The translations under genes and the position numbers were made by a program. This document shows positions 1 through 64,000 of a stretch of 64,000 bases of DNA, piece by piece. The stretch covers positions 13,766 to 77,765 of the forward strand of contig JAHCIP010000001.1 of the NCBI GenBank assembly GCA_026129165.1, in the 5' to 3' direction. Origin of the DNA: Anaerolineae bacterium. Its GTDB lineage: Bacteria; Chloroflexota; Anaerolineae; Epilineales; JAHCIE01. A model generated the notes under the pieces. The model had not been told where the DNA came from and made no database searches. It saw only the letters and a list, made by a program, of their open reading frames with translations. Within the stretch, counting starts at the first letter, position 1; each line of letters starts with the position of its first letter.

Positions 1-37
1 AATCGAATTTAGGAGAGACTAAATTTGGGAGGCGGAT

Positions 38-1450
38 ATGAAAAGAGTACTCCTTATTCTCGGCGTCATCCTCGTCGCCAGCGCGGGCGTCTTCGCCTAT
101 CAACGCTTGAACACCCCGCCGCCCCCGCCACCTCAGACCGAAGTTGTGACGCAGCCCCGTATCCAGACGGTATCGGTGGAGGCGCGGCTGGCCCCGGCGC
201 GCCAGGCGCGGCTGGCGTTTAACGGCGCGGGGCGTGTCCAGGAGGTGCTGGTCCAGGCCGGCGACACGGTCCAGGCCGGGCAGGTCTTGGTGCGGCTGGA
301 GTCGGCGGCGCTACGGGACGTGGTGCGCCAGGCCGAAGCGGGCGTCCAGGTAGCCCAGGCCCAGCTCCAACGGGCGAAGCTTGGCCCCCGGGCCGAGGAC
401 ATTGCCGTCGCCGAGATGGCCGTGCGCGTGGCCGAGGCGCAGTTGGCGCGGGCGCAGGCCGGGCCGCGAGCGGAGGACATCGGCGTGGCGCAGGCTGGTC
501 TCAACGCGGCGCGGACGGACCTGGCGCGGGCGCGGGTCGGCGCGACAGCCCAGGACCTGGAGACGGCGCGGTTGAGCATCGAGCAGGCCAAGAACCAGTT
601 GTGGAGCGCGCAGGCGCAGCGCGATGCTGTATGCGGGCGCACGGGCGACGCGGAGAAGACACTCCAAAAGCTTGGCATTCCCCAGGCGGAGTGTGACGCG
701 GCGCGGGCGGTCGTGAATTCGAGCGAGCAGGCCGTCCAGATCGCGGAGCAAGCCTACGCGAAACTGGCGGCCGGGCCGAGGGCTGAGGATGTCAACACGG
801 TGGCGGCGCGGGTGGAGCAGGCCCAGGCGCAGGTGCGGGCCGCGCAGGGGGGGCCGCGGCCGGTGGATGTCCAGGTCGCGACGGTCCTGGTCGAGCAGGC
901 CCAGGCGCAGGCGCGGGCCGCGCAGGTCGGGGCGCGGCCGGTGGATGTCCAGGTCGCGACGGTCCTGGTCGAGCAGGCCCAGGCCCAACTGGCCCAGGCC
1001 AAGGCTGGCCCACGAGCGGCGGATGTGGCCGTCGCCGAGGCGGAAGTGGCCCGCGCCGAGGCCGCGCTCCAGGCGGCGCGTACCGCGCTGGCTGAGACCG
1101 AGCTAAAAGCGCCCTTCGCGGGCGTCGTGGCCCAGGTCCTGTTGCAGCCCGGCGAGGCGGCCACGCCGGCCACACCCGCCCTCCAGCTAGGTGACACGCA
1201 CACGCTACGGCTGGAGACGGAAGACCTGGCCGAGACAGACGTGGCGAAAATTGTGGTAGGGCAGACGGCCAGCGTGGCCCTGGATGCCCTGCCCGAGCAG
1301 TCCTTCAAGGCGAAGGTGACACGCATCAGCCCGGTCAGCGCGGAACGGCGCGGCGACACGGTCTACACCGTGTGGCTGGACTTTGACGGCGGTGCGCCGG
1401 AGGGCGCCTTGTGGGGCATGAAGGCGCTGGTTGATATTCAGCTTCACTAG
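38..1450 (+). CDS. HlyD/DevB-family periplasmic adaptor (membrane fusion protein) of a tripartite ABC exporter. N-terminal TM anchor, long coiled-coil hairpin with repeated 'AGPRAEDI' units, C-terminal beta-barrel domain.
   Basis: 470-aa ORF. N-terminal hydrophobic helix (LLILGVILVASAGVFAY). Repeated coiled-coil segments (GPRAEDIAVAEMAVRVAEAQLARAQ...). C-terminal motifs typical of HlyD/MacA adaptors (LKAPFAGVV...V.VGQTASV..DAL). Directly upstream of the FtsX permease and ABC ATPase genes. Confidence 0.8.
   Translation: MKRVLLILGVILVASAGVFAYQRLNTPPPPPPQTEVVTQPRIQTVSVEARLAPARQARLAFNGAGRVQEVLVQAGDTVQAGQVLVRLESAALRDVVRQAEAGVQVAQAQLQRAKLGPRAEDIAVAEMAVRVAEAQLARAQAGPRAEDIGVAQAGLNAARTDLARARVGATAQDLETARLSIEQAKNQLWSAQAQRDAVCGRTGDAEKTLQKLGIPQAECDAARAVVNSSEQAVQIAEQAYAKLAAGPRAEDVNTVAARVEQAQAQVRAAQGGPRPVDVQVATVLVEQAQAQARAAQVGARPVDVQVATVLVEQAQAQLAQAKAGPRAADVAVAEAEVARAEAALQAARTALAETELKAPFAGVVAQVLLQPGEAATPATPALQLGDTHTLRLETEDLAETDVAKIVVGQTASVALDALPEQSFKAKVTRISPVSAERRGDTVYTVWLDFDGGAPEGALWGMKALVDIQLH
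815..970 (+). repeat. Two tandem 78-bp near-identical repeat units (26 aa each) inside the adaptor coiled-coil region
   Basis: Units 815-892 and 893-970 differ at only a few positions. Encoded peptide VEQAQAQVRAAQGGPRPVDVQVATVL / VEQAQAQARAAQVGARPVDVQVATVL. A third partial unit begins at 971. Confidence 0.85.
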
Positions 1451-1472
1451 GGCGACTCGGTAGGGTACTGTC

Positions 1473-3710
1473 ATGATCCTCAAGAACCTGTGGCGGCGCA
1501 AGACGCGCACCCTGCTGACCCTGCTCGGCGTGGCCTTTGGCGTCGCGGCTGTCGTCGCCCTGTCCGCCTTTGGTGAGGGCTTTGCGTCGAGCTTCGAGAA
1601 GATGTTCGCCACGACCTCGGCCGACCTGACGGTGTCCCAGGCCGACGCGATGATGGCCTTCCTCAGCGCGGTGGACGACAGCCTGGGCGACGAGCTACGC
1701 CAGGTCGCCGGTGTCGAGGAGGTGGCGGGCGAAGTGTTTGGTATGGTCCAGATGGACGAGGCCCCCTACTTCATCGTCATGGGCGAGGACCCGCGCAGCT
1801 TCACCATGCAGCGCTATCGCCTCATCAGCGGTCAGCCCATCACCACCCGCAAGCAGATTCTGTTGGGTAAGCTCGCCGCCAAGAACTTCAAGAAAGAGGT
1901 CGGCTCGACGTTCAGGCTCAACGACTCCACCTACCGCGTGGTTGGCATCTACGAGACGGGCGTCAGCCTGGAGGACGGCGGGGCGGTCATGGGGCTGACC
2001 GACGCGCAGCGGGCCTTCGACAAAGAGGGCAAGGTCAGCTACTACAGCCTGAAGGTGAAGGATGTCCGCCGCATCAGCGAGGTCAAGGCGGCCATCGAGA
2101 AGCAGTGGCCGACGCTGGCGGCGGCGCGGTCCGGCGAGCCGTCGCGCCAGACCGAGATGTTCGGGCTGTACCGCTCGTTTGGCCTATTTATCGGCATCTT
2201 CGCCGTACTGGTGGGCGGGCTGGGCATGATGAATACGACGCTGATGAGCGTGTTCGAGCGCACGCGCGAGATTGGCGTGTTGCGAGCCGTAGGCTGGCGG
2301 CGGCGGCGCGTGGTCAACCTGATTCTGGGCGAGTCGCTCGTGCTCTCGCTGCTGGGCGGCCTCCTCGGTATCCTCATTGGCATCGGCTTAACGCTCCTGG
2401 TGCGACTCTCACCGGCCGTCGAGTCGCTGCTCCAGGGCATCCTGACCCCGACCATGCTGGCGCAGGCGCTGGTTATCGCCCTCCTGCTGGGAGCGGTGGG
2501 GGGCCTCTACCCGGCCTGGCGGGCGGCGCAACTCGCGCCCGTGGAGGCCATGCGCTACGAGGGCGGCAGCGGCGACGTGGGCCGCATCACCCGCCAGCTG
2601 ACGCGCTGGATTCCGGGCAGCGCCCTCCGCAACCTGTTGCGCCGCCCTACGCGCACGCTGGTCACGATCGTCGGCATCGGGCTGGGCGTCGGGTTTATCG
2701 TGGCCTTGAGCGCCATGTCCGAGGGCATGATCCAGGAGTTTACGACGCTGGCCGGCGCCGGGCAGATGGACCTGGTGGTGCAGGACGCCAAGGCGTCTGA
2801 TCTGTCCGTCGCCGCCCTGGACGAACGTGTCGCCGACCAGGTGCGTACCCAACCAGGCGTCAAGGGTGTCTCAAAGATGCTCATGAAGACGTCCAGCGCC
2901 CCCGGCTTACCCTACTTCCTGGTGTTTGGCGCGGATCCGCGTGAAGATTACGTCAAGCACTTCCGCATCCACGAGGGGCGCGTCATCGAGAAGTCACGCG
3001 ACATCATGATTGGCCGCTTCGCCGCCACCAGCCTGAAAAAGGGTCTCGGTGAGAGTATCCGCATCAACGGCGTCGGCTATCAGATAGTCGGTATCTACGA
3101 GACGGGCGTCTCCTATGAGGACACCGGCGGCGTCATCACGCTACGCGAGGCGCAGGAACGGTTTGGCATGGGGCGCAAGCTGACGCTGATGGGTGTCCAG
3201 TTGGACGATCCCAGCCAGGCCGAGAGCATGGCCCGGCAGTTGGAAGCGCAATTCCCCAGTATCACCGTCAGCCTGACGTCGGCCATGACACAGCGGACGC
3301 AGGACTTCGCCACGATGGATGCCATCCTGGGGGCGTTGGTGGCGCTGACGATGCTGGTGGGCGGGGTCGTCATGATGAACGCCATGCTGATGAGCGTCTT
3401 TGAGCGGACGCAGGAGATTGGCGTGCTGCGGGCGGTCGGCTGGCGGCGGCGGCGGATCATCGGCATGGTACTAGTCGAGTCGCTTGCTTTGAGCCTGCTG
3501 AGCGCGTTGATGGGGATTGGCATTGGCATGGGACTAAGCGCCCTGTTCACCCTGGTCCCGACGTATGGGACATTCCTCAAGGCGCTCTACTCGCCCAAGG
3601 TCTTCCAGCAGGTCGCCGCCCTGGCGCTCATTCTGGGGACGATTGGCGGCCTCTACCCGGCCTGGCGGGCATCCAGGATGCAGCCGATTGAGGCGCTACG
3701 GTATGAATAG
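1473..3710 (+). CDS. ABC transporter permease, fused tandem MacB/FtsX-like modules (internal duplication)
   Basis: 745-aa ORF. Two homologous halves, each with N-terminal TM, large periplasmic domain and C-terminal FtsX 4-TM bundle (SVFERTREIGVLRAVGWRRRRVVNLILGESL vs SVFERTQEIGVLRAVGWRRRRIIGMVLVESL). Both halves end ...LYPAWRA.QL.P(V/I)EA(M/L)RYE. Confidence 0.85.
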   Translation: MILKNLWRRKTRTLLTLLGVAFGVAAVVALSAFGEGFASSFEKMFATTSADLTVSQADAMMAFLSAVDDSLGDELRQVAGVEEVAGEVFGMVQMDEAPYFIVMGEDPRSFTMQRYRLISGQPITTRKQILLGKLAAKNFKKEVGSTFRLNDSTYRVVGIYETGVSLEDGGAVMGLTDAQRAFDKEGKVSYYSLKVKDVRRISEVKAAIEKQWPTLAAARSGEPSRQTEMFGLYRSFGLFIGIFAVLVGGLGMMNTTLMSVFERTREIGVLRAVGWRRRRVVNLILGESLVLSLLGGLLGILIGIGLTLLVRLSPAVESLLQGILTPTMLAQALVIALLLGAVGGLYPAWRAAQLAPVEAMRYEGGSGDVGRITRQLTRWIPGSALRNLLRRPTRTLVTIVGIGLGVGFIVALSAMSEGMIQEFTTLAGAGQMDLVVQDAKASDLSVAALDERVADQVRTQPGVKGVSKMLMKTSSAPGLPYFLVFGADPREDYVKHFRIHEGRVIEKSRDIMIGRFAATSLKKGLGESIRINGVGYQIVGIYETGVSYEDTGGVITLREAQERFGMGRKLTLMGVQLDDPSQAESMARQLEAQFPSITVSLTSAMTQRTQDFATMDAILGALVALTMLVGGVVMMNAMLMSVFERTQEIGVLRAVGWRRRRIIGMVLVESLALSLLSALMGIGIGMGLSALFTLVPTYGTFLKALYSPKVFQQVAALALILGTIGGLYPAWRASRMQPIEALRYE

Positions 3711-3727
3711 GGGCGGTGGTGGATGAT

Positions 3728-3812
3728 GCGTGATACGTAATGCGTGAAGCGTGAGGCTGAGGGCTGAGGGCTGAAAGCTGATAGCTGATAGCTGACCGCT
3801 AATAGCTCTGAG
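3728..3812 (+). repeat. Degenerate heptanucleotide tandem repeat tract (GGCTGAG / AGCTGAT units) in the 110-bp spacer upstream of the ABC ATPase gene
   Basis: gtgaggctgagggctgagggctgaaagctgatagctgatagctgaccgctaatagctctgagg lies immediately 5' of the RBS (gaggagagagag) and ATG at 3822. Confidence 0.7.
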
Positions 3813-3821
3813 GAGAGAGAG

Positions 3822-4634
3822 ATGACGCAGTATGTGGTCGAGACCCACGACCTGACCAAGATTTATGGCAACGGTCATGAGGTGCGGGCGCTGGATGGCG
3901 TCAACCTGACGGTGGCGGCGGGCGAACTGGTGGCGATTGTTGGGCCGTCGGGGTCTGGCAAGTCCACCCTGCTGAACATGATTGGCGCGTTGGACCGTCC
4001 CACCAGCGGCGAAGTGGTCATTGACGGCACGCCGCTGTCCAAGGTGCGTAACCTGGACCAGTTCCGCAGCCAGACCATCGGCTTCGTGTTCCAGACGCAC
4101 AACCTGATTCCAACACTGACGGGGCAGGAAAATGTCGAAGTGCCCATGTATGAGACCACTTTGAGTGGGTCGAAGCGCCACGGCCGAGCGCAAGAGCTTC
4201 TCAGACTGGTTGGGCTGGGAGAACGCATGCACTACCTGCCCGCGCTTATGTCCGGCGGCGAGCGCCAACGCGTGGCCATCGCCCGCGCCCTCGCCAACCG
4301 CCCCAGCATCATCCTGGCCGACGAGCTAACGGGGATGCTCGACTCGCGCACGACGCAGGACATTCTCGCCCTGCTGACCCAACTCAACGCCCAGCAGGGA
4401 ACCACGATGATCATCGTGACACATAACCATGAAGTGGCGCGGGCGACGCGGCGGGTGATTACCTTCCGCGACGGGAAGGTGCAGAGCGATGTGGCGATTC
4501 GCAGCGCCTACGAGAGCGACCTGCTGGACTGGAAGAGTTCCACGCTCGGTCAGGCGATCCTGCAGGGCGACGGCGTGCCGGAGGGACTAAAGGCTATCGT
4601 CCCCCAGCTAAGGGAGGCGTTTGACAAGGTTTAG
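3822..4634 (+). CDS. ABC transporter ATP-binding protein (MacB/LolD-type ATPase)
   Basis: Walker A GPSGSGKST, Q-loop, ABC signature LSGGERQRVAIARAL, Walker B IILADELTGMLD, H-loop VTHN. 270 aa. Confidence 0.9.
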   Translation: MTQYVVETHDLTKIYGNGHEVRALDGVNLTVAAGELVAIVGPSGSGKSTLLNMIGALDRPTSGEVVIDGTPLSKVRNLDQFRSQTIGFVFQTHNLIPTLTGQENVEVPMYETTLSGSKRHGRAQELLRLVGLGERMHYLPALMSGGERQRVAIARALANRPSIILADELTGMLDSRTTQDILALLTQLNAQQGTTMIIVTHNHEVARATRRVITFRDGKVQSDVAIRSAYESDLLDWKSSTLGQAILQGDGVPEGLKAIVPQLREAFDKV

Positions 4635-4683
4635 CGCCGTAGGGGGTATTAGTTCAAACCAGTAAGAACCATAGCGTTTATAC

Positions 4684-5538
4684 CTAGCGTCTAACAGTGA
4701 ATGCGCCTGATAGAACTAGGTTATTGGGATTCTCAAGATAGAATTCCACCCTATAAACTCCTGTTGGAAAGGGGAGTCCACAGTTAGTATTGGTCTTTGG
4801 GCACCAATTGACCCAATTAAACTCGAAATCGATACAATCGAAGCTGCTTTGCCCACAGATTTTGGGTCCGGTGTCCGAGCTCGAGTTGTCTGGATTTAAA
4901 ACGCCATCCTTATACCACTTTTGGAAAAAAGGCATTCCCCTGTATACATTCTCAACTTCCCATGTATAATAGATTTTGGTTACTACACCTCTAAACTCAC
5001 TCGTAGATATTCTACACTGCCCAGCCTGCAAGTCAAAGTCGCTATCTGCACAGAAAACAAGGTTGTAAAAACGCGGTGTACTTACTCGGGACGGTGGAAC
5101 ATTTGTTAGTGTGGCCAGCGGGATAACCACTACCTTTATCGTTGGCTGTTGGTTAGCTGCTGGCTGAGAGGTAGGGACAGTTATGTTTGTCTCTGCCGAA
5201 GAAGGAGGAGATAGACGACGGAACATTAGCCATCCCATTACGATGATTGTCATTAAGACAACAGAGGAGAGAAGCCCTAGCGCGACTAATTTTGATTGAG
5301 ACGTTCCTTTGATAAGTAGATCTTCTGTTCTAATATCGGGCCGATTTCGTTTAAGCCACGTCACTAACTCGCTGAGTCGTTCGCGACGATACAAATCGAA
5401 GATTAGCTGTCGAACTAATTCGCCTTTGTCTAGTCCTTCATAATCAATGCCTAGATCAGCTGCCGCGTCGCGGAGTTCATCGAAGTTTAGTCTTTGTCTT
5501 AGGACCTCGCGAAGAGCCGATTTGTCCCAGTTTGTCAT
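4684..5538 (-). CDS. Single-pass membrane protein in an AT-rich island: N-terminal cytoplasmic helical domain resembling effector-associated domain EAD1, one TM helix, S/T/P-rich linker, C-terminal six-Cys (presumably extracellular) domain of unknown fold
   Basis: 284-aa ORF. N-terminus LREVLRQRLNFDELRDAAADLGIDYEGLDKGELVRQLIFDLYRRERLSELVTWLKRNRPDI matches my recollection of the EAD1 consensus (F..EL..L...LGIDYE.L.G......LV.Y..R..RL.EL...L...RPD). TM = LVALGLLSSVVLMTIIVMGWLMF. C-terminal domain carries 6 Cys and W/F/Y-rich motifs (FNWVNWCPKTNTNCGLPFP). Local GC is far below flanks. Confidence 0.5.
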   Translation of the reverse strand: MTNWDKSALREVLRQRLNFDELRDAAADLGIDYEGLDKGELVRQLIFDLYRRERLSELVTWLKRNRPDIRTEDLLIKGTSQSKLVALGLLSSVVLMTIIVMGWLMFRRLSPPSSAETNITVPTSQPAANQQPTIKVVVIPLATLTNVPPSRVSTPRFYNLVFCADSDFDLQAGQCRISTSEFRGVVTKIYYTWEVENVYRGMPFFQKWYKDGVLNPDNSSSDTGPKICGQSSFDCIDFEFNWVNWCPKTNTNCGLPFPTGVYRVEFYLENPNNLVLSGAFTVRR

Positions 5539-5650
5539 TGGCGGCGTCTCCTAGACCTCCCGACTCTTTCTGTAACACGATTGTTATAAATCGGCTGTCG
5601 TAAGTCTACTATCCCGGTCAGTATGTGTCAAGATTGTCTTACACTGCTGG

Positions 5651-5672
5651 CTGAAAAGACCCCCGTGGGGGT
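5651..5672 (-). terminator. Putative intrinsic terminator for the minus-strand trkA-containing operon
   Basis: Minus-strand reading: ACCCCCACGGGGGT hairpin followed by CTTTTCAG, 10 bp after the stop of the TrkA-N gene. Confidence 0.4.
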
Positions 5673-5681
5673 AGACGTTTC

Positions 5682-6083
5682 TTACATTCCCTCTATGATA
5701 AGTTTCGCCATCACCTCGGCCTGGTTGACCGCGACATCGCAGCCCATCTCCGGCGTGAACAGCCAGGCATTTTTGGGGTTATTGACGCGGGCGATGACAC
5801 GGTGGACGTTGAACTCCTGCCGCGCCAGGCTCGTCACCACCAGGTTCGTCTCGTCCGCGCCCGTGACCGCCGCGACCAGGTCGGTCCGGCGGATACCCGC
5901 CGCCTCCAGCACATCGGGGTCGGTCCCATTGCCCATCACCACGACAGCCGCCGGCAGGTCATGGCGCAGCACGGCCGCGTGGTCGCTGCGGCTCTCGATG
6001 ACTGTAATCGGGTGGCCCTCGCTCATGAGAAGGCGCGCTAACCCCTCGCCCAGCTTTCCCCCGCCCACAATGATAACGCGCAT
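5682..6083 (-). CDS. TrkA-N (KTN/RCK NAD-binding) domain protein
   Basis: 133 aa. MRVIIVGGGKLGEGLARLL Rossmann GxGxxG motif typical of TrkA-N/RCK. Confidence 0.8.
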   Translation of the reverse strand: MRVIIVGGGKLGEGLARLLMSEGHPITVIESRSDHAAVLRHDLPAAVVVMGNGTDPDVLEAAGIRRTDLVAAVTGADETNLVVTSLARQEFNVHRVIARVNNPKNAWLFTPEMGCDVAVNQAEVMAKLIIEGM

Positions 6084-6091
6084 AGGGCCTC

Positions 6092-6736
6092 CTAACCCAG
6101 CAGCTTGACCAGCCGGTTGCTAGCCGTGTTGGTGACGGCCAGATGGATCAGGTCATCGGCCTCAAAGACAGCGCCGAGGCTGGGCAGAAAGGTATGACCC
6201 CGACGGGTGATGGCGACAACATGAACCTCGCCCGGCAGGGTCAGATCGGCCACCGTGCGGCCCACCAGCGTCGGCGGCGTCTCAGTCTCGACCAGGTCCA
6301 CCTCACCGCTCCCCAGGCTGGCGACCGCGTCCAGGTGCGAGAAGCACAGTAGCTCCGCCATGCGCTGGATGCCCCAGACAGTGGTGGAAACGGTGGGCAG
6401 GCCCAGGCGGCGGTAAATGTCGGCCTTGTGCGGGTCGTAGACGCGGGCCACGACGCGGGGGACGTGAAATATCTGGCGGGCAACTCGCGCCGTGACCACG
6501 TTGACGTCGTCGCTGGCCGTGACAGCCGCCAGCCCGTCGGCGCGGCGGACCCCCGCCGCCTCCAGCGCCTCGCCGTCGAAGCCGATGCCCACGACGGTGC
6601 GCCCCTTGAACGCACTGCCCAGGCGGCTAAAGGCGTCTGGGTCCTTATCCACCACAGTGACCTCGTGGCCGGTCTCTACCAGGCGGCGGGCCAACCCACC
6701 CCCCATGCGGCCACAGCCTACGATGATGAGTCGCAT
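6092..6736 (-). CDS. trkA: TrkA-family potassium-uptake regulatory protein (RCK N + C domains)
   Basis: 214 aa. MRLIIVGCGRMGGGLARRL GxGxxG motif. C-terminal TrkA-C-like segment (VGRTVADLTLPGEVHVVAITRRG). 19-bp overlap with the upstream P-type ATPase stop. Confidence 0.8.
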   Translation of the reverse strand: MRLIIVGCGRMGGGLARRLVETGHEVTVVDKDPDAFSRLGSAFKGRTVVGIGFDGEALEAAGVRRADGLAAVTASDDVNVVTARVARQIFHVPRVVARVYDPHKADIYRRLGLPTVSTTVWGIQRMAELLCFSHLDAVASLGSGEVDLVETETPPTLVGRTVADLTLPGEVHVVAITRRGHTFLPSLGAVFEADDLIHLAVTNTASNRLVKLLG

Positions 6737-9582
6737 ACAGCACCTCGTTCACGACGCCGGCCCCAGGCTTTGCGCGCTTCATCGGCCAGCAGCAGTAGGG
6801 GCGTCCAGGCCAGCAGGAACAGCCAATGGCTGGCCGGGAAGGCGGCTGTGCCGACGAAGGCCTGGAAAGGCGGAGCATAGACGATCAGGACAATCAGGAC
6901 CATCTCGACAGCGATACCCAGCCATACCAGGCGGTTGCTGAACCAACTCAGACGGAAGACCGACAGTCGCTCGGTGCGCTGGGCGAACAGGTTGCCAATC
7001 TGGGTCATGACCACCGCCGCCAACGCCATGGCCGTCGCGGCGCGGTACAGGTCACCCTGGGCTGGCAGGTCCAACCACTGACCCCTGTAGCCGTTAGTCC
7101 AGTACTGGAAATAGAAGGCCGCCATGACGGCCAGGCTCTGCAAAGGACCGAGGAAGAGGTAAGCCCGCGCCAGCAGACCCGGCGTAATGACATGCTCGTG
7201 GAGGCTGCGCGGCGGGCGGTCCATCGTGCCGGGTTCGGGAACCTCCGCCCCCAGCGCCAGCGCCGGGGCCATATCCGTCCCCAGGTCCACCGCCAGCACG
7301 TGCATCACATTGAGCGCCAGCGGTATCCGCCCCCCACTCAGGACGAATAGGATAAACGGGACAGCTTCCGGGGTGTTGCTGGTAAAGATGTAGGTCGTAA
7401 ATTTCTTGATGTTGGCGTAGACGGCGCGGCCCTCTTCGATGGCGTTGACGATGGAGGCGAAGTTGTCGTCGGTCAGAATCATGTCCGCCGCCTCCTTCGC
7501 CACGTCCGTCCCTGCCTGACCCATCGCCACACCAATGTCCGCCTTCTTGAGGGCCGGCGCGTCGTTGACACCATCCCCTGTAACGGCGACGATGTGGCCG
7601 AGAGTCTGGAGCGCTGCCACCACGCGCAGCTTGTGCTCCGGGGCGACGCGGGCGAAGATGACCTCGTCGGTCATGGCAGCCTGCAGGGCGGCATCGTCCA
7701 GAGTGTCCAGGTCCGCGCCGGTGAGGATGCGCGGCTGGGGACCGCGCAGGATGCCGATGCGGCGGGCGATACTCTCCGCCGTCAGGCCATAGTCGCCCGT
7801 AATCATAATGATGCGGATACCCGCGCGGTGGCACTTCGCCACAGCCTCGCTCACTTCGGGGCGAGGCGGGTCCATCATCGCCGCCAGTCCCAGGAAAACC
7901 AACTCGGTCTCAACCGTCTCTGGAGTATACTGGGGCAGGCTGGCCGGGACGGCGCGCATCGCCAGGGCCAGGACACGCAGCCCCTGGCGGGCGTAGTCGT
8001 CATTGGCGGCCAGGATAGCCTGGCGCTGAGTGTCGTCGAGGGGGACAGCCTGACCCCGACGCCAGACCTGGCTGCACAGCGCGACAATCTCTTTCGGCGC
8101 GCCTTTGACATAGGCAATGAGGCCGCTCTCTTCGCCCGTCACCCGATGGAGGGTCGTCATGCGTTTGCGCCGCGACTCAAACGGTATCTCCCGCCAGCGG
8201 GGCAGCGTCCGCATCTCGGTGTCCAGGTCCAGCCCCCCCTTGGCCGCGACGACGCGCAACGCTGCCTCGGTCGGGTCGCCGAGGATGGTCCAGCGCGGCG
8301 TCTCAGCGTTGGGGGGCAGCAAGCGGGCGTTGTTGCATAGTCCAGCCGCCAGGAGGAGTTGGCGGAGGTCGAGGGAGGAGTCATTGTCCGACGGCGTGAC
8401 AGACGAGATCGCACCGTCGGGGGCGTAGCCCACGCCGCTGACGGTGTAGGCGGCGCCTGGCAGCCATAGGGCGCGGACAGTCATCTCGTTCTGGGTGAGG
8501 GTGCCCGTCTTGTCGGTACAGATGACCGTCGCACAGCCCAGCGTCTCGACGGCCGACAGGCGTTTAACCAGGGCATGACGGCGCGCCATACGCTGGACGC
8601 CCATCGCCAGGGCCAGGGTAACGGTAGGGAGCAGCCCTTCCGGGACAAAAGCGACAATCATACCCAGCGCGAAGATGAAGCTCTCGGCCAGCGTAACCCG
8701 CGCCAGAAGGACGGCGAGGCCAAAGAACACCAGGCCCATGACGACGGCGATGACTGTCACCTGCTTGGTCACGCGGCCTAGCTCGCGTTGCAGGGGGCTG
8801 GGTTCCTCGGCGACGCTCTGGGTAAAGTGGGCGATGCGGCCAAACTCGGTACGCATGCCCGTCGCCACAACGACCGCCTGGCCCGTGCCGGCCGCCACAG
8901 ATGTGCCGGCGAAGACCAGGTTGGGCATCTCCACGGTCGCCAGATCGGTGCGGGTCACGGCATCCGCCGTCTTACGCACGGCGTCGGCTTCGCCGCTGAG
9001 GGTAGACTGGTCCACCCGCAGTTCGGCAGCCTGGACGAGCCGCCCATCGGCCGCCACGCGGTCGCCCTCGGCCAGCAGCAGGAGGTCGCCTGGCACGATC
9101 TCCTCGGCCGGGAGGCGCTGCTCCTCGCCTTGCCGTACTATGCGGGCGTAGGGAGACAGCAGCCGTTTGAGGGCTTCGGTGGCCCGTTCGGCCTTGAACT
9201 CCTGCCAGAAGCTAAACGCGCCGTTGATGACATTAACCATCCAGATGGCGATGCCCAACTGGGGCAGTTGGGCGATGAAGGCCACCAGGCCGCCGGCCCA
9301 CAGCAGCCAGGCCATCAGATGGGTAAAGTTAGCCAGGAACTTGACCCACAGCGGGACGCCGTGAACCTCCTGGAGGGCATTCCGACCATAGCGGGTCAGG
9401 CGAGCCTGCGCCTCGGCAAGCGTCAGGCCCTGGGGTGAGGTCTCCAGGGCCTGGTAAACATCGGGTATAGCGCGGGATGCGATGGGCGGGTCAGACGACT
9501 GTGGGTCGGGCAGGGAGGCGCGGGCTGGACGGGGTTCAGTCTCTGGCGGGTGGAGGGGGACAACCACGCGCGGTCGGCTCAT
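6718..9582 (-). CDS. P2-type cation-transporting P-type ATPase
   Basis: 954 aa. Motifs ICTDKTGTLT (phosphorylation site), VPEGLLPTVTLALAMG (PEGL), TGDGVNDAPALKKADIGVAMG. N-terminal cation-ATPase-N-like region, 10 predicted TM helices. Start ATG overlaps the stop of the upstream esterase gene (ATGA). Confidence 0.9.
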   Translation of the reverse strand: MSRPRVVVPLHPPETEPRPARASLPDPQSSDPPIASRAIPDVYQALETSPQGLTLAEAQARLTRYGRNALQEVHGVPLWVKFLANFTHLMAWLLWAGGLVAFIAQLPQLGIAIWMVNVINGAFSFWQEFKAERATEALKRLLSPYARIVRQGEEQRLPAEEIVPGDLLLLAEGDRVAADGRLVQAAELRVDQSTLSGEADAVRKTADAVTRTDLATVEMPNLVFAGTSVAAGTGQAVVVATGMRTEFGRIAHFTQSVAEEPSPLQRELGRVTKQVTVIAVVMGLVFFGLAVLLARVTLAESFIFALGMIVAFVPEGLLPTVTLALAMGVQRMARRHALVKRLSAVETLGCATVICTDKTGTLTQNEMTVRALWLPGAAYTVSGVGYAPDGAISSVTPSDNDSSLDLRQLLLAAGLCNNARLLPPNAETPRWTILGDPTEAALRVVAAKGGLDLDTEMRTLPRWREIPFESRRKRMTTLHRVTGEESGLIAYVKGAPKEIVALCSQVWRRGQAVPLDDTQRQAILAANDDYARQGLRVLALAMRAVPASLPQYTPETVETELVFLGLAAMMDPPRPEVSEAVAKCHRAGIRIIMITGDYGLTAESIARRIGILRGPQPRILTGADLDTLDDAALQAAMTDEVIFARVAPEHKLRVVAALQTLGHIVAVTGDGVNDAPALKKADIGVAMGQAGTDVAKEAADMILTDDNFASIVNAIEEGRAVYANIKKFTTYIFTSNTPEAVPFILFVLSGGRIPLALNVMHVLAVDLGTDMAPALALGAEVPEPGTMDRPPRSLHEHVITPGLLARAYLFLGPLQSLAVMAAFYFQYWTNGYRGQWLDLPAQGDLYRAATAMALAAVVMTQIGNLFAQRTERLSVFRLSWFSNRLVWLGIAVEMVLIVLIVYAPPFQAFVGTAAFPASHWLFLLAWTPLLLLADEARKAWGRRRERGAVCDSSS

Positions 9583-10631
9583 GACGGGCCAGCCCCCAGG
9601 AAGGCGGACGAGTAGAACCGCAGATACTCGTCCACATGGGAGGTCCAGTAGTCGCCGCTGTGACCCCCGGACCGACTCAACCAGGTATGGGGGACGCCCT
9701 CGGCCACCAGCTGTTGATGGAAGGCTTCTGCCGCCGGACTCCAGGTGTCTTGTGCCCCCATATCAATGCGCAGCTTGAGGGTGCGCGCGCGATCGGGATG
9801 CGCCTTGAAGAGCGGCACAGGGCTGTGGGTGTCAAACCAGGCCTGGTCGCCAAAGTAGTCGGGCGCCGTATCACGGGTGCGGAGGGCGGGGCTATGGGCG
9901 CCGACAATGCCAAACACATCACTGAAGTTCATCGCGATCTGCAACGCGCCACAGCCACCCATAGAAACCCCACCCACAGCGCGCTTCTCGCGGCTGGCCA
10001 GTGTTCGGAAATGGCTATCCACTTCCGCGACCAGGTCACGGGCAACGTAGGCGCCCCAGCGTGGCCCATTGTTGGCATGATCCACCCAGTATTCCTGGTC
10101 CCCCTGTGGCAGCACAATCAGGAACGGCTGGATCACGTTCGTTTCTATAAGATTCGTCGCCTTATCCAGCAGACCATAGTTGGCCCACTCAGCGTAGGAG
10201 CCGCCGCGGCCATGCAACATATAGAGGACCGCATAGCGTTGGTCGGGACTGGCATCGTAACCAGGGGGGAGATAGATGAGATAATGGAGGTCGCGGGCGA
10301 CCGAGGCGCTTTTGAAAACGCGGTCTTCGGTGCGAGCGGGTGAGGCAGGCTGAACCAGGAGGGTGGTGATACTATCGGCGTCGGTCGGCTGAGCGGCGAA
10401 CGCCTGATCGGGGCGGACAACAACGGAGGGCCGGAGCGCTATCACGCCGGCAACAAGGGCAATCAGCAGACCATGGACGAGGGACTGAAAGCGCTTCTTC
10501 ATGACTATACGTTGCCTATACTCCGCCAATGACTGGCTGCCCGACAAGTTCGGCCTACCTACCCGAGGACGTGTCTCAGGCATCTCGAACATTGGATACC
10601 TGTTCGTTCTATATCTTACGTACTCGGTCAA
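9579..10631 (-). CDS. Putative esterase (esterase D / enterochelin-esterase-like alpha/beta hydrolase) with N-terminal TM anchor
   Basis: 350 aa. YLIYLPPGYD....YAVLYMLHGRGG, nucleophile elbow GGVSMGGCGAL, HSGDYW near the C-terminus. N-terminal hydrophobic helix. Confidence 0.75.
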   Translation of the reverse strand: MTEYVRYRTNRYPMFEMPETRPRVGRPNLSGSQSLAEYRQRIVMKKRFQSLVHGLLIALVAGVIALRPSVVVRPDQAFAAQPTDADSITTLLVQPASPARTEDRVFKSASVARDLHYLIYLPPGYDASPDQRYAVLYMLHGRGGSYAEWANYGLLDKATNLIETNVIQPFLIVLPQGDQEYWVDHANNGPRWGAYVARDLVAEVDSHFRTLASREKRAVGGVSMGGCGALQIAMNFSDVFGIVGAHSPALRTRDTAPDYFGDQAWFDTHSPVPLFKAHPDRARTLKLRIDMGAQDTWSPAAEAFHQQLVAEGVPHTWLSRSGGHSGDYWTSHVDEYLRFYSSAFLGAGPS

Positions 10632-10660
10632 AAGTCACGCGGTTCTCGTCTATGAGTGCC

Positions 10661-11734
10661 CTACGGTCTGGCCTCCTCGCTCAGACTGTCCTCGCTGAGG
10701 TAGAGAGCACTGGCATAGAAGCGCAGATAATAGGGCACGTGGCCCCCCCAATAGTCCCACGAATGATCCCCAGGATAGCGACGCAGGATGTTCGGAATCC
10801 CGTCCCGTTCGAGCTGCTGCTGGAAGGCCTCAATACTTGGGCCGAGCGGATCGTCGAGGCCATCGTCGAGCCAGACTAACAGACCCCGCGCGATGTCAGC
10901 ATGGTCCTGGTAGAGGTGGACCGGGTCGTGGGCGTTGAAGTACGCCTCATCGCCAAAGTAGGCCGCAAGCTCCGAGCGCCGCCGTAACGTCGGGCTGTGC
11001 GCGCCGACAATGCTAAAGACGCCTGGGAAGTTGATGGCGAGCTGGAGGGCGCCGTGGGCGCCCATGGAGAGGCCGCCTATGGCGCGATGCTGGCTGTCCG
11101 GAAGAGTTCGATAAGTGTTATCTATCTCGCGCACCACGTCTTGCGCTGTATACGTCCCCCATTTGGGGCCGCCGTCGGCGTGATCCAGCCAATAGCTCTG
11201 GTCGCCTTGCGGCAAGACAATCAGGAAAGGCGGGATCTCGCCGCTGTTGATCATCTCATCGGCGCTGGTCAAGAGGCCCAGGTTGATCCACTCCGTATTC
11301 TGCCCGCCAATGCCGTGCAACATATACAACACAGGATAGCGCAGCCCCGGCTCGCCATCATAGCCCGGCGGCACATAAGCGAAGTAGGGCATGGTCCGAC
11401 CCAGCGACTCGCTAAAAAACGTGCCTTCCTCGACCCGCGAGGGCGAAAGCGGCGGACGGGGAGCGACGTCCACTTTTGGCGGCGGCGGGGTCACAGTTGG
11501 CTCGCCAGCCATAGCCGAGGTAGGGACGGGTGTAGCCGTGGGTGGAGACACCACCGTGACGACTCGCACCAGCACCGGAGCAGGCGTACTGGTCATCCAC
11601 ACGAGAGGACCAAGCGCCATGGGATTCAAGGGCGACGCCAGGCAAGCGGCTAGCGTGGCGACAAGTGAGAGAAGGATCACATGACGAAGCATGAATCGAT
11701 GTCTCAAAATGGTATTCAGATAGACGCTTAACAA
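10661..11734 (-). CDS. Putative esterase, paralog of the downstream gene, with N-terminal TM helix and Pro/Thr-rich linker
   Basis: 357 aa. FAYVPPGYD...YPVLYMLHGIGG, GGLSMGAHGAL, GDHSWDYW. Clearly paralogous to 9579-10631. Confidence 0.75.
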   Translation of the reverse strand: MLSVYLNTILRHRFMLRHVILLSLVATLAACLASPLNPMALGPLVWMTSTPAPVLVRVVTVVSPPTATPVPTSAMAGEPTVTPPPPKVDVAPRPPLSPSRVEEGTFFSESLGRTMPYFAYVPPGYDGEPGLRYPVLYMLHGIGGQNTEWINLGLLTSADEMINSGEIPPFLIVLPQGDQSYWLDHADGGPKWGTYTAQDVVREIDNTYRTLPDSQHRAIGGLSMGAHGALQLAINFPGVFSIVGAHSPTLRRRSELAAYFGDEAYFNAHDPVHLYQDHADIARGLLVWLDDGLDDPLGPSIEAFQQQLERDGIPNILRRYPGDHSWDYWGGHVPYYLRFYASALYLSEDSLSEEARP

Positions 11735-13317
11735 CTCCTGGGGCCGCCCACACGCCGCTTGTGGAGGCGGCTCGGCGTCTGTTCATCCGCAGTGGGCGAG
11801 TCTTGAGCGCCGGGTGTATCTACGGTCATATCTTGCAAGGCATCGGTGGCGCCTGGCGCGTCGAAGTCATCCAAGAAGGCGTCGTCGAAGCTGGCCTCCA
11901 TCACGCTGGAACCCGCGATGTGGGACGGAGTCGGCGTCATAGGCCGGAGCCGGTCGCTACCCGTGATTCCAGCCGCCACCACGAGTGTCACCATTATCAC
12001 GCCGAGCGGCGCAGCGAGGGTTCTGACGCGCTGGGTAGGAAGCCCAAGTGGCATAGCGAAAAAGGCAGCCACCAGGGGCAGCGTGGCCGGCGTCGGCCAA
12101 CCGAGGCGCGGGGCAAGCGGTGGCAGGCGCCGCAGTGTATCGCCAGCTCGGCTGGCCCAGCGCTGGGCATAGGCTGGCAGATGTAGTCGCGCCATGACCA
12201 GCGCCCATAGGGTCAGGATACCGACAGATTGGAGCACGGCATTCTGGACGGATGGATCGCCCGTCCAGCCATCTACTACCTCGTGCAGCCGGACGGCCAT
12301 AATGACGACGAAGAGGTGCAGACCGTAGGCGAGGAGGGAGTGCTGGCCGAGGGGCAGCAGCAGCCAGCCCAGGCCACGTAGGACCAGCCGCCAGCCGACA
12401 CTCACCAGGGCAAACGCGAAGCTGAAGATGAAAGCAAATACGAGGAGGCGGCCGAAACCGACATTAGGCTTGACATACAATTGCGCGATGACCAGGTCAC
12501 GGAAAGGCGAGGCGTCGAAGAACGCCAGATCGGTTCGGTACAGGCGGATAAACCAGGCTACCCCGAGACCGCACCCCACCAGGATGACCCAACGCGGAAT
12601 ACGGCCGAGCAGGCGGGACAGTCCTACCCGATGGAAGCCCAGCACCAGCCCCGTGATAAACAATACCTGCCACGCTGTGGCGGGGAAAACCGTGTTGCTG
12701 GCGACAGGCCAGGGCAGCTCCAGGCCGCCGGGGTTCTTCTGCCACACGGCCCACACCCCCCAGGACAGCAGCAGCACCAGGGGACTGAAGCCGCGCGCCA
12801 TCAGGACAAGCAGCGGGCCGGCCGCTACGACCAGGAACGTGTAGAGCAGGAGCACATCGGTCAAGTAGTAAGCCTGGCGGAGAGTCACGACACCCCAGAG
12901 CCACTCACCCAGGTTCTGGGGCGGCATTTCGATCCCCCACGGCATATGGAAGACTGTGGAGGCGGCGGCGAACAGGAGGGTCAACCCGATGGTCTGGAGG
13001 TAGAGGGTACGGGCGCGGTGGAGGCTCTTGAGCAAGACGGCGCGCAGCCCCTGGCGGACCGCAATACGCGCATAGACGATGCCCATCACCAGGCCGGAAA
13101 TAAAGACAAACGCCTCGGCGGCCGAGATGTAGAACTGATTCCCCCCTGTGATAGGGTAGAGCCACGAGTGTTCGCCGCCAATGTGATTGACCACCATCAC
13201 GAAAACGGCATAACCGCGCAGAAGATCGAAGCGCAGGTCGCGTTGGCTCGCGCCAGTGGAGGAGGGTTGTCCGAAGGGGGATGAATTCGCCGCTGAAGCT
13301 AGCATCGCCTGGGTCAT
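11728..13317 (-). CDS. Acyltransferase-3 family (OpgC-like) polytopic membrane protein with C-terminal Pro/Ala-rich extension
   Basis: 529 aa. N-terminal RFDLLRGYAVFVMVVNH motif typical of acyltransferase family 3. About 10 TM helices. 7-bp overlap with the downstream esterase start. Confidence 0.6.
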   Translation of the reverse strand: MTQAMLASAANSSPFGQPSSTGASQRDLRFDLLRGYAVFVMVVNHIGGEHSWLYPITGGNQFYISAAEAFVFISGLVMGIVYARIAVRQGLRAVLLKSLHRARTLYLQTIGLTLLFAAASTVFHMPWGIEMPPQNLGEWLWGVVTLRQAYYLTDVLLLYTFLVVAAGPLLVLMARGFSPLVLLLSWGVWAVWQKNPGGLELPWPVASNTVFPATAWQVLFITGLVLGFHRVGLSRLLGRIPRWVILVGCGLGVAWFIRLYRTDLAFFDASPFRDLVIAQLYVKPNVGFGRLLVFAFIFSFAFALVSVGWRLVLRGLGWLLLPLGQHSLLAYGLHLFVVIMAVRLHEVVDGWTGDPSVQNAVLQSVGILTLWALVMARLHLPAYAQRWASRAGDTLRRLPPLAPRLGWPTPATLPLVAAFFAMPLGLPTQRVRTLAAPLGVIMVTLVVAAGITGSDRLRPMTPTPSHIAGSSVMEASFDDAFLDDFDAPGATDALQDMTVDTPGAQDSPTADEQTPSRLHKRRVGGPRSC

Positions 13318-13710
13318 GACTCTATTTCCTTATGCTACATCGCCTGGTTTATCATCCATCTCAAGAGATAGAGTACTGTTTGGTGTAATAGTTTACCTCA
13401 GACTCGTCCAACCTGGAGACAGAAATGGCATAGCAAGAAACAAGCCGAATTGTGGAGTCGAGGTGGAAAATCGTCACGACAACGGACTGCCGACAGAGGA
13501 TGTCAGGGCTGCGGCGCTGCCCCAGGGACAGGCAGCCGCACCGGGTGTATTAGCACTATTTAACACGATGGATAGGGTCTAAAGTTTCACCCCCCACACA
13601 ACAAAACTGGCTTCAAGCGCCGGCCCGCACATGGGGCTAGAGCCTGAAACCAGTCCATTCGGCTGTGATGCTCCCGGGGCGCTGCCTTCCAGCGTCCACC
13701 TGGGCTGCGC

Positions 13711-14664
13711 TTACCCCGCGAAGGCGACGCCCTCCGCTTCGGCCTTCTCCTCGCTCTTCGCCTGTTTGACGACAAATTCGGCCGGACGGATGAGCAGCAT
13801 CGGCAAGCCGCCTCGGCGCAGCACATCCAGCGCCACGCTGCCAAACAGAGCGCGGCGCAGGCCGGTGCGGCCGTGGGTCGCCATGATGACCAGCGCCGCG
13901 TCGGCGCTGTACTCCTCTTCGAGGATGGACTGAACAATGTCGCCGGAACGGAGATCGGTGCGTACGTTTAGTCCCATCTGCCGCATATTGTGGGCCAGGC
14001 CAGCGATGTAGGCCTCGACTTCTTCTTGCTCTTTCGTCAATTGGCGGCCCACCTTGTCGGTATGGGTGACAATATCCTGCTCGGTGAGGATGGGGGGCTC
14101 GTAGACGTGCATGAGCGCCAGTTCGCCCTGGAATGCCTGGGCAAACGCCATCGCATGGGGCAGCGCCTCCTCGGCGAAGCTAGACCCATCCAGCGGCACC
14201 AGGAAGACCGGCTGGGGCTGGCTGAGAGGGACCAATTCCGGCTTGACGCCAGCTCGAATGAGCAGCACGGGCACGGGGCTATGATGGAGCACCGCCTCCG
14301 CGACCGAACCGTAGATGAGCCGGCTCAGACCGGAGCGGCCATGCGTTGTCATCACCACCACGTCCGCGCCGCGCAGGTTGATTTCATCCAGGATGCCCTC
14401 GACCGGCGGGGCATAGGGCACGCCCACTTCTACCTTCAGCCCGGCCTCGATGAGGGGAGTGGCCTTCGTCTTGAGATACAGTTCGACCTCATCCATCGAA
14501 GTGACCTGGACATCGCTGAGTGCTCCACCCGGCAGCGTTGTCATGTAGACGGCTTGCGTCAGGACCACGGTAGCATCTAGAGGCTTGGCTAGAGCGGCCG
14601 CGACAGGGATGGCCTGTTCGCTCAACTCCGACCCATCTAGTGGCACGAGAATAGTTTTGTACAT
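13711..14664 (-). CDS. Universal stress protein, tandem UspA domains
   Basis: 317 aa. Two repeats of the Usp pattern (ILVPLDGS...; VVMTTHGRSGL.R...GSVA; second copy MATHGRTGLRRALFGSVA). Confidence 0.85.
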   Translation of the reverse strand: MYKTILVPLDGSELSEQAIPVAAALAKPLDATVVLTQAVYMTTLPGGALSDVQVTSMDEVELYLKTKATPLIEAGLKVEVGVPYAPPVEGILDEINLRGADVVVMTTHGRSGLSRLIYGSVAEAVLHHSPVPVLLIRAGVKPELVPLSQPQPVFLVPLDGSSFAEEALPHAMAFAQAFQGELALMHVYEPPILTEQDIVTHTDKVGRQLTKEQEEVEAYIAGLAHNMRQMGLNVRTDLRSGDIVQSILEEEYSADAALVIMATHGRTGLRRALFGSVALDVLRRGGLPMLLIRPAEFVVKQAKSEEKAEAEGVAFAG

Positions 14665-14771
14665 TACGATACTCCTTATAGGTTCGCTAAGCCCTAGAGG
14701 TCTTGCCGACTTAGGGTCTTAGAATCTGAGTGATACCTGGATCATCTTGAACCGGGCGCCTTTCGGCTCGG

Positions 14772-15710
14772 TTACGCTATACCAGCCGGGACAGCCCCAT
14801 GGGAGGACGCCTGCTCGCGAATCAGACCGAGCGGGTGGACCAGCATCACGGGGTGGTCGCCTCGGCGGAGCACTTCCATCGCCACGCTGCCAAAAACCAG
14901 GCGATCCATACCGGTCCGGCCATGCGTCGCCATGAGCACAAAGACGGTGTTGAGCTCGTTGCTCTTGCGGAGGAGCGTAGTGGCCGCTGAACCTGTCTCG
15001 ACATAGGGTATGACGCGCAGCCCGTCCTGACGCAACTGGCGGGCCAGCCTCGCTAGATAGTCCTCGGCTTCCTGGAGTTCCATCTTGAAGATTTCATTGC
15101 CTAACTCTGGTTCCACCAGTGTCTCTGGCATCAGGGGCGAGGGCAGCGGGACCACCCGAACCAGGATCAGCATGGCATCGAGCACGCGGGCCATCTCGAC
15201 CGCATAGGGCAGCACGGCCTCGGCCACCGTCGAGCCATCCAGGGCGACGAGCAGCCCATCGCGGCCCGGGTCCAGGCGCGGCTCGATCAGGCTCTTGGCG
15301 CGCACCAGGAGCACAGGGACATGACTCTGGGTGAGAACGCTTTCAGCCACAGAGCCGTAGATAAAGCGGCCCACTCCCGTTCGCCCATGCGTCGTCATCA
15401 CCACCAGGTCGGCGTGCTCATCGGCCAGCGTCCACAGAATGCCCTGGCCGGGGTGGGCAGCGATGGCCCGAATATCCACCCGCACGTCCTGCAAGCGCAG
15501 CTCGCCGGCAATCGGGCGCAGATAATCATCGGCTTCCTGGGTGGCCGCCTCTTGCCGCTTTTCGGTTTCCCAGCCTGGCACGCCGGTGACCCAGACGCAA
15601 CGAACCAGCACCAGACGGGCAGCGGCGGCCCGCGCCAGAGCCGTCGCTAGGGGCAAGGCTCGTTCAGCCGCAGGAGACCCATCCAACGGGACAAGAATGG
15701 TGCGGAACAT
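14772..15710 (-). CDS. Universal stress protein, tandem UspA domains (paralog)
   Basis: 312 aa. ILVPLDGSPAAERAL...VVMTTHGRTGVGRFIYGSVA and a second domain MATHGRTGMDRLVFGSVA. Confidence 0.85.
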   Translation of the reverse strand: MFRTILVPLDGSPAAERALPLATALARAAAARLVLVRCVWVTGVPGWETEKRQEAATQEADDYLRPIAGELRLQDVRVDIRAIAAHPGQGILWTLADEHADLVVMTTHGRTGVGRFIYGSVAESVLTQSHVPVLLVRAKSLIEPRLDPGRDGLLVALDGSTVAEAVLPYAVEMARVLDAMLILVRVVPLPSPLMPETLVEPELGNEIFKMELQEAEDYLARLARQLRQDGLRVIPYVETGSAATTLLRKSNELNTVFVLMATHGRTGMDRLVFGSVAMEVLRRGDHPVMLVHPLGLIREQASSHGAVPAGIA

Positions 15711-15731
15711 AGCTACCTCCTCTTGTATCCC

Positions 15732-17027
15732 TTACAACAAAGCCTCGGCCAGTCCAAAAGTCGCCTCTCGGGTCGGCTGGAGTGTCTCGTCCAGCACGCG
15801 GCCCAGGCGGGCGATACCCTCGCGGATCATGTCCGGGGCCGCGTTCGAGAAGTTCAAACGCATCGTATTCTCACCGCCGCCACACGGGAAGAAGCTGTCA
15901 CCGGGCACGAAGGCGACCTTGCGCTCGATGGCGCGGGGCAGGATGTCCACAGCGCGCGCTCCTAGCGGCAGCGTGACCCACAAGAACAAACCGCCTCGCG
16001 GGTGCGTCCAGCGCACGCCGGTCGGGAAGTGCTCGGCCAGGGCTTCGAGCATGACGTCACGCCGCTCGCGGTAGACCTGGCGGATGAAACGCACATGGCG
16101 GTCCAGAAACTGGTCGTCGGCGACGGTGTGGGCAATGACCTGGGTAAAGGTCGGTGTGTGCAGGTCGCTGCCCTGTTTCGCCTGGACGAGCTTCTGAATC
16201 ACCTCGGCCGGCGCGATGACCCAGCCCAGCCGCAGTCCGGGGGCAAGAATCTTCGAGAACGTCCCTAAGTAGATAATATTACCGTGGTAGGTCGGGTGGC
16301 CGTTAGGCCCGGCCCCTTCCAGAGCGGCCAGGCTCGGTAGGTCCTCCCCTTCGAAGCGCAACTGGCCGTAGGGGTCATCCTCGACGACCGGGATGCCGTG
16401 CTCCTCGGCCAACTCGACCAGGCGGCGGCGGCGCGGCAGGCTCAGCGTGACACCGGCTGGATTCTGGAACGTCGGCAGGGCGTAAATCAGCTTCGGCCCG
16501 ACGCGCAGGGCGTCTTCCAGGGCGTCGGTCTGCATGCCGTCGTCGTCAATCGGCACGGGGATGTACTCCGCGCCGTAGGTGTTCCATGCCTGGAGCGCGC
16601 CCAGGTAAGTCGGCGCTTCGACCAGGAGGTGGTCGCCAGGATTGACAAAGACTTTGCCAATCAAGTCGAGCGCCTGCTGCGAGCCAGTGGTGATCAGGAC
16701 GTTCTCCAGCCCCACCTGGAGGCCGTCGCGGGCAGCGCGGCGGGCAATCATCTCGCGCAGCGGGCGGTAGCCCTCAGTTGTGCCGTATTGGAGCGCCTGC
16801 GGCCCCAAGTCGCGCAGGACACGGGCGGTGGCAGTAGCAAAGTCGGGAATCGGGAAGACTTCGGGGGCAGGCAGGCCGCCAGCGAAGGAAATCATATCCG
16901 GTTGTTCAGTCAGTTTGAGCAGCTCGCGGATGGCTGAGCTTCTCATGCGCTGGGTACGCTGGGCGTACCGTTGCGACCACAGAGTAGGCATAACTCCCTC
17001 CAGTGGGAGATGGACGACGGTGTCCAT
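15732..17027 (-). CDS. PLP-dependent aminotransferase (class I/II; LysN / MocR-aminotransferase-domain-like)
   Basis: 431 aa. SAIRELLK, YG.TEGYRPLRE, PTFQNPAG, active-site Lys context TFSKILAPGLRLGW. A shorter start at M13 (about 16991) is possible. Confidence 0.8.
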   Translation of the reverse strand: MDTVVHLPLEGVMPTLWSQRYAQRTQRMRSSAIRELLKLTEQPDMISFAGGLPAPEVFPIPDFATATARVLRDLGPQALQYGTTEGYRPLREMIARRAARDGLQVGLENVLITTGSQQALDLIGKVFVNPGDHLLVEAPTYLGALQAWNTYGAEYIPVPIDDDGMQTDALEDALRVGPKLIYALPTFQNPAGVTLSLPRRRRLVELAEEHGIPVVEDDPYGQLRFEGEDLPSLAALEGAGPNGHPTYHGNIIYLGTFSKILAPGLRLGWVIAPAEVIQKLVQAKQGSDLHTPTFTQVIAHTVADDQFLDRHVRFIRQVYRERRDVMLEALAEHFPTGVRWTHPRGGLFLWVTLPLGARAVDILPRAIERKVAFVPGDSFFPCGGGENTMRLNFSNAAPDMIREGIARLGRVLDETLQPTREATFGLAEALL

Positions 17028-17033
17028 GTAGGT

Positions 17034-19484
17034 TTATCCGCGCACCATGCGCCGACGATGGGCGACCGGCCGGCCGCTGAGGTCGGTGCGGCGGGCTTGC
17101 TCGGCAAAATGGCGCAGGCGGTCTTCCACCAGGCGGTGCACGCTGCCGTCGGGGAACTTCCCGTCATAGCCGCGCTCACCGGCCGGGTGGCCGGTCAATA
17201 TCTCAATCCCTTCTTCAATCGTGCGGACCGCCCAGATATGGAAGCGGCCGGCGCGCACAGCGTCAACCACCTCGGCTTTGAGCATCAGGTTGGGGATGTT
17301 AGCGGCCGGGATGATGACGCCCTGCTCGCCCGTGAGCCCCAGCGCCTGACACACGCTGAAGAAGCCTTCAATCTTATAGGTGACGCCGCCGACAGCCTGG
17401 ACCTCGCCAAACTGATTGACCGAGCCGGTGACGGCGATACCCTGGTGGACCGGGTAGCCCGACAGGGCCGATAGCAGGGCGTACAACTCGGCCGATGAGG
17501 CGGAGTCGCCCTCAATCTCGTCGTAGGCTTGCTCGAAGGTGATGGTCGCGCCGAGCGACAGCGGGATGTCCTGGCCGTACTGCCCGGCCAGGTAGCCCGA
17601 CAGCGTCAGGAAGCCCTTGGTGTGGATGGGGCCGGACATCTGTGTCTCACGCTCGATGCTCTGGATCGCGCCCTGACCAATAGAGACCCGCGCGCTGATG
17701 CGGGCCGGCTTGCCAAAGGCATAGTCGCCCAGGTCAGCGATGGCGATGCCGTTGACCTGGCCGACGCGGCCACCGGTCGTGTCAATCATGATCGTGTGGT
17801 CGGCGATGAGTTCCATCACCCGTTCAGCCACCAGGTTCGAGTAGTATTCCTGCTTGGCGATGGCCTGGTCCACATCCTCAGCGCGCACGACGGCATGACC
17901 CGCCCGCTCCGCCCAGAAGCTCGCCTCGGTCACCAGGTCGGCGATGTCCAACAGGCGGGTGGATAGCTTGCGCTTGTCCTCCTGCTGGCGAGCGCTGTAC
18001 TCCACCACACGCGCCACGGCCGAACAGTCGAAGTGCCTGAGGCCGTTCTCCTCCACGCGGCGGCGAATAAACGCCGCGTAGTGCATGACCTGGTCCTGGG
18101 TCCAGTCCATGTCCGGCGCGAAGTCCGCCTTGACCTTGAATAGCTCGTGGAAGTCCTCGTCGTACTGGTAGAGCATGTGATACAGGCTGAGGGGGCCGAT
18201 AAGGATGACTTTGAGGTCGAACGGGATAGGTTCGGGCCGCAGCGTTTCCATGGGCAGCGAGGTATACTGCTCGCCCAGGTTCTCGATTTGAATCTGGCGG
18301 CTGAGCAGCGCCCGCTTCAGGGCCTCCCAGGCGAAGGGTGTGCGAAGGACGTCCACGGCGCGCAGGACGAGAAAGCCGCCGGTGGCGCGGTGCAGCGCCC
18401 CCGGCTTGATATGCTGGAAGCTGGTGACCAGCGCGCCGAACGTAGACCGATAGTCCACACGGCCCACCAGGTTATAGTAGGTCGGGTTGCCCTCGATGAC
18501 GACAGGCGCGCCTTGGGTCGCACTGTGATCAATAAGGACATTCACCTGGTAGCGGGCCAGGCTCTCTTCCTGAGATACCGCGAGCATCTGCGTCATCGGG
18601 TTCGTCCCATCCCCCTCAGAATGCGCCGGCCGAAACTGGGCCAGGTTGTCCGGCAGGTCCTTCTGGACGCTGTCCAGGTAGGCCAGCACTTCGGGCTGGT
18701 CGGCGTAGGTCTCGCGCAGGTCCTCGAACAGCGGGCCGACGACGTAGAGGGCCACGTCGCGCTCCAATTGATGCGCCCGCTCGCCCAGGTCGCGCTCCAA
18801 CAGGTGCGCCTGGCGCAGCGTCGCGCCGATGCGCGCCTGGAGTTCCTCGCCGCGCTGCTCGTATTGCTCGCGCTGCTCTGGGGGCAGCTTCTCAAAGTCC
18901 TCGACCGAGATGGGCTTGCTATTGACCAGCGGGATGCTGGCGATGCCCACCTGGGTCTGCTGGAGGGCGAAGCCCAAGTCGTGAGCGTAGGCCTGCAACT
19001 CGGTGTAGAGTTGGTCGCGCTTGCGGCTCAACTCATTGAGCAAGTCCTGCTGGCGCTTGGCGTAGTCCTCGCTCTCGAAGGCGCGGGAGATTTCGCGCTG
19101 CGCTGCCTGGACAAACTGGTCCATGGCGCGGGCGAACTGTGCGCCTCGGCCGGCGGGGAGCGCTATGGCGTTGGGGCGGTCAGGGTCATCGAAGTTATAG
19201 ACGTAGACCCAGTCCGACGGCGTCGGCCGCGTCGGGGCGAAACGCTCCAGGTAAGTGCGAATGGTACTCTCACGCCCGGAGCCAGGCGCGCCCGCGACAA
19301 ATAGGTTGTAGCCCTGCGCGCTGACAGCCAGGCCAAATTCGATGGCGTCAATGGCGCGGGGCTGGCCAATGACGCCACTGAGGGCAGGGACATCGGCGGT
19401 GGTGTCAAAGGGTAAGCTGGTTGGGTCCAGGGTCCGACCCAGTTGGTCGGGGGTCAACGCGAGGCGTTCGAGTAGAGTAGACAT
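17034..19484 (-). CDS. Lon-related ATP-dependent protease (COG1067-type: AAA+ module with long coiled-coil insertion plus C-terminal Lon S16 proteolytic domain)
   Basis: 816 aa. Walker A GAPGSGRES. Long charged coiled-coil insert (EDYAKRQQDLLNELSRKRDQLYTELQ...). C-terminal Lon protease-domain-like region (SAELYALLSALSGYPVHQGIAVTGSVNQFGEVQAVGGVTYKIEGF) containing the putative catalytic Ser/Lys. Confidence 0.65.
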   Translation of the reverse strand: MSTLLERLALTPDQLGRTLDPTSLPFDTTADVPALSGVIGQPRAIDAIEFGLAVSAQGYNLFVAGAPGSGRESTIRTYLERFAPTRPTPSDWVYVYNFDDPDRPNAIALPAGRGAQFARAMDQFVQAAQREISRAFESEDYAKRQQDLLNELSRKRDQLYTELQAYAHDLGFALQQTQVGIASIPLVNSKPISVEDFEKLPPEQREQYEQRGEELQARIGATLRQAHLLERDLGERAHQLERDVALYVVGPLFEDLRETYADQPEVLAYLDSVQKDLPDNLAQFRPAHSEGDGTNPMTQMLAVSQEESLARYQVNVLIDHSATQGAPVVIEGNPTYYNLVGRVDYRSTFGALVTSFQHIKPGALHRATGGFLVLRAVDVLRTPFAWEALKRALLSRQIQIENLGEQYTSLPMETLRPEPIPFDLKVILIGPLSLYHMLYQYDEDFHELFKVKADFAPDMDWTQDQVMHYAAFIRRRVEENGLRHFDCSAVARVVEYSARQQEDKRKLSTRLLDIADLVTEASFWAERAGHAVVRAEDVDQAIAKQEYYSNLVAERVMELIADHTIMIDTTGGRVGQVNGIAIADLGDYAFGKPARISARVSIGQGAIQSIERETQMSGPIHTKGFLTLSGYLAGQYGQDIPLSLGATITFEQAYDEIEGDSASSAELYALLSALSGYPVHQGIAVTGSVNQFGEVQAVGGVTYKIEGFFSVCQALGLTGEQGVIIPAANIPNLMLKAEVVDAVRAGRFHIWAVRTIEEGIEILTGHPAGERGYDGKFPDGSVHRLVEDRLRHFAEQARRTDLSGRPVAHRRRMVRG

Positions 19485-19717
19485 GGGCAGATTCCTCTTG
19501 GCGCACCACAGTGTGACGCCATTTTGATTCTAACCCCATCTGGGTCTGTGTGGCGTTAAGAGAGGGCAACGGGTTAGGGAGGGATATTCACCTACCTCAT
19601 GTTCCATGCGGTCTCCATCTCGTCTCCACGAAAACTGCACATCCAGGAGCTAGAGTGGGGATAGCAATCAATGACCGGCGGCGCTTTTTCGACGCCGCGA
19701 CGAGATGGAGGTAGTGT

Positions 19718-20668
19718 ATGACAGTCCAGGCCCGACCACGCAATCCAGCCCTGAAGCCCCGCCGACGCGGGTGGCAGCGCTGGCTCGACCACCGGGGCTT
19801 CCGCCTGGTGAGCCAGCTTGGCTTCGCTGGCTTCATCCTCTTCGTGACAGTCCAACACCTTATCGTCGGTGAGAGCGGGCCGACCGTCACCCCTTCCCCC
19901 GAAGCGTTCTGCCCGTTCGGCGGCCTCGAAACCTTGTACCGCTATGTCAGTAGCGGCGGCGCCTTTGTGCCGCATACCCACCTCGCCAACGTGGTGCTGG
20001 CGGTGGCCGTGTTGCTCACCGCCTTCCTGGCGCGGTCCGCCTTCTGCGGCTGGGTCTGCCCGCTAGGTTTTATCCAGGACCTCTTGCACCGCCTGAGCAT
20101 GTTCGCCCAGCGGCGCGTGCCGTGGCTGCGCAAGGGCGTGAAGACGCTCCGCACCCGGCTGGCCTGGTTGGCCGTGGTAGATCGCCCCCTGCGCTGGCTC
20201 AAGTATGGTGTCCTGGCGTGGGCGATCACGGGCGCTGCCCTCTACGGCGTCATGGTCTTCCGCGACTACGACCCGTGGGCCGCGCTGCTGACCATCGCCG
20301 AGTGGAGCCTGACGCCGGGTCTGGCCGTCTTGCTCGTCGTCCTGGTCGCCTCGCTGTTCGTTGAGCGACCCTGGTGTCGCTATGCCTGTCCCCTGGGCGC
20401 CGCGAGTGGCATCGTAGGCAAGTTCAGCCCCATCTACCTGAAGCGGGAGGACAGTTCGTGTAAAGCGTGCGCCGTGTGTACCACGGCCTGCCCCATGGGC
20501 CTGCCGGTTCACACCTCGACGGTCATCGCCAGCGCTGATTGCATCGGCTGTCTGGAGTGCATCGGCGCCTGCCCGCGCAACGGAGCACTGGAAGTGAAAC
20601 TGGGTTTGCCCGGCTGGCGGCGCGAACAGGGCGTACCGGGTGGTCTGCGCATCAGTCATGAACATTAA
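19718..20668 (+). CDS. Membrane-bound 4Fe-4S ferredoxin-type protein (NapH/MauN/CcoG-like)
   Basis: 316 aa. Several TM helices. CxxCxxCxxxCP motifs (CKACAVCTTACP; CIGCLECIGACP) and upstream CPFG...CGWVCPLG pattern characteristic of NapH-like proteins. Confidence 0.7.
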   Translation: MTVQARPRNPALKPRRRGWQRWLDHRGFRLVSQLGFAGFILFVTVQHLIVGESGPTVTPSPEAFCPFGGLETLYRYVSSGGAFVPHTHLANVVLAVAVLLTAFLARSAFCGWVCPLGFIQDLLHRLSMFAQRRVPWLRKGVKTLRTRLAWLAVVDRPLRWLKYGVLAWAITGAALYGVMVFRDYDPWAALLTIAEWSLTPGLAVLLVVLVASLFVERPWCRYACPLGAASGIVGKFSPIYLKREDSSCKACAVCTTACPMGLPVHTSTVIASADCIGCLECIGACPRNGALEVKLGLPGWRREQGVPGGLRISHEH

Positions 20669-20678
20669 GGAGAACGGT

Positions 20679-21014
20679 ATGCGGCTCAATCCCTATGTCT
20701 ATGGTGTCCTGGTTCTGGCCCTGTTTTTGGGCAGCATCGGTGTAGCCCAGTCGGCGGGGTGGTGGTCAACCTCGGGTAAGGTGACGGCCAGCGGCGAGCG
20801 CGTCGCCCCCACCGGGGCCAATGTGGACGAGATCAAGGGCTGGATGACGCTGGGCGACGTGTCGAAGGCGTATGGCGTCAGCGTGGAAGCCATCGTGACC
20901 GAGTTCAAGTTGCCGGCCGACACGACGAGTGCGGCTCAACTCAAGAACCTGGAGAGCAGCACGTTCTCGGTCACGGCGTTGCGCGACTGGCTCAGACAGC
21001 GATCAGGGCCATAA
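20679..21014 (+). CDS. Small membrane-anchored hypothetical protein
   Basis: RBS AAGGAG 7 nt upstream of ATG 20679. N-terminal TM (VYGVLVLALFLGSIGVA). 111 aa. Confidence 0.4.
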   Translation: MRLNPYVYGVLVLALFLGSIGVAQSAGWWSTSGKVTASGERVAPTGANVDEIKGWMTLGDVSKAYGVSVEAIVTEFKLPADTTSAAQLKNLESSTFSVTALRDWLRQRSGP

Positions 21015-21164
21015 GGACCTCCACACAAACTCCACACCATCTGCGCGGAAGGTCCACACGGTGGAGATAAACTAGAGGCAGGACAACGAACAATCGAATA
21101 GTGACGAAGCAGTTCAACCAATCAATCTCAACACAAGCGAAAGAGCGAAAGGAAGAAACAGACA

Positions 21165-21803
21165 ATGAAACGCTGGATGCTGATTGTGACTCTCGTGATG
21201 GCGCTGATGCTGGTCTTTGGAGCGGTGACGTATGCGCAGGGACCGACGGGGAACCCGACGCCGGGCACGTGCCCGATGGGCTTCGAGCCGGGCCAGGGGC
21301 CTGGGCCGGGGGCCGGCCGCGGGCCGGGCATGGGCGGGGAACCGCGCGGTGGGCAGCCGGCCTGGGCGGGGATGGAGGACGAGGTCATCACGCTGCTGGG
21401 CATAACCGAAGAGCAAATCCAGGCCGAGCGGCAGGCCGGCAAGTCGTTGGTCCAGATCGCGGCCGACAAGGGCGTCACTGAGCAGACGCTGGTGACGACC
21501 ATCCTCAACGCCAAGAAAGCCGACCTGGACGCTCAGGTCGCGGCGGGGAGCCTGACTCAGGACCGGGCCGACGCGATGTACGCCCGCATGCAGACCCAGG
21601 TGGCGGCCGCCGTCAACCGCACGACGACCGGGCCGCGCGAGGGCCAGCAGGGTCAGGGCCTGGGCCAACCGGGCCAGGGTCAAGGGCAAGGCCAAGGGCA
21701 AGGCCAGATGAACGGCCTGCGCCAGGGTCAGGGACAGGGCCAGCCGCCCGCCACAGCGCCAGGACGCGGAACGACGGGCATGGGGCCGCGCTGGGGCCGG
21801 TAA
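21165..21803 (+). CDS. Secreted Gly/Gln/Pro-rich protein with central helical LTxxQ-like (CpxP/Spy/DUF2680-like) segment
   Basis: 212 aa. Signal peptide MKRWMLIVTLVMALMLVFGAVTYA. Low-complexity GPGPGAGRGPGMGG and GQGQGQGQGQ tracts. Central ITEEQIQAERQAGKSLVQIAADKGVTEQTLVTTILNAKKADL helical repeats. Confidence 0.5.
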   Translation: MKRWMLIVTLVMALMLVFGAVTYAQGPTGNPTPGTCPMGFEPGQGPGPGAGRGPGMGGEPRGGQPAWAGMEDEVITLLGITEEQIQAERQAGKSLVQIAADKGVTEQTLVTTILNAKKADLDAQVAAGSLTQDRADAMYARMQTQVAAAVNRTTTGPREGQQGQGLGQPGQGQGQGQGQGQMNGLRQGQGQGQPPATAPGRGTTGMGPRWGR

Positions 21804-21853
21804 AACCCTGGCTCACCACAAAGCGCGGTAGGGGGCCGGAAATAGGGTCGAGA

Positions 21854-21890
21854 GGAAGGGGTGCGTTTTCCGCGCCCCTTCCGTTTGCGG
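21854..21890 (+). terminator. Putative intrinsic terminator after the Gly/Gln-rich protein gene
   Basis: GGAAGGGGTGCG-ttttc-CGCGCCCCTTCC stem-loop followed by GTTTGCGG. Confidence 0.4.
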
Positions 21891-22023
21891 CCAGGTAACC
21901 GCGCCCCTGCGTCTCGCATCTAATAGGTGAGCAATCCTTCACGTGCGTGTCATGCTTCTATACCCCTTAGCTGACCGCCAAAGAGTATAGTAGAGATAGG
22001 GGTACGCGCATACGGAGCCGGGG

Positions 22024-22719
22024 ATGACACAGCAAATCCTGGTCGTGGACGATGACCGACAGATTGCGCGCCTGGTACGGGCCTATTTAGAGCAGGCTGG
22101 TTACCAGGCGCTGGTGGCGTATGACGGCGAGACGGCGTGGCGAAGCCTCAGCCACGACCGCCCCGACCTCGTCATCCTGGACTTGATGCTGCCTGACCGC
22201 GACGGCTGGTCCATCACGCGAGACATGCGCGGCGACAGGAGCCTGGCCCATATTCCCATCATTATGCTAACGGCGCGGGTCGAGGATACCGACAAGATTG
22301 TGGGGCTGGAACTGGGGGCCGACGACTACATCGCCAAGCCGTTTAACCCGCGCGAGGTAGTGGCCCGTGTGCGCGCGGTTTTACGCCGGGCCGCCGTCCC
22401 CGCGACCGCCCCTCACGTCATGGCGGCGGGCGACGTGCGGCTGGACCTGGAGCGCCACGTCGTCACAGTACGCGGGGAGGCGGTAGACGTGACCCCGACG
22501 GAGTTTGATCTACTCCGCATGCTCATGGAGCATCCAGGTCACGTGCTCACCCGGCAGGACCTGATTGAGAAGGGTCTGGGCTACGACTACGCCGGCGCAG
22601 AGAGAACGGTGGACAGCCACATTAAGAACCTCCGCAAGAAAATCGAGACGGACCCGGCCCGTCCCACCTACATCCAGACGGTGCATGGCGTGGGCTATCG
22701 CTTCCAGGCGGAGGTCTAG
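22024..22719 (+). CDS. OmpR-family response regulator (REC + winged-helix)
   Basis: 231 aa. ILVVDDD...DLVILDLMLPDRDG; C-terminal trans_reg_C motifs (LTPTEFDLLRML..., YIQTVHGVGYRF). Confidence 0.9.
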   Translation: MTQQILVVDDDRQIARLVRAYLEQAGYQALVAYDGETAWRSLSHDRPDLVILDLMLPDRDGWSITRDMRGDRSLAHIPIIMLTARVEDTDKIVGLELGADDYIAKPFNPREVVARVRAVLRRAAVPATAPHVMAAGDVRLDLERHVVTVRGEAVDVTPTEFDLLRMLMEHPGHVLTRQDLIEKGLGYDYAGAERTVDSHIKNLRKKIETDPARPTYIQTVHGVGYRFQAEV

Positions 22720-22724
22720 TCCGA

Positions 22725-24226
22725 TGAACCGCCTGTGGGTCCGCCTGACGCTGACCTTCGTCCTGGTGGCCGTGCTGGGCTTCGGGACGGCGGCCGTCCT
22801 CGTCAACCAGCAGGTGGCGACCCAGTTCCGGGGCTACCTGGCGAACTCGCAACTGTTGTCCTCCGGCCTGCTGGACCAGTTGGCTGACTTTTATGCTCGG
22901 ACGAAAAGTTGGGACGGCGTTGAGGCGGTGCTGGATGACGCGCGCGGGCCAGGCTTGGGGCAAGGCGGGATGGGACAGGGGCGCGGGCTGCGTCGAGGGG
23001 GGCCGAATGCGGTCCTGGCAGACGCCCGGGGGCAAGTTGTCTATGGCGACGCAGGGACACTGAGCCAGGCGCAAATGGACGCCGCGCTCGCGGTGCAGGT
23101 GGAGGGAAGGACGGTGGGCTACGTGCTCGTCCAGTCGCCAGGTCGGGCCGACATAACGACGCCAGCGCAGGCCTTCCTGGATCGGGTGCAGGGCGCCCTG
23201 GCGCAGGCCGGGCTGCTGGCCGGCGTCGTGGGGCTGCTGCTGGGGCTACTCATCGCCCGCGGCCTGGCGGCGCCCCTGGCCGAGGTAGCGAACGCGGCGC
23301 GGGAGTTAGCGGCCGGGCGGCGGGACCACCGGGTGCGCGAGCGCGGGACAGACGAGGTGAAGACGGTGGCGCAAGCCTTCAACGAACTGGCCGCCGACCT
23401 AGAAAAAGCCGAGACGCTGCGGCGCAACCTGGTGGCCGACATTGCCCACGAATTGCGGACGCCGCTGACAGTCATTCAGGGCAACCTGCGCGCGATTCTG
23501 GACGACGTCTACCCTCTGGACAAGAGCGAGATCGCCACTCTCTATGATGAAACGCTGGTCTTGAGCCGCCTGATTACGGATTTACGCGAACTGGCCCAGG
23601 CGGAAGCCGGCCAACTGGCGCTCCATCCGCAGCCCACCGATGTGGGACAGCTAGTCGAGGGGGAAGTAGCCCGATTCGCAGAACAGGCGCAGGCGCGTAC
23701 AATAAAGCTGACGGTGGTCACGCCTGCATCCTTGCCTCTCGTCCCCGCTGACCCGGACCGAGTGCGGCAGGTTCTGCACAATCTGCTGACCAACGCCCTG
23801 CGGCACACACCGGCCGGCGGCGAGATTACCGTGGCCGCAGAGACGGCCGAGGGACAGGGAGTAAGGGTGACGGTGCGCGACACGGGCAGCGGCATCGCCC
23901 CCGAAGACCTGCCCCATGTGTTCGACCGCTTCTGGCGGGCCGACCGCTCGCGGTCACGGGACGGCGGCGGGTCGGGGTTGGGCCTGGCGATTGCTAGACA
24001 GTTGATCGAGGCGCACGGCGGGCAGATAGGCGTAGACAGTCGCCTCGGTGGTGGCAGCCAGTTCTGGTTTATTTTACCCAAGGAGACCCCTCATGATAGC
24101 GACCCAACCGTTTGGCCGCACGGGCCACCTGAGCACGCGGACGATCTTCGGAGCAGCGGCGCTGAGCCGAGTCAGCCAGGCCGACGCCGACCGCACGCTG
24201 GACGTTCTGTTGGAGTACGGCGTTAA
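22725..24226 (+). CDS. Sensor histidine kinase (2 TM, HAMP, HisKA, HATPase_c)
   Basis: Begins [21 protein letters not shown] at ATG 22725, 5 bp after the RR stop. H-box [10 protein letters not shown]; N, G1, G2 boxes ([25 protein letters not shown]). C-terminal tail overlaps the next gene by about 134 bp, so the true stop is uncertain. Confidence 0.8.
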
Positions 24227-24950
24227 CCACATTGACACGGCCGCCAGTTATGGTGACTCGGAATTACGCATCGGGCCGTGGATGGCACGCCACCGCCAGG
24301 ACTTTTTCCTGGCGACCAAGACCGGCCTGCGCACCTACCAGGAGGCGCGTGACCAGATTCACCAGTCACTGGAGCGGCTGCGGGTGGATTCAGTCGACCT
24401 AATTCAGCTGCATAACCTGGCTCAGCCCGACGAGTGGGAGGTGGCGATGGGGCCGGGCGGGGCGCTGGAGGCAGCGGTTGAGGCGCGCGAGCAAGGTTTG
24501 ACGCGCTTTATCGGCGTCACCGGCCACGGCGTCATCATCCCGTCGCTGCACAAGCGCAGCCTGGAACACTTTGACTTCGACTCGGTCCTGCTACCCTACA
24601 ACTATGTCATGATGCAAAACCCGCAGTACGCGGCGGACTTCGAGGCGTTGATGGCGCTCTGCCAGGCGCGTCACGTCGCCGTGCAGACCATCAAGGGCAT
24701 CACGCGGCGGCCCTGGGGCGAGCAGGAACGGGCCTACTCGGTATGGTATCAACCGCTGGACCAGCCGGAGGCGCTGGAACGGGCGGTCCACTGGGTGCTA
24801 GGCCGGCCAGGGGTCTTCCTGAACACGGCCGGCGACATCACCTTGCTGCCGCGCGTATTGGAGGCGGCGGCGCGCTTCGAACGCCGCCCAACAGACGAGG
24901 AAATACAAAGCACGGTGGAGGAGTTGGCGATGGCGCCTCTCTTCACCTAA
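24093..24950 (+). CDS. Aldo/keto reductase
   Basis: About 285 aa from [44 protein letters not shown] motifs of the AKR fold. Confidence 0.75.
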
Positions 24951-24978
24951 TGATTCGCTTAGTCAAGGAGGACTAACC

Positions 24979-25443
24979 ATGTCAGCCAATGTTAAAGTCG
25001 CACGGGCCGTCTGGTCCGGCGGGTTCAAGTTCACAGCTATTTCTGGTTCCGGCCACTCCATCGTGATGGATGCGGCGGCGGAACACGGCGGCGAGGACGC
25101 CGGCGCGCGGCCCATGGAGGTGCTGCTGGCGACGCTGGCCGGCTGTACCGGGATGGATATGATCACGGTTCTGCGCAAGCAGCGCCAGCCGGTCGAAGGG
25201 CTGGAAATCCTGGTCCACGGCCAGCAGGCCGACCAGCATCCCAAAAAGTACACCGATATTACCGTCGAGTACGTCATCCACGGTAATGACATCTCGCCCG
25301 ACGCGGTCGAGCGGGCGATTCGGCTGTCGGAGGAGCAATACTGCTCGGTGGCGGCGACGCTAAAGGGCGCGGCCACCATCACCAGCACCTACCGCATCGA
25401 GCCGGAATATGAACTGGAACCGGCACTGGAGATGGAAGACTAG
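24979..25443 (+). CDS. OsmC/Ohr-family peroxiredoxin-like protein
   Basis: 154 aa. GSGHSIVMDA...GGED.G.RPMEVLLATLAGCTGMD and a second conserved Cys (EEQYCSVAATL). RBS AAGGAGG upstream. Confidence 0.85.
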   Translation: MSANVKVARAVWSGGFKFTAISGSGHSIVMDAAAEHGGEDAGARPMEVLLATLAGCTGMDMITVLRKQRQPVEGLEILVHGQQADQHPKKYTDITVEYVIHGNDISPDAVERAIRLSEEQYCSVAATLKGAATITSTYRIEPEYELEPALEMED

Positions 25444-25458
25444 CTCAGGCTGTCTGAT

Positions 25459-25493
25459 AGAGGGGTACCCGCGCGGTACCCCTCTATTCGTTT
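25459..25493 (+). terminator. Intrinsic terminator after the OsmC gene
   Basis: Perfect 11-bp stem AGAGGGGTACC / GGTACCCCTCT with 5-nt loop, followed by ATTCGTTT. Confidence 0.55.
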
Positions 25494-25562
25494 GGCAGCT
25501 TGACGCCGGGCGCAGGTGACGCTAGACTACAGGCTCGTTGACGGGCCAGGAGTAGGTAGAGT

Positions 25563-26369
25563 ATGCCGACAGTAGTGATTGTGGGGAGCACGCGCGGGAT
25601 TGGGCTGGGGCTGGCGCGGGAGTTTCTGGCGCGCGGCTGCCAGGTGATGATCAGCGGCCGCAGCCAGGCAGCGGTGGGCGAGGCGGTCACCCAGTTGGCG
25701 CAAGGTGGAGCGGGCGACCGCGTGGCCGGCCAGCCGTGCGACGTGACCCAGCGGGCGCAACTGCAGGCGCTGTGGGATGCGGCGCGAGCGCGCTGGGGTC
25801 GCGTGGACATCTGGATCAACAACGCTGGCATCGGGCATGACCAGGCAAAACTCTGGGAGCTGGCGCCTGGGAGGGTCGAGGCAGTCGTGGAGACCAACCT
25901 CCTGGGGCTGATGGTTGGCTGCCAGGTAGCCATCGCGGGCATGCTGGCGCAAGGTGGTGGGTACGTGTATAACATGGAGGGGTTTGGCAGCGACGGACGG
26001 GTACGCGCCGGGATGTCGGTGTATGGCAGCACCAAAAGCGCGGTCCACTACCTGACCAAAGCGCTGGTCGAGGAGGTCAAGGGAACGCCCGTGAAGGTCG
26101 GCTCCCTCAGTCCCGGCATGGTGCTGACTAACCTGCTGACCGACCCCTTCAAGGATGACCCTAAGGGGTTCGAGCAGGCGAAGAAGGCGTACAACATGCT
26201 GGCCGACCGGGTGGAGACGGTGACGCCGTTTCTGGTCGAGAAGATGCTGGCGAACGAGAAGTCGGGGGCGCGTATTCGGTGGCTGACGCCGGGCAAGCTG
26301 CTCGCCCGCGTCGCCCTGGCCCCCTTCCGCAAACGCAACATCTTCCGTCCTGACGATAAATTGGGATAG
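25563..26369 (+). CDS. SDR-family short-chain dehydrogenase/reductase
   Basis: 268 aa. VIVGSTRGIGLGLA (TGxxxGIG), NNAGIG, catalytic YGSTKSAVHYLTKAL (YxxxK). Confidence 0.85.
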   Translation: MPTVVIVGSTRGIGLGLAREFLARGCQVMISGRSQAAVGEAVTQLAQGGAGDRVAGQPCDVTQRAQLQALWDAARARWGRVDIWINNAGIGHDQAKLWELAPGRVEAVVETNLLGLMVGCQVAIAGMLAQGGGYVYNMEGFGSDGRVRAGMSVYGSTKSAVHYLTKALVEEVKGTPVKVGSLSPGMVLTNLLTDPFKDDPKGFEQAKKAYNMLADRVETVTPFLVEKMLANEKSGARIRWLTPGKLLARVALAPFRKRNIFRPDDKLG

Positions 26370-26443
26370 ACTTCACTGCATGAGCCGATGCGAAGCAGTT
26401 CCATACCTACTGACGGAATAAGATACGTATTTCAATAGGAGTA

Positions 26444-27814
26444 ATGTTGGTGACCACATCGCTACGTTCAGTCCCTAGCCGCCGCAGCCGGTTTGCGCTC
26501 GATATTGCGCTTGAAGTCCAGCGCCAGGGAACCCTCAAGTTCTTTGAATCCACATGGCGCCGCTATGGCGATCTGGCGCGGCTCCAGATTGGCCCGCAGG
26601 CTATCTTTTTGGCTGTGCATCCCGACCATGTTCGCCGCATCAATGTGGATCAACGTGACATCTATGGCAAGTACGCCAGCTACGAAGACGTGCGCAGGTT
26701 GTTGCTAGGCGATGGGTTGGTGGGCAGCAATGGCGCGTTATGGCGTCGGCAGCGCAAGTTGATGGCTCCCTTTTTCACCCCACGGGCCGTGGAAACGTAC
26801 TTGCCGATTATTGTGGAGGATGGCGCCTGGTTCCGCGAGCGCTGGGATGCAGCAGCTCGACGTGGCGAACCGCTGGACATGCTCACCGAAATGTCGGTGC
26901 TGACCGCCTCGATCATCTTGAAAAGCATGTTCAGCACGGAAGCGACCGACACCATTGACTGGGTCAAAGGCGCGGTTGAGACCATGATCGGGTTTGTCTC
27001 AAGCCGCCAGATGAACCCGCTTCACGCGCCGCTGTGGGTCCCGACGCCTCGCAATCGTGCCTACCTCGAGGCCCGCACCCGCGTTCACGACTACATCCAG
27101 GGCATCATCAGGCAGCGCCGCGCGCAACCACCCGACAGCTGGCCGAATGATCTGCTGTCGCGCTTGATGCAAGCGCGCGATGACGAGACGGGCGAGCCAA
27201 TGTCTGATTCACTGCTGCGCGATGAATCCATCACCATCTTTTTTGCCGGCCACGAGACCACCGCCCGAACCCTCGCGTTCTTGTGGTATGCTTTAGCCGA
27301 GCATCCAGACGTTGCCGCACGGCTGCACACCGAGATTGATACGGTGCTCAGGGATGATGCGCCGACGCTTGACCATCTCAAACAACTTCCCTATACGCTG
27401 CAAGTGATCAAGGAAACCCTGCGCTTATATCCGGCCGCCCCGATGTATGCGCGTGACGCGGCGGCGCCCGACATTATTGATGGCGTACCTGTGCCGGTCG
27501 GCGCACGGATGATCGTGATGCCCTACCTCACGCACCGCCATCCCGATTTCTGGCCCGACCCGCTACGATTCGACCCTGACCGATGGCGCCCGGAGCAGGA
27601 AGCCGCGCGCCACCGCTATGCGTACCACCCATTTGCGGCGGGGCAGCGCATATGCATTGGGAATAACTTCTCATTGTTCGAATCCCATCTCCTGGTGGCT
27701 ATGCTGGCCCGCCACTTTGTGCTACGTAGGGCGCCAGGCCACACGCCCCAGTTGTGGATGGACGGCACGCTTGGGTCACGCAATGGCTTGCCCATGCTGG
27801 TGGCGCGGCGATGA
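26444..27814 (+). CDS. Cytochrome P450
   Basis: 456 aa. I-helix AGHETT, ExxR (ETLRLYP), heme loop HPFAAGQRICIGNNFSLFE (FxxGxRxCxG). Confidence 0.9.
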   Translation: MLVTTSLRSVPSRRSRFALDIALEVQRQGTLKFFESTWRRYGDLARLQIGPQAIFLAVHPDHVRRINVDQRDIYGKYASYEDVRRLLLGDGLVGSNGALWRRQRKLMAPFFTPRAVETYLPIIVEDGAWFRERWDAAARRGEPLDMLTEMSVLTASIILKSMFSTEATDTIDWVKGAVETMIGFVSSRQMNPLHAPLWVPTPRNRAYLEARTRVHDYIQGIIRQRRAQPPDSWPNDLLSRLMQARDDETGEPMSDSLLRDESITIFFAGHETTARTLAFLWYALAEHPDVAARLHTEIDTVLRDDAPTLDHLKQLPYTLQVIKETLRLYPAAPMYARDAAAPDIIDGVPVPVGARMIVMPYLTHRHPDFWPDPLRFDPDRWRPEQEAARHRYAYHPFAAGQRICIGNNFSLFESHLLVAMLARHFVLRRAPGHTPQLWMDGTLGSRNGLPMLVARR

Positions 27815-27881
27815 GGCGTTCCAGTACAGAACATCTACGCACCGGTCTCAAATAGACTGATACTAGACGAAGGGGAGTGGT

Positions 27882-29129
27882 ATGGGCCTGACACTGTCGG
27901 AGAAGATTATTTCGGCCCACGCGGGCAAGACGGTCCGCGCGGGCGACATCGCCATTGTAGATGTGGACGGAGTGATGGCGACGGACGCCGGCGGGCCGCT
28001 GGCCGTCAAGGCGTTTCGGGAGATGGGCGGGACGCGACCCTGGCGGCCGGACCGCGTGTCGCTGGTCCTGGACCACGCTGCCCCCGCGCCCACCGAAACC
28101 ATCAGCAACCTCCATAAGATGCTGCGCGACTTCGCGCGGGAGACGGGCTGCCACTTCTATGACATCGGCATGGGCATCTGCCACCAGTTGATGGTCGAGA
28201 ACCAGCACGTCAGGCCCGGCGACCTGTTCCTGGGCGCCGACTCGCACACACCGACCTACGGCGCGTTGGGCGCGTTCGCCATCGGTGTCGGCTCGACGGA
28301 CATGGCGGCGGTCATGTTTACCGGCAAAACGTGGCTAAAAGTCCCCAAGACGGTCAAGATTGTCCTCCATGGCCGGCTGCGGCCTGGCACGGTCGCCAAA
28401 GACCTGATTCTCTATCTCGTGGGCCAGGTCGGCGGCGATGGCGCGAACTACCAGACCGTCGAGTTCACCGGCGAGGCAGTGCGGCCCATGACGCTGGCGA
28501 GCCGCATGGTCTTGGCGAATATGGCGGCCGAGATGGGGGGCAAGGCGGCGCTGGTGGACATGACCGACCTGGAATTGCCCTACCCCTTCGAGCCGCTGTT
28601 CCCCGACCCCGACGCCGAGTACAGCCAGACCCTCGAGGTGGATGTGTCGCACTTGCGGCCCATGATCAGCCGGCCGCACTCGCCCTCAGACGCCGTGCCC
28701 ATTGACGAGGTGGCCGGTCAGCGCGTGGACTACGCCTTCCTCGGCTCGTGCACCAATGCCCGGCTGGAGGACCTCCACGCGGCGGCGGCTGTCCTGAAGG
28801 GCAAGCGTATCGCGCCGACGGTCCGCCTGCTCATCGCGCCTGCCTCGAAACGCATCTTCAATGAAGCCATGCGCGACGGAACGCTGGAGACGCTGTCGGA
28901 GGCCGGAGCGGCCTTCCTGACGTCAGGCTGTGGGCCGTGCGTCGGGTCACATCTGGGCGTACCAGGCAATGGTGAGGTCGTCATCTCCAGCACCAACCGC
29001 AACTTCAAGGGGCGCATGGGCAACCCCAACGCCCTCATCTACCTCGGCTCGCCCGCGGTGGTCGCGGCCTCGGCGCTCACGGGCGTGATTACCGACCCGG
29101 CGACGGTGGTGGATGGGGAGGCGCTATGA
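27882..29129 (+). CDS. leuC: 3-isopropylmalate / homoaconitate dehydratase large subunit (archaeal-type short LeuC/HacA)
   Basis: 415 aa. Aconitase-family motifs (GICHQ, DSHT, CTNARLEDL, SGCGPCVG). 4-bp overlap with the small-subunit gene. Confidence 0.8.
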   Translation: MGLTLSEKIISAHAGKTVRAGDIAIVDVDGVMATDAGGPLAVKAFREMGGTRPWRPDRVSLVLDHAAPAPTETISNLHKMLRDFARETGCHFYDIGMGICHQLMVENQHVRPGDLFLGADSHTPTYGALGAFAIGVGSTDMAAVMFTGKTWLKVPKTVKIVLHGRLRPGTVAKDLILYLVGQVGGDGANYQTVEFTGEAVRPMTLASRMVLANMAAEMGGKAALVDMTDLELPYPFEPLFPDPDAEYSQTLEVDVSHLRPMISRPHSPSDAVPIDEVAGQRVDYAFLGSCTNARLEDLHAAAAVLKGKRIAPTVRLLIAPASKRIFNEAMRDGTLETLSEAGAAFLTSGCGPCVGSHLGVPGNGEVVISSTNRNFKGRMGNPNALIYLGSPAVVAASALTGVITDPATVVDGEAL

Positions 29130-29623
29130 AGACGCTTAGCGGACACGCGCATGTCTACGGCGACAACATTGATACCGACCGCATTATCCCCGGCAAGTAC
29201 ACCAAGACGCTGGACCTGAGCCAGTTGGCGGCGCATGTCATGGAAGACCTGGACCCCCAATTCAGCCGGACGGTGCGGCCAGGCGACATCCTGGTGGCCG
29301 GACAGAACTTCGGCTGCGGCTCGTCGCGCGAGCAGGCCCCCGTCGCGCTCAAGGCGGCGGGCATCACCGTCGTCGTCGCCAAATCCTTCGCCCGTATCTT
29401 CTACCGTAACGCCATCAACATTGGGCTACCGGTGGTCGAAGTCGAGGACCATGCCATCGCGCCGGGCGCGACGGTGACGGTGGATCTGGAGGGCGGGACA
29501 GTCACGGACGAGGCGACCGGTCAAGCCTACCGCGCGACCCAGATGCCCCAGCAGATGATTGATATTCTGGCCGAGGGCGGGCTGGTGAACTATCTGGCCA
29601 AGTACGGCGGGTACAGGGAGTAG
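29126..29623 (+). CDS. leuD: 3-isopropylmalate / homoaconitate dehydratase small subunit (LeuD-type)
   Basis: 165 aa. VYGDNIDTDRIIPGKY, GQNFGCGSSREQAP motifs of the aconitase swivel domain. Confidence 0.8.
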   Translation: MKTLSGHAHVYGDNIDTDRIIPGKYTKTLDLSQLAAHVMEDLDPQFSRTVRPGDILVAGQNFGCGSSREQAPVALKAAGITVVVAKSFARIFYRNAINIGLPVVEVEDHAIAPGATVTVDLEGGTVTDEATGQAYRATQMPQQMIDILAEGGLVNYLAKYGGYRE

Positions 29624-29648
29624 GGATTAAAGAATAGGGAGTGGGAAG

Positions 29649-30113
29649 ATGACAGACAAACAGGCGGCGGGTTTGCCGTCGCTGGTAGGGCTGAACCACG
29701 TGGGATTTGGGGTGCGCGACCTGGACGCGGCGGTGGCCTTCTGCCAGGACGTGCTGGGGTTGGAACTCGAACAGCGCATCCGCATCGAGTCGCCGGGCGA
29801 CGATAAGATGGCGCGCTGGTTCGATGTCGCGCCAGGGTCGGTGGTGCAGGGCGCGTTCCTCCGCCTGCCCGATGGCAGCCGCATAGAGTTGGTGGAGTGG
29901 CAGTCTCCAGAGCCGACCGAGACGACCATGCCCCGCAACACCGACGCCGCGGGGCGCCACCTGGCGATGAGCGTGACCGACCTGGACGCGGCCGTCGCCT
30001 ATCTCAAGGCCCAGCCGGGGGTGCGCGTGATGGAGGTTCACCCGCGCGGCTTCGCCTACTTCGAGACACCCTTTGGCATGTACATCCAGATGGTGGCGGT
30101 CACGAAGGGGTAG
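29649..30113 (+). CDS. VOC-family (glyoxalase/bleomycin-resistance/dioxygenase fold) protein
   Basis: 154 aa. LNHVGFGVRDLDAAVAFCQDVLG... paired beta-alpha-beta-beta-beta modules; HLAMSVTDLDAAVAYL. Confidence 0.7.
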   Translation: MTDKQAAGLPSLVGLNHVGFGVRDLDAAVAFCQDVLGLELEQRIRIESPGDDKMARWFDVAPGSVVQGAFLRLPDGSRIELVEWQSPEPTETTMPRNTDAAGRHLAMSVTDLDAAVAYLKAQPGVRVMEVHPRGFAYFETPFGMYIQMVAVTKG

Positions 30114-30120
30114 ACCTACT

Positions 30121-30480
30121 ATGGACTCGACGCTTGAGGTTATCGACCAGTTCAACGGAGCGTTCAACCGCCACGACGTAGACGCCATTATGGCCTTGAT
30201 GACCGAGGATTGCGTCTTCGAGAACACCTTCCCCGCGCCGGACGGGGAACGCTATGTCGGGCAGGCGGCGGTGCGGGGCTTCTGGGAACGTCTCTTCGCG
30301 GCTTCGCCCGATGCCGTCTTCGAGGCCGAGGCCGTCGTAGCGTGTGACGAGTACGCCATCCACCGCTGGCGGTATCGCTGGGGCGGCGACAGCCCGGACG
30401 CGGGCCATGTGCGCGGGGTGGACATCTTCCGCGTCCGCGACGGCAAGGTGGCCGAGAAGCTATCCTACGTGAAAGGCTAA
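30121..30480 (+). CDS. SnoaL-like / NTF2-fold small protein
   Basis: MDSTLEVIDQFNGAFNRHDVDAIMALMTEDCVFE... pattern typical of SnoaL_2 / ketosteroid-isomerase-like proteins. About 119 aa. Confidence 0.6.
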   Translation: MDSTLEVIDQFNGAFNRHDVDAIMALMTEDCVFENTFPAPDGERYVGQAAVRGFWERLFAASPDAVFEAEAVVACDEYAIHRWRYRWGGDSPDAGHVRGVDIFRVRDGKVAEKLSYVKG

Positions 30481-30548
30481 GGCCAGGACACCCGCTACGA
30501 CGCCAAGCGTGTCCCACACTGGCGACCTACGCCCCGCCATAGACGCTG

Positions 30549-32075
30549 CTACACCGTCGCGTAGAGACTATCCACGACCGCATCTATCTCCGCGTCGAGC
30601 AGCTCACCCGCCAGCCGGCGCGTGACCAGCGCCACTAGAGCCGCCGCGCCCTCCGTCAGACGCCCTTCTGCATCCCAGAGCCAGGGGACGGGCAACTGGC
30701 GCAGCGCGGCGATGTGAACCTGGGGGAAGACCGCGCGCGTCTCCTGAAACCGGGCGCGGTAGACCTCGCGCAGCAAACGCGAGTTGAGCAGGCCGAGCAG
30801 ATAGAGTAGGGTATCGCGCCGCCCATCACGCGCGTGGGCGCAATGGACCGAGTTGAGGGCGACCACGCCTTGCTCGTCCAGGGCGAAGACCAGCGTGTCG
30901 GCTGTCTGTCGGCTGACGAGCTTGGGGGGCGCGAAGACCGCCGGCCGACGGAGCGAAGCCCCCCGCTGTTTGAGGTCCGGCGTCAGACAAGCCGGGTCAT
31001 AGTGGATGACATCGCGCGTCGGCAAGACGCGGTAGGGTGTGACGTGACGCCCCTCGATGACGGGACGCCACGTCGGCTGTGGGGGACCGGGGGGGTTAAT
31101 CAGCCGCGCACGGCCCTCGGCTGGCCCAGGGTTTACCCCGTCGCGGACCTCGGCCAGTTGGTCGAGTGGAACGGCCCTCTGCCAGACCCGGTCGCGTAAG
31201 TCAGCCTGTTCCCCTGACCCACCGCGCAGCCACGGCTGCTCGGCCCGCCGCGCCAGGTCCTCCCGGCTCACCACGACTTCAGCCAGCGGCTGGTCCGCCG
31301 TCAATCCCTCGGTCGTGGCAAAGGTGCGGAAAACGGTCGCCCCCTCTCCCGGCCCCACGACCACCACCAGGGGGCGCACCGTCGCCTCGTCAAAGACCGT
31401 GAAGTCCAGCCAATCCACCGCCCGCAGACCCCCCATCACCACGGCACGCCGCATGGAGGCGTAGGAGGCGTTCAGACCCAGCGTGTCGGGCACGATGAGC
31501 GCGGCGACGCCAGTGGGCCGCCGGTGGTACAGCGCCAGCGCCAGGAAGAACAGGAACAGATTGCGCCGCCCGCCCACCACGTCCCCGTAGCGAGCCGTCA
31601 GCGCGGCCTCGACTGCCGGCGCAGGCTTGCGCGACTCACGCGCATAGAACGACACATAGGGCGGGTTAGCGAGGAGAATGTCGCAGGCGGGGAGGACTGC
31701 CCCATCGAGAAGCGCGTCAGCGCAGAGCACATTGGCGGCCAGGTCGGTATCGGGATGGGTAGGCGCTTCGGGACCGAGCGCTTCCCGCAGTAAGACGCGG
31801 CGCGTCTGTTCCACAGCTGATAGGTCAATGTCCACCCCGAAGATGGAGGCTCGCAGTCGGGCCAGCCGTTCCTCCACCGTCAGGGGCCGACCCCGCTGGG
31901 CGGCTTCGTCGTCCAGCAAGCGCCGATAGGCTGCGACCAGGAATATCCCAGCGCCACAGGCGGGGTCCAGGACACGCGGCGGCCCCTCGCCCGCCCAGGC
32001 CGCCCACGCCCGCCTTAGCATGTGACGCACGATGGGCAGCGGCGTGTAATAGACCCCCTGCCGTCTATTCCCCAT
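30549..32075 (-). CDS. N6-adenine-specific DNA methyltransferase, gamma-class (TaqI/Eco57I-like) with C-terminal TaqI_C-like target-recognition domain. No cognate endonuclease detected.
   Basis: 508 aa. Motif I VLDPACGAGIFLVAA. Motif IV LANPPYVSF (NPPY). Preceding YYTPLPIVRHML typical of Eco57I-family MTases. C-terminal LVFALDEQGVVALNSVHC...LLGLLNSRLL resembles the TaqI C-terminal TRD. Confidence 0.8.
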   Translation of the reverse strand: MGNRRQGVYYTPLPIVRHMLRRAWAAWAGEGPPRVLDPACGAGIFLVAAYRRLLDDEAAQRGRPLTVEERLARLRASIFGVDIDLSAVEQTRRVLLREALGPEAPTHPDTDLAANVLCADALLDGAVLPACDILLANPPYVSFYARESRKPAPAVEAALTARYGDVVGGRRNLFLFFLALALYHRRPTGVAALIVPDTLGLNASYASMRRAVVMGGLRAVDWLDFTVFDEATVRPLVVVVGPGEGATVFRTFATTEGLTADQPLAEVVVSREDLARRAEQPWLRGGSGEQADLRDRVWQRAVPLDQLAEVRDGVNPGPAEGRARLINPPGPPQPTWRPVIEGRHVTPYRVLPTRDVIHYDPACLTPDLKQRGASLRRPAVFAPPKLVSRQTADTLVFALDEQGVVALNSVHCAHARDGRRDTLLYLLGLLNSRLLREVYRARFQETRAVFPQVHIAALRQLPVPWLWDAEGRLTEGAAALVALVTRRLAGELLDAEIDAVVDSLYATV

Positions 32076-32613
32076 TCCCTATGCCTTCGTCTTCCTCCAA
32101 CCCCAACGCCATGAGATAACCACGCGCCCGTTCGGTCAGGGGGTAGCGGTTGACCAGTTTCCAGAAGGCGGGTGAGTGGTTGGCCTGTTCCAGGTGCGCC
32201 AGTTCGTGCACCAGGACATAGTCACGCACCCAGGCCGGCATCTTGGCGACACGGTCGCTGATGCGAATCGTCCCCAGGCCGGGGGTGCAGCTGCCAAACC
32301 GTTTCGCCTGATTGGTGACGTAGCTGATGCTCGTCCAGCGCAGGCGGCCGCCAAAGTAGCGCTGGTTCAACTCCTGAGCACGCCGAGCCAGGTCGTCGTC
32401 GCTGACCCGCAGCGACCGTTCGGCCCGCCGCTGGAGGCGCTGCGTCAACTTTTCCACGATAGGCTTCAGGTCGGCCTCGCTGATCCCCTGCGGGGCCAGG
32501 ATTTCGATGCTTCCGTCCGGGAGCGGGCGCGCGCTGACCGTACGCTGGCGGCGCTTACTATAGTTGACTTTAATAGTAGGCGGTGTGGAAGTAGGTGGCT
32601 GAGAGCGTGGCAT
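32065..32613 (-). CDS. DUF45 / YgjP-like zinc-dependent hydrolase (annotated elsewhere as 'M48-family metallopeptidase'; WLM/SprT-like HExxH fold)
   Basis: 182 aa. YVLVHELAHLEQANHSPAFWKLV (HExxH + downstream His/Trp). Family-typical N-terminal region. 11-bp overlap with the MTase start. Confidence 0.75.
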   Translation of the reverse strand: MPRSQPPTSTPPTIKVNYSKRRQRTVSARPLPDGSIEILAPQGISEADLKPIVEKLTQRLQRRAERSLRVSDDDLARRAQELNQRYFGGRLRWTSISYVTNQAKRFGSCTPGLGTIRISDRVAKMPAWVRDYVLVHELAHLEQANHSPAFWKLVNRYPLTERARGYLMALGLEEDEGIGNGE

Positions 32614-32727
32614 GACCCAAGTATAGCACAGCGTGGGCCAAATCGCCGGCTCGAACGCTCGTTCTTGACGGCGGCACGCGCCCTGCTATACTTTGACTAT
32701 CAACGTCGCTACCCAGGAGAGACATCC

Positions 32728-33090
32728 ATGCCAACATTAACCATCGAGGGCCGCGGCGCGGTCGAGGTTCCGTCAGACAAGCGGCTGGTGCGGGCCATTG
32801 AGGACAGCGGCGTGCCGATCCTGCACCGCTGTGGCGGCAACGCCCGCTGCACCACCTGTCGCGTCGAGTTTATCGCTGGTGAGCCGGACACGATGACGGA
32901 GGCAGAGTATAACAAGCTCAAGGATCGCGGCCTGCTCGGCCAGGTCCGCCTGTCGTGCCAGAGCCTGTGCCACCACGACATGACTGTCCGCCCCTTGATG
33001 ACGATGGACAACCAGGACGTGTCCGACCCCGGTCCCACGCCCGAAGCCTATATCACGCCCGACCCGGTCTGGGGGCCGTGGCCGCGCTGA
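32728..33090 (+). CDS. 2Fe-2S ferredoxin (plant/adrenodoxin-type fold)
   Basis: 120 aa from ATG 32728 (RBS AGGAGAG upstream). Cys ligand pattern HRCGGNARCTTCRV...(~30 aa)...SCQ typical of 2Fe-2S ferredoxins. Confidence 0.7.
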   Translation: MPTLTIEGRGAVEVPSDKRLVRAIEDSGVPILHRCGGNARCTTCRVEFIAGEPDTMTEAEYNKLKDRGLLGQVRLSCQSLCHHDMTVRPLMTMDNQDVSDPGPTPEAYITPDPVWGPWPR

Positions 33091-33119
33091 GCGACCTTTC
33101 TAACTGCTTGTCCGAGTGA

Positions 33120-33149
33120 CCTCCCGAAGGTTCGGCAACCTTCGGGAGG
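33120..33149. repeat. Perfect palindromic element CCTCCCGAAGGTT-cggc-AACCTTCGGGAGG (copy 1 of 2 in window)
   Basis: 13-bp perfect stem between ferredoxin stop (33090) and FAD-oxidoreductase start (33162). Identical stems recur at 46953-46982. Confidence 0.85.
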
Positions 33150-33161
33150 TTGGAGCCACGT

Positions 33162-34472
33162 ATGCCTGACCCGAACCATTATCAGGTCATTATCGTGGGC
33201 GGCCGACCGGCCGGCGCGACACTGGCCGCCCGCCTGGGCCAGGCCGGACTGCGCGTTCTCCTGCTCGAACGGACGACGCTGCCCAGCCGGCCCGCCGTGT
33301 CCTCGCCCGCCATCTATGCCTGTACCATGCGGCTGCTGGACGAGATCGGCGCTGATGAGGCAGACTATGCCCGCCAGACGCCGAAGCTGCGCCGGTGGGT
33401 CTACGAGATCCGCGACGACTTCCGCACTGTCAACCAGGTGCCAGAAGTGTGGGGCCGCGACTATGGCTACGCCATTGACCGCGCTCGCTTCGACGACGCC
33501 CTGTGGCGGCTCGCCGCCCGCAGCCCTAGCGTCACCGCCCGCCAGGGCTTCAGCGTAACCGACCTGCTGTGGGAGGGCGAGCGGGTGGCCGGGGTAGTCG
33601 GCAAGGCAGCCGGCGGCGGGGAGGAACGCTTCACGGGCGACCTGGTGGTCGGCGCGGATGGGCGCTTCAGTCTCGTCGCGGCTAAGGTCAAGGCTGCCAG
33701 CCACGACGTCCGAACCGACCTGCCCACCAGCCTGTACTACGCCTACTGGCGCGGCGTCGAGTCGTATGATGGGACTGGCCCCTGTGTTCAAATCTACGGC
33801 CCCGGCTACGGCCTCGGCTTCCTGCTCATGGACAGCGCGGATGACACCTGCGCTGTCGTCACCGAGGGCCAGTCGGCGGTGCTGGACCCAGACCAGCGCG
33901 GCGGGGCCGAGGCGATGTATATGGGGCTGCTGCAACAGCATCCGCAGCTCTGGCGGCGGCTCAAACATGCCGAGCGCGTGACGACGGTGCGCGGCATGAA
34001 GAAGGTCGGCAACCTGTACCGCCAGGCGGGCGGGCCAGGCTGGGCGCTGGTCGGCGACGCCTATCACCAGGTGGACCCCATAGACGGCCAGGGCGTCTTC
34101 GACGCGGTATTTACAGCGCGGGTGTTAGCCCAGGCCATTCTGGCCTACACGCGCGGCGAGCAGACCTGGCCCCAGGCCCTGGCCGCCTACGATACGGAGG
34201 CGCGCGCCGAGACCTTCCCGATGTACCGCGAGACGCTGAACCGGGTCCAGCGCGAGTTGTACACGCGCCACTCGGACTGGGCCTTCAAGACCTGGTTACG
34301 CTGGATCAGTCAGGACCCGGTCTACAAGCGCCGCCTGGCCCTGCTCATCACGCGGGGCATCCCGGCCGAGGGCTGGCTGCCGTCGTCCGTGTTCTTTGGG
34401 GCGCTGGCGCGGGGCGCGTGGGGCGACGTCAAACGCCTCTGGCGGCGCGACGAGCCGGCCCTCGCGTCGTGA
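33162..34472 (+). CDS. FAD-dependent oxidoreductase / monooxygenase (geranylgeranyl-reductase / UbiH-like fold)
   Basis: 437 aa from ATG 33162 (ORF track used upstream TTG). YQVIIVGGRPAGATLAARLGQAGLRVLLLER dinucleotide-binding motif, GD motif (LVVGADGRFS), later GDA.H motif (ALVGDAYHQVDP). Confidence 0.75.
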   Translation: MPDPNHYQVIIVGGRPAGATLAARLGQAGLRVLLLERTTLPSRPAVSSPAIYACTMRLLDEIGADEADYARQTPKLRRWVYEIRDDFRTVNQVPEVWGRDYGYAIDRARFDDALWRLAARSPSVTARQGFSVTDLLWEGERVAGVVGKAAGGGEERFTGDLVVGADGRFSLVAAKVKAASHDVRTDLPTSLYYAYWRGVESYDGTGPCVQIYGPGYGLGFLLMDSADDTCAVVTEGQSAVLDPDQRGGAEAMYMGLLQQHPQLWRRLKHAERVTTVRGMKKVGNLYRQAGGPGWALVGDAYHQVDPIDGQGVFDAVFTARVLAQAILAYTRGEQTWPQALAAYDTEARAETFPMYRETLNRVQRELYTRHSDWAFKTWLRWISQDPVYKRRLALLITRGIPAEGWLPSSVFFGALARGAWGDVKRLWRRDEPALAS

Positions 34473-34572
34473 TGAAAGGCTGTTTGTCTGTTAAAGGATA
34501 GTTTCGACTGTCACCCTGAGCCGAAGGCGAAGGGTCTCGCTTGACTAGACAAGATGCTTCGCTTCGCTCAGC

Positions 34573-36459
34573 ATGACAATCGAAGCATATGTGGGACGAG
34601 GAGGTGAGGAGAGCGCCATGTTGAGTACGATGCCGACGGTTTTAACCGAGCGCCAGGGCGAACTGTGGCGCGACGAGCGCCGCCTGCTGGAACGCCTGCT
34701 CAGCCTGCTGAGCCGCTGGGAGACGTCGGCCGACGAACTGGCCGTGCTGCGGCAGGCGCTGGCCCAATTGGACGAGCTGTTCTTACTGGTCATCGCGGGC
34801 GAGTTCAACAGCGGCAAGACCGCCCTCATCAACGCCCTGCTGGGCGAGCGTTACCTCACGGAAGGCGTGACGCCAACTACCGCCGAAATTCACCTGCTCC
34901 GCTACGGCGACAAAGGCCCCGGCCAGCGCGAACGGGGCCTGCTCATCATGACCTACCCCGCGCCCTTCCTGCGCGAGATTAACGTCGTGGACACGCCGGG
35001 GACCAATGCCATCCTGCGTGAACACGAGGAGATTACCCGCGAGTTCGTCCCCCGTAGCGACCTCGTCCTGTTCGTCACCTCGGCCGACCGCCCGTTCACC
35101 GAGAGTGAACGCAACTTCCTGACCGCCATCCGTGACTGGGGCAAAAAGATTGTCATCGTCATCAACAAGATTGACATCTTCGAGACAGCCGAGGAACAGG
35201 CCCAGGTGGTCCAGTTCGTGCGCGACAACGCCCGCGGCCTGCTCGGCATCACCCCCGAGGTCTTTCCGCTGTCGGCCCGCCTGGCCCTCCGCGCCAAGGC
35301 CGGGGCGGATGGGGCCGATCTGACGGCTAATCCCTGGTGGCAGGCGAGCCAATTCGAACCCTTCGAACGCTATATCCATGAGACGCTCAACGAGCAGAGC
35401 CGCATCCGCCTCAAGCTGCTGAACCCACTCGGCGTCGGCCTCAAGCTGGTCGGCGACGTGCGCGGCACGATGGAGGAGCGCCGTGTCTTGCTGAGCGATG
35501 ACCTCAAGACGATTGAAGTGGTCGAGCGCCAACTGGTCACGTACCGCGAGGATATGCAGGCCGAGTTCGAGCGCCGCTTCGACCGGGTGGACAACACCAT
35601 CCTGGAGATGCGGGTGCGCGGCGAGGAGTTCTTTGACGAACGGCTCCGCCTGCGCCGCGCCTTCGACCTGCTCAACTCGGGCCGCCTGGCCGAGGACTTT
35701 GAACGCATCGTCGTGGCCGATACCCCCCAGGTCGTCGAGAACCAGGTGCAAGCCATGATTGACTGGATGGTGGAGCGTGAGATGCGGGAGTGGCGAGTCA
35801 TTGCCCGCGAATTGAGCCGCCGCCAGAAGACGGAGTTTCTGGGCAGCGCGGCCAGCGAGGCGGCGGGCGGCTTCGAGTACAACCGCCGCGAGTTGCTGGA
35901 TAGTGTCGGGAAAACGGCTGTCCAGGTGGTATCGCGCTACGACCGTCAGGTGGAGAGCCAGGCCCTGGTCGAAGGGGTGCAGGATGCACTCGCCGGGACC
36001 GCCCTGGTCGGCGTAGGGGCGGTTAGCCTCGGCATCATCCTGCATGCCCTGCTTGCCAGCGCCATGGCCGACGCCACGGGCATCCTGGCGGCCAGTGTCA
36101 TCGGCGCCTTAGGGCTGGCGATCCTGCCCTACAAGAAGGGCCAGGCCAAGGCCGACCTGCGCGCCAAGACGGAAGAACTACGCACGGTCCTGCGCGAGTC
36201 GTTGGGCAAGGAATTCGAGAGCCAGTTGGATCGCTCGGTCGAACGGCTCATGGAGGCCCTCGGCCCCTATAGCCGCTTCATCCGCAGCGAACACGAACGG
36301 CTGGTAAGCGTCCAGGCAGAACTGGACGACGTGGGCCAGGGGCTGCGCGACGTGCGCGACCAGATTGACCGCGTCCTGCCCGAGCGGGCGCCCGCGAACG
36401 CGGCGACTCCAACTGGCGTTCTCCAACTTCCCTCTCCCTTTGGAAGAGGATCGGGATGA
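34573..36459 (+). CDS. Bacterial dynamin-like GTPase (BDLP/DynA/LeoA family)
   Basis: 628 aa (start may be M16 at 34618). G1 GEFNSGKTALINALLG, G2/G3 DTPGTN, G4 INKID. Long helical stalk. Hydrophobic paddle near the C-terminus (GTALVGVGAVSLGIILHALLASAMA...ILP). Confidence 0.8.
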   Translation: MTIEAYVGRGGEESAMLSTMPTVLTERQGELWRDERRLLERLLSLLSRWETSADELAVLRQALAQLDELFLLVIAGEFNSGKTALINALLGERYLTEGVTPTTAEIHLLRYGDKGPGQRERGLLIMTYPAPFLREINVVDTPGTNAILREHEEITREFVPRSDLVLFVTSADRPFTESERNFLTAIRDWGKKIVIVINKIDIFETAEEQAQVVQFVRDNARGLLGITPEVFPLSARLALRAKAGADGADLTANPWWQASQFEPFERYIHETLNEQSRIRLKLLNPLGVGLKLVGDVRGTMEERRVLLSDDLKTIEVVERQLVTYREDMQAEFERRFDRVDNTILEMRVRGEEFFDERLRLRRAFDLLNSGRLAEDFERIVVADTPQVVENQVQAMIDWMVEREMREWRVIARELSRRQKTEFLGSAASEAAGGFEYNRRELLDSVGKTAVQVVSRYDRQVESQALVEGVQDALAGTALVGVGAVSLGIILHALLASAMADATGILAASVIGALGLAILPYKKGQAKADLRAKTEELRTVLRESLGKEFESQLDRSVERLMEALGPYSRFIRSEHERLVSVQAELDDVGQGLRDVRDQIDRVLPERAPANAATPTGVLQLPSPFGRGSG

Positions 36460-36604
36460 GGGTCTCACATCGTTGGTGAGCTTTCTAAGACCCTCACCCC
36501 AACCCTCTGCCAGAGGGGAAGGGGCACGTTAAGCGGCATGTAGAAAAGCGCCATAGCGAGAAGGAACCGATTACATCCCAGGGCGGGGGCCAGGAGAACA
36601 CTGT

Positions 36605-37351
36605 ATGCTTCGACACTTGTTCGCCCGCCCGTCGCTCGCCCCCCGCGTCACGCTTGGCCCCGCGCTAGTTCTGCTATTTGGCGTCAGCCTCGTCGCCCCA
36701 GCCTGTCAACCCACCCCAACGCCTCCCCGCCCTACTCTGTCCCCATCGCCAGCTGCCACAGCCCTGCTTGGTGAGGTCAAGACGCTGACGCCTATCGCCG
36801 CGCCAGCCACCGCTACCACTCCTCCCTCCACTGCGACGATCCCACTCCCCACCCTCACCCCCACCTCACTCCCCAGCTTAACCCCCTCGCCGACTGCGAC
36901 GCCAACCCTCGAACCAAAAGCCTGGCTGGCGCAAGCCATGCTCCTAGCGATGAACGCCGAGCGGGCACGGTCCGACGCGGTGACGCCGGCCTTCTCGCAG
37001 GGCCTCGCCCCGGTCAAACCCCAACCTCTGGCGTGGGATGAACGGGTGGCTCGCGTCGCCGACGCCTACGCCCGCGACATGGCGACGCGCGGCTTCTTCA
37101 GCCATACTTCGCCCGAAGGCAAGACGCCCGAGGCCCGACTACGCGACGCCGAAATCGACTTCTCCCTCGCCACCGAGAACATCTACATGGCGCGGGAGCC
37201 CGGCGCGGTTGAGACGGCCATGACCTGGTTCATGCAGGACCAACTCCATCGTGATAGTATCCTGAATCCACGTTATAATCGGACAGGCATCGGCGTCTAT
37301 ATCCAAGACGGTATGGTATACTTCGTCCAAATGTTTATCACCGCCCCCTGA
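36605..37351 (+). CDS. Secreted CAP-domain protein (SCP/PR-1/Tpx-1-like) with Pro/Thr-rich linker
   Basis: 248 aa. Signal peptide. P/T/S/A-rich region. C-terminal CAP motifs (GFFSHTSPEG...; ENIYMAR; HRDSILNPRYNRTGIGV). Confidence 0.75.
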   Translation: MLRHLFARPSLAPRVTLGPALVLLFGVSLVAPACQPTPTPPRPTLSPSPAATALLGEVKTLTPIAAPATATTPPSTATIPLPTLTPTSLPSLTPSPTATPTLEPKAWLAQAMLLAMNAERARSDAVTPAFSQGLAPVKPQPLAWDERVARVADAYARDMATRGFFSHTSPEGKTPEARLRDAEIDFSLATENIYMAREPGAVETAMTWFMQDQLHRDSILNPRYNRTGIGVYIQDGMVYFVQMFITAP

Positions 37352-37361
37352 CAGGCCTACT

Positions 37362-37817
37362 ATGCAACTACCCGCTACGGTCCTGGCCGACCTTTACGCC
37401 CATGCCCGCGACGAGTACCCCCATGAGTGCGTCGGCGTTGTCTGGTCCATCGAAGATGGGCCGGCGACGCGCTGGGAAGCAGTCCGCTTCACCAATATCC
37501 AGGACCAACTTCACGCCCGCAACCCCGATCTCTACCCGCGCACGGCGCGTACGGCCTACACCATCGGCCCGCGCGACTGGCGAGCCTTGGATGCGCGGCT
37601 GGAGGAGCCAGGGACACACCTGGCCGTGATCTATCATTCGCACCCCGACCACGATGCCTACTTCTCGGAAGAGGACACCTACTTCGCGGCCCAGGACGGC
37701 CAGCCCTCCTTCCCCGACACCGTCTATCTCGTCCTATCCGTTCGCCACGGTGAGGTCGTCGGCCACCGCGCCTTCCGCTGGAACCCGGCCCAACAGGCTT
37801 ACGAAGAAGTTATGTAA
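37362..37817 (+). CDS. JAMM/MPN+ (Mov34/PAD-1) family metalloprotease
   Basis: 151 aa. E(x)n HSHP(x)n SxxD JAMM motif: HECVGVV ... VIYHSHPDHDAYFSEED. Confidence 0.8.
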   Translation: MQLPATVLADLYAHARDEYPHECVGVVWSIEDGPATRWEAVRFTNIQDQLHARNPDLYPRTARTAYTIGPRDWRALDARLEEPGTHLAVIYHSHPDHDAYFSEEDTYFAAQDGQPSFPDTVYLVLSVRHGEVVGHRAFRWNPAQQAYEEVM

Positions 37818-37833
37818 ATACCGGAACAACCCC

Positions 37834-39069
37834 TTGCGCAATCGCACCCTCATCCTCTACCTGGCCGGCATCGGCTGTGTCGGCTTCACCGTGGACGGCG
37901 GCATCTACGCCGTCATCTTCAACCTGTTCCTGCTGCGCCTCGGCTATGGCCCCGACTTCATCGGCCTCGTCAGCGCCCTAGGGCTGCTCGTCTTCACGCT
38001 GGTCAGCATCCCGGCGGGACTGCTCGGCGCGCGTAAGGGCACCCGCCGCATGATGCGCCTGGGCATCCTGATCATGATGGTCGCGGCGGGCCTAGGGCCG
38101 CTGGCCGAGTTTGTCCCGGACTCCGCTCGCAGCGGCTGGCTCATTGCCGTGTTCATCGGTCTCAACCTGGGCGTGGCGACCTTCTTCGTCAACGCGCCGC
38201 CCTACCTGATGGCTTCGATCCCGGCCGATCAGCGCGAACGGTTCTTCTCGCGCCAAGTCGCTCTGTGGTCAATAGCGGCCTTCGCGGGCAGCCTGGCCGG
38301 CGGGCTGATCCCCGGCCTCATCGCGCCCTACCTCGGCGTCGGCCTCGACAGCCCTACCCCCTTCCGCTATCCGCTGTTCCTCGCCTCGGTCGCCCTGCTG
38401 CCGGGCCTGCTCGCCGTCTCTGCGCTGCGTGATGTGAGCGGCCTGCCCTCGCCCGACCGCGAGCGCGTCGAGGACACGGGGCCTACCCCTCGCCGGCTGC
38501 TCGTCACACTGGCCCTGGTTCGCATGCTCCAGGTCGGTGGCATCGCCGCCAGCGTGCCCTTCTTCAATGTCTACATGGATAGCGCGCTCCACGTCCCCAC
38601 AGCTCAAATCGGCCTGCTGACCTCGTTGGGCCGGCTGCTTTCCGCGCCCACCGCCCTGCTCACCCCGGTCCTCACAGCCCGCCTGGGCGCGACGCGGACC
38701 GTCTTCTGGTCGTCGCTGGTCAATGCCGTCGCCAACCTGCCCATGGCCTTTCTCCCCCACCCGCTGGTCGGCGGGTTGAGCTTCATCGGCGTCACCTCGA
38801 TTTCGTCCATCCGCTATGCCAGCTTTCTGACCTTCTCGATGAGTGTGGTCTCGGCCCGCGCCCGGTCGGCCCTCAGCGGCATCTCGGAGATGGCGTCGGG
38901 CGTCTGTTTCACCCTCATCTCCCTCGGCGGCGGCCAGATTATCGCCCGCTACGGCTTCCCGCCCTTATTCATCATGGGGACGATGATCAGCCTGGTGGGC
39001 ACGGGCTTGTTCTGGGTCGCGTTCATGGTCAAACGGTCTGCTGTCAGCGAGCCGGTGACTCAGACATAA
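37834..39069 (+). CDS. MFS transporter
   Basis: About 411 aa from in-frame TTG 37834, just after the JAMM stop (no ATG before the first TM). 12 predicted TM helices. MFS signature-like G(x)LGARKGTRRMMRLG between TM2 and TM3. Confidence 0.65.
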   Translation: MRNRTLILYLAGIGCVGFTVDGGIYAVIFNLFLLRLGYGPDFIGLVSALGLLVFTLVSIPAGLLGARKGTRRMMRLGILIMMVAAGLGPLAEFVPDSARSGWLIAVFIGLNLGVATFFVNAPPYLMASIPADQRERFFSRQVALWSIAAFAGSLAGGLIPGLIAPYLGVGLDSPTPFRYPLFLASVALLPGLLAVSALRDVSGLPSPDRERVEDTGPTPRRLLVTLALVRMLQVGGIAASVPFFNVYMDSALHVPTAQIGLLTSLGRLLSAPTALLTPVLTARLGATRTVFWSSLVNAVANLPMAFLPHPLVGGLSFIGVTSISSIRYASFLTFSMSVVSARARSALSGISEMASGVCFTLISLGGGQIIARYGFPPLFIMGTMISLVGTGLFWVAFMVKRSAVSEPVTQT

Positions 39070-39127
39070 TTTACCCTTCCTACCCTTCCCACTCTTCCTA
39101 TTTCTTTCCTTGTCTTCGGAGGACCCC

Positions 39128-40189
39128 ATGCTGCCCGTATTTGACGGCCACAACGACACCCTGCTCAACCTGTACCTGACCCAGCGCGGCGGGGGCCGCA
39201 GCTTCTTCGAGGCCAGCGACCGAGGCCACATTGACCTGCCCCGCGCCCGCGAGGGCGGCTTCGGCGGCGGCTTCTTCGCCTGCTTCACGCCGAACCCTCG
39301 TATGGCCGACATTACCGCCGATGAGGGTCTGATCAAGACCGCCACGGGTTTCGAGTTCCCGCTCGCCGCCCCCATTGACCTGGCCTACGCCCAGCGTACG
39401 ACGTTTGGCCTGGCGGCGCTGCTCTTCCGGCTGGAAGCCCAGTCCGACGGCCAACTCAAGGTGGTGCGGACGGCGGACGAACTGGAAGGGTGTCTGACGA
39501 ATGGTGTCGTGGCCGCCATCTTTCATATCGAGGGCGCGGACGCCATTGACACGGACCTGGACACCCTGGAGGTGCTCTACCAGGCCGGGCTGCGCTCGCT
39601 GGGCATCGTCTGGAGCCGGCCCACCGCCTTCGGCCACGGCGTCCCCTTCCGCTTCCCGTCGTCGCCCGACACCGGCCCCGGCCTGACCGATGCCGGCAAG
39701 GAACTCGTCCGCGCCTGCAATCGCCTGGGTATCATGGTGGACCTATCGCACCTCAACGAGCAGGGCTTCTGGGATGTCGCCGCCCTATCCGACGCGCCCC
39801 TGGTCGCCACCCACTCCAACGCCCACGCCCTGTGTCCCGTGACGCGCAACCTGACCGACAAGCAGCTTGACGCCATCCGCGACTCCGACGGTATGGTGGG
39901 CCTCAACTTCGCCGTGGGCTTCCTACGCGAGGACGGCCTCAACAACGCCGACACGCCGCTGGAGACTATGGTGCGCCACATTGACTACCTGGTGGAGCGC
40001 GTCGGCCTGGACCGCGTTGGCTTCGGCTCCGACTTCGACGGCGCCAGAGTGCCAGCCGACATCAAGGACGTGACGGGTCTACCGAAGCTGCTTGACGCCC
40101 TCCGCGCCGCCGGCTACGACGAGCCGAGCCTGCGCAAGTTGGCCTACGAGAACTGGCTGCGCGTCCTCCGCAAGACCTGGCGAGGGTGA
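39128..40189 (+). CDS. Membrane dipeptidase (peptidase M19, renal-dipeptidase family)
   Basis: MLPVFDGHNDTLL N-terminal motif. HIEGADAID, VDLSHLNEQGFWDV, THSNAHALCP, GFGSDFDG, all typical of M19 dipeptidases. Confidence 0.85.
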   Translation: MLPVFDGHNDTLLNLYLTQRGGGRSFFEASDRGHIDLPRAREGGFGGGFFACFTPNPRMADITADEGLIKTATGFEFPLAAPIDLAYAQRTTFGLAALLFRLEAQSDGQLKVVRTADELEGCLTNGVVAAIFHIEGADAIDTDLDTLEVLYQAGLRSLGIVWSRPTAFGHGVPFRFPSSPDTGPGLTDAGKELVRACNRLGIMVDLSHLNEQGFWDVAALSDAPLVATHSNAHALCPVTRNLTDKQLDAIRDSDGMVGLNFAVGFLREDGLNNADTPLETMVRHIDYLVERVGLDRVGFGSDFDGARVPADIKDVTGLPKLLDALRAAGYDEPSLRKLAYENWLRVLRKTWRG

Positions 40190-40440
40190 ACCTAACCCCC
40201 CGGCCCCCTTTCCTGCTAGGGAAGGGGGAGCAGCCCGGAGTTAACTCCCCTCCCTTTTTAGGGGAGGGGTTGGGGGAGGGGTTCAGCGCGGCCATACCTA
40301 ACCCTCCGACCCCCTTCCCTGGCAAGGAAGGGGGGCAGACCGTTCCGACCCCCCTCCCTTCGTAGGGGAGGGGTTGGGGGAGGGGTCCATCTCCACTCCA
40401 ATCAAGTAAGGCTACCCAAACGATGGGTAGCCTCAGCCGA
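40190..40440. repeat. Two tandem copies of a ~105-bp composite palindromic element, each with a C5TTYCC..GGAAGGGGG hairpin and a CCCCTCCC..GGGGAGGGG hairpin ending in GGGGAGGGGTTGGGGGAGGGG (G-quadruplex-capable)
   Basis: Unit 1 about 40191-40283, unit 2 about 40301-40388. Located between convergent gene ends (dipeptidase stop 40189; small minus-strand gene stop about 40560). Confidence 0.8.
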
Positions 40441-40559
40441 ATCTATTCAGTTTGAGAGCTGATTCCTGAGTACTGACGACCGACGACTGCTCCCCGGGCG
40501 GGCCTTCATCACCGTACACGACAGCGGGCATTTGGCGCATGGTCTTACCCGCCTGGGAC

Positions 40560-40872
40560 TTACCGACGCGCGTTGGTGATTGGCGCGTAGCGCGACCCAT
40601 CCGCTTCGACCGACAACTGGTACTTCCACGCACTGTACCGCTCCTGGGGACTGGGAACCGCGCGGTTCCCACTGCGCCCAACCGTGGCAGAGTACTGGTC
40701 GTGCTGGCGCGCCTTGAAGTCCAGGAAGCGGTCCCGGGCCGCCTGGTACGCGGCGCTCGGCTGCCAGGTATACGTTGGCCCATCCGCCTGGGCCGGCGAC
40801 GTCAATGCTGAGTGGTAGATAAGGGCCACGAGCGCGAACAGGATGGCGAAGAGGGTAGTCTTAGTCTTCATG
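40560..40872 (-). CDS. Small secreted hypothetical protein
   Basis: Starts MKTKTTLFAILFALVALIYHSALTSPAQA (signal peptide) at ATG 40872. The longer ORF-track start would read through a repeat element. Confidence 0.4.
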
Positions 40873-41065
40873 GTCAGGTCCTTTCTGGTGGTTGGTCCTT
40901 TGTCCTCGGTCTTCCGTCTTCCGCCTGCCCCCCGCAATGGGGGGGCCTCCGTCCTCTAGCGTGGCCCCATTGAACCACACCAACGCGCCAAAGTCCTACC
41001 CCTTTTGAGGAGAAAAAGGGGTATAATTGGGGGTATAAAGTTGTCCCAGGGGGTAGACCTGCCAG

Positions 41066-44065
41066 ATGTCTGATCTATCCTTCGGTCAGTGGCTCAAGCG
41101 GCGGCGGGCCGGGCTGGGGCTGACCCAGGCCGAACTGGCTGACGCGGTCGGCTACAGCCGCGAAATGATTCGCAAGCTCGAAGTGGACAGGCTGCGGCCC
41201 TCGAAGGCGCTAGCCGTGCGGCTGGCCGCAGTCCTCCAGCTCCCGCCCGAAGACCACGCCGCGTTTATCCGCTTCGCCCGCGACGAGGGCAGCGACCCGC
41301 CGCCTCCCCTGCCCACGCAGACCACCAGCGTCCCCCCACCCTCCACACTCGACGCTTCACGCTCCACCTCTGCTCCCCTCCCCCACAACCTGCCCATTCC
41401 TCCCACCCCCCTCGTCGGGCGCGAGGCAGAGACGCGACAGGTCGCCTCTCTCCTCCACCGTCCCGACGTGCGTCTCGTCACCCTCACCGGCCCCGGCGGC
41501 AGCGGCAAAACGCGCCTGGCGCTAGAAGTGGCGCATACGCTGACGAAAGACCGAGGACGGAAGACGGAAGACGAAGGGCGAAATACGAAATACGCATTAC
41601 GCACTACGGACGGCGTCTTCTTCGTCAACCTCGCGCCTATCACTGACCCCAGCCTGGTGATAGCGACGATAGCACAGGCGTTGGACGTGCGGGAGAGCGG
41701 GGGGCGTCCCCTACTGGAGAGCGTGAAGGACTACCTACGCGAGAAGGAGATGCTACTGCTGCTGGACAACTTCGAGCAGGTGGTCGAAGCGGCTCCTATC
41801 GTGGCCGACCTGCTGGCCTACGCGCCGGGTCTCAAATGTCTCGTTACCAGCCGTATCCCGCTGCACCTGCGCGGCGAGAAGGAGTTCCTCGTTGAACCGC
41901 TCCCGCTGCCAAGCCGGGATAGCCGACCGCTGACGGTAGACGGCCGCCAAGAAACGGATTACGCGGCGCGCATCACGCAATATGCCGCCGTTGCCCTGTT
42001 CATCCAGCGGGCGCAGGATGTGAAAGCCGACTTCCAGGTGACGAACGAGAACGCCCCCGCCGTGGCTGAAATCTGCCATCGGCTCGACGGCTTGCCCCTC
42101 GCCATTGAATTGGCGGCGGCGCGGGCGCGCGTCCTCACGCCGGAAGCCATGCTCCCCCGGCTCCAGCGCCGGCTGGCATTCCTGACCAGCGGCCCCGCCG
42201 ACTTACCGGCCCGTCAGCAGACGCTCCGCGCCACCATTGACTGGAGCTTTAGTCTGTTGACAGCAGGCGAGCAGGCTCTCTTTACCCGGCTGGCCGTCTT
42301 CCACGGCGGGTTCACCCTGGAAGCGGCCGAAGCGCTGTGCGGCGACGACGACGGAGGACGAAGGACGGAGGAAGAGAACTCTCGTCCGTCGTCCGTCCTC
42401 CATCTTCCGTCAGTCCTGGACGGTGTCGAATCGTTGGTCGCCCAGAGCCTGGTGCGGCGTGCCCTGCGTGGCAGCGCCGAGGCAGAAGCAGCCTCGCTGC
42501 CGTTCACCATGCTCGAAACGATCCGCGAGTATGCCCTGGACCGCTTTGCGGCCAGCCCAGAGGCTGGCATGGTCCGACAGAGACACGCCCAGTATTACCT
42601 TGGTCTGGTGGAGGAGGCGGAGCCTCAACTGATGGGGGCTGGGCTGACGGCCTGGTTGGGGCGGCTGGGCGCGGAGTGGGAGAATATCCGGGCGGCGGTG
42701 GGTTGGCTGCGAGACAGCGCCCAGCCAGAGGCCCTGCTCAGGCTCGTTGGCGCGTTACGCCGCTTCTGTGAACTTCAGGGACGCTCCAGCGAGGCGTTGG
42801 CCTGGCTGGAGGAGGGTTTGAACCAGGGCGGGGAGGTCGCGGCGGCGGTGCGGGCCAAGGCTCTCCATGTGGCGTCAAATCTGGCGCAGAACATGGGCGA
42901 CCTGGACGGCGCGGTGCGGTTGGGCGAGGCGAGTCTGGCCCTCCGCCGCGAGTTGGGCGACCAGCAGGGCATGGCGCGGACGCTCAACAACCTGGCTGTG
43001 ACGGCCTGGTCGCAGGGCAATTTCAGCCAGGCCCGCGAGTTACACGCGGCCAGCCTCGCCATCAAACGCGCGCTCAACGACCGGCTGGGCATGGCCTATT
43101 CCCTCAACAACCTGGGCCTGATTGCCACCGACCAGGACGACTACCCCACCGCGCGGGCCTTGCTAGAGGAGAGCCTGACCCTGCGGCGAGAATTGGGCGA
43201 CCAGCACGGCGTCGCCGTCTCCCTTCTCAACCTGGGCAATGTGGCCCGCCAGCAGGGTCAATTGGGGGAAGCCCGCGCCCTCTACGAGCAGAGCCTGGCG
43301 CAGTTACGCCGCCTGGGAGATCGGGCCAATGAGGCGCGGGTGCAGAGCGTGCTGGGTCTCACCCTGGCCGAGCAGGGTGACTACGCCGCCGCCTTCGCCC
43401 ATTTGCAGGCCAGTCTGGACCTGCGGCGGACGCTCGGCAATAAACGCGACATCACCGTGTCGCTTAACAATCTGGGGCAGGCCGCGCTCTATCAAGGCGA
43501 TGTGGCCTGGGCGCGGCTGGTGTTTGAGGACGCCCTGGGCCTGGCCCGCGAGGGCGGCGCGAAGATGGGGCAGGCCAACGCGCTGGTCGGGCTGGGCCAG
43601 GTGGCCCTGGCTGAGGGGCGGTGGGAAGACAGCCGGCGCTATCTGCTGGCGGGGCTGGACCTACAGCGCGAGCTGGGGGATCAGGGAGGGGTAGCGACAA
43701 CGCTGCTCGCCCTGGCGAAGCTCAATGCCCACGCTGGCGACATGGGGAACGCTCTTGCTAGGGCGCGCGAGAGCCTGGGCGAGTTGCACCGGCTGGGCCT
43801 TCAACTATTCCTGGCCGATGCCCTTGAAACCTTAGTCGGGCTGCTTGGGCGTGGCGATCCCGATGGGGCAACCCGCCTGGGCGGGGCAGCCGCCGCCTTG
43901 CGGGCGAGACTGGGGATTCCGCTGCCGCGAGGCGCACAAGGGGAGTGGGCGCGACGGCTGGACGAACTGAGGGGAGCGCTGGGGGGGAATCGTTTCGAGG
44001 CCCTGTACCAGACGGGCCACACGCTACCCCTCACTGAAGCCGTCGCGGAGGCGCTGGCGGATTGA
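41066..44065 (+). CDS. STAND-type regulator: N-terminal XRE-family HTH, NB-ARC/AAA ATPase module, C-terminal TPR array. Carries two in-frame insertions derived from a palindromic repeat family.
   Basis: 999 aa. HTH LGLTQAELADAVGYSREMIRKLE. Walker A LTGPGGSGKTRLA, Walker B LLLLDNFEQV, GLPLAIELAAA (NB-ARC GxP-like). About 12 TPR units (...LNNLA...YSLNNLG...LLNLG...). Low-complexity inserts TKDRGRKTEDEGRNTKYALRTTDG and DDDGGRRTEEENSRPSSVLHLPSVLDG. Confidence 0.8.
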   Translation: MSDLSFGQWLKRRRAGLGLTQAELADAVGYSREMIRKLEVDRLRPSKALAVRLAAVLQLPPEDHAAFIRFARDEGSDPPPPLPTQTTSVPPPSTLDASRSTSAPLPHNLPIPPTPLVGREAETRQVASLLHRPDVRLVTLTGPGGSGKTRLALEVAHTLTKDRGRKTEDEGRNTKYALRTTDGVFFVNLAPITDPSLVIATIAQALDVRESGGRPLLESVKDYLREKEMLLLLDNFEQVVEAAPIVADLLAYAPGLKCLVTSRIPLHLRGEKEFLVEPLPLPSRDSRPLTVDGRQETDYAARITQYAAVALFIQRAQDVKADFQVTNENAPAVAEICHRLDGLPLAIELAAARARVLTPEAMLPRLQRRLAFLTSGPADLPARQQTLRATIDWSFSLLTAGEQALFTRLAVFHGGFTLEAAEALCGDDDGGRRTEEENSRPSSVLHLPSVLDGVESLVAQSLVRRALRGSAEAEAASLPFTMLETIREYALDRFAASPEAGMVRQRHAQYYLGLVEEAEPQLMGAGLTAWLGRLGAEWENIRAAVGWLRDSAQPEALLRLVGALRRFCELQGRSSEALAWLEEGLNQGGEVAAAVRAKALHVASNLAQNMGDLDGAVRLGEASLALRRELGDQQGMARTLNNLAVTAWSQGNFSQARELHAASLAIKRALNDRLGMAYSLNNLGLIATDQDDYPTARALLEESLTLRRELGDQHGVAVSLLNLGNVARQQGQLGEARALYEQSLAQLRRLGDRANEARVQSVLGLTLAEQGDYAAAFAHLQASLDLRRTLGNKRDITVSLNNLGQAALYQGDVAWARLVFEDALGLAREGGAKMGQANALVGLGQVALAEGRWEDSRRYLLAGLDLQRELGDQGGVATTLLALAKLNAHAGDMGNALARARESLGELHRLGLQLFLADALETLVGLLGRGDPDGATRLGGAAAALRARLGIPLPRGAQGEWARRLDELRGALGGNRFEALYQTGHTLPLTEAVAEALAD

Positions 44066-44067
44066 CC

Positions 44068-44355
44068 TCACGCCCGCCGCTTGAGGAGAATCCACTCGCG
44101 CCGCTTGGGTGGGCGGTCCAGGTAAAGCTCGAAGACCTTCTCGTCGGTGGTGCGGACGACATAATAGTTGCGGTGGCGGCGGTGGATCCAGCCGTGGACG
44201 TGGGCGTAGTTGGGGATGCCCCAGTCCTGCCACTCCTGGAGGACTTCGGCCACCGTATAGCGGTCACCGCGCCACACGAAGGCCGTCGGCATCATCCGTT
44301 CCTGGCTGTACTCGACCTCAATCGGTTCCGAGATAAACTCTTCGCTCATCTCCAC
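44068..44355 (-). CDS. Hypothetical 95-aa protein (W/H/R-rich; no recognised domain)
   Basis: Complete ORF, MEMSEEFISEPIEVEY...HGWIHRRHRNYYVVRTTDEKVFELYLD. 2-bp gap after the STAND stop on the opposite strand. Confidence 0.35.
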   Translation of the reverse strand: MEMSEEFISEPIEVEYSQERMMPTAFVWRGDRYTVAEVLQEWQDWGIPNYAHVHGWIHRRHRNYYVVRTTDEKVFELYLDRPPKRREWILLKRRA

Positions 44356-44423
44356 CGCCGCCTGCTTGTGGGGCAGCCTGTCGAGGCTGCCAGCACAGGC
44401 TGGAAAGCCTGCGCCACGACTGG

Positions 44424-44663
44424 CTAAAACACGGGTGGCTCACCCCGCCACTGCTCGTCCTCCGCCGAGTCGGCCTCAAAGTAGCGTTCCTCGTCCGCGC
44501 CCTGTTGGGCCAGGACTTGCATCCGTTCGTCCAGGGACCGCTGCGACAACTTCGTCTCGCCCGCCATCAACTCGCTCAGGAGGGTATAGGCGGTCGTCAG
44601 CTTCGCCTGGGGCAGCTGGTGCACCAGGTCGGTCAGTTCAGCGACGGTGACTTCCTTTTTCAT
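44424..44663 (-). CDS. Hypothetical 79-aa acidic protein, possibly DUF2281-like antitoxin-type
   Basis: MKKEVTVAELTDLVHQLPQAKLTTAYTLLSELMAGE pattern (L..LP...L.....L..L) reminiscent of DUF2281. Acidic tail. Confidence 0.3.
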   Translation of the reverse strand: MKKEVTVAELTDLVHQLPQAKLTTAYTLLSELMAGETKLSQRSLDERMQVLAQQGADEERYFEADSAEDEQWRGEPPVF

Positions 44664-44803
44664 CGGTAGCTCCTCGTATCAAGGTTGAGGCTCGCCGTGG
44701 CCGAGATAGTCAGCAATGCGCACTTCATCATTGATGGCGCACCTGGCCGGATCCCAGACGAGCATAGTGCGATCAGGGTTAATCTCGTACTTCTCACGTT
44801 CCT

Positions 44804-46159
44804 CTAGATGCCCCCAACAAATCTACCCGGGTTGAGCGTCCCCTGTGGGTCGAACTGGGTCTTGAGCGCCTGCATCAGGCGGAAGTCGGAGCGCGTCGGC
44901 CCCCACACGCCGATGGCCATCTTGATGGCGGTCGGTGCGTGCTCGACCACACTCGTCCCGCCCAGGTCGGCCAGCCGGGCGCGGAGGGCGTGACCTGCCT
45001 GAACCAGGCGTGCCTGGAGAGCTTCCTCCTCCCCAAAGCCGCGCATCGTCGTCAGCACCACACCGTTGCCCGCATAGGCGATCTGGCCGACGGGCAGACC
45101 GTGGTCACGGGCGACGGCCTGGGCCGCCTGCATGGCGTCGGCGACGCGGCTGGGCAGCACGGCGTTCTTGAAGCGCAGGGCGCGGCGGGCCGTCATGTCC
45201 AGCGGCAGGTCAGCCAGCGCCGCCCAAAGTTCAGCGTCCGCTTCCACCGTTCGCGGCGCGCCCCCCACCCGCTCGGCCATCTGGCCCAACTCGCGCAGTT
45301 GCCGTTCAACGGCGGGCGGGATGCCGCCGAAGCGCGCCAGAAGCAAGACCTCGGTGGCGGGTGGGGCCAGGTCGGGGACGCGGAAGAGGGCCTGGCGCAC
45401 CGCGCCCATATCCAGGATGCATAGGGCAGCCGGCGTCATGGACGAGGTGAGGACCTGGCCCGCGAGTTGGCCGGCCACGTCTAGGGTCGGGCAGATGACG
45501 GCCAGCGTCCCCCACGTGCGCGGCAGCGGCTGGAGCTTGAAGGTGGCCTCCACGACAACACCCAGCGTACCCAGCGAGCCGACGAACAGCTTGGGCAGAT
45601 CATAGCCGGCCACGTTCTTGACCACCTTGGCCCCGCCGAGATAGACCATCCCGTCGGCCTGGACGATGCGCAGGCCAATGAGCAGGTCGCGCGGCGTGCC
45701 GAAGCCCAGGCGGTGCGGGCCGCTGGCGGCTGTAGCGATGAGGCCGCCTAGCGTGCGGTTCGCCCCGCCCGGCGGATCCAGCGGGAGCCACTGACGCCGC
45801 TCGCCGAGGGTTTGCTGAAGTTGGCCGAGGGTGATGCCCGCCTGGACGGTCACGGTCAGGTCGGCCGGCTCGTATTCGAGAACGCGGTTCAGCCGGCTCA
45901 GGTCGAGGACCAGGTCGGCGCGGCGCGGGGGCTCGCCCAAGCCTAGTGTCGTCCCCGCTCCACGAGGGATGACCGCCAGCCCCTGGCGATTGGCCCAGGC
46001 CAGCGTCGCGGCCACCGCCTCCTCGTCGCCAGGGCGCACAATCAGGCCCGGCGTCACGCCCTCAATGGCGGCTTCGGCCAGGGCGTCGGGCTCGGTTTGA
46101 ATATGCTCAGGGCCGAGGGCATCGGCCAGTTGGTCAGGTAAGGTAAGTGAATTTATCAT
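44804..46159 (-). CDS. FAD-binding oxidase subunit, GlcE-like (glycolate oxidase FAD-binding subunit homolog)
   Basis: 451 aa from ATG 46159 (MINSLTLPDQLADALGPEHIQ...). FAD_binding_4 motifs (RGAGTTLGLG, P.ADLVLDLSRLNRVLEYEPADLTVTVQAGITL). Start overlaps upstream stop as ATGA. Confidence 0.7.
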   Translation of the reverse strand: MINSLTLPDQLADALGPEHIQTEPDALAEAAIEGVTPGLIVRPGDEEAVAATLAWANRQGLAVIPRGAGTTLGLGEPPRRADLVLDLSRLNRVLEYEPADLTVTVQAGITLGQLQQTLGERRQWLPLDPPGGANRTLGGLIATAASGPHRLGFGTPRDLLIGLRIVQADGMVYLGGAKVVKNVAGYDLPKLFVGSLGTLGVVVEATFKLQPLPRTWGTLAVICPTLDVAGQLAGQVLTSSMTPAALCILDMGAVRQALFRVPDLAPPATEVLLLARFGGIPPAVERQLRELGQMAERVGGAPRTVEADAELWAALADLPLDMTARRALRFKNAVLPSRVADAMQAAQAVARDHGLPVGQIAYAGNGVVLTTMRGFGEEEALQARLVQAGHALRARLADLGGTSVVEHAPTAIKMAIGVWGPTRSDFRLMQALKTQFDPQGTLNPGRFVGGI

Positions 46160-46929
46160 CGGCGTAACATCGCTATCATGGCCTGCGCGGTGGTCAGTTC
46201 GGCGCGAACGTCCGCCTCCCGAATGGGAACTTTGGACGGGTAGCGCGAGTCGGTGTAGTACTTCTGAACCTGTTTGCACAAGGGCATGTAATGGATTAGG
46301 GCCGGATCGTACTTGAGGGCCTCGTCTAACAACTCGACTAGCTCGTGAGTACGCTGAAGCCGCCAGCCGTGATGGATGAGAAAGGCTTTCAGGAACTTTT
46401 CGAGGGCCTGTTGCAGGAAGAAGGCGGCTCCCTCGGCATCACTATCTTGAAGCAGGACTTTGATGCGGCGTAAGTCGCGCTCGGCCTTCGCGTACCACTC
46501 CTGTGCATAGCGGCGCGCCCGGGGGGTGCTGCCATAGCTCGGCGGCCCTGGCTCCCGCACCACCCGCACAGAGGATCTGTCGGCGGGGGACCGACGGTAG
46601 AGCCACTCGCCCTGGCGCAGAATGTCCTCGATGAAGTGGTCGCCGATGTCCAGCCGCTCGTTGATTTCATCCGGTGTGTACACCAGAATGTCCATTGGCC
46701 CGTAGGGGTGACGCCCATCTTCGCCCTCCAGGCAGGCTCGCGCTTCCCTGTAACGCTCGGCTGAGGACGCGAGCGTGGTCTTGATGAGCAGCAGGTCAAT
46801 GTCGCTGTCGGGGCGGGGATGGCCGTAGGCCTGGGAGCCGAACAGGATAATCGCTTCGGGCGCATAGCCTTCGACCAGCCGGGCGACGATCGTCTGGATC
46901 ACCTCTTGCCTCTCCACTGTCACTACCAT
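46156..46929 (-). CDS. Fused minimal nucleotidyltransferase (MNT) + HEPN domain protein
   Basis: 257 aa from MVVTVERQEVIQ. MNT motif ILFGSQAYGHPRPDSDIDLLLI (GS...[DE]xD). C-terminal HEPN with Rx4HxL motif (GWRLQRTHELVELL). Confidence 0.75.
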   Translation of the reverse strand: MVVTVERQEVIQTIVARLVEGYAPEAIILFGSQAYGHPRPDSDIDLLLIKTTLASSAERYREARACLEGEDGRHPYGPMDILVYTPDEINERLDIGDHFIEDILRQGEWLYRRSPADRSSVRVVREPGPPSYGSTPRARRYAQEWYAKAERDLRRIKVLLQDSDAEGAAFFLQQALEKFLKAFLIHHGWRLQRTHELVELLDEALKYDPALIHYMPLCKQVQKYYTDSRYPSKVPIREADVRAELTTAQAMIAMLRR

Positions 46930-46952
46930 CGTCCCCTCCTCTGACCCTCCAA

Positions 46953-46982
46953 CCTCCCGAAGGTTCCACAACCTTCGGGAGG
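46953..46982. repeat. Palindromic element CCTCCCGAAGGTT-ccac-AACCTTCGGGAGG (copy 2 of 2)
   Basis: Same 13-bp stems as 33120-33149. Sits in the 75-bp spacer between the PRTase stop and the MNT-HEPN start. Confidence 0.85.
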
Positions 46983-47004
46983 TTCCTAAGATACAAGGAG
47001 GCCA

Positions 47005-47537
47005 TTGGCATCCAGACCTTGCGCCGCCAGCGCCTCGACCAGTTCCGGGTGCGGTTCCCAACGGCCCTCGGCGTATACCTGGCGGTCCCAGGGGAAGAGG
47101 GCCAGGGCATCGCTGACGAGGGCGACCAGGTCGGGCATCGGGTTGGCCCACGAGTGGGCGACGAGGCAGGCGGTGACGACGTCGGCCGCGCCACGCGCCC
47201 GAACCTCCTCGGCTACCAGGGCCAGCGTCTCGCCCGTGTCCGCGATTTCATCTATCACCGCCACCCGCTGCCCCTGGACCGCGTCGGGGACGGGAACCTT
47301 CCAGACCGGGCGGCTGGCGACGACGCGATCCTGGACCCGGCGAGTGACGCGCACCGGGTAGAACTCGCAGCGCAGCATACAGGCGACGGCGGTGGCGGGA
47401 AAGAGACCCGTGCGCGCCACGCCGACCACCAGATCCACATCACGCGCCGCTTCCGCCAACCGCTGCGACAACTGGTAGAACCGCGACCAGCCGATGTCTT
47501 CAATTCCCTGTCGGTGGGCGTAGTCGTAGCTTTGCAT
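47005..47537 (-). CDS. Phosphoribosyltransferase-domain protein (type I PRTase fold)
   Basis: 177 aa from MQSYDYAHRQGIEDIGW. PRPP-binding loop RVAVIDEIADTGETL. The longer ORF-track start reads through a repeat element. Confidence 0.65.
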
Positions 47538-47547
47538 GGGGCTTCTC

Positions 47548-47614
47548 GACCAAGGACGAAAGACCAAAGACCAACAAGGAGATATATTGGTCGTTGGTCC
47601 TTCGTCCTTGGTCC
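47548..47614. repeat. Imperfect ~26-bp inverted repeat hairpin of the GGACGAA(A/G)GACC family filling the glcD-stop to PRTase-start spacer
   Basis: gaccaaggacgaaagaccaaagaccaacaagg-agatatat-tggtcgttggtccttcgtccttggtcc. Related copies at 40876-40924, 41542-41613 and 42344-42423. Confidence 0.8.
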
Positions 47615-49063
47615 CTACAAGGTGTGGTCCTCCGCCACGACCTGGGGCAAGCGGCGGTGCTTCTTGCCGACTTCGTAGCATGCCTTCGAGGTCGGGAACA
47701 TCTTGCCGGGGTTGCACAGTCCAGCCGGGTTGAACGCCGCGCGCACCTGGACCATCGCCCGCAGATCCGCCCCGTCGAACTGGTCGCACATATCCTCGCG
47801 CTTCTCGACGCCGATGCCGTGCTCGCCGCTGATGGAACCGCCCGCCTCGATGCACACCCGCAGGATATCGGTTCCGCACTTCACAACCGCCCGCACCTGG
47901 GCCGGGTCACGCTCGTCGAACAGAATCAGCGGGTGGAGGTTGCCGTCGCCGGCGTGGAAGACGTTGGCGATGCGGAAGCCGTACTGCCGGCTGATCTCGT
48001 TGACGCGGTGGAGTACCCACGGCAGCTTGGTGCGCGGGATGACGCCGTCCTGGACGTAGTACGACGGCGACAGGCGGCCCATCGCGCCGAACGCGCCCTT
48101 GCGCCCCGCCCACAGCTTGTCGCGCTCGGCGGTGGTCTTGGCCTCGCGCACCTCGCGCGCCCCCTGAGCGCGGCATAGCTCGGCCACGTGGTCGGCCAAT
48201 CCTTGCAGGCCGTCGGTAAACCCTTCCAGGTCAATCAGCAGCACCGCCGCCGCGTCTGTGGGGTAGCCACACTTCTTGGCCGCCTCGACGGCGCGGATGG
48301 CGGTGTTGTCCATCATCTCCAACGCGGCGGGGATCGTCCCGTCGGCGATGATGGCCGACACAGCATTGCTGGCGTTGTCCACGGCGTCGAACACAGCCAG
48401 CAGTGTCTTGACCGCTTCGGGCTGGTGGACCAGGCGCACCAGAACCTCGGTGACGAGACCCAGCGTCCCCTCCGAGCCGACCATTAAGCCGGTCAGATCG
48501 TAGCCGGGCGCGTCGGCGGTGGGCAGCCCCAGCCTCACGACCTCGCTGTCTGGCAGCACCGCCTCCAGCATATGCGTGTGATTAGACGTGACGCCGTAGG
48601 CCAGGCAGTGCGGGCCGCCCGAGTTCTCGGCCACGTTGCCGCCAATAGTGCACGCCCGCTGGCTGGACGGGTCCGGCACGTAGTAGAAGCCCTGACCCGC
48701 GACAGCCGTAGTGACATCTATGTTGACCACGCCTGGCTGGACCGTCGCCCGCAGGTTGGGCAGGTCAATGTCGAGGATGCGCCTCATGCGGGCGAAGGAG
48801 ACGACGATGCCGCCCTGGACCGGCACGGCCCCGCCAGAGAGGCCCGTCCCCGCGCCGCGCGGCATGAAGGGCAGGCTGTGCTCGTTGGCGAGGCGCACCA
48901 CCGCCGCCACCTCCGCCGTCGTCTCTGGAAAGACGACAAAGTCGGGTTGCGCCTTGTCCAGCGCGCCATCGTACTCGTAGAGCGCGACGTCCTGGGGGCG
49001 GTGCAGCACCTTGTCCTGGCCGAGGAGCGTCTCTAACTGGCGGAGAATCGTCGTCTTATCCAT
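47615..49063 (-). CDS. FAD-linked oxidase, GlcD-like (glycolate oxidase / D-lactate dehydrogenase family)
   Basis: 482 aa. FAD_binding_4 (VVFPETTAEVAAVVRLANEHSLPFMPRGAGTGLSGGAVP) plus C-terminal FAD-oxidase_C domain. Confidence 0.8.
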   Translation of the reverse strand: MDKTTILRQLETLLGQDKVLHRPQDVALYEYDGALDKAQPDFVVFPETTAEVAAVVRLANEHSLPFMPRGAGTGLSGGAVPVQGGIVVSFARMRRILDIDLPNLRATVQPGVVNIDVTTAVAGQGFYYVPDPSSQRACTIGGNVAENSGGPHCLAYGVTSNHTHMLEAVLPDSEVVRLGLPTADAPGYDLTGLMVGSEGTLGLVTEVLVRLVHQPEAVKTLLAVFDAVDNASNAVSAIIADGTIPAALEMMDNTAIRAVEAAKKCGYPTDAAAVLLIDLEGFTDGLQGLADHVAELCRAQGAREVREAKTTAERDKLWAGRKGAFGAMGRLSPSYYVQDGVIPRTKLPWVLHRVNEISRQYGFRIANVFHAGDGNLHPLILFDERDPAQVRAVVKCGTDILRVCIEAGGSISGEHGIGVEKREDMCDQFDGADLRAMVQVRAAFNPAGLCNPGKMFPTSKACYEVGKKHRRLPQVVAEDHTL

Positions 49064-49072
49064 CGTCGCTCC

Positions 49073-51616
49073 CTATGCCCACTTCACCAACGTCGTCGCA
49101 AAGCGATGCGCCAGGCCGGGGTGCTTGGGCAGGACGCGCACGTTAAAGGCGAGGCTGCCACTGGCGCGGGCAAGAATCTGGCCCTGGTAGGTAGACACGC
49201 CGTTCTGGCTGCTGACAAAGCTCAGCGGCGTGCTGGCGATGTCGGCAGGCTTGCCGTTACGCACATTCCAGCTCACCGCTTCGACCTGGACATCGTCGGG
49301 CGAGAGGACGCCCAGCCAGATCTGGGCCGTCAGCGGGATGGACGCGCCGACAGCCAGCTGGCCTTCGCGCGGGGCATCCACCGCCAAGCCCACCTGCGGC
49401 CAGGCAGCGCGCACATGATCGAGCCAGGCGGCCAGCTTCTTGGCGGGCGCGCAGTCGTCGGCGTTGAGTTGGGCGCCAATGGCGTCGGCAGGCAGGTAGA
49501 GCTTCTCGACATACTCCTTGAGCATCCGCCGGGCGCTGAAGCGCCAGGCCAGCGTCTTAATCGCATTCTTCATGACGCGCACCCACGCCTTCGGCACGCC
49601 ATTGTCACGGGTGTAGTAAGCGGGAATCAAGTCGTGTTCCAGGGTGTCGTAGAGCGAGACAGCATCAGCCTCGTTCTGGGTCTCCTCGTTGGCGTAGGCG
49701 CGGCCCTCGCCGATGGCCCAGCCGTTCTCACTGTTGTAGCCCTCCGGCCACCAACCATCGAGGACGCTCCAGTTGGGCACGCCGTTGAGCGATGCCTTCT
49801 GGCCGCTGGTGCCGCTCGCCTCACGCGGGCGGGCCGGGTTGTTGAGCCACACATCCACCCCCTCGTTGAGGAAGCGGGCCGTCTCCATATCGTAGTCTTC
49901 GATGAAGACCACCTTGCCCGCGAACTCCGGCGTGCGGGAAAGCTGGTAAATCTGGCGGATGAGGGCCTTACCCGGCTCGTCGGCGGGATGAGCCTTGCCG
50001 GCGAAGACGAACTGCACCGGGCGGCCAGCCTGCGTGATGAGGTTATAGAAGCGCGGCAGGTCGCGCATAAAGAGCGTGGCCCGCTTGTAGGTGGCGAAGC
50101 GGCGGGCAAAGCCGATGGTCAGCGCGTTGGGGTCCAGGACGCGCTCGGCCTCGGCCAGCGCACGCGGTCCCTCGCCCAGCCGTTCACGGTGTTTGACCGT
50201 CTCTTGACGCGCATAGTCCACTAGGCGGCGCTTCAACTGGCAGTGAACGTCCCACAGCTTCTCATCGGGGACCTGGTCTATCTTTGCCCACAACTTGGGG
50301 TCGTCCAGGTGGGCGTACCAATCCTGGCCAAGATATTCCTTGTACAGTTCGTCCATCATCTGAGCCAGCCAGGTCGCGGTGTGGACGCCATTGGTAATCG
50401 AGGTGATAGGAACCTCGGCGGCGGGGAGGCCCGGCCAGAGGTCAGCCCACATGGCGCGCGACACTTCGCCGTGGAGCGCGCTTACCCCGTTGTCGAAGGA
50501 CGACAGGCGCAGCGCCAGGACCGTCATGCTGAATGTCGGCCCCCAGGGCTGATCCAGCCTCGCCAGTGATAGAAACTCCTCGCGCTCTACGCCGAGTAGC
50601 GGCCAGTAGTCGCGGAAGAAGGTGTCCATCAGGTCCAGGCTAAACGCCTCGTTGCCAGCGGCGACGGGTGTGTGGGTCGTAAACACGGTGTTAGCGGCCA
50701 CGGCCTGCCGCGCCTCCTCAAAGGCCAGCCCTTCGCCCTGGACCAGTTCACGGATGCGCTCCAGGCTGAGGAAGGCCGAGTGGCCCTCATTCATGTGCCA
50801 CACCGTAGGATGGATGCCTAAGGCACGCAGAATGCGTACTCCGCCGATGCCCAGCACGATTTCCTGGGCGATACGGAGGGCGTGGTCGCTGACGTAGAGC
50901 TTGCCGCCGAGATCGCGGTCGCTCGGCTGGTTCTTCTCCACGTCGGTATCCATCAGGTACAGCGGGATGCGGCCCACCTGGAACTTCCAGACCTTGGCAT
51001 AGACACGGCGACCGGGCAGGTCCACATAGACTTCGACCTCGCGGCCGTCGGGCGTCGTGGCGGGGGTCGCCGGCACTTCCGAGAAGCGGATCTTCTCGTA
51101 GAAAGCCTCCTGAACGCCCTCAGCCGTGATATGTTGGACAAAATAGCCCTGCGGGTAGAGGAAACCGACGCCCACCAGCGGCAGGCCCAGGTCGCTGGCC
51201 TCCTTACAGTGGTCGCCCGCCAGGACGCCCAGACCGCCGGAATAGATGGGCAGCGACTCGTGCAGGCCAAACTCTGGCGAGAAGTAGGCGATGACGGTGT
51301 TGGTCTTGTCGGGGTGGGCTTGCTTGAACCAGGTATGGTCGGCCGCCATGTAGTCGTCCAGGTCGGCCAGGACCGCGTCGTAACGCGCCAGGTAGGCCGG
51401 GTCCGTGGCGGCCCGTTCCAGGGGGCCGGACTGGACACGGCTCAGGAAGCGGACAGGGTCATGGCCTACCTCTTCCCATAGCTGAGGGTCCAGGTCAATA
51501 TACAATTGTTGTGCGGCGGGACACCATGTCCACCATAAATTGTAAGCCAGTGAATGCAGGCGGTTGAGCCGCTCTGGAATCACGGGAAAAACCGAAAATC
51601 GGCCATAGGACTGCAT
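49073..51616 (-). CDS. glgP: Alpha-glucan phosphorylase (GT35, GlgP-like with DUF3417 N-terminus)
   Basis: 847 aa. ...AYFSPEFGLHESLPIYSGGLGVLAGDHCK..., PLP-Lys region (GTSGQKASLNGVPNWSVLDGWW). Confidence 0.85.
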   Translation of the reverse strand: MQSYGRFSVFPVIPERLNRLHSLAYNLWWTWCPAAQQLYIDLDPQLWEEVGHDPVRFLSRVQSGPLERAATDPAYLARYDAVLADLDDYMAADHTWFKQAHPDKTNTVIAYFSPEFGLHESLPIYSGGLGVLAGDHCKEASDLGLPLVGVGFLYPQGYFVQHITAEGVQEAFYEKIRFSEVPATPATTPDGREVEVYVDLPGRRVYAKVWKFQVGRIPLYLMDTDVEKNQPSDRDLGGKLYVSDHALRIAQEIVLGIGGVRILRALGIHPTVWHMNEGHSAFLSLERIRELVQGEGLAFEEARQAVAANTVFTTHTPVAAGNEAFSLDLMDTFFRDYWPLLGVEREEFLSLARLDQPWGPTFSMTVLALRLSSFDNGVSALHGEVSRAMWADLWPGLPAAEVPITSITNGVHTATWLAQMMDELYKEYLGQDWYAHLDDPKLWAKIDQVPDEKLWDVHCQLKRRLVDYARQETVKHRERLGEGPRALAEAERVLDPNALTIGFARRFATYKRATLFMRDLPRFYNLITQAGRPVQFVFAGKAHPADEPGKALIRQIYQLSRTPEFAGKVVFIEDYDMETARFLNEGVDVWLNNPARPREASGTSGQKASLNGVPNWSVLDGWWPEGYNSENGWAIGEGRAYANEETQNEADAVSLYDTLEHDLIPAYYTRDNGVPKAWVRVMKNAIKTLAWRFSARRMLKEYVEKLYLPADAIGAQLNADDCAPAKKLAAWLDHVRAAWPQVGLAVDAPREGQLAVGASIPLTAQIWLGVLSPDDVQVEAVSWNVRNGKPADIASTPLSFVSSQNGVSTYQGQILARASGSLAFNVRVLPKHPGLAHRFATTLVKWA

Positions 51617-51779
51617 AGAACATCCTTGTCGAAGGTCGCGGGAGTCCCCCAGAAACCTGGATAGGTCGAGGGCACGGCCACCACCAGGAGATAGAGGAAA
51701 AAGGCTGCATTTTCCCCGTGACTATTCTAGCAGAAAGCGGGGCCAGGGACAAACCATCAGGGGGCGGTAGGAACTGTTT

Positions 51780-51885
51780 GATGGGGTGCATATACTATAG
51801 TCAGTACTAGTCAGTAGCCAGTCGTCAGTAGACACTAGCCAGTCGTCGGTAGTCGGTAGCCAGTCGTCGGTGAATAGTAGAAGGA
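51780..51885 (+). repeat. Tandem short repeats (TAGTCAGTA and AGCCAGTCGTCGGT units) in the 5' leader of the aldo/keto reductase gene
   Basis: tagtcagtactagtcagtagccagtcgtcagtagacactagccagtcgtcggtagtcggtagccagtcgtcggtg, 10-110 bp upstream of start 51891. Confidence 0.7.
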
Positions 51886-51890
51886 GCTAA

Positions 51891-52874
51891 GTGATGCGAC
51901 AACGCCAGTTGGGCCGCCAGGGGCTAGGGGTGTCCGAGATGGGGCTGGGCTGTATGGGCATGTCCGACTTGTACGGGGGGCGCGATGAGAGCGAAGCCGT
52001 TGCCACGCTTCACCGCGCCCTCGACCTGGGGTTGACCTTCCTGGATACGTCTGATATGTACGGACCGTTCACCAATGAGCGCCTCGTCGGCCAGGCCATC
52101 CGCGACCGACGCGACGAGGTCGTTCTGGCGACTAAGTTCGGCAATCAGCGCGCGGAAGACGGCCGCTGGCTCGGTGTGCGCGGCGATGCCGAGTACGTGC
52201 GTCAGGCATGTGACGCCTCGCTGCACCGCCTGGGCGTGGATCACATTGATCTCTACTATCAGCACCGCGTAGACCCGAAAGTCCCCATCGAGGAGACGGT
52301 CGGCGCGATGGCGGAGTTGGTGCACGCGGGTAAGGTGCGCTACCTGGGCCTATCGGAGGCCGCGCCAGCGACCATCCGCCGCGCCCACGCCGTCCACCCC
52401 ATCACCGCGCTCCAGACCGAGTACTCGCTCTGGACAAGGGAGGTCGAGGCCGAGATTTTGCCAACGGTGCGCGAGTTGGGCATCGGGTTTGTCGCGTACA
52501 GCCCGCTTGGGCGCGGCTTCCTGACCGGGCGCATCACTAAGCCAGAAGACCTCGAAGCGGCCGATTCACGGCGTGGTATGCCCCGCTTCCAGGGCGAGAA
52601 TTTCCAGCGCAACCTAGACATCGTAGAGCGCATCCAGGCGCTCGCGGCTGAGAAGGGCGTCACACCCGCCCAACTAGCGCTGGCATGGGTACTGGCCCAA
52701 GGTAAGGACATTGTGCCAATTGTTGGAACCAAGCACCGCGTCTACCTGGAGGAAAACGTCCAGGCAGTGAATATTGAGTTGACGGCGGAGGACTTGGCTG
52801 GTATCGGAGCCGCGCTTCCGCCCGGCATCACGGCGGGCGAGCGCTATGCCAATATGGCGTCGGTCAATCGCTAG
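51891..52874 (+). CDS. Aldo/keto reductase (Tas/YajO-like)
   Basis: 327 aa. [45 protein letters not shown] motifs. Confidence 0.85.
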
Positions 52875-52913
52875 CCGCTAGTTGCCAGCGCCCACTTTGA
52901 CGCGGCGTATGGG

Positions 52914-54263
52914 ATGGGCTACAATGCCAGCCTCACGCCAAAACAGGAGCCGCCTGTGACCTCAACCGCTATTGTCGCTCAGGCCGAAGCCCAGATTCGC
53001 GCCCACACCATTCCTGGTCTTGACGGCCTGGACAACGACGCGATTTTCCCCAACTACGGTGGACTGTCCATTGCCAACATCGCGCCTACCTTCGCCTCGC
53101 TGTTGGGCATCGAGGCGGGCGGCACGCCTCTCTGGGACCCCCTCTGGGAGCCGTATCGCGGTCGGGTGGACCGAGTCGTCTTTATCATCCTCGACGCGCT
53201 GGGCTACCTCCAACTGCGCGAGGCATTGGACGCCGATCCAGGGGCTAACTTCCACCGCATAGCGCAGGCTGGCCTCCTCGTCCCCCTCACCTCTGTCTTT
53301 CCTTCGACCACCACCGCCGCCACGACTACCTTCGCCACAGGCCGCGCGCCCCTGGAACATGGCCTGCTGGGCTACGAGTTGTTCCTGCGCGAGTTCTCGC
53401 GCGCGGCGAACATGATTCTCCTCAGCGGGCGCGGGGCCAGGCGGTCGGGCGAACTGGTGGACCTGGGGCTGAAGTACGACACCTTTGTGCCGGTCCCCAG
53501 CGTGGCGCAGCGCCTGGCTGTCGAAGGGATCCCCACGTTTGTCATGCTGCCCTACAATATCCTGGACAGCGGCCTGTCCAAACTCCAGTATCGTGGTGGC
53601 AAGATGGTCCCCTATCTCAGTTCGGCGGATATGTGGGTGGGCGTGCGCCACCTGCTCACCGCGCGGCCGGGCCCCGCGCTGATCTCGGTCTACTGGCCGG
53701 GCGTGGACAGCGCCGCCCACCACTACGGTCCCGACACGGAGATGACCAAGGCCGAGATTCGCAACCTGGCCTACTCACTGGGCCGCGAGCTACTCGACGG
53801 CCTGCCCGCCAGCGCCCGGCGGCGGACCCTACTCGTCATCAGCGCCGATCACGGCCAGATGCGCTCGCAGCCCCAGGACGCCATGGAGTTGGCGCATCAC
53901 CCCGACCTGGCCCGACGTCTGCTGTTCGCGCCGACGGGCGAGGCGCGCACGGCCTATCTGTACGCGCGTCAGGGCGAGAAGGCGGCCGTGCTGGACTATC
54001 TGCGTCAGACGCTAGGGCAGCAGTTCGCCGCCTGGGACAGCGACGCGGCCTATGCCAGCGGGCTGTTTGGCCCAGCCGCTAGCGCGGCCCCCGAAGCCCG
54101 CTCCCGCCTGGGTGACGTGGTCCTCGTGGCCCGCCAGACGTATTCCCTCCAGGTCGAGGGCGTGCACAAGCCGCCGGCTGAGATGCCCGGCCGCCACGGC
54201 GCGCTCAGCCCGGCCGAGATGCTCGTGCCCTGGCTGGCGGCGCATCTAGAGGATGTGGCATAA
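52914..54263 (+). CDS. Alkaline-phosphatase-superfamily protein (type I phosphodiesterase / nucleotide pyrophosphatase-like)
   Basis: 449 aa. FIILDALGY (metal-site Asp), FPSTT (nucleophile Thr/Ser region), LLVISADHGQ (DHG metal-binding) in AP-superfamily order. Confidence 0.5.
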   Translation: MGYNASLTPKQEPPVTSTAIVAQAEAQIRAHTIPGLDGLDNDAIFPNYGGLSIANIAPTFASLLGIEAGGTPLWDPLWEPYRGRVDRVVFIILDALGYLQLREALDADPGANFHRIAQAGLLVPLTSVFPSTTTAATTTFATGRAPLEHGLLGYELFLREFSRAANMILLSGRGARRSGELVDLGLKYDTFVPVPSVAQRLAVEGIPTFVMLPYNILDSGLSKLQYRGGKMVPYLSSADMWVGVRHLLTARPGPALISVYWPGVDSAAHHYGPDTEMTKAEIRNLAYSLGRELLDGLPASARRRTLLVISADHGQMRSQPQDAMELAHHPDLARRLLFAPTGEARTAYLYARQGEKAAVLDYLRQTLGQQFAAWDSDAAYASGLFGPAASAAPEARSRLGDVVLVARQTYSLQVEGVHKPPAEMPGRHGALSPAEMLVPWLAAHLEDVA

Positions 54264-54287
54264 GGAATAGGGATTAAGGATAAGGGA

Positions 54288-54743
54288 GTGGGGATGCAGG
54301 AGTCAGGTTTGCAGGTCACAGGCGCACCGAGACCGCGCACGGCGCAACTGCGCGTGCGGCGCATCGGTTACCTCGCGCTGGCGAAGTTCGGCTGCCTGCT
54401 GGGCGGGCTGGCGATGATCCTGCCGGGCCTGGTGTGCGGCTTGGTGAGCGTGAACCTGGTCCACGTGGTGCGGGCCTGGCTCGAAAGCTGGCAGCAATTC
54501 AGCCTGATCCTGCTAGGCCAGAACCTCGGCTCGCTCGACCTGATTAACGCCCTGCGCCTGACCGCCGTGCTGGAGCGGCTGCGCCTGCTGGACCAGACGA
54601 GTCCCGTGGCGCTGCTGAGCATTACGGTGGCTGTCTCGCTCCTCGGCGGACTGCTGCTGGCGCTCGTCGTGTGCCTGGTCGGCCTGGGCTACAATGTCCT
54701 GGCCTGGTTGACGGGCGGTCTCACGCTCGAGGTAGAGGAATGA
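54288..54743 (+). CDS. Small polytopic membrane protein, unknown function
   Basis: 151 aa, 3-4 hydrophobic helices. RBS-like GGGAGTGGGG upstream. Confidence 0.35.
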   Translation: MGMQESGLQVTGAPRPRTAQLRVRRIGYLALAKFGCLLGGLAMILPGLVCGLVSVNLVHVVRAWLESWQQFSLILLGQNLGSLDLINALRLTAVLERLRLLDQTSPVALLSITVAVSLLGGLLLALVVCLVGLGYNVLAWLTGGLTLEVEE

Positions 54744-55032
54744 GGGCTGGGGTGGCGAGCCGGGCAGGGCGAGACGTCGGGGCGGCCGCGGTGGGCGAGA
54801 GGGAGGGCCGGGTGGCACGTGTGGCTGAGGGGCACGGCTGGCAGTCCGGGCGGCTGAATACGGCCCGTGTCAGGCTAATGCCATAGCTGGTAAAACACTC
54901 GTTGCAAAAATGCTGCGCGTGATCGTAATGTCCACAGTCATGCCCCTGACACTCAGGACAGCCTTTGAAAATGACGGTAACGGTAGAAGGCGAGCCGCAC
55001 AGGCCGCAGGCCGGACGCATGAAATGTCGCAT
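54721..55032 (-). CDS. Possible small zinc-ribbon protein
   Basis: MRHFMRPACGLCGSPSTVTVIFKGCPECQGHDCGHYDHAQHFCNEC: two CxxC pairs plus His cluster. C-terminal part is low-complexity antisense of the neighbouring gene, so extent is uncertain. Confidence 0.3.
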   Translation of the reverse strand: MRHFMRPACGLCGSPSTVTVIFKGCPECQGHDCGHYDHAQHFCNECFTSYGISLTRAVFSRPDCQPCPSATRATRPSLSPTAAAPTSRPARLATPALIPLPRA

Positions 55033-55270
55033 GGCGATGTCCCTCTTGACAAACGGAGACGAATGCACTGCCCCCAGTATAGCAAGCGGCGTACCACTCT
55101 GCCATAACCGGCTTCACAGGCAATCTGTGAAGCCGGTTACACTAATGTCTGACGACTACCTGGCTATTTCCCACGTAGACTGGCCTGCCGCGCCAACCTC
55201 GGTATAATCTATGCGTATAGAAGATGGATGTCGAATAAGCGTGCACAACAGGGGCGAGAAAGTATAGCGT

Positions 55271-55996
55271 ATGAAAACGTTGATGGCCTACTATCGGGAA
55301 CGCGAGGCGGCGCTCCGTCAGAGCCTCGACAAGGCCGCGACGGTGGCCGATGCCGTCGTCCTTTTACAGCAGGAGTTAACCTGGCTGGAAGGGGTCATCA
55401 GCGGCGGGCTGACGCTGCCCCAGCAGCGCGCCCTCGTCACCATGTTCGAGGTGCTGCGGGCGTCGCTGCGCGGTCTCAAAGACGGGGTGCGGCTGGACCG
55501 TGTCCCCCAGTCGCGGACCATCCTGTACGACATTGTCCAGGGAGTGCTGCGCATGATGGGCCTGGGCGCGTCCCCGGATGGCGGCGCGGCGCGGACCTTG
55601 TTTCGCGTGCGGCTGGACGCCAACGCCTATCTCCAGCACTTCGCGCAGGGCCTGACCACCGTGGACCGCTGGCTTGCCGAACAGCCGACGGCCGCGCCCC
55701 AGGAGGACCGCCGCGACCTGCTCGAATTCCTCCAGCGTCTCATGGGGGACGCCCACACCGGCGACACGGCGCTGCTGGCCGAACGGCTGGAAGGGCTGCC
55801 GCAGGTGATGGAGCGTTACGGCATGCGCTATGTGTACTATGACCCGACCATGCCGTCGCGCTCGCCCGCCGCTCGCCGTCTGTTCAAGTTTGAGCCGAGC
55901 CTCGACCCAGGCCAGCGCCAGCCGCAGACCCTCCTGCCTGCCGTCGTCCAGGGCGACGAGGTGCTGTTCCGCGGCCTGGTCACGGAACCCAGGTAA
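55271..55996 (+). CDS. Hypothetical helical protein (241 aa), no recognised domain
   Basis: Complete ORF with plausible start. Predicted all-alpha. Confidence 0.35.
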   Translation: MKTLMAYYREREAALRQSLDKAATVADAVVLLQQELTWLEGVISGGLTLPQQRALVTMFEVLRASLRGLKDGVRLDRVPQSRTILYDIVQGVLRMMGLGASPDGGAARTLFRVRLDANAYLQHFAQGLTTVDRWLAEQPTAAPQEDRRDLLEFLQRLMGDAHTGDTALLAERLEGLPQVMERYGMRYVYYDPTMPSRSPAARRLFKFEPSLDPGQRQPQTLLPAVVQGDEVLFRGLVTEPR

Positions 55997-56014
55997 CGCT
56001 CAGGAGACTCTAGC

Positions 56015-56383
56015 ATGGCCGACCCCATGTATGACAGGCGCGATCAGTACGAGAAAGTCCAGGAGGTCCTGCTGCCCGGTGAGCAGGTCGAAGCCGTGTT
56101 TGACCTGATTGGGACGGGGACGGGCTTCGTGGGGATTACGTCCCACCGGCTCATTGTGTACGACAAGGCGTTCTTGCGCAAGATGAAGGCAGTCGTCTCC
56201 ATCCCCTATAATCGCGTCCTGACCCTCGCGGCTGAGGACCAGTCCGGGCTGATGACCGGACGCGGCTTCTTCGGCAGCAGCCACCTGATCATTACGACGA
56301 GCCACGGCGAGCACGATTTCGAGTTCCGTGGCGCGGACAAAGCGCACCTGGCCCATAATCTGATTCTGAGGCACATCCTGTAA
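56015..56383 (+). CDS. Bacterial PH-domain (bPH_2/YdbS-like, DUF304) protein
   Basis: 122 aa. LLPGEQVEAVFDLIG....FVGITSHRLIVYD pattern typical of bPH_2. Confidence 0.5.
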   Translation: MADPMYDRRDQYEKVQEVLLPGEQVEAVFDLIGTGTGFVGITSHRLIVYDKAFLRKMKAVVSIPYNRVLTLAAEDQSGLMTGRGFFGSSHLIITTSHGEHDFEFRGADKAHLAHNLILRHIL

Positions 56384-56406
56384 GTCCGTTACCCGGAAGA
56401 GGAGCC

Positions 56407-57249
56407 ATGCTCAACCCGATTCGCTGGCTGACCCCCATCCTCTTGCTCGCGCTCGCCCTGGCCTTCGTCGGGCCAGCCGCCGCTGATGAGCCGCCCGCGC
56501 CGCGCGGGCGGGTCTTCCTCGACCCCGGCCACGGCGGCCCGGATCCAGGGGCCGTCTTCTACGGCGACGGCTTTACGGTCAGGGAGGCCGAAGTCAACCT
56601 GGGCGTCGCGCTGCTGACGGCAGACCGCCTGCGGGCGCGCGGCTTTGAGGTCTTCCTCTCGCGTGAAACCAACGACCAGGCCGGGGGGAGCGAGGACGCC
56701 AACGGCGACGGCCGCGTGACGACCCGCGACGGCCTGCAATCGGTGGTGGACGAGGCCAACCGCAGCGGGGCCGACCTGTTCCTGTCCATCCACCACAACG
56801 GCAGCACCAACCGCGCGGCGTCCGGCACCGAGGTCTACTACTGCGCCGACCGCCCCTTCGCCGACGCCTCGTTCGGCTTTGGCGCGTTGGTGTTGAATCA
56901 CCTGCTCGCCAAGCTCCAGGCGCAAGGCTACACCTCGTACAACCGGGGTGTCATGGATGACAGCGCCCTCTACACGCGCGGCGCGTACCGCGGCCACCTG
57001 TTTGTCCTGGGGCCGCTCCGCTCGCCACGACCTGCGGTTGGGCCGAGGACCGATGCTGGGCCACGTCCTGACGCTTTTCCCTCGGCCCGTTCCGCGCCCA
57101 AGCTCCGCGCCACCGAGATGCCCGGTGTCCTGTCCGAAGCCTTGTTTGTGAGCAACCCGACCGAAGCCTGGCTGCTGAGCCAGCCGCGCATCCAGGCGGC
57201 GCTGGCCGATGCCTTTGCCGATGCCGTGGATGACTACTTTACGCCGTGA
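56407..57249 (+). CDS. N-acetylmuramoyl-L-alanine amidase (Amidase_3) with signal peptide
   Basis: 280 aa. VFLDPGHGGPDPGAV, ADLFLSIHHNG, GTEVYYC motifs (Zn ligands His/Glu/His). Confidence 0.8.
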   Translation: MLNPIRWLTPILLLALALAFVGPAAADEPPAPRGRVFLDPGHGGPDPGAVFYGDGFTVREAEVNLGVALLTADRLRARGFEVFLSRETNDQAGGSEDANGDGRVTTRDGLQSVVDEANRSGADLFLSIHHNGSTNRAASGTEVYYCADRPFADASFGFGALVLNHLLAKLQAQGYTSYNRGVMDDSALYTRGAYRGHLFVLGPLRSPRPAVGPRTDAGPRPDAFPSARSAPKLRATEMPGVLSEALFVSNPTEAWLLSQPRIQAALADAFADAVDDYFTP

Positions 57250-59260
57250 CCGGCTCTGGCCGCTGGCGCTGACCCTGCTGGCGGCCTTGCTCCTGGCCTA
57301 CACCCTCCAGCCGGACATCAACGGCAGCCATGATGCGTACATGGAGGATGTGGGCGAGTTCCAGAATGTGCTGGCCCACTGGGGTACGGCGCACAGTCCG
57401 GGCTACCCTCTCTATTCGCTGGTTGGCGCGGCCTTCGTGGCGGGCGTACACCTGGCCGGCGTGCCCTATGCCCTGGCCGCGTCGCTGTTTTCGGCCGTTA
57501 TCACCCTGGCCGCTCTGCTCGGTCTGTACTATCTGTTGCGGGTTCTGGATGTAATGCCGCCCCTGGCGGCGCTGGCGTGCCTCGTCCTCGCCGCCACGCG
57601 CCCGGTCTGGGTCCACGCCTCGGTGGCCGAAGTCTACGCCCCTGTACTCGGCTTCATCGTCCTGGCCCACCTGATCGCCGTCCAGTGGAGGCGCGACCGC
57701 CGCCCCAAACGCCTCTACCAACTCCTGGCGACGCTAGGCTTCGGCGTCGGGCATCACCCGCTCGTCGGGCTGGCCGCGCCGGGGCTGGCGCTGTTCGTCG
57801 CCCCGCTGGCCCTCCGCGCGCTCTGGGAACGCCCTCGCCGCCTCCTCCCGGCCCTGGTCAGCCTGCTGGCTCCCTTCCTGATCCACCTCTATCAGCCGCT
57901 GCGGGCCTGGACCGGCGCGGCCTGGGTCTACGGCCAGCCGAGGACCTGGGACGGCTTCTGGTTCCAGGTCACGGCCCGCGAGTATGCTTCGCTGCTGCGG
58001 CCTAGCCTGGCGCCGGGCGTCCTGGCCGAGGGTATGCTCCATGCGCTTACTTCGCTGGCGGGGGACCTGACCTGGCCGCTGCTGGTGGTGGGGATCGTGG
58101 GGCTGGTGGTGGGTGTGGTGCGAGGAGAATGGCCGCCGACTCAAGTCGGGGCTAGCGGGCCTGACGGCCAAAGCGTCTACCCTGAGTACAGAGCACTTCG
58201 CACCTCTGTGGACGCGGCTGTCTCTCGTCCGCGAAGGCGGACGGCCAGCCGAAGGCTTCCTAGGCCCGACTTCCAGTCGGCGCCCCCCCTGCTTGCCCTG
58301 TCGTTCGCGACGCTCGTCGTCGTCAATGTCGGCTTCGCCAGCTTCTACCCCCGCGCCGTCTTTCTGTCGGCGACGCTCATGCCGGCGCTGCTGGGGCTGA
58401 CCGTCGGCGTCGGGCTAGCGGCCCAGGCGGTCGTCAGTCGGTGGCGGGCCGCGCTGCCGCTTGCGGCTGGCGGTCTGGCCCTGGCCTCAGTGGTCCTGGT
58501 CGTGGGTAACGCCTCCTTCGTGCGCGGCCTGACTTACGACCCGTATGGCCGCCAGCGCATCGAGACGACGGCTCGCGCCGGCCTCCAACCGCCCGATCCC
58601 ATCCTGGTCGCCGCCTGGGGCCGTGACTATTTCGCCCTGGCGTATGGGGAGCTTACCGGGGCGCTGCCGCCCTTGGGCATGGTGGATCACCGCGCCAATA
58701 TGGCCGAACTGGTCGAGAGCGGCCGGCCGGTGTATGTCGTCAGCCCGACGTTCTACACGTTGCCCTTCGACTGGTGGCAGAAGCGGCTGGGCCGCGCCCG
58801 CCTGACGTCGTACCCTGGCGACCTGGTGCGAGTCTCCAACGAACGCCTCCTGGGTGATGAGGATCTGCCGGCTGGGGCCACCCCAGTTGTCATGGGGCCG
58901 ATCACGCTACGCGGCTGGCAGGCGACGCCGCAGGACGGCGGCCGCGCCTGGGCCTTGACCCTCTACTGGACCGCGCCCGAACGAGTCCGCGAGGACTACA
59001 GCGTCTTTGTCCACGTGTCCGACCGCGACCAGATTGACGGCCCAGACGCCATCATCGCCCAGGCCGACCGTGGCGCGCCCGTCTACGGCTGGTATCCTAC
59101 CTCGCGCTGGTCACGGGATGAGATCGTGCGCGACGACTACCTGATTCCGATCCCCGATGGCAAGACGGCCCGGCTCATCGCGGTCGGGCTGTACGCTCAG
59201 GACGGCCATGGCGTCTTCCAAAACCTCGGCCAGGCCACTATCCCCTTACCGGGCCACTAA
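57209..59260 (+). CDS. DUF2723 (TMEM260-like, GT-C-fold glycosyltransferase-like) polytopic membrane protein
   Basis: 683 aa; 5' end overlaps amidase, so start uncertain. DINGSHDAYMEDVGEFQNVLAHWGTAHSPGYPLYSLVGAAF matches the DUF2723 N-terminal signature (D..EF....G.AHPPGYPL). More than 10 TM helices plus C-terminal soluble domain. Confidence 0.6.
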   Translation: MPLPMPWMTTLRRDRLWPLALTLLAALLLAYTLQPDINGSHDAYMEDVGEFQNVLAHWGTAHSPGYPLYSLVGAAFVAGVHLAGVPYALAASLFSAVITLAALLGLYYLLRVLDVMPPLAALACLVLAATRPVWVHASVAEVYAPVLGFIVLAHLIAVQWRRDRRPKRLYQLLATLGFGVGHHPLVGLAAPGLALFVAPLALRALWERPRRLLPALVSLLAPFLIHLYQPLRAWTGAAWVYGQPRTWDGFWFQVTAREYASLLRPSLAPGVLAEGMLHALTSLAGDLTWPLLVVGIVGLVVGVVRGEWPPTQVGASGPDGQSVYPEYRALRTSVDAAVSRPRRRTASRRLPRPDFQSAPPLLALSFATLVVVNVGFASFYPRAVFLSATLMPALLGLTVGVGLAAQAVVSRWRAALPLAAGGLALASVVLVVGNASFVRGLTYDPYGRQRIETTARAGLQPPDPILVAAWGRDYFALAYGELTGALPPLGMVDHRANMAELVESGRPVYVVSPTFYTLPFDWWQKRLGRARLTSYPGDLVRVSNERLLGDEDLPAGATPVVMGPITLRGWQATPQDGGRAWALTLYWTAPERVREDYSVFVHVSDRDQIDGPDAIIAQADRGAPVYGWYPTSRWSRDEIVRDDYLIPIPDGKTARLIAVGLYAQDGHGVFQNLGQATIPLPGH

Positions 59261-59400
59261 CAACAGCGGGAACAGCCGAGGCCGGCTGGCGTGATTGTCA
59301 TGCCGAACCAAGTGAGGCATCTACTCTGGCAGGCTTTCTCAGAGCAGGCGCCTCACTATGTTCGGCATGACGGAGAGACGAGTATTTTCGCTAGGCTATT

Positions 59401-61572
59401 TTAGTCGCCGGCGGGCGAAGCGGCTGCGCCAGCCGGGACACGGCGGGGGGGCAGCGGGAACGACTCGGGGGCCGGCTCCCAGTCGTGGGGATAGGCCAGC
59501 GCGCCCATCTCCGGCATGTCTAGCCCGCCCAACTCGGTTTCCGGCGAGACCCGCAGGCCCACCACGCGATCCACCACCTTGAAGAAGACATACGAGATGC
59601 CAAAGGCCCAGACAAAGGCGACCACCGCGCCGATGACCTGCGCCACCAACTGGCTGGCGTCGCCGTAGAACAGACCCCGCGCGGTCAGCCCGCCGTAGTT
59701 CATCGTGCCGTCGGCGAACAGGCCGAGCGCGATCTGTCCCCACAATCCGTTGCAGCCGTGAACCGCGATGGCCCCCACCGGGTCGTCCACCTTGAGCTTC
59801 TGGTCAATAAAGGCGGCGGCAACGCATACCAGGATGCCGGCCACAGCGCCAATGATGAAGCCATTCATCGGGCTGACGAAGCCGCTCGGCGCGGTGATCG
59901 CCACCAGACCGGCCAGGAAGCCGTTGGCCGTCATGCCGGGGTCGGGCTTCTTGGTCGTGATCCACATGTAGAGCATGGCGACCAGACCGCCGGAGGACGA
60001 TGCCAGCATCGTCACGACGGCTACCATACCCAGTCGCAGGTTGCCGTTGCCCGACGCGCCCAGTGTCGAGCCGGGGTTGAAGCCGAACCAGCCAAAGCCC
60101 AGGATGAGCACACCCAGCAGGGCAATGACCATGTTATGACCGGGGATGGTATTGCTCGTGCCGTCCTTGTTGTACTTGCCAAGGCGCGGCCCGATCACTA
60201 TCGCGCCTGCCAGCGCGGTCCAGCCGCCCACGGCATGGACGACACCGCTGCCCGCGAAGTCCAGGTAGCCCTGGCCCAGGCCAAGCTTGCCCAACTGGCT
60301 CAACCAGCCGCCGCCCCAGACCCACATGCCATAGACAGGGTAGATGATCATCGAGACGAACAGGCCGTAGATGCAGAAGGCGCTCCACTTCCAGCGCTCG
60401 GCCATCGAGCCAGTGGGGATGGTCGCTACCGTGTCCATGAACACCATCTGGAACAGGAACATGACCGCGACGCCCACATCATAGGTGCCGTTGAGGAAAA
60501 AGCCCTTCAGCCCGAGCAGACCCCAGTCTATGCCGCCGATGTGGACCGTCAACATGCGGTCCAGGACGGCCAGGCCGCCCAGGTTGCCCACGCCGACCGT
60601 GCCGATGCCGCCGAACTGGAACGCGAAGCCGCAGACAAAGTAGCCCGCCATGCCCAGGAAGTAGACCACGAAGTTCATGGTCATGGTATGGGCGGCGTTG
60701 CGGGCGCGGGTGAAGCCCGTCTCAACCAGGGCAAAGCCGGCCTGCATGAACATGACCAGGAAACCAGCCACTAGCGTCCAGGTGAAGTTGATGCCCAGGC
60801 GATTCTGGTTGACCAGGTCGGCCAGCTTGAGGGCGAAAGGTTCGGCCTTCTCGGCCGCCTGGAAATCAGCCTCGTTGAGTGTCCCAGGCGCGACCCCGAT
60901 CAGGTTCGCCCCGCTGCCAGTGGTGATGCCGGCCGGGTCTTCCACCGGCGTCGGGCCGTCGGCCAGCGCGGCCAGCGGAACCAGGAGGGCCAGCAGAATG
61001 CCGACTACCGCGAGGAGTCGAAGACTCTCCAGCCGGCCCAGCCGGCTCAGGGTCGGTGTGACGGACTGCATTCGGTGGGGCAGAACGCCAATCACGGCTG
61101 CTTGCTGCTCACGCGAGAGCCACAGGTCGAGGCGCGAGAACCCTTGCAACCGTAACCGCTGCCCGGCGACAGAGTAGCCATCGAACTCACTCCACGACCG
61201 GGTCACAATGCCGTTGACATCCAGCCCCTGCGACGTAAACCGGTAGCGCACGGGCAGGGCGACCAGGACCAGCGCGCCCATGACAACGAACGCCTGGACG
61301 GGCAGCGGCGCCCAGCCCGCGACCGAGCCGATGAGCAGGGCCAGGCCCAGCGCGTACAGATTGGTCCGCTGACGCAGGATGCGCTGGCGGACGCCGACGT
61401 TCAGTTCCAACACGATCCGGCCCGGGGCCGGCTTGCGCAGCGGCCCCATGGTCTGGGCCAGCGCGATGACGAACATGAGACCAAACAGAAGAACAGCCAA
61501 CATACTCAGGTCCTCCTTAATAGGGTGTAAAACCAGCACCTTCCAGAGGACATCATGGTCAAACCTCGACAC
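59401..61572 (-). CDS. amt: Ammonium transporter (Amt/MEP/Rh family) with a long ORF-contiguous N-terminal membrane extension
   Basis: Amt core from about aa 168 (internal ATG at 61071: MQSVTPT... signal-like LRLLAVVGILLALLVPLAALA, then DFQAAEKAEPFALKLADLVNQNRLGINFTWTLVAGFLVMFMQAGFALVETGF...). The preceding 167 aa (3-4 TM) is in frame with no stop. Confidence 0.8.
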   Translation of the reverse strand: MSRFDHDVLWKVLVLHPIKEDLSMLAVLLFGLMFVIALAQTMGPLRKPAPGRIVLELNVGVRQRILRQRTNLYALGLALLIGSVAGWAPLPVQAFVVMGALVLVALPVRYRFTSQGLDVNGIVTRSWSEFDGYSVAGQRLRLQGFSRLDLWLSREQQAAVIGVLPHRMQSVTPTLSRLGRLESLRLLAVVGILLALLVPLAALADGPTPVEDPAGITTGSGANLIGVAPGTLNEADFQAAEKAEPFALKLADLVNQNRLGINFTWTLVAGFLVMFMQAGFALVETGFTRARNAAHTMTMNFVVYFLGMAGYFVCGFAFQFGGIGTVGVGNLGGLAVLDRMLTVHIGGIDWGLLGLKGFFLNGTYDVGVAVMFLFQMVFMDTVATIPTGSMAERWKWSAFCIYGLFVSMIIYPVYGMWVWGGGWLSQLGKLGLGQGYLDFAGSGVVHAVGGWTALAGAIVIGPRLGKYNKDGTSNTIPGHNMVIALLGVLILGFGWFGFNPGSTLGASGNGNLRLGMVAVVTMLASSSGGLVAMLYMWITTKKPDPGMTANGFLAGLVAITAPSGFVSPMNGFIIGAVAGILVCVAAAFIDQKLKVDDPVGAIAVHGCNGLWGQIALGLFADGTMNYGGLTARGLFYGDASQLVAQVIGAVVAFVWAFGISYVFFKVVDRVVGLRVSPETELGGLDMPEMGALAYPHDWEPAPESFPLPPRRVPAGAAASPAGD

Positions 61573-61581
61573 TGAGGATCA

Positions 61582-62205
61582 CTACCGCGTCAACCAACCG
61601 GGCAGCGTCAGACGGGGCAGGGCGACACGCCGCGTAATGCTTTGTTTAGCCCGCTCGCGGGCCTCGACCAGCAGACGCCGCGCATAGTCGCGCGCGCCGT
61701 CGTCCGCGCTGGGCAAGCGCACCGCCGTTTGCAGTTCCACGACCGCCTCGGCGTAGAAACCCAGTCGCAGGAAGAACTCGCCGCGCTTGAGGCGCACGAT
61801 AAAGTCATGAGGCGCGAGGGCCAGCGCCTCGTCCAGCAGCGCCCGCGCCTCGGCCACACGGAACTGTCCGAGCCGCGCCGCACCGAGGTAGGCATGCACG
61901 ACCCCGTCGGTCGGGAGGAGCGCCTGCGCGCGTTCCAGGTAGCCAGCCGCCCCGGCCCACTCCTTCTGGCGCAGGAGGGCGACGCCCAGACCCAAGTAGA
62001 CATCCGGGTGGTCAGGCGTCTCGCGCAGAGCGCGTTCGAGGCTCCGACGCGCCTCTTCCGTATCACCGTGAGCCAGCCGTTCATAGCCCTCGGTCAGCGC
62101 ATCTACCGTCGCCGCCGGCGGGGCGAGGCGCGAGCCACAGGCCGCGCAAAACCGCGCCGAGACCGCATACGAAGTTCCACAGTGCGTACAATACTGCATC
62201 GCCAT
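61582..62205 (-). CDS. TPR-repeat protein with N-terminal zinc-ribbon
   Basis: 207 aa. MAMQYCTHCGTSYAVSARFCAACG zinc ribbon. About 4 TPR-like units (AEARALLDEALALAP...). Confidence 0.6.
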   Translation of the reverse strand: MAMQYCTHCGTSYAVSARFCAACGSRLAPPAATVDALTEGYERLAHGDTEEARRSLERALRETPDHPDVYLGLGVALLRQKEWAGAAGYLERAQALLPTDGVVHAYLGAARLGQFRVAEARALLDEALALAPHDFIVRLKRGEFFLRLGFYAEAVVELQTAVRLPSADDGARDYARRLLVEARERAKQSITRRVALPRLTLPGWLTR

Positions 62206-62344
62206 AAAACCTCTTCATACAACCAACCGTAGGGGCAGGCCCCTGTGCCTGCCCTGGGGGAACGCTGAAGCGGGCAACCACCGCCCAGGTAGGGCAACCA
62301 CGGGGGGTTGCCCCTACACGTCTCCGTGCCTGCCCTGGGAGGCG

Positions 62345-63562
62345 TTAGTCTGCTTGGGCCAGGCCGTCCAGACCCGCTGGCGGCGCGGGCAGCGTCGCTT
62401 CGGCCAGGCCACCCGCCGGGCGCTCGGCCAGGGTAAACTTCAGGAGGAGCGGCGTGACCAGCGTCGTCACCAGCGCCATCAGCACCGTGGCGGCGAACAC
62501 ACTGTTATCAATCCGACCGGAACCGAGACCAATACTTGCCATGACCAGGGCGACTTCGCCGCGTCCCACCATGCCGCAGCCAATCATGACGGCTTCGGAC
62601 ATGGGCCGGCCACTCGCCCTGGCCCCCAGACCGCAGCCGATAATCTTGGTGACAATCGCCAGCCCGACCAGCAGCAGCGTGAACATGGGCAGGTCGCCCA
62701 GGCCGGTCGGCTGCATCTCCAGACCGATGCCGACAAAGAAAATGGGAACCAGGAAGCCGTAGCCGATATGCGAGGCGCCCTTGACGACCCAGTGGCGCAC
62801 TTCGTCCACCTGGCCGACCAGCACGCCAATGAGGTACGCGCCCGTGATGGCCGCCATCCCGCCCAACGCTTCGGCTGACCAGGCATAGACGAGCACCAGA
62901 CCGAGGATGAGGGCCAGGCCGACTTCGGGGCTGTGGTGGCGGTGGATCCAACGACCAATGACCGGCACCGCGAAGCGGCCCACCACCAGGGCCAGGCCGA
63001 GGTAGAGCGCCATGTGCAGGACAGATGTGAGGGGCGCGGTCCCGCCGCTAAAGCCCAGGACGATGGACAGGACAAGGATGCCCAGCACGTCGTCTATGAC
63101 CGCCGCCCCCAGAATCGTCATCCCCACGCGGCTCTTGAGGTGGCCCAATTCTGACAGCACCTGAACCGAAATGCTCACCGAGGTCGCTGTCAACAAGGCG
63201 CCCACAAACAGGGCATTGGCCGTCGTGAAGCCGAAGGCGACCGCCAGGCCGTAGCCCGCCATGAAGGGCAGCGCTACTCCCCCGACAGCGGTTAGGAAGG
63301 CCCCTTTCCCTACGTCCCGCATCTGGACCATGTCCGTCTCGACGCCGGCGATGAACATCAGCAGGATGACCCCCAGCTCGGACAACACGCGGAGCGGCTC
63401 ATCCAGGTGGATCCAGTTCAGCAGCGACGGGCCAAGCACGACACCGACCATCAGCTCGCCAAATACAGCGGGCAAGCCGATACGTGTACTGACCAGGCCG
63501 ACAAGGCGCGCGCCGATCAGAATGGTGATGAGGGGAACTAACAATTGGATGGCGGGTGACAT
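62345..63562 (-). CDS. Cation:proton antiporter (CPA2 / Kef-NapA-type Na+/H+ exchanger domain)
   Basis: 405 aa, about 12 TM. GVILLMFIAGVETD, AVIDDVLGILVLSIVL motifs typical of Na_H_Exchanger family. Confidence 0.8.
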   Translation of the reverse strand: MSPAIQLLVPLITILIGARLVGLVSTRIGLPAVFGELMVGVVLGPSLLNWIHLDEPLRVLSELGVILLMFIAGVETDMVQMRDVGKGAFLTAVGGVALPFMAGYGLAVAFGFTTANALFVGALLTATSVSISVQVLSELGHLKSRVGMTILGAAVIDDVLGILVLSIVLGFSGGTAPLTSVLHMALYLGLALVVGRFAVPVIGRWIHRHHSPEVGLALILGLVLVYAWSAEALGGMAAITGAYLIGVLVGQVDEVRHWVVKGASHIGYGFLVPIFFVGIGLEMQPTGLGDLPMFTLLLVGLAIVTKIIGCGLGARASGRPMSEAVMIGCGMVGRGEVALVMASIGLGSGRIDNSVFAATVLMALVTTLVTPLLLKFTLAERPAGGLAEATLPAPPAGLDGLAQAD

Positions 63563-63585
63563 TCCAAACCTCCTGACGACGGACC

Positions 63586-63617
63586 ACTGACTACTGACTA
63601 CTGACTACTGACTACTG
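63586..63617 (-). repeat. Heptanucleotide tandem repeat (CTGACTA)x4.5 on plus strand = TAGTCAG in sense of the downstream minus-strand antiporter gene, in its 5' leader
   Basis: actgactactgactactgactactgactactga, 24-55 bp upstream of the antiporter start (63562). Confidence 0.8.
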
Positions 63618-63708
63618 AAATAGCGGAAGCCCCTGGCAGCAGACTACGCATGGACCAGGGGCTTCGCGGGCCGCATATTCAGTTGATGGAACTAACCAAC
63701 GCTCGGCG

Positions 63709-64000
63709 TTAGGATACCTTTACGCCATTGCCGCCGTTCACCCCGTTGCGGACCGGTATCTTCTGCCGCCGGGTGTCAATGTCGTCCTCGTAGGTCAGCG
63801 CGTCGCGGCCCCGCTCGCCCGTGCGGATACGAATCACCTCTTCGACCGGGTAGACGAAGATGAGGCCGTCGCCGATGCCGCCGGTGCGCGCCGCATCGCT
63901 GATCGCCTCGATGGTCGGCTCGACATTGTGGTCGCTGAGGACGATGTTAAGCTGGATGCGGGGTAACAGGTCCACATAGTACGTGCCCTGGCGGCCCACG
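63709..64000 (-). CDS. P-II nitrogen regulatory protein (GlnB/GlnK family), 5'-truncated by window edge, with unusual C-terminal extension
   Basis: GRQGTYYVDLLPRIQLNIVLSD...TGGIGDGLIFVYPVEEVIRIRTGERG matches P-II T-loop/B-loop regions. N-terminal ~30 aa lie beyond 64000. C-terminal ~30 aa extra (TYEDDIDTRRQKIPVRNGVNGGNGVKVS). Confidence 0.7.
   Translation of the reverse strand, partial: VGRQGTYYVDLLPRIQLNIVLSDHNVEPTIEAISDAARTGGIGDGLIFVYPVEEVIRIRTGERGRDALTYEDDIDTRRQKIPVRNGVNGGNGVKVS

Follow-up and report, generated by a model that had tools for sequence, protein, structure and literature searches.

The three heptanucleotide tracts flagged in this stretch of Anaerolineae DNA (64,000 nucleotides, hereafter the window) are probably unexceptional members of a population of heptanucleotide arrays that pervades the lineage (LSSR; STRR in cyanobacteria), driven by slippage and transcribed as inert spacer. 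A shared regulatory signal of 5′ leaders, which the original prediction had considered, was not supported for these tracts. An excess of period-7 sequence, a range of contexts for the arrays and their rapid turnover between relatives were observed directly, and the structure classes described below were predicted. The heptanucleotide repeat class itself has already been described; the window adds a lineage to it. The three tracts are as follows.

3717 to 3812, plus strand: case 1, about 13 direct heptamer units, defined by unit reading and Tandem Repeats Finder.
51797 to 51880, plus strand: case 2, direct TAGTCAG/TAGCCAG/TCGTCGG units in the 5′ UTR of an aldo/keto reductase (AKR) gene with its ATG at 51894.
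63573 to 63620, minus strand: case 3, (TAGTCAG)x4 and two degenerate units, in the leader of a cation:proton antiporter gene with its ATG at 63562.

As had been claimed, all three are genuine 7-nt tandem repeats, far above chance by Tandem Repeats Finder, unit reading and shuffles. They lie just 5′ of three start codons, and the flanking genes (ABC_tran, Aldo_ket_red and Na_H_Exchanger) are those described. The tracts are also richer in AT than the genome, with a GC content of 44-54%, compared with 64.9% over the window and 57.3% over its spacers taken together. Tandem Repeats Finder reported a period-7 array at 3724-3807 for case 1, one at 51808-51880 for case 2 (with a 21-nt super-unit, 3.0 copies, 86% matches), and (CTGACTA) x6.6 at 63573-63618 for case 3 (89% matches).

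Case 1 fills the 111-nt spacer between the stop codon of a MacB/FtsX permease (3708-3710) and the ATG of the ABC ATPase (3822), and is an intercistronic spacer within an operon rather than a promoter leader. Its units read TGGTGGA TGATGCG TGATACG TAATGCG TGAAGCG TGAGGC TGAGGGC TGAGGGC TGAAAGC TGATAGC TGATAGC TGACCGC TAATAGC, followed by TCTGAGGAGAGAGAG and the ATG. TGA or TAA begins 12 of the 13 units; the antisense strand is free of stops, and a minus-strand ORF (3696-4268) runs through the array. Case 2 consists of TAGTCAG (TAC) TAGTCAG TAGCCAG TCGTCAG TAGACAC TAGCCAG TCGTCGG TAGTCGG TAGCCAG TCGTCGG TGAATAG, then TAGAAGGAGCTAAGTG and the ATG. Its perfect units adjoin a conserved TATACTA box, whose conservation suggests a −10-like element. 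Case 3 reads, on the minus strand, TTTCAG (TAGTCAG)x4 TGGTCCG TCGTCAG, then GAGGTTTGGA and the ATG, and is flanked by a hairpin (63626-63665) and by the GGAGG ribosome-binding site of the antiporter gene.

Eight further heptamer loci in the window had been overlooked. They include the following.

40453 to 40487, minus strand: sense units TCGTCGG TCGTCAG TACTCAG GAATCAG, of the unit family of cases 2 and 3.
40885 to 40937, minus strand: sense units GGAAGAC GGAAGAC CGAGGAC AAAGGAC CAACCAC, which contain no stop triplet.
41329 to 41368, plus strand: in-frame CCACGCT-type array in an HTH-AAA-TPR (STAND) regulator ORF (41066-44065).
41539 to 41617, plus strand: in-frame GACGGAA/CGAAATA units in the same STAND ORF, just past Walker A.
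42345 to 42412, plus strand: in-frame inverted pair in the same STAND ORF, one arm GACGGAG-type, the other TCGTCCG-type (26 nt, 81% complementary).
47546 to 47617, minus strand: inverted pair, one arm GGACCAA-type, the other TTGGTCC-type (27 nt, 93% complementary).
54260 to 54287, plus strand: TAAGGAA TAGGGAT TAAGGA TAAGGGA, with TAA or TAG in every unit.

When 20 matches of 28 at a given lag were taken as an array, the window yielded 10 period-7 segments; 30 block shuffles averaged 0.1, with no more than 1 in any. The same scan gave 0-3 segments for the other periods from 4 to 13, and 5 for period 14, which is twice 7. Two relatives (L201 and L203) display a similar period-7 excess. TAGTCAG as an exact word, on the other hand, shows modest enrichment only, with 8 occurrences for an expected 3.5 and 3 of 100 shuffles reaching 8; the signal is the tandem arrangement rather than this word. 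The properties of LSSRs are thus present, namely head-to-tail tandem copies of a 5-11-nt unit (at the three sites and at further loci, by Tandem Repeats Finder), an occurrence beyond chance with period 7 dominant (shuffle and period scan), and length polymorphism at the same locus between related genomes. Assembly artefacts are unlikely, as the arrays measure 29-96 nt, below typical short-read length, and similar arrays occur in independent assemblies.

The proposed enrichment in 5′ leaders held in part. Among the 11 loci, 7 lie in intergenic spacer, which makes up 7.5% of the window, corresponding to an intergenic enrichment of about 20-fold. This is not specific to leaders, as the loci also comprise an operon spacer, a 3′ UTR and 4 in-frame arrays in coding sequence, and 2 of the 11 are inverted array pairs folding into hairpins of about 27 bp. 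At least six unrelated units are used across these 5′ UTRs, operon spacers, 3′ UTR and coding sequences. Identical adjacent units come in blocks of 2-4 set among diverged units; more than two perfect units occur only in case 3 (four), with at most 2 identical neighbours in cases 1 and 2. Six of the 7 intergenic arrays end 7-25 nt before a start codon, and all six end before reaching the Shine-Dalgarno sequence; the motifs left between array and ATG in cases 1, 2 and 3 are GAGGAG, GAAGGAG and GGAGG, respectively.

The other intergenic arrays illustrate this variety. The 40885 array lies directly 5′ of the ATG (40872) of a small gene with an apparent signal peptide, and the 40453 array occupies the 3′ UTR of this same gene (its stop is at 40560) and precedes a hairpin (40409-40433). 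The 47546 hairpin occupies the entire 77-nt spacer from the stop of a FAD-oxidase gene to the ATG (47537) of a phosphoribosyltransferase gene. The 54260 array begins at the TAA stop of the preceding gene (52914-54263), and 7 nt separate its end from the next ATG (54295). The predicted RNA structures fell into distinct classes. Three direct arrays were less structured than shuffles (z = +1.0 to +1.3; +1.28 for case 2, +1.14 for case 3 and +1.01 for the 40885 array) and case 1 was weakly structured (z = −1.75). Inverted arrays folded much more strongly than shuffles (z = −9.05, −4.8 and −3.2), the first value belonging to the 47546 hairpin with a minimum free energy of −52.1 kcal/mol. None of the three flagged arrays has an inverted partner arm. 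A scan of the entire window against Rfam at the gathering threshold gave no match to a structured RNA family, and consensus scans for promoters and terminators at the three flagged sites gave nothing on the relevant strand.

Comparison with relatives revealed that arrays turn over rapidly between related genomes while their flanks are conserved. The relatives represent separate lineages at 64-93% amino acid identity; exact-protein look-ups with the three flanking genes and P0121 retrieved no second assembly of the source organism. Array length was found to vary between related genomes, as the original prediction had anticipated for copy number. In the syntenic relative L201, whose neighbouring phosphorylase is 93% identical to that of the window at the amino acid level, the AKR-leader array is 38 nt shorter, with flanks about 90% identical and the gene conserved. 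At the permease-ATPase junction, which case 1 widens to 111 nt, the spacers of relatives measure 26 or 31 nt, or the genes overlap by 8 nt. Both short spacers are also heptamer-phased with other units (TAGTCAG TGGTCAG... and TGAGAGG TGAGAGA...). Between the phosphorylase and FAD-oxidase genes lie 9 nt in the window, 11 nt in L202, 139 nt containing a TGATGCG-type hairpin in L201, and 94 nt containing an unrelated TGAAGGT-type hairpin in L203. Distinct heptamer hairpins would have appeared independently at this junction in relatives. The hairpin at 47546 is present at the corresponding junction in L201 with a different loop and unit order, and the L201 counterpart of the 54260 spacer holds a palindrome of about 120 nt instead. 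For the antiporter gene, a genome-collection scan gave matches of at most 54% identity, no adjoining array was found in the seven best Chloroflexota loci (L001-L007), and no close ortholog informative for case 3 turned up.

Arrays inside coding sequence behaved in the same manner. Three of the four were compared with an ortholog, and the indels between the STAND regulators of the window and L201 coincided exactly with the three arrays. The 41329 array corresponds to a 10-amino acid insertion in the window, and the 41539 array, which encodes TKDRGRKTEDEGRNTKYALRTT, to a 15+2-amino acid insertion. At 42345 the window protein is 6 amino acids shorter, and L201 has (TCCGTCC)x6.4 there.

We infer from these patterns that the arrays would lengthen and shorten through slipped-strand mispairing in a 7-nt register, sometimes in 21-nt steps, and that older units would afterwards be blurred by point mutations. 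Hairpin versions may arise from inverted duplication of an array. Arrays would persist where an insertion of 7-nt periodicity is harmless, such as gaps from stop codon to ribosome-binding site, 5′ and 3′ UTRs and protein linkers; survival in a linker would require that no in-frame stop be present and that the net length preserve the frame. The arrays are presumably co-transcribed with neighbouring genes, and in the flagged cases they would merely extend the untranslated spacer ahead of an intact Shine-Dalgarno sequence, probably neutrally. Taking into account that the RNA is predicted to be unstructured (cases 2 and 3) or weakly structured (case 1) and carries stops in three frames, any effect on expression would be incidental, through spacer length or lost translational coupling, and would not involve a common recognition motif. 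We also noted features that count against mere tolerance: the Shine-Dalgarno sequences are spared, and three of the four direct start-proximal arrays are under-structured, which could reflect functional selection.

Should this reading hold, an uncultured Anaerolineae lineage joins the bacteria whose intergenic DNA has been colonised by heptanucleotides. Such repeats can split a tight operon junction, lengthen 5′ UTRs and add linkers of low complexity to a regulator protein, and in annotation these tracts should not be taken for conserved regulatory motifs.

The short tandemly repeated repetitive (STRR) heptanucleotides of cyanobacteria, reportedly described by Mazel et al. in 1990, are likewise 7-nt tandem arrays dispersed in intergenic DNA, with several unit families per genome. 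Their canonical units are CCCCAGT, TTGGTCA and CAACAGT, and membership is given by specific units in heterocystous cyanobacteria. The arm units TTGGTCC/TTGGTCG/TTGGTCT at 47587-47613 differ by one base from TTGGTCA. The flagged arrays use none of the canonical units, and the host is an Anaerolineae MAG whose nearest relatives are Chloroflexota, not a cyanobacterium. A broader set of published systems resembles the window arrays in period and behaviour rather than in unit. Period 7 dominates prokaryotic repeats with units of 5-11 nt, is lineage-specific and has been ascribed to polymerase slippage, according to the summaries of Mrazek et al. (2007) given in PMC4679880 and PMC4692102. For GGGAATC in Xanthomonas and GGGGA(T/C)T in Nostoc, Rehm et al. 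(2015; PMC4692102, which also mentions STRRs) reported hundreds of intergenic heptamer arrays, some as inverted pairs capable of stem-loop formation, with length and sequence differing widely between close species at the same junctions and no link to gene class. Those G-rich repeats form G-quadruplexes, whereas the window units lack G-tract repeats. Chloroflexus aurantiacus, of the same phylum as the window host, carries (GATAGRA)n satellites (PMC6749651) that share no unit with the window. The GGACCGG four-unit elements of Geobacter metallireducens are multicopy, lie between and within genes and are annotated as putative regulatory RNA (PMC2700814). Unlike the window arrays, they have a fixed copy number of four and form a conserved GC-rich family. 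Across this published class, length varies between close relatives and no function is established (PMC4679880, PMC4692102, PMC6749651, PMC2700814).

Among the alternatives, we considered the second idea of the original prediction, that a common factor binds the arrays. It could be a post-transcriptional factor such as S1, Csp or CsrA, or the arrays could enhance translation; MacGregor made such a proposal for TAACTGA repeats (PMC4679880). Those direct repeats, found in marine Beggiatoaceae and in some Cyanobacteria and Bacteroidetes, are mostly intergenic, a few nucleotides 5′ of starts, with stops in three frames, predicted unstructured, and occasionally found in ORFs (MacGregor 2015; PMC4679880). 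Several window features point in this direction. Six of the 7 intergenic arrays are start-proximal, no structure is predicted for the direct arrays of cases 2 and 3 and at 40885, and the TAGCTGA unit of case 1 matches TAACTGA at 6 of 7 positions in the forward direction. Three-frame sense stops, recurring every 7 nt, are present in cases 1-3 (TGA/TAA in case 1; TAG in cases 2 and 3), together with the z-values given above. Deletion of heptamer repeats has also been reported to alter recO promoter activity in reporter assays, with an effect on the transcription or translation of recF speculated (preprint; 10.1101/2022.06.06.494920).

Arrays of (TAGTCAG)n are widespread in metagenomes, and we examined a sample of 84 (TAGTCAG)≥3 arrays, in which gene calls were heuristic and 10 were checked with Pfam. 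The original prediction had noted that cases 2 and 3 place TAGTCAG in the mRNA sense of two leaders, and this did not prove to be a rule. Arrays in that orientation within 40 nt 5′ of a start numbered only 4-5 of 84, against 29 in the opposite orientation (ten of these starts Pfam-confirmed), and 26-29 lay directly after a stop codon. The 29 opposite arrays place (CUGACUA)n 1-37 nt before start codons, often without a Shine-Dalgarno sequence, and resemble TAACTGA both in the ACTGA (ACUGA) core and in lying forward, close to the start. Cases 2 and 3 run the other way with respect to this core and to the usual metagenomic orientation; CTACTGA, from their reverse complement, matches TAACTGA at 5 of 7 positions, short of the unit itself. 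Case 1 has a GCTGA core in sense, against ACTGA in antisense in cases 2 and 3, which further speaks against one shared factor. Beggiatoa leaders mostly lack a Shine-Dalgarno sequence (PMC4679880), and forward repeats there take the place of the ribosome-binding site; cases 1-3 end 14-25 nt before the ATG, and the window genes retain canonical Shine-Dalgarno sequences. Hairpin versions are common here, with only one in the Beggiatoa genome (PMC4679880), and the host is a 65% GC Anaerolineae MAG. With at least six unrelated units in the window rather than one, with similar arrays in coding sequence and a 3′ UTR, and with relatives that keep the genes without conserving the arrays (in a close relative, most of the AKR-leader array is missing), it is unlikely that one factor binds them all.

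The metagenome arrays also displayed a polarity that neutral slippage alone does not explain. Lone (TAGTCAG)n arrays between co-directional genes had no orientation bias to transcription (8 sense, 12 antisense). Along the TAGTCAG strand, however, a gene boundary abutted the 5′ end of lone arrays 27 times and the 3′ end 6 times, and an inverted partner arm, where present, was always 3′ of the TAGTCAG arm (31:0). The boundary polarity and the arm order are not predicted by plain neutral slippage, and neither is mentioned in the summaries of Mrazek et al. or in the available parts of PMC6749651. They raise the possibility that arrays grow by polar, sequence-directed addition of units, halted at a stop or start codon, promoter or terminator, with inverted copies made in a fixed arm order, and that the resulting stop-to-start hairpin modules act in intercistronic processing or insulation. 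The TAGTCAG arrays of the window agree with this scheme, in that the perfect units are at the 5′ end, adjoining a conserved box or a hairpin. Degenerate units flanking the perfect TAGTCAG block were equally numerous on both sides (41 vs 41), only very long extensions being one-sided, and these equal counts speak little for polar growth. We regard this scheme as distinctly unlikely. Were it true, related genomes would acquire stop-to-start hairpin modules separately at corresponding operon junctions. Polarity, fixed arm order and independent hairpins together offer a handle on why 7 nt is the favoured repeat period in bacteria.

The original prediction had also proposed that copy number might vary expression by changing promoter-RBS spacing. 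As contingency loci, the arrays would tune or switch expression reversibly through this spacing or the 5′ UTR. Related genomes do differ in array length, the four perfect units of case 3 would be prone to slippage, and control by simple sequence repeats through the 5′ UTR is documented in Haemophilus (PMC12721329) and for Moraxella uspA2 (cited in PMC4679880). The length differences, however, span lineages at 64-93% amino acid identity rather than one population. Degeneracy in cases 1 and 2, where no more than two adjacent units are identical, lowers slippage rates, and case 1 lies within an operon with no promoter consensus. With the Shine-Dalgarno sequence intact 3′ of the arrays, changes in spacing need not touch initiation. 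Contingency tracts sit in the −35/−10 promoter spacer of a gene with a surface or host-interaction role, or where its ORF begins, whereas the genes here are housekeeping-type transporters and a reductase. Reversible switching is accordingly quite improbable.

A selected role as three-frame stop modules or insulators, which would end translation by read-through or frameshifted ribosomes and uncouple cistrons, seemed highly improbable. In this view, a unit made of a stop triplet and four further nucleotides would set stops in every frame immediately past a gene. Stop content is indeed conspicuous: it marks nearly every case 1 unit with an antisense strand free of stops, as well as each unit of the 54260 array, which opens at a TAA stop. 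In addition, spacers in L201, L203, L204 and L205 open at the stop codon, their units leading with TGA or TAG, and the TAG of an array unit doubles as the stop codon of the gene in about nine metagenome arrays. Nevertheless, the 40885 and 47546 units contain no stops. We also tried the idea that the 5′ hairpin arm is generally stop-rich and rejected it; in non-TAGTCAG hairpins the stop-rich arm was 5′ in 6, 3′ in 5 and neither in 6. Tandem duplication inherits the stop content of a unit, so that units are not independent evidence, and stop triplets often occur by chance in AT-rich 7-mers. As in-frame stops bar arrays from ORFs, their position between genes may result from filtering and not from a function.

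An origin of the arrays as copies or relics of a small MITE- or REP-like mobile element, one that inserts hairpins where genes meet, is a very remote possibility. In its favour, a complete hairpin of about 130 nt in L201 is absent from the window, unit families recur across loci and unrelated contigs, the arm order is strictly fixed and some contigs (L112) have about one hairpin per gene junction. Against it, loops and units vary between copies even at one junction in relatives, and the flagged arrays stand alone, without a second, inverted arm. Neither target-site duplications nor conserved termini were noticed, and no transposase was identified in association with the arrays. REPs and MITEs have a conserved element sequence with defined termini, whereas hairpins at a shared junction in the window, L201 and L203 differ in units and loops. 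The units TAGTCAG and TGATGCG recur in unrelated genomes of 38-73% GC, which suggests a constraint on unit sequence or horizontal spread.

Tandem 7-nt units could be read directly from the sequence at all three flagged sites, and Tandem Repeats Finder bore out the same arrays. The features concerned, with all other heptamer loci of the window, are as follows.

1473-3710: MacB/FtsX permease gene, upstream flank of case 1 (Pfam)
3717-3812, plus strand: case 1 array, period 7 (3724-3807 in Tandem Repeats Finder)
3822-4634: ABC ATPase gene, downstream flank of case 1 (Pfam)
51797-51880, plus strand: case 2 array, period 7 with a 21-nt super-unit (51808-51880 in Tandem Repeats Finder)
51894-52874: aldo/keto reductase (AKR) gene after case 2, divergent from the alpha-glucan phosphorylase gene (Pfam)
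63573-63620, minus strand: case 3 array, (CTGACTA) x6.6 (63573-63618 in Tandem Repeats Finder)
62345-63562, minus strand: Na+/H+ exchanger-family antiporter gene after case 3 (Pfam)
40453-40487, 40885-40937, 47546-47617 and 54260-54287: further intergenic heptamer loci
21289-21317, and three loci in the HTH-AAA-TPR regulator gene 41066-44065: heptamer loci inside ORFs

As had been claimed, the flagged tracts are AT-richer than the genome: their GC content is 44-54%, that of the window 64.9% and that of its spacers taken together 57.3%. The bare word TAGTCAG was only mildly enriched in the window (8 found, 3.5 expected). Period 7 alone was in excess there, with 10 segments compared to 0-3 for periods 4-13, and block shuffles of the window gave 0.1 period-7 segments. 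The three flagged tracts belong to a larger set of 11 heptamer loci, comprising at least six unrelated unit families (TGATGCG/GCTGAGG/GCTGATA, TAGTCAG/TCGTCGG, GGAAGAC/AAGGACC, TAAGGAA, CGAAATA and CCACGCT). Since seven of the 11 are intergenic and 7.5% of the window is spacer, counting spacers of 20 nt or more, intergenic enrichment is about 20-fold. This part of the proposal that the arrays are leader elements stands. Specificity for leaders does not, as arrays also occupy ORFs, a spacer internal to an operon (case 1) and the 3' UTR of a small gene (40453-40487, units TCGTCGG and TCGTCAG, of the family of cases 2 and 3). Others form inverted pairs, at 47546-47617 (27 nt arms, 93% complementarity) and 42345-42412 (26 nt arms, 81%); a search of the window found no inverted partner for any of the three flagged arrays. 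The regulator gene 41066-44065, a STAND regulator with HTH-AAA(NB-ARC-like)-TPR architecture, carries three in-frame arrays, one a hairpin, that code for charged low-complexity inserts.

According to the summaries of Mrazek 2007 given in PMC4679880 and PMC4692102, heptanucleotide repeats are in many prokaryotes the commonest of the 5-11-nt SSRs; they have been ascribed to polymerase slippage. G-rich heptamer arrays in Xanthomonas and Nostoc number in the hundreds, some inverted, and vary extensively in length between close species (PMC4692102). Geobacter metallireducens harbours heptanucleotide elements between and within genes (PMC2700814), and PMC6749651 describes (GATAGRA)n satellites in Chloroflexus aurantiacus. 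As the class and proposals for its function are published, the hypotheses of the original prediction restate existing speculation; what is new here is the lineage and the units. We lean towards the explanation that heptanucleotide arrays would arise by slippage, that inverted duplications would add to the direct arrays, and that both would survive wherever tolerated, transcribed as inert spacer.

Relatives of the window were collected with the phosphorylase (L201, ENA ERZ28614660, syntenic, 93% amino acid identity; L202, 79%; L203, 75%) and the permease (L204, 72%; L205, 66%; L206, 64%). Arrays change fast between window and relatives, and their flanks are conserved. In the stretch ending at TATACTATAGTCAGT and in that beginning with the Shine-Dalgarno sequence, the AKR leader is about 90% identical to that of L201; within the L201 array 38 nt are missing and the remainder has diverged. 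The case 1 junction measures 111 nt in the window. Its equivalent is 26 nt in L204 (TAGTCAG TGGTCAG TAGAGGA... from the stop codon) and 31 nt in L205 (TGAGAGG TGAGAGA TTCGGGA TTGGAGA TGGGGGA...), and L206 has an 8-nt gene overlap in place of a spacer. The long array therefore represents an expansion specific to this lineage, at an operon junction that is otherwise tight and in which a scan for promoter and terminator consensus found neither. At the STAND regulator, the proteins of the window and L201 differ by +10, +15+2 and -6 residues, all exactly at the three arrays. Array length thus varies in the AKR leader and at the case 1 junction, as the prediction of copy-number variation had it; that the arrays serve as contingency loci nevertheless seems improbable to us.

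The phosphorylase and FAD-oxidase genes are separated by 9 nt in the window (49064-49072) and 11 nt in L202. The spacer is 139 nt in L201 (12545-12683), between TGATGCG-type and ATACGCA-type arrays, and 94 nt in L203 (10789-10882), between TGAAGGT-type and ACCTTCA-type arrays. The two hairpins are unrelated and different heptamer hairpins have therefore arisen there, which indicates independent gains in two relatives. The following hairpin, between FAD-oxidase and PRTase, is 77 nt in both window and L201, with differing loop and unit order. We give little credence to mobile hairpin elements as an explanation of the arrays. The TGATGCG unit of case 1 (3724-3751) recurs at another locus in L201 (12547-12578) and in an unrelated metagenome hairpin (L172, 4700-4793), which suggests a limited common vocabulary of heptamers. 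At L201 7290-7400, equivalent to 54264-54294 of the window with its TAAGGAA-type array, lies instead a palindrome of about 120 nt (CCGCCGATTGAAATCGGGGCTA ... TAGCCCCGATTTCAATCGGCGG), an intergenic hairpin insertion of another kind.

Predicted RNA structures fell into two classes, direct and inverted. Relative to dinucleotide shuffles, the direct arrays of case 2, case 3 and the 40885 leader folded worse (z = +1.28, +1.14 and +1.01), with practically open predicted centroids, and case 1 was weakly structured (z = -1.75). The inverted arrays are predicted to form long stems: segment 47530-47620 gave -52.1 kcal/mol and z = -9.05, and the L203 and L201 hairpins gave z = -4.8 and -3.2. An Rfam scan of the window gave no match. 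A preprint on Nostoc reports that deletion of heptamer repeats alters recO reporter activity (10.1101/2022.06.06.494920). The common binding factor envisaged for the arrays was not borne out, and a post-transcriptional binding site or enhancer is in our judgement quite unlikely.

Concerning orientation, metagenome contigs were scanned for (TAGTCAG)3, with at least 120 of them matching (38-73% GC), and 84 arrays in 80 loci (L081-L160) among the matches listed were analysed with a heuristic ORF caller. The window orientation, with TAGTCAG in the sense strand at most 40 nt upstream of a start, was found in only 4-5 of these 84, so that a TAGTCAG sense leader is no general rule. Within the same set, 29 lay no more than 40 nt from where an opposite-strand gene starts, and the mRNA would then read (CUGACUA)n-AUG. 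A same-strand stop codon directly preceded 26-29 arrays, and in about nine of these the stop is supplied by the TAG of a unit. Pfam checks on ten of the opposite-strand starts showed all to be real genes, including biotin carboxylase, FabD-type acyltransferase, L9, Fpg and cobalamin adenosyltransferase, and eight had a domain alignment beginning no later than residue five. Among the matches listed, lone arrays with co-directional genes on both sides numbered 8 sense and 12 antisense, and orientation is therefore unbiased relative to transcription. The three TAGTCAG-type arrays of the window are all sense, for which the chance probability is 0.25. TAACTGA repeats in Beggiatoaceae lie in forward orientation just 5' of start codons and provide three-frame stops, and a translational role has been proposed (PMC4679880); for the arrays studied here, selection as three-frame stop insulators appears a poor prospect. 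In an unrelated contig of 69% GC (L152, 3280-3462), a MacB-type ABC ATPase gene, of the case 1 gene family, follows (CTGACTA)x14 and the ribosome-binding site GGGAGGAA, in the orientation opposite to cases 2 and 3.

In the (TAGTCAG)n hairpins among the matches listed, the inverted CTGACTA arm (alignment score of at least 12; background 95th percentile 8.6) was always 3' of the TAGTCAG arm, 31 to 0; examples are L088 1577-1656, L146 1038-1196 and L152 3280-3462. With their outer ends these metagenome hairpins adjoin one gene's stop and its neighbour's start, and 25 of 29 CTGACTA arms listed end at most 40 nt from the next gene. In the lone arrays listed, it was the 5' end of the TAGTCAG strand that adjoined a gene boundary in 27 instances (16 stops, 11 starts), and the 3' end in six. 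This polarity hints weakly at directional growth halted at any constrained sequence, from which a fixed arm order would follow. Cases 2 and 3 fit, as their perfect units are at the 5' end, next to a conserved TATACTA box in case 2 and to the hairpin at 63626-63665 in case 3. The proposal is weakened by degenerate units, which extend equally often on either side of the arrays listed, and by other hairpin families, in which the stop-rich arm was not generally 5'. A 12.3-kb metagenome contig (L112, GC 0.68) carries eight heptamer hairpins with six different units, or about one for each gene junction, and in some organisms nearly all spacers appear to be punctuated like this.

Other repeats in the window include a 104-nt tandem duplication at 40190-40386 (1.9 copies, 81% matches), just downstream of gene 39110-40189 and built of G/C-rich hairpins (CCCCTTCCCTG...AAGGGGG and CCCCTCCCTT...AGGGGAGGGG), and a 78-nt tandem repeat at 811-1026 (2.2-2.8 copies, up to 94% matches) within the GC-rich ORF 38-1450. 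A low-GC island at 4635-5700 (53-55%, against 65% for the window), which may have been horizontally acquired, contains a minus-strand ORF (4684-5538) with a Pfam match to EAD7 (effector-associated domain 7).

Follow-up and report, generated by a model that had tools for sequence, protein, structure and literature searches.

A predicted orphan gamma-class N6-adenine methylase gene overlapping a short DUF45 metallopeptidase gene in one lineage of Anaerolineae

The 64-kb stretch of an Anaerolineae MAG analysed here (referred to below as the window) carries two tightly packed genes on its minus strand. The downstream gene (positions 30549-32075) is an open reading frame of 508 aa for a putative solitary gamma-class N6-adenine DNA methyltransferase (hereafter the methylase), and the upstream gene (32065-32613) encodes a short DUF45/YgjP-like protein of 182 aa, a putative zinc metallopeptidase (the zincin). 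The two genes overlap by 11 bp (ATGGGGAATAG; 32065-32075, minus strand), such that the start codon of the methylase gene is located within the last codons of the zincin gene. The open reading frames and a direct reading of the sequence bear out the coordinates, strand and overlap given in a preliminary description of this DNA, together with the motifs that it quoted for the two proteins (NPPY for the methylase and HExxH for the zincin). Both proteins are already held by NCBI, as 'N-6 DNA methylase' (MCW5848503.1) and 'M48 family metallopeptidase' (MCW5848504.1).

On its upstream side, the zincin gene is separated from a divergent 2Fe-2S ferredoxin gene by 114 bp (32614-32727), a region that is the likely site of the promoters of both genes. 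A consensus scan identified a plus-strand promoter-like site at 32665-32692 (TTGACG and TATACT, 16 nt apart), and returned neither a minus-strand promoter for the pair nor a convincing terminator. An extended -10 element (TGcTATACT) was found by eye on the minus strand at 32620-32628, and because it lies only 6 nt ahead of the zincin ATG, it suggests a leaderless-type transcript. The overlapped tail of the zincin is poorly conserved and is predicted to be disordered (pLDDT <50, residues 175-182), and the zincin-methylase junction ranges from -14 to +18 nt across the five loci in which the pair occurs. Of the two-gene operon proposed in the preliminary description, the tight same-strand arrangement is directly visible, whereas co-transcription of the methylase gene from the zincin promoter is probable, as is translational coupling across the overlap.

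The flank on the methylase side contains SDR and P450 genes, genes for the large and small subunits of an aconitase-family enzyme, and glyoxalase and SnoaL-like genes, while that on the zincin side contains genes for the 2Fe-2S ferredoxin, an FAD monooxygenase, a dynamin-like GTPase and a CAP-domain protein. Pfam searches recognised no nuclease, helicase or HsdS domain between approximately 15.7 and 51.6 kb (about 15 kb downstream and 19 kb upstream of the pair), and within that interval the earlier statement that endonuclease, specificity subunit and helicase are absent holds; restriction endonucleases are diverse and often fall outside every Pfam family, and the search covered this part of the 64-kb window. 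Likewise, no hsdR, hsdM or hsdS gene was found in the window by Pfam, no hallmark of a mobile element or defence island was seen over the same 15 kb downstream and 19 kb upstream, and Rfam and tRNA scans of the window gave no matches. The locus is a stable housekeeping neighbourhood and not a defence island.

The methylase matches the Pfam families TaqI_C (PF12950; 4e-14), N6_Mtase (1e-09) and Eco57I (1.3e-06), with 53.3, 38.6 and 29.0 bits against cut-offs of 26.5, 20.4 and 25.3, respectively. The TaqI_C match extends over residues 338-463 and profile positions 2-118 of 118, and the catalytic domain begins at residue 4 with motif X at its start; Pfam domains account for most of the protein, and no fused endonuclease domain was found among them. 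Motif I (VLDPACGAGIFL, residues 34-45; pattern xxDPxxGxGxF) is conserved in an alignment of 16 homologs and is N-terminal to the catalytic motif IV, NPPY (residues 137-140, within LLANPPYVSF; 31656-31667, minus strand), which is the gamma order. In the same homologs N137, P138 and P139 are invariant and Y140 is nearly so. The protein is predicted, in its activity as in its target, to be a gamma-class N6-adenine DNA methyltransferase.

An inactive enzyme, or one that acts on RNA or protein instead of DNA, might be read from the loss, in the clade of the window methylase relative to its nearest relatives, of a loop of about 45 alignment columns before NPPY and of the usual C-terminal helix, and from a weak NCBIfam match (1.1e-03) to PrmC, which methylates glutamine in proteins and likewise has an NPPY motif. 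However, none of motifs X (GVYYTP), I, II, III and IV is disrupted, the reduced distance ahead of NPPY presumably resembles that in M.TaqI, and the TaqI_C match represents a DNA-recognition domain. The methylase is also under purifying selection, with dN/dS values of 0.18-0.30 against its orthologs, and such a loss or change of activity is very unlikely.

Several features link the methylase to type II restriction-modification (R-M). Its best PADLOC matches are type II methylase models (MTase_II, 5.7e-26), and its nearest solved structures include M.TaqI (PDB 2ibs, 1aqj) and M.BseCI (PDB 7qw5), to which the NPPY core and TaqI_C-type domain align over residues 118-442 (6.6e-06) and each of which has an adjacent restriction endonuclease. 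In addition, the methylase evolves faster than its neighbours, with 51% identity between the window and a second paired locus (L002) compared with 67-82% for the neighbouring genes, as is seen in R-M target-recognition domains. These features would be expected of a remnant or half of a type II system, the endonuclease of which has been lost or is located elsewhere, leaving the methylase as a relic or as continuing protection for the host DNA. In contrast to M.TaqI and M.BseCI, however, no neighbouring endonuclease could be recognised for the window methylase or for 11 relatives. These relatives (40-80% identity), from 11 further contexts, are all solitary amid housekeeping genes, and no nuclease-like gene was recognised adjoining the methylase in any of the 12 members examined (40-100% identity, window included). 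The six relatives at 40-50% identity (P0007, P0008 and P0010-P0013) have neither a DUF45 gene nor a recognisable nuclease nearby, and genes for a radical-SAM protein and for MgtC recur on their upstream and downstream sides, respectively. A nuclease hidden in the 780-aa relative P0010 was considered and set aside, its N-terminal extension being without any Pfam match. Vertical inheritance, native composition (GC3 of 0.80, compared with 0.71-0.88 for the neighbouring genes) and purifying selection argue for a long-maintained function rather than a decaying relic; synteny is conserved within the clade, and the surroundings lack mobile-element and defence-island hallmarks. That the methylase is a remnant or half of a type II system is unlikely, and the description of the gene as a solitary methyltransferase proves to be the right one.

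Assignment to known systems was equally unproductive. The architecture, with neither a fused nor a neighbouring nuclease in the window and the 11 further loci, does not conform to a type II or type IIG R-M system. NCBIfam models for BREX (PglX), MADS (MAD2) and the Alw26I family gave 17.7-30.5 bits against cut-offs of 353.5-900, and the PADLOC matches to mad2 and PglX reflect the shared catalytic domain only. Among solved structures, CamA of Clostridioides difficile (PDB 7lni, 8cxz; 1.2e-07, methylase residues 4-213) comes closest in sequence and shares the layout of the methylase, with a gamma-class catalytic domain containing NPPY at the N-terminus and a DNA-recognition domain at the C-terminus. 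CamA is likewise solitary and is not known to have a cognate nuclease, which weakens the premise of the preliminary description that methylases with TaqI_C domains are normally part of R-M systems. The catalytic domain alone aligns, at low identity, and the recognition domains are too unrelated for a motif to be transferred; neither the role of CamA in sporulation nor its target, CAAAAA, can be extended to the window methylase.

The zincin matches the YgjP-like family PF01863 (8e-24; 85.2 bits against a cut-off of 26) over profile positions 136-193 of 207 only, corresponding to the C-terminal third. Its zinc-binding and catalytic motif, HELAHLEQANH (HExxHx5H; 32176-32208, minus strand), lies at YVLVHELAHLEQANH and comprises H136, E137, H140 and H146, all of which are invariant among 25 zincin orthologs, and dN/dS values of 0.09-0.18 indicate purifying selection. 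Structural superposition of the catalytic domain showed a minigluzincin-like fold, and the predicted fold also resembles those of SprT and Wss1, two proteases active on DNA-protein crosslinks. The minigluzincins themselves (proabylysin, 4jiu; projannalysin, 4jix; selecase, 4qhf) are archaeal proteins of about 105-112 residues with 17-21% identity to the zincin, which differs in a predicted additional N-terminal module of about 70 residues composed of three strands and a long helix (residues 14-68). From this modelling, the protein is predicted to be a small, soluble, minigluzincin-like HExxHx5H zinc metallopeptidase. The founding member of PF01863/COG1451, the Pfam family to which the zincin also belongs, is Escherichia coli YgjP, for which a weak in vitro UTP pyrophosphatase activity has been reported; the real substrate of the family is unsettled. 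The zincin falls within a large, conserved group of short DUF45 proteins of Chloroflexota (>7,800 matches), and orthologs with 53-70% identity occur at no fewer than 592 GTDB loci. It is recognised as a defence protein by neither PADLOC nor NCBIfam, and the gene is probably a housekeeping one across Chloroflexota.

The pair occurs in five loci (the window, L001, L170, L002 and L171), and in neighbour-joining trees the paired methylases form a single clade nested among orphan relatives that lack DUF45; the adjacency is read from these trees as having arisen once. In the window, L001, L002 and L170, the loci whose flanks were read, synteny extends to the SnoaL, glyoxalase and aconitase genes, and the ferredoxin and dynamin genes are syntenic in three of the paired loci, including L171. 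Since the SnoaL, glyoxalase and aconitase synteny is equally well kept, conservation of the pair does not exceed that of the general gene order. Six sister genomes with a DUF45 gene at 68-70% identity (L005, L006, L172 and L177-L179) lack not only the methylase gene but the whole block of several kb at whose edge it lies; all six keep the dynamin gene upstream of DUF45, and L172 also keeps the ferredoxin gene. In L177, the DUF45 gene directly adjoins a block of OsmC, aldo-keto reductase, histidine kinase and response regulator genes, which in the window lies approximately 6 kb further from DUF45.

Outside this clade, the two genes are found apart. Among 80 sampled GTDB loci with DUF45 orthologs of 53-70% identity, none had an adjacent methylase gene, a count taken from a sample of the at least 592 loci, with none from the window's own clade, and not a census. 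An N6-methylase-like open reading frame was present within 6 kb in two of the 80, adjacent in neither. The genes immediately beside DUF45 in these sampled loci are metabolic and vary from locus to locus, and the 25 commonest Pfam families nearby include none from R-M. A recurrent 308-aa neighbour was considered as a methyltransferase and rejected, as it has no class-I SAM-binding motif. Class-I SAM methyltransferases do neighbour DUF45 orthologs in one sub-clade, as a separate divergent gene of about 255 aa. From the opposite direction, no DUF45-like open reading frame was found in 85 methylase-anchored loci. The count is also zero for the 80 loci of a background set, drawn from the matches listed when metagenomes were scanned with the methylase alignment; the matches listed are distant relatives only (19-36% identity). 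The preliminary description itself took a lack of conserved adjacency to count against its proposal, and beyond one narrow clade the adjacency is indeed not conserved (0/80 and 0/85 loci).

A rival explanation is a partnership between the two proteins, with the zincin acting as an accessory, regulator or effector of the methylase, whether by proteolytic control of its level or as a methylation-gated protease or nuclease in a two-gene defence system. In each of the five loci the two genes overlap or lie close together, which can be read as selection for co-expression, the pair is intact in L170 despite a changed upstream context, and there is the resemblance of the predicted fold to SprT and Wss1. 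DUF45 genes also adjoin type I R-M genes on plasmids, and the recurrence in such loci asserted by the preliminary description is borne out by two examples, from Acetobacter pomorum pSH2 (WP_116100474.1) and Geobacillus pEF60063-1 (WJQ05505.1), each directly beside hsdR, hsdM and hsdS; one of the three plasmid DUF45 matches inspected (from Marinobacter) is outside any R-M locus. However, these R-M-linked proteins ('SprT family') constitute a different subfamily, with lengths of 242-245 aa and full-length matches to PF01863 (positions 2-205, 193-200 bits), compared with 182 aa and 85 bits for the window zincin, which is missing about 60 central residues. What they have in common is PF01863 membership and HExxHx5H, with 47% identity over a 64-residue catalytic segment; in its length, profile coverage and lack of hsd neighbours, the window zincin is excluded from the type I R-M-associated subfamily. 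A search of the literature on the DUF45/YgjP family or a link to R-M found nothing relevant, the apparent matches concerning DUF450.

Further against such a partnership are the abundance of the zincin family without an adjacent methylase, the existence of methylase relatives without a DUF45 gene, the single origin of a pairing that is kept no better than its surroundings, the housekeeping neighbourhood, and the failure of defence models to recognise the zincin. The suggestion that the zincin is the effector of a novel minimal two-component system is not supported, as the pair is confined to one clade and the genes are separate elsewhere, and a role of any such kind is very unlikely. It is similarly doubtful, to the same high degree, that the zincin was recruited as a real partner in this clade alone, for proteolytic control of methylase abundance or the processing of methylase-DNA complexes. 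If it were so, the tight coupling would represent selection for a fixed protein ratio, and zincin and methylase together would make up a new module with no relation to classical restriction.

The arrangement is probably best explained as two functionally independent genes that share an operon by chance in one Anaerolineae lineage, with no functional link to be inferred between zincin and methylase, and the methylase looks like an ordinary orphan rather than part of a new defence system. Under this explanation, the methylase gene would have been placed once at the 3' end of the zincin gene, at the edge of the block of several kb, and the pair would then have been passed on by vertical inheritance. 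Transcription of the methylase gene would probably start at the zincin promoter, with its translation coupled to that of the zincin through the overlap. The enzyme would most likely methylate a particular sequence motif of the genome in an epigenetic or housekeeping role rather than for protection from restriction.

Adjacency and an overlap of start and stop, even when kept across approximately 50% protein divergence, are no proof of a functional module; none is implied here because the genes around the pair keep their order just as well, and each of the two is widely found on its own. With this methylase, the orphan m6A methyltransferases gain a further vertically inherited lineage, from the poorly studied Chloroflexota; beyond annotation, the locus has little import. 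At least two groups of proteins go by the name 'DUF45', long ones associated with type I R-M and the short ones of Chloroflexota, which are apparently housekeeping, and inferences made on the former should not be carried over to the latter.

The two genes lie on the reverse strand, where ORF calling placed both at exactly the positions of the preliminary description. The upstream gene (32065-32613) encodes a predicted 182-aa zinc metallopeptidase of the YgjP-like/DUF45 family (Pfam PF01863, 8e-24), here termed the zincin, which carries the motif HELAHLEQANH. The downstream gene (30549-32075) encodes a 508-aa protein, here termed the methylase, that matches the Pfam families N6_Mtase, Eco57I and TaqI_C and in which motif I (VLDPACGAGIFL) and NPPY (residues 137-140) are both present. 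As read from the sequence, the genes overlap by 11 bp, the methylase ATG falling within GGGAATGGGGAATAG, the 3' end of the zincin gene. An extended -10 element (TGcTATACT, 32620-32628, reverse strand) lies only 6 nt 5' of the zincin ATG, a position which suggests that the zincin mRNA would be leaderless or near-leaderless, with the methylase carried on the same transcript; the 114-bp divergent intergenic region also contains a promoter-like site facing a ferredoxin gene. Both proteins are already in NCBI (the methylase as MCW5848503.1 and the zincin as MCW5848504.1, from an 85-kb Anaerolineae MAG contig). NCBIfam and PADLOC do not recognise the zincin and match the methylase through its generic catalytic domain only; its scores as a BREX, MADS or Alw26I member are far under the curated cut-offs, and these assignments were rejected.

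Divergent genes 5' of the zincin encode a 2Fe-2S ferredoxin, an FAD monooxygenase, a dynamin-like GTPase and a CAP-domain protein, and convergent genes 3' of the methylase encode a SnoaL-like protein, a glyoxalase, small and large aconitase-family subunits, a P450, an SDR, OsmC, an aldo-keto reductase and a two-component system. The methylase GC3 (0.80) is on par with that of its neighbours, and the surroundings show no compositional break. The earlier observation that no endonuclease is present holds for approximately 15.7-51.6 kb, where Pfam, which restriction endonucleases can escape, recognised no nuclease, helicase or HsdS domain. That the methylase is a remnant of a restriction-modification (R-M) system, or is served by an unlinked nuclease, is considered unlikely.

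Several other genes of the window were noted. A 284-aa ORF (4684-5538, reverse strand) with an N-terminal EAD7 (effector-associated domain 7) match (1.8e-09) has a GC3 of 0.43, versus approximately 0.7-0.9 in every neighbour, sits in the low-GC dip at 4-6 kb, and appears to encode a conflict-system protein acquired recently. A 999-aa STAND NTPase (41066-44065, forward strand; HTH_3, AAA_16/NB-ARC and TPR repeats) is a signal-transduction or possibly defence-type ATPase, and in a single 331-aa ORF (46156-47151, reverse strand) a nucleotidyltransferase domain (Polbeta/NTP_transf_2) is fused to HEPN, so that the MNT-HEPN toxin-antitoxin-like pair occurs here as one protein. A LonC/LonB-like AAA protease of 816 aa (17034-19484, reverse strand; AAA_32, LonB_AAA-LID, LonC_helical and Lon_C) is also encoded.

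Close relatives of the methylase are few, a search of 5.8 billion proteins returning four at 78-80% identity and then a handful at 40-58%. Among solved structures the nearest is CamA of Clostridioides difficile, an orphan methylase, followed by M.TaqI and M.BseCI. Methylase dN/dS is 0.18-0.30, and the gene is therefore maintained by selection. Among 11 further members whose genomic context was read, a DUF45 gene lies directly 5' of the methylase in loci L001 (80% identity), L170 (~79%), L002 (50%) and L171 (42%, over a fragment), and in L001, L002 and L170, where flanks were read, synteny extends to the SnoaL, glyoxalase and aconitase genes. The contexts of relatives P0007, P0008, P0010 (two contigs) and P0011-P0013 (40-48%) contain no DUF45 and no recognisable nuclease; other housekeeping genes surround them, with a radical-SAM gene 5' and MgtC 3' recurrent. 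Neighbour-joining trees group the DUF45-linked methylases in a single clade, which is nested among these DUF45-less orphans. P0010 has an N-terminal extension of ~190 aa with no Pfam match. Orphan relatives at 43-47% identity in L003 (8001-10343), L168 (1308-3107) and L167 (425-2080) all have MgtC 3', and a radical-SAM gene lies 5' in L003, its twin L004, and L168; the recurrence of these neighbours suggests that in a different lineage the gene occupies a second locus, independent of the first and inherited vertically.

The zincin belongs to a far larger family, with more than 7,800 protein matches, the best 120 of which (59-95% identity) are nearly all ~165-210 aa long and in many cases labelled Chloroflexota or Anaerolineae. 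An alignment of 25 orthologs has 47 invariant columns, H136, E137, H140 and H146 among them. A scan of GTDB species genomes yielded at least 592 loci, of which the best 80 (53-70% identity) were examined. Outside the one clade of paired loci, the DUF45-methylase link of the preliminary description was not borne out by co-occurrence: a homolog of the window methylase adjoins the zincin ortholog in none of these 80, and a DUF45-like ORF occurs in 0 of 85 methylase-anchored loci among the matches listed (80 of them distant metagenome relatives). The methylase family profile found an N6-methylase-like ORF within 6 kb in only two of the best 80, adjacent in neither. An R-M-like gene is near the DUF45 ortholog solely in L056 and L078 among the 80; in L056, from a Candidatus Leptofilum genome, it is a 1082-aa type ISP enzyme (418-3663, forward strand; ISP_coupler, N6_Mtase, Type_ISP_C) 2.3 kb 5'. 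Immediate neighbours of the zincin orthologs, 123 in all, are of many kinds (flavin reductase 13, class-I SAM methyltransferases 10, MobA-like transferases 9, YqeC 6, and others), and R-M families are absent from the 25 commonest Pfam families. A divergent class-I SAM methyltransferase of the Methyltransf_25/11 type (~255-277 aa, or a 105-aa fragment in L018), which has no relation to the DNA methylase of the window, lies 5' of DUF45 in L007, L018, L031, L034, L035 and L050, probably as lineage synteny within this Chloroflexota sub-clade.

The background claim that DUF45 genes recur in type I R-M loci is illustrated by two plasmid examples, from Geobacillus and Acetobacter, in which genes annotated as SprT family directly adjoin hsdR, hsdS and hsdM; a Marinobacter plasmid example is not beside hsd genes. 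These R-M-linked proteins are 242-245 aa long and have full-length matches to the PF01863 profile (193-200 bits), whereas the window zincin is matched by just the final third of that profile and can be aligned to these proteins across 64 residues around HExxH. The short Chloroflexota form of DUF45 is a separate subfamily, and in the sample it shows no R-M linkage.

Most informative are sister genomes with DUF45 at 68-70% identity (L005, L006, L172 and L177-L179), which keep the dynamin gene 5' but lack the methylase; L172 also retains the ferredoxin gene 5' of DUF45. In L177-L179 (70% identity; 6001-6543 in L177), the zincin gene, with the dynamin gene on its other side, directly abuts a block of OsmC, aldo-keto reductase, histidine kinase and response regulator genes that in the window lies ~6 kb further off, and the run from SDR through aconitase and SnoaL to methylase is wholly absent. 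The SDR, P450, aconitase, glyoxalase, SnoaL and methylase genes therefore make up a multi-kilobase block that occurs whole or not at all, with the methylase as its outermost gene.

The zincin/methylase junction, where the pair occurs, is always tight (-14 to +18 nt), so the two genes are probably co-transcribed and, in the window, also translationally coupled; this would account for the anatomy with no need of a functional partnership. A novel two-component system with the zincin as effector, one of the alternatives in the preliminary description, is very improbable, the pair's adjacency being conserved about as well as adjacency to unrelated metabolic genes. The pairing is a lineage-specific gene order that arose once, the zincin and the methylase each do well apart, and the most fitting description of the methylase is a conserved orphan of the gamma class with predicted m6A methyltransferase activity.

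Follow-up and report, generated by a model that had tools for sequence, protein, structure and literature searches.

Two tandem hairpin-ended repeat units downstream of a dipeptidase gene are probably MITE-like members of a cross-phylum family associated with DUF559 nuclease genes

Several classes of short palindromic repeats, and one group of nucleases, have been described with which the repeat units of this study can be compared. Two such units were found in a 64-kb stretch of DNA from an Anaerolineae bacterium (hereafter the window, meaning the whole stretch at its full length), and the family to which they belong was followed through other genomes. The kind of element, a miniature palindromic mobile repeat, is already known. 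Like the bacterial MITEs (Correia, ERIC, Nezha), members of the family are shorter than 120 nt, non-coding and bounded by imperfect terminal inverted repeats (ACC…GGT), they can fold back on themselves, and they occur in many copies per genome in some hosts, together with longer gene-carrying relatives that have the same ends (A–DUF559–B in the loci L128 and L131). Unlike in these MITEs, no target-site duplication was detected for the family, the long form carries a DUF559/Vsr-like nuclease and no recognised transposase, and the ends are near-identical across more than 10 phyla. Rickettsia palindromic elements (RPEs) survive in frame in genes, where a peptide is added in a tolerated loop or linker (PMC10969869), and the present family does the same; the sequences are however unrelated, and the family is much shorter than the ~150-bp RPEs, spans more than one genus and is linked to a nuclease gene. 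With the REP/REPIN repeats and their RAYT gene (REPtron) the family shares hairpins that are single or in inverted doublets, mostly intergenic and often at 3' ends, and a small gene bracketed by its own repeats, but this gene belongs to PF04480 (DUF559) and not to HUH Y1, and a GTAG/CGTC tag is lacking.

DUF559 is a very large prokaryotic protein family of unknown function. Earlier work assigns it to one group with Vsr and the homing endonucleases of the EDxHD type (PMC3424549, PMC3384342, PMC9403480), and among genes that have invertible inverted repeats on their flanks, DUF559 genes were independently reported to be enriched with an odds ratio of 14 (PMC9881135). Compared with I-Bth0305I, an EDxHD/Vsr-like enzyme (PMC3384342; PMC3239194), the module-flanked DUF559 proteins are homologous to its catalytic domain and have kept the E/D/H/D residues. 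Known members of this group home to a single site and are carried by group I introns or inteins, whereas the gene of the present family is free-standing, has hairpin inverted repeats as its bounds and is accompanied by dispersed ORF-less derivatives. The window is without a nuclease gene, and this likeness applies to the long relatives only. Finally, in common with canonical G-quadruplex (G4) motifs, the units contain runs of at least four G separated by loops of 1, 2 and 1 nt, with a score of 3.24 and an in-silico G4 fold that is competitive; here, unlike in such motifs, the runs are embedded in a palindrome together with C-rich partners in cis, and the motif was kept in 9 of 67 modules.

In the window, the two units are located between an M19 dipeptidase gene and a small ORF that converges on it. 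The features of the region are as follows.

39128-40189, plus strand: M19 dipeptidase gene (Pfam E 9e-99)
40187-40189, plus strand: TGA stop codon of the M19 dipeptidase gene; unit 1 begins at the next base
40190-40282, plus strand: unit 1, an ORF-less A+B doublet of 93 nt that begins ACC and ends GGT
40190-40203, plus strand: C-rich 5' tail of unit 1, ACCTAACCCCCCGG, which can form the outer stem P1 by imperfect pairing with the G tail at the 3' end
40204-40228, plus strand: hairpin A of unit 1, CCCCCTTTCCT / GCT / AGGGAAGGGGG, with 11-nt arms that are 91% complementary
40204-40214 and 40218-40228, plus strand: the two arms of hairpin A of unit 1
40229-40246, plus strand: spacer between modules A and B of unit 1, where the DUF559 ORF sits in the full-length L128 and L131
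40247-40269, plus strand: hairpin B of unit 1, CCCCTCCC / TTTTTA / GGGGAGGGG, with arms at 40247-40254 and 40261-40269
40270-40282, plus strand: G tail of unit 1, TTGGGGGAGGGGT
40283-40295, plus strand: inter-unit spacer of 13 nt, TCAGCGCGGCCAT
40296-40386, plus strand: unit 2, an ORF-less A+B doublet of 91 nt
40296-40309, plus strand: C tail of unit 2
40310-40335, plus strand: hairpin A of unit 2, with arms at about 40310-40320 and 40325-40335
40336-40350, plus strand: spacer of unit 2
40351-40373, plus strand: hairpin B of unit 2, with arms at 40351-40358 and 40365-40373
40374-40386, plus strand: G tail of unit 2
40409-40433, no strand assigned: separate perfect 10-bp hairpin, AGGCTACCCA aacga TGGGTAGCCT (repeat finder)
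ending at 40560, minus strand: small signal-peptide ORF, the next gene, converging on the dipeptidase gene

Tandem Repeats Finder reported the span 40190-40386 with a period of 104, 1.9 copies, 81% matches and a score of 275. Together with the exact 21-mers and hairpins A and B described below, this confirmed the initial annotation of the region as a tandem composite of two hairpins and a G4 motif. The division into two units was also retained, while their limits were refined to 40190-40282 and 40296-40386, leaving 13 nt between them. The placement between convergent genes was likewise found to be right, with the M19 dipeptidase gene on the plus strand and the signal-peptide ORF, ending at 40560, on the minus strand. 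Two 92-nt units with a 13-nt gap are no CRISPR, for which at least three short repeats with unique spacers of similar length are needed, as had been stated from the start.

Each unit, about 92 nt long and devoid of an ORF of its own, opens with a C-rich tail on the 5' side; hairpins A and B follow, parted by a spacer, and the G-rich tail GGGGAGGGGTTGGGGGAGGGGT closes the unit. Hairpin A follows the pattern CCCCCTTYCC, loop, GGRAAGGGGG, the spacer between A and B measures 15-18 nt and the loop of hairpin B 6 nt. At the ends of the unit, ACCTAACCCCCC on the 5' side pairs with GGGGGAGGGGT on the 3' side with one internal mismatch, giving terminal inverted repeats, and in relatives these repeats are perfect (ACCTAACCCCC/GGGGGTTAGGT, ACCTCACCCC/GGGGTGAGGT). 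Folded as DNA, the unit forms a three-way junction. The 3' arm of hairpin B and the G tail of unit 1 make up the 21-mer G4 motif GGGGAGGGGTTGGGGGAGGGG, which was found exactly at 40261-40281 and 40365-40385. There were no further copies of it in the 64 kb when up to 3 mismatches were allowed, and none of 100 shuffled sequences contained two matches.

The stop codon of the plus-strand dipeptidase ORF is the TGA at 40187-40189, so that the first base of unit 1 directly follows it. The best homologues of the dipeptidase carried the names Chloroflexota or Roseiflexaceae, which points to Chloroflexota as the probable source. L120 is the locus most closely related to that of the window. Its dipeptidase is 94% identical and ends at the same residue, and both DNA similarity and synteny with the window are lost exactly at the stop codon, where L120 has a SAM riboswitch instead. 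Because the nearest relative diverges at this very position, the insertion in the window has no empty-site comparison. Another locus, L121, showed no synteny with the window locus. The tRNA scan found no tRNA genes in the window.

We scanned a 596-Gb collection, with one genome per species, for the 21-mer and obtained at least 119 loci. The exact 21-mer was present at more than 119 loci in about 14 or more phyla, with less than one match expected by chance in 596 Gb (uniform model, calculated here). Its hosts were Alpha-, Beta- and Gammaproteobacteria and Desulfobacterota, and further Planctomycetota, Chloroflexota, Cyanobacteriota, Bacteroidota, Gemmatimonadota, Acidobacteriota, Armatimonadota, Spirochaetota, Latescibacterota and Patescibacteria. 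Among the hosts listed were cultured isolates of Novosphingobium, Hymenobacter, Neolewinella, Prevotella and Chlorogloeopsis. The exact 21-mer was also present on seven IMG/VR viral contigs. BLAST against plasmids gave one unannotated match, in Calothrix, with most of the query masked by the low-complexity filter.

The CT-CCCCTCCCC arm of hairpin B was located 3-9 nt 5' of the 21-mer in 115 of about 125 distinct instances, and since hairpin B precedes the 21-mer in nearly all of them, we defined the basic module as pyrimidine arm, loop, purine arm and G tail. The loops of hairpin B varied and were often self-complementary, and the variants of the arm were mostly changes of C to T. CT is the conserved 5' dinucleotide of the hairpin arm, and the positions adjacent to the stem were as variable as the loops. 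The tail of the module ends GGT, and the opposite strand accordingly reads a C-rich tail beginning ACC and then the hairpin. Modules were found alone, as inverted pairs with their tails outward, and in small clusters, with 3-6 copies per 8 kb at several loci. An inverted pair with outward tails yields either a three-way junction or a single long hairpin. All 36 distinct doublets started with (A)ACC and ended with GGT, with variable loops and spacers of 0-45 nt. The window-type composite consists of a ACCTAACCCCCCRG-CCCCCTTCCC-loop-GGGAAGGGGGAG module and hairpin B with its tail; it recurred nearly base for base in Planctomycetota, Cyanobacteriota and Chloroflexota, and the 5' end of unit 1 was found in other phyla as well. 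No consistent direct repeat flanked the 36 doublets as a target-site duplication would, and CCAT on both sides was seen for unit 2 only.

None of the six reading frames of the 21-mer contains a stop codon, and many matches were within long ORFs. Crude ORF calling places too many copies inside ORFs, because the element is poor in stop codons, and the evidence for copies in genes was restricted to cases confirmed by PDB or Pfam alignment. The alignment of the methylmalonyl-CoA mutase of Hymenobacter lucidus with PDB 1req_A splits into two blocks, and the Hymenobacter protein has about 38 additional residues precisely where the element lies; this element is an A-like + B doublet read in antisense. 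Among 120 Hymenobacter orthologues of this mutase, about 70 had a short empty linker (…AARSG-xx-NLL…) and about 45 had inserts at the same place; these inserts were 10-50 residues long and belonged to at least two unrelated palindromic families. DNA alignment of filled and empty mutase alleles gave no clean duplication. In DnaE the match to the HHH_6 domain broke off at the element, and in a CHAT-domain protein the domain match spanned the element and was interrupted by it. In-gene copies were found in both orientations, the mutase, DnaE and the CHAT protein being among the in-frame cases. Residence inside genes therefore indicates insertion, and the family has inserted within genes in other genomes, with presence and absence between related species. 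As a separate observation, the insert in a PBP (L025) falls in an unaligned inter-domain region, and is suggestive only.

An ORF of about 110 aa encoding DUF559 (PF04480) was found directly between or beside modules in 7 of the 119 motif-selected loci listed, with Rhodobacter, Longimicrobiaceae, Prevotella, Anaerolineae, an alphaproteobacterium, Gracilibacteria and Chloroflexia as hosts. The module-flanked ORF matched Pfam DUF559 with E-values of 3e-33 and 3e-30. Longer elements were searched for between modules 0.6-4 kb apart; no transposase-type autonomous element was found there, and DUF559 cassettes were found instead. For the converse sample, 59 metagenome loci were picked solely by similarity to one DUF559 protein, and only perfect pyrimidine/purine stems of 7 bp or more were called as hairpins (the strict criterion). 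A strict hairpin was present within 200 nt of the DUF559 ORF in 30 of the 49 loci having both flanks, as compared to 3 strict hairpins in 85.7 kb (0.035/kb) farther from the ORF in the same loci, and under this strict criterion about 40% of the DUF559 loci were without a hairpin. The upstream and downstream flanks of DUF559 were inverted repeats of each other, with a median local-alignment score of 35 compared to 17.5 for shuffled flanks. Modules and DUF559 genes are statistically associated in both directions.

The arrangement around the nuclease gene varied. Simple A–ORF–B elements were found in L128 and L131, and A+B units on both sides of the ORF in L115, L124, L125 and L127. In L124 two tandem A+B units, 9 nt apart, are positioned just 5' of the DUF559 ORF, which is the arrangement seen in the window, and a ccg–DUF559–cgg layout was found in L037, L050 and L076. 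Both the A–ORF–B form and the ORF-less A+B form exist. The closest DUF559 homologues were flanked by the module types of the window itself, and more distant DUF559 genes by other versions of the ends, for example CCCCTCTCC/GGAGAGGGG with GGGGTGAGGT tails, or CCCCCTAAAGGGGG. The sequence of hairpin and tail thus differs by DUF559 subgroup, while in each version the arms, and the two outer tails, stay complementary. The DUF559 profile matched PDB 3hrl (E 5e-32) and the catalytic domain of I-Bth0305I (3r3p, E 2e-5), with the E, D, H and D residues kept. The NCBIfam label was the generic DUF559 only, and matches in PADLOC were only weak. Within the 64-kb window there was no DUF559 gene or remnant of one.

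Judged from sequence, the two units in the window are probably non-autonomous, MITE-like copies of this cross-phylum, hairpin-ended family. A full element would consist of one module per end, in inverted orientation, with the ~110-aa DUF559 nuclease gene between them. Each doublet in the window would then represent two element ends with only 15-18 nt between them, the nuclease gene being absent. We suggest that a DUF559 nuclease acting in trans moves or copies the elements, either by a break at the target that is followed by repair-mediated copying, or by cleavage of an extruded hairpin or of a T:G-mismatched stem. Alternatively, the nuclease gene might home into doublets that already exist. 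Classical DDE-type transposition is unlikely because there is no consistent target-site duplication, and the missing duplications are compatible with break-and-copy or with hairpin-directed cleavage. Taken alone, the association with DUF559 may mean that these proteins mobilise the modules, or that they merely target them or hitch-hike with them. As the window is without a nuclease ORF, its units are at most derivatives or targets. The copies in the window, in tandem, could be a near-neutral insertion at the first tolerated position past the stop codon of the dipeptidase gene; this intergenic region lies between convergent genes and would tolerate insertions.

A broader proposal is put forward tentatively. 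DUF559 proteins could be the nucleases of a so far unrecognised superfamily of hairpin-ended selfish elements in more than 10 phyla, whose ORF-less doublets spread as stop-codon-poor mini-elements and settle in frame even in the essential dnaE; the substrate might be the extruded hairpin, the T:G-mismatched stem or the G-rich tail. Our literature search, whose coverage was incomplete and whose result is absence of evidence only, found no description of the repeats or of their DUF559 link. Neither the family nor its spread across phyla, its residence in frame within genes or its DUF559 association appears to have been described so far. If the link with DUF559 holds, selfish mobility would be a biological role for this large uncharacterised protein family, and the repeats would be a MITE-like cross-phylum family using a Vsr-like nuclease and not a transposase. 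Odd peptides that keep recurring (PLPQPLP, GEGLGEG, PNPPAPFPAREGG…) and the variable length of conserved enzymes would also be accounted for, and between bacterial genes many of the 'conserved G-quadruplex motifs' may then be ends of mobile repeats and not regulatory signals. For the window alone the consequence is modest: the dipeptidase gene has a structured insertion in its 3' region.

The G-rich tails were also considered as a functional G4, an intramolecular quadruplex in the DNA or in the dipeptidase transcript that is kept for transcription termination or pausing, for fork stalling or for protection of the mRNA 3' end. The 21-mer has four runs of at least four G with loops of 1, 2 and 1 nt and a G4Hunter score of 3.24; it is a canonical motif, and the textbook intramolecular quadruplex sequence seen in the initial annotation was borne out to that extent. 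With the G-quadruplex term in ViennaRNA, the minimum free energy fold of each unit was a four-layer G4 with hairpin A (-66.5 with and -59.9 without G4 for one unit, -62.1 and -58.6 kcal/mol for the other, a gain of 3.5-6.6). As this fold was favoured in both units, folding of this variant into a G4 on a single strand is plausible. The position of the motif on the sense strand, directly 3' of the stop codon and between convergent genes, would suit such a function, as would the conservation of the exact 21-mer across phyla while loops and spacers vary. However, among the 67 tail-bearing family modules beside DUF559 genes, at least four runs of at least three G were found in only 9, whereas the hairpin and the tail were kept; the common tail of the DUF559-side modules, GGGGGAGAGGT, is one base off the tail in the window. 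The G4 motif is a feature of one end variant, and not of the whole family. For every G run, moreover, a complementary C run is present in cis; with the upstream gene as reference, copies were about equally frequent in the same and in the opposite orientation (about 32 and 31, by crude gene calls), and copies in both orientations occurred within coding sequences. The consensus of an intrinsic terminator (GC hairpin and T/U run) was absent, with 0 sites on both strands of 39800-41100. The earlier suggestion of a bidirectional terminator, or of a role in replication or recombination, hence found no support, and a functional G4 is in our view unlikely. If the units are mobile copies, a very stable structured 3' end on the dipeptidase transcript, whether made of hairpins or of G4, is likely to be a side effect of them according to the predicted folds.

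The same folds could belong to a conserved structured RNA, either a cis-acting 3'-UTR element or a small RNA with a three-way junction, which might for instance block 3' exonucleases. The predicted fold was more stable than that of shuffled sequences (z = -4.3 on the plus strand), the variants of the C arm were mostly C to T, by which G·U pairs are preserved, and at several loci the outer stem was lengthened by copy-specific complementary flanks. Yet the minus strand folded almost equally well, and copies were found in both orientations and at in-frame coding positions. The sequence of the helices was conserved and the loops were variable, which is the reverse of typical functional RNAs, and little covariation was detected by RNAalifold in 34 modules, in an alignment where MAFFT had put the arms out of register. 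Rfam gave no family at gathering score, and below it only spurious matches to microRNA hairpins. We regard a structured RNA as quite improbable.

A REP/REPIN family moved by RAYT, an IS200-like HUH tyrosine transposase, would make REPINs of the doublets and a REPtron of the layout around the nuclease gene. The modules are indeed short GC-rich palindromes that are usually intergenic and occur in inverted pairs, with single modules as likely decayed remnants, and one small gene is bracketed by its own repeats as in a REPtron. This gene is, however, DUF559 (PF04480) and not a Y1 transposase, and no Y1 transposase was found beside modules in the loci examined. There was no conserved GTAG/CGTC at the foot of the hairpin, where the sequence was as variable as in the loops. 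Near-identical sequences across phyla are also untypical of REPs, which are lineage-specific (PMC3733652). This explanation is very improbable.

Local duplication of a chance low-complexity G/C-rich palindrome, unrelated to elements elsewhere, would fit the mere two adjacent copies in the 64-kb window and the ability of slippage to create G/C-tract sequences, but it is effectively refuted by the 21-mers and doublets in other phyla, as a ~90-nt composite with identical ends, hairpins A and B and the same module order recurs in unrelated phyla, two 21-mers were present in 0 of 100 shuffles, and more than 119 matches were found in 596 Gb where less than one was expected. A triplex (H-DNA) reading of the mirror repeat was unneeded for explaining the data.

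The probable mobile units are followed in the window by the separate hairpin at 40409-40433, which is outside the repeat family and has no T run after it. It is possibly the transcript end for one of the two convergent genes.

The ends of the modules resemble or supply translation signals of the nuclease gene in some of the DUF559 cassettes (PF04480, about 110 aa), the longer relatives of the window units. In three of these loci (L115, L125, L133) the G tail of hairpin B (…GGAGAGGT / …ATAGGAGGT) lies 5-8 nt upstream of the nuclease ATG, a position similar to that of a Shine-Dalgarno sequence, and the opposite, ACCTCC-like end resembles an anti-Shine-Dalgarno sequence. The stop codon of the DUF559 ORF in the same loci comes from the downstream A module, as ACC-TAA or CCC-TAG. 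Two further cassettes (L050, ~1790-2270; L037, ~780-1230) are present entire with their end modules and without an intervening stop codon. In Prevotella a phosphoglycerate-mutase-like ORF has one of this pair at its 3' end; the other, from Longimicrobiaceae, is flanked by two xanthine-dehydrogenase-family subunit genes. In a Gracilibacteria locus (L097, 2512-2832) the module-adjoining DUF559 ORF has in-frame TGA codons. Such codons would be expected if TGA is decoded as glycine in the Gracilibacteria lineage, and the ORF may then be intact despite them.

Among 120 Hymenobacter orthologues of methylmalonyl-CoA mutase (P0121-P0240), about 45 species carry inserts in the interdomain linker after …AARSG, an insertion hot spot. 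The inserts comprise GC-type doublets as well as an unrelated AT-rich palindromic family, which translates as NEELRMKNEEL…NSSFLIPHSSF.

The B tail was also detected in other repeat contexts. A Chloroflexi MAG has it in a 33-nt tandem array of three copies (L104, 3170-3260). In Prevotella jejuni and Neolewinella lacunae (L012/L026/L061 and L056/L087/L094) it is found within longer genome-specific repeats, which have about 90 nt of upstream flank in common.

Two features were identified close to the repeat:

40409-40433: perfect 10-bp hairpin in the interval from the repeat to the convergent gene, arms AGGCTACCCA/TGGGTAGCCT, 5-nt loop

40560-40871, minus strand: small ORF, N-terminal signal-peptide-like segment MKTKTTLFAILFALVALIYHSALTSPAQA…

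The hairpin has no T run on either side and is possibly the real transcript end. The small ORF has no match in Pfam and is missing from L120, the closest relative, which is syntenic. There, positions 7073-7218, 3' of the dipeptidase stop codon, hold a SAM-I riboswitch that matches Rfam RF00162 at 85 bits and is followed by a different gene; this riboswitch region takes the place of the window's repeat, small ORF and regulator.

Tandem heptamer arrays occupy intergenic positions in the window at 3724-3807, 47548-47614, 51798-51880 and 63573-63618, with a further one at 40909-40923, and L120 has a GACGGAG-type array at ~7265-7345. The heptamer types among the arrays include TGATGCG, GGCTGAG and GCTGATA; GACCAAA is followed by its complement TTGGTCC, and TAGTCAG has its complement CTGACTA at a different site. 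Short tandemly repeated heptamers are known from filamentous cyanobacteria, and the arrays here, in a probable Chloroflexota genome, look similar. ORF 38-1450 contains a 78-bp tandem repeat (811-1026; 2.2-2.8 copies, 83-94% matches), the unit of which equals 26 codons, so that the reading frame is kept.
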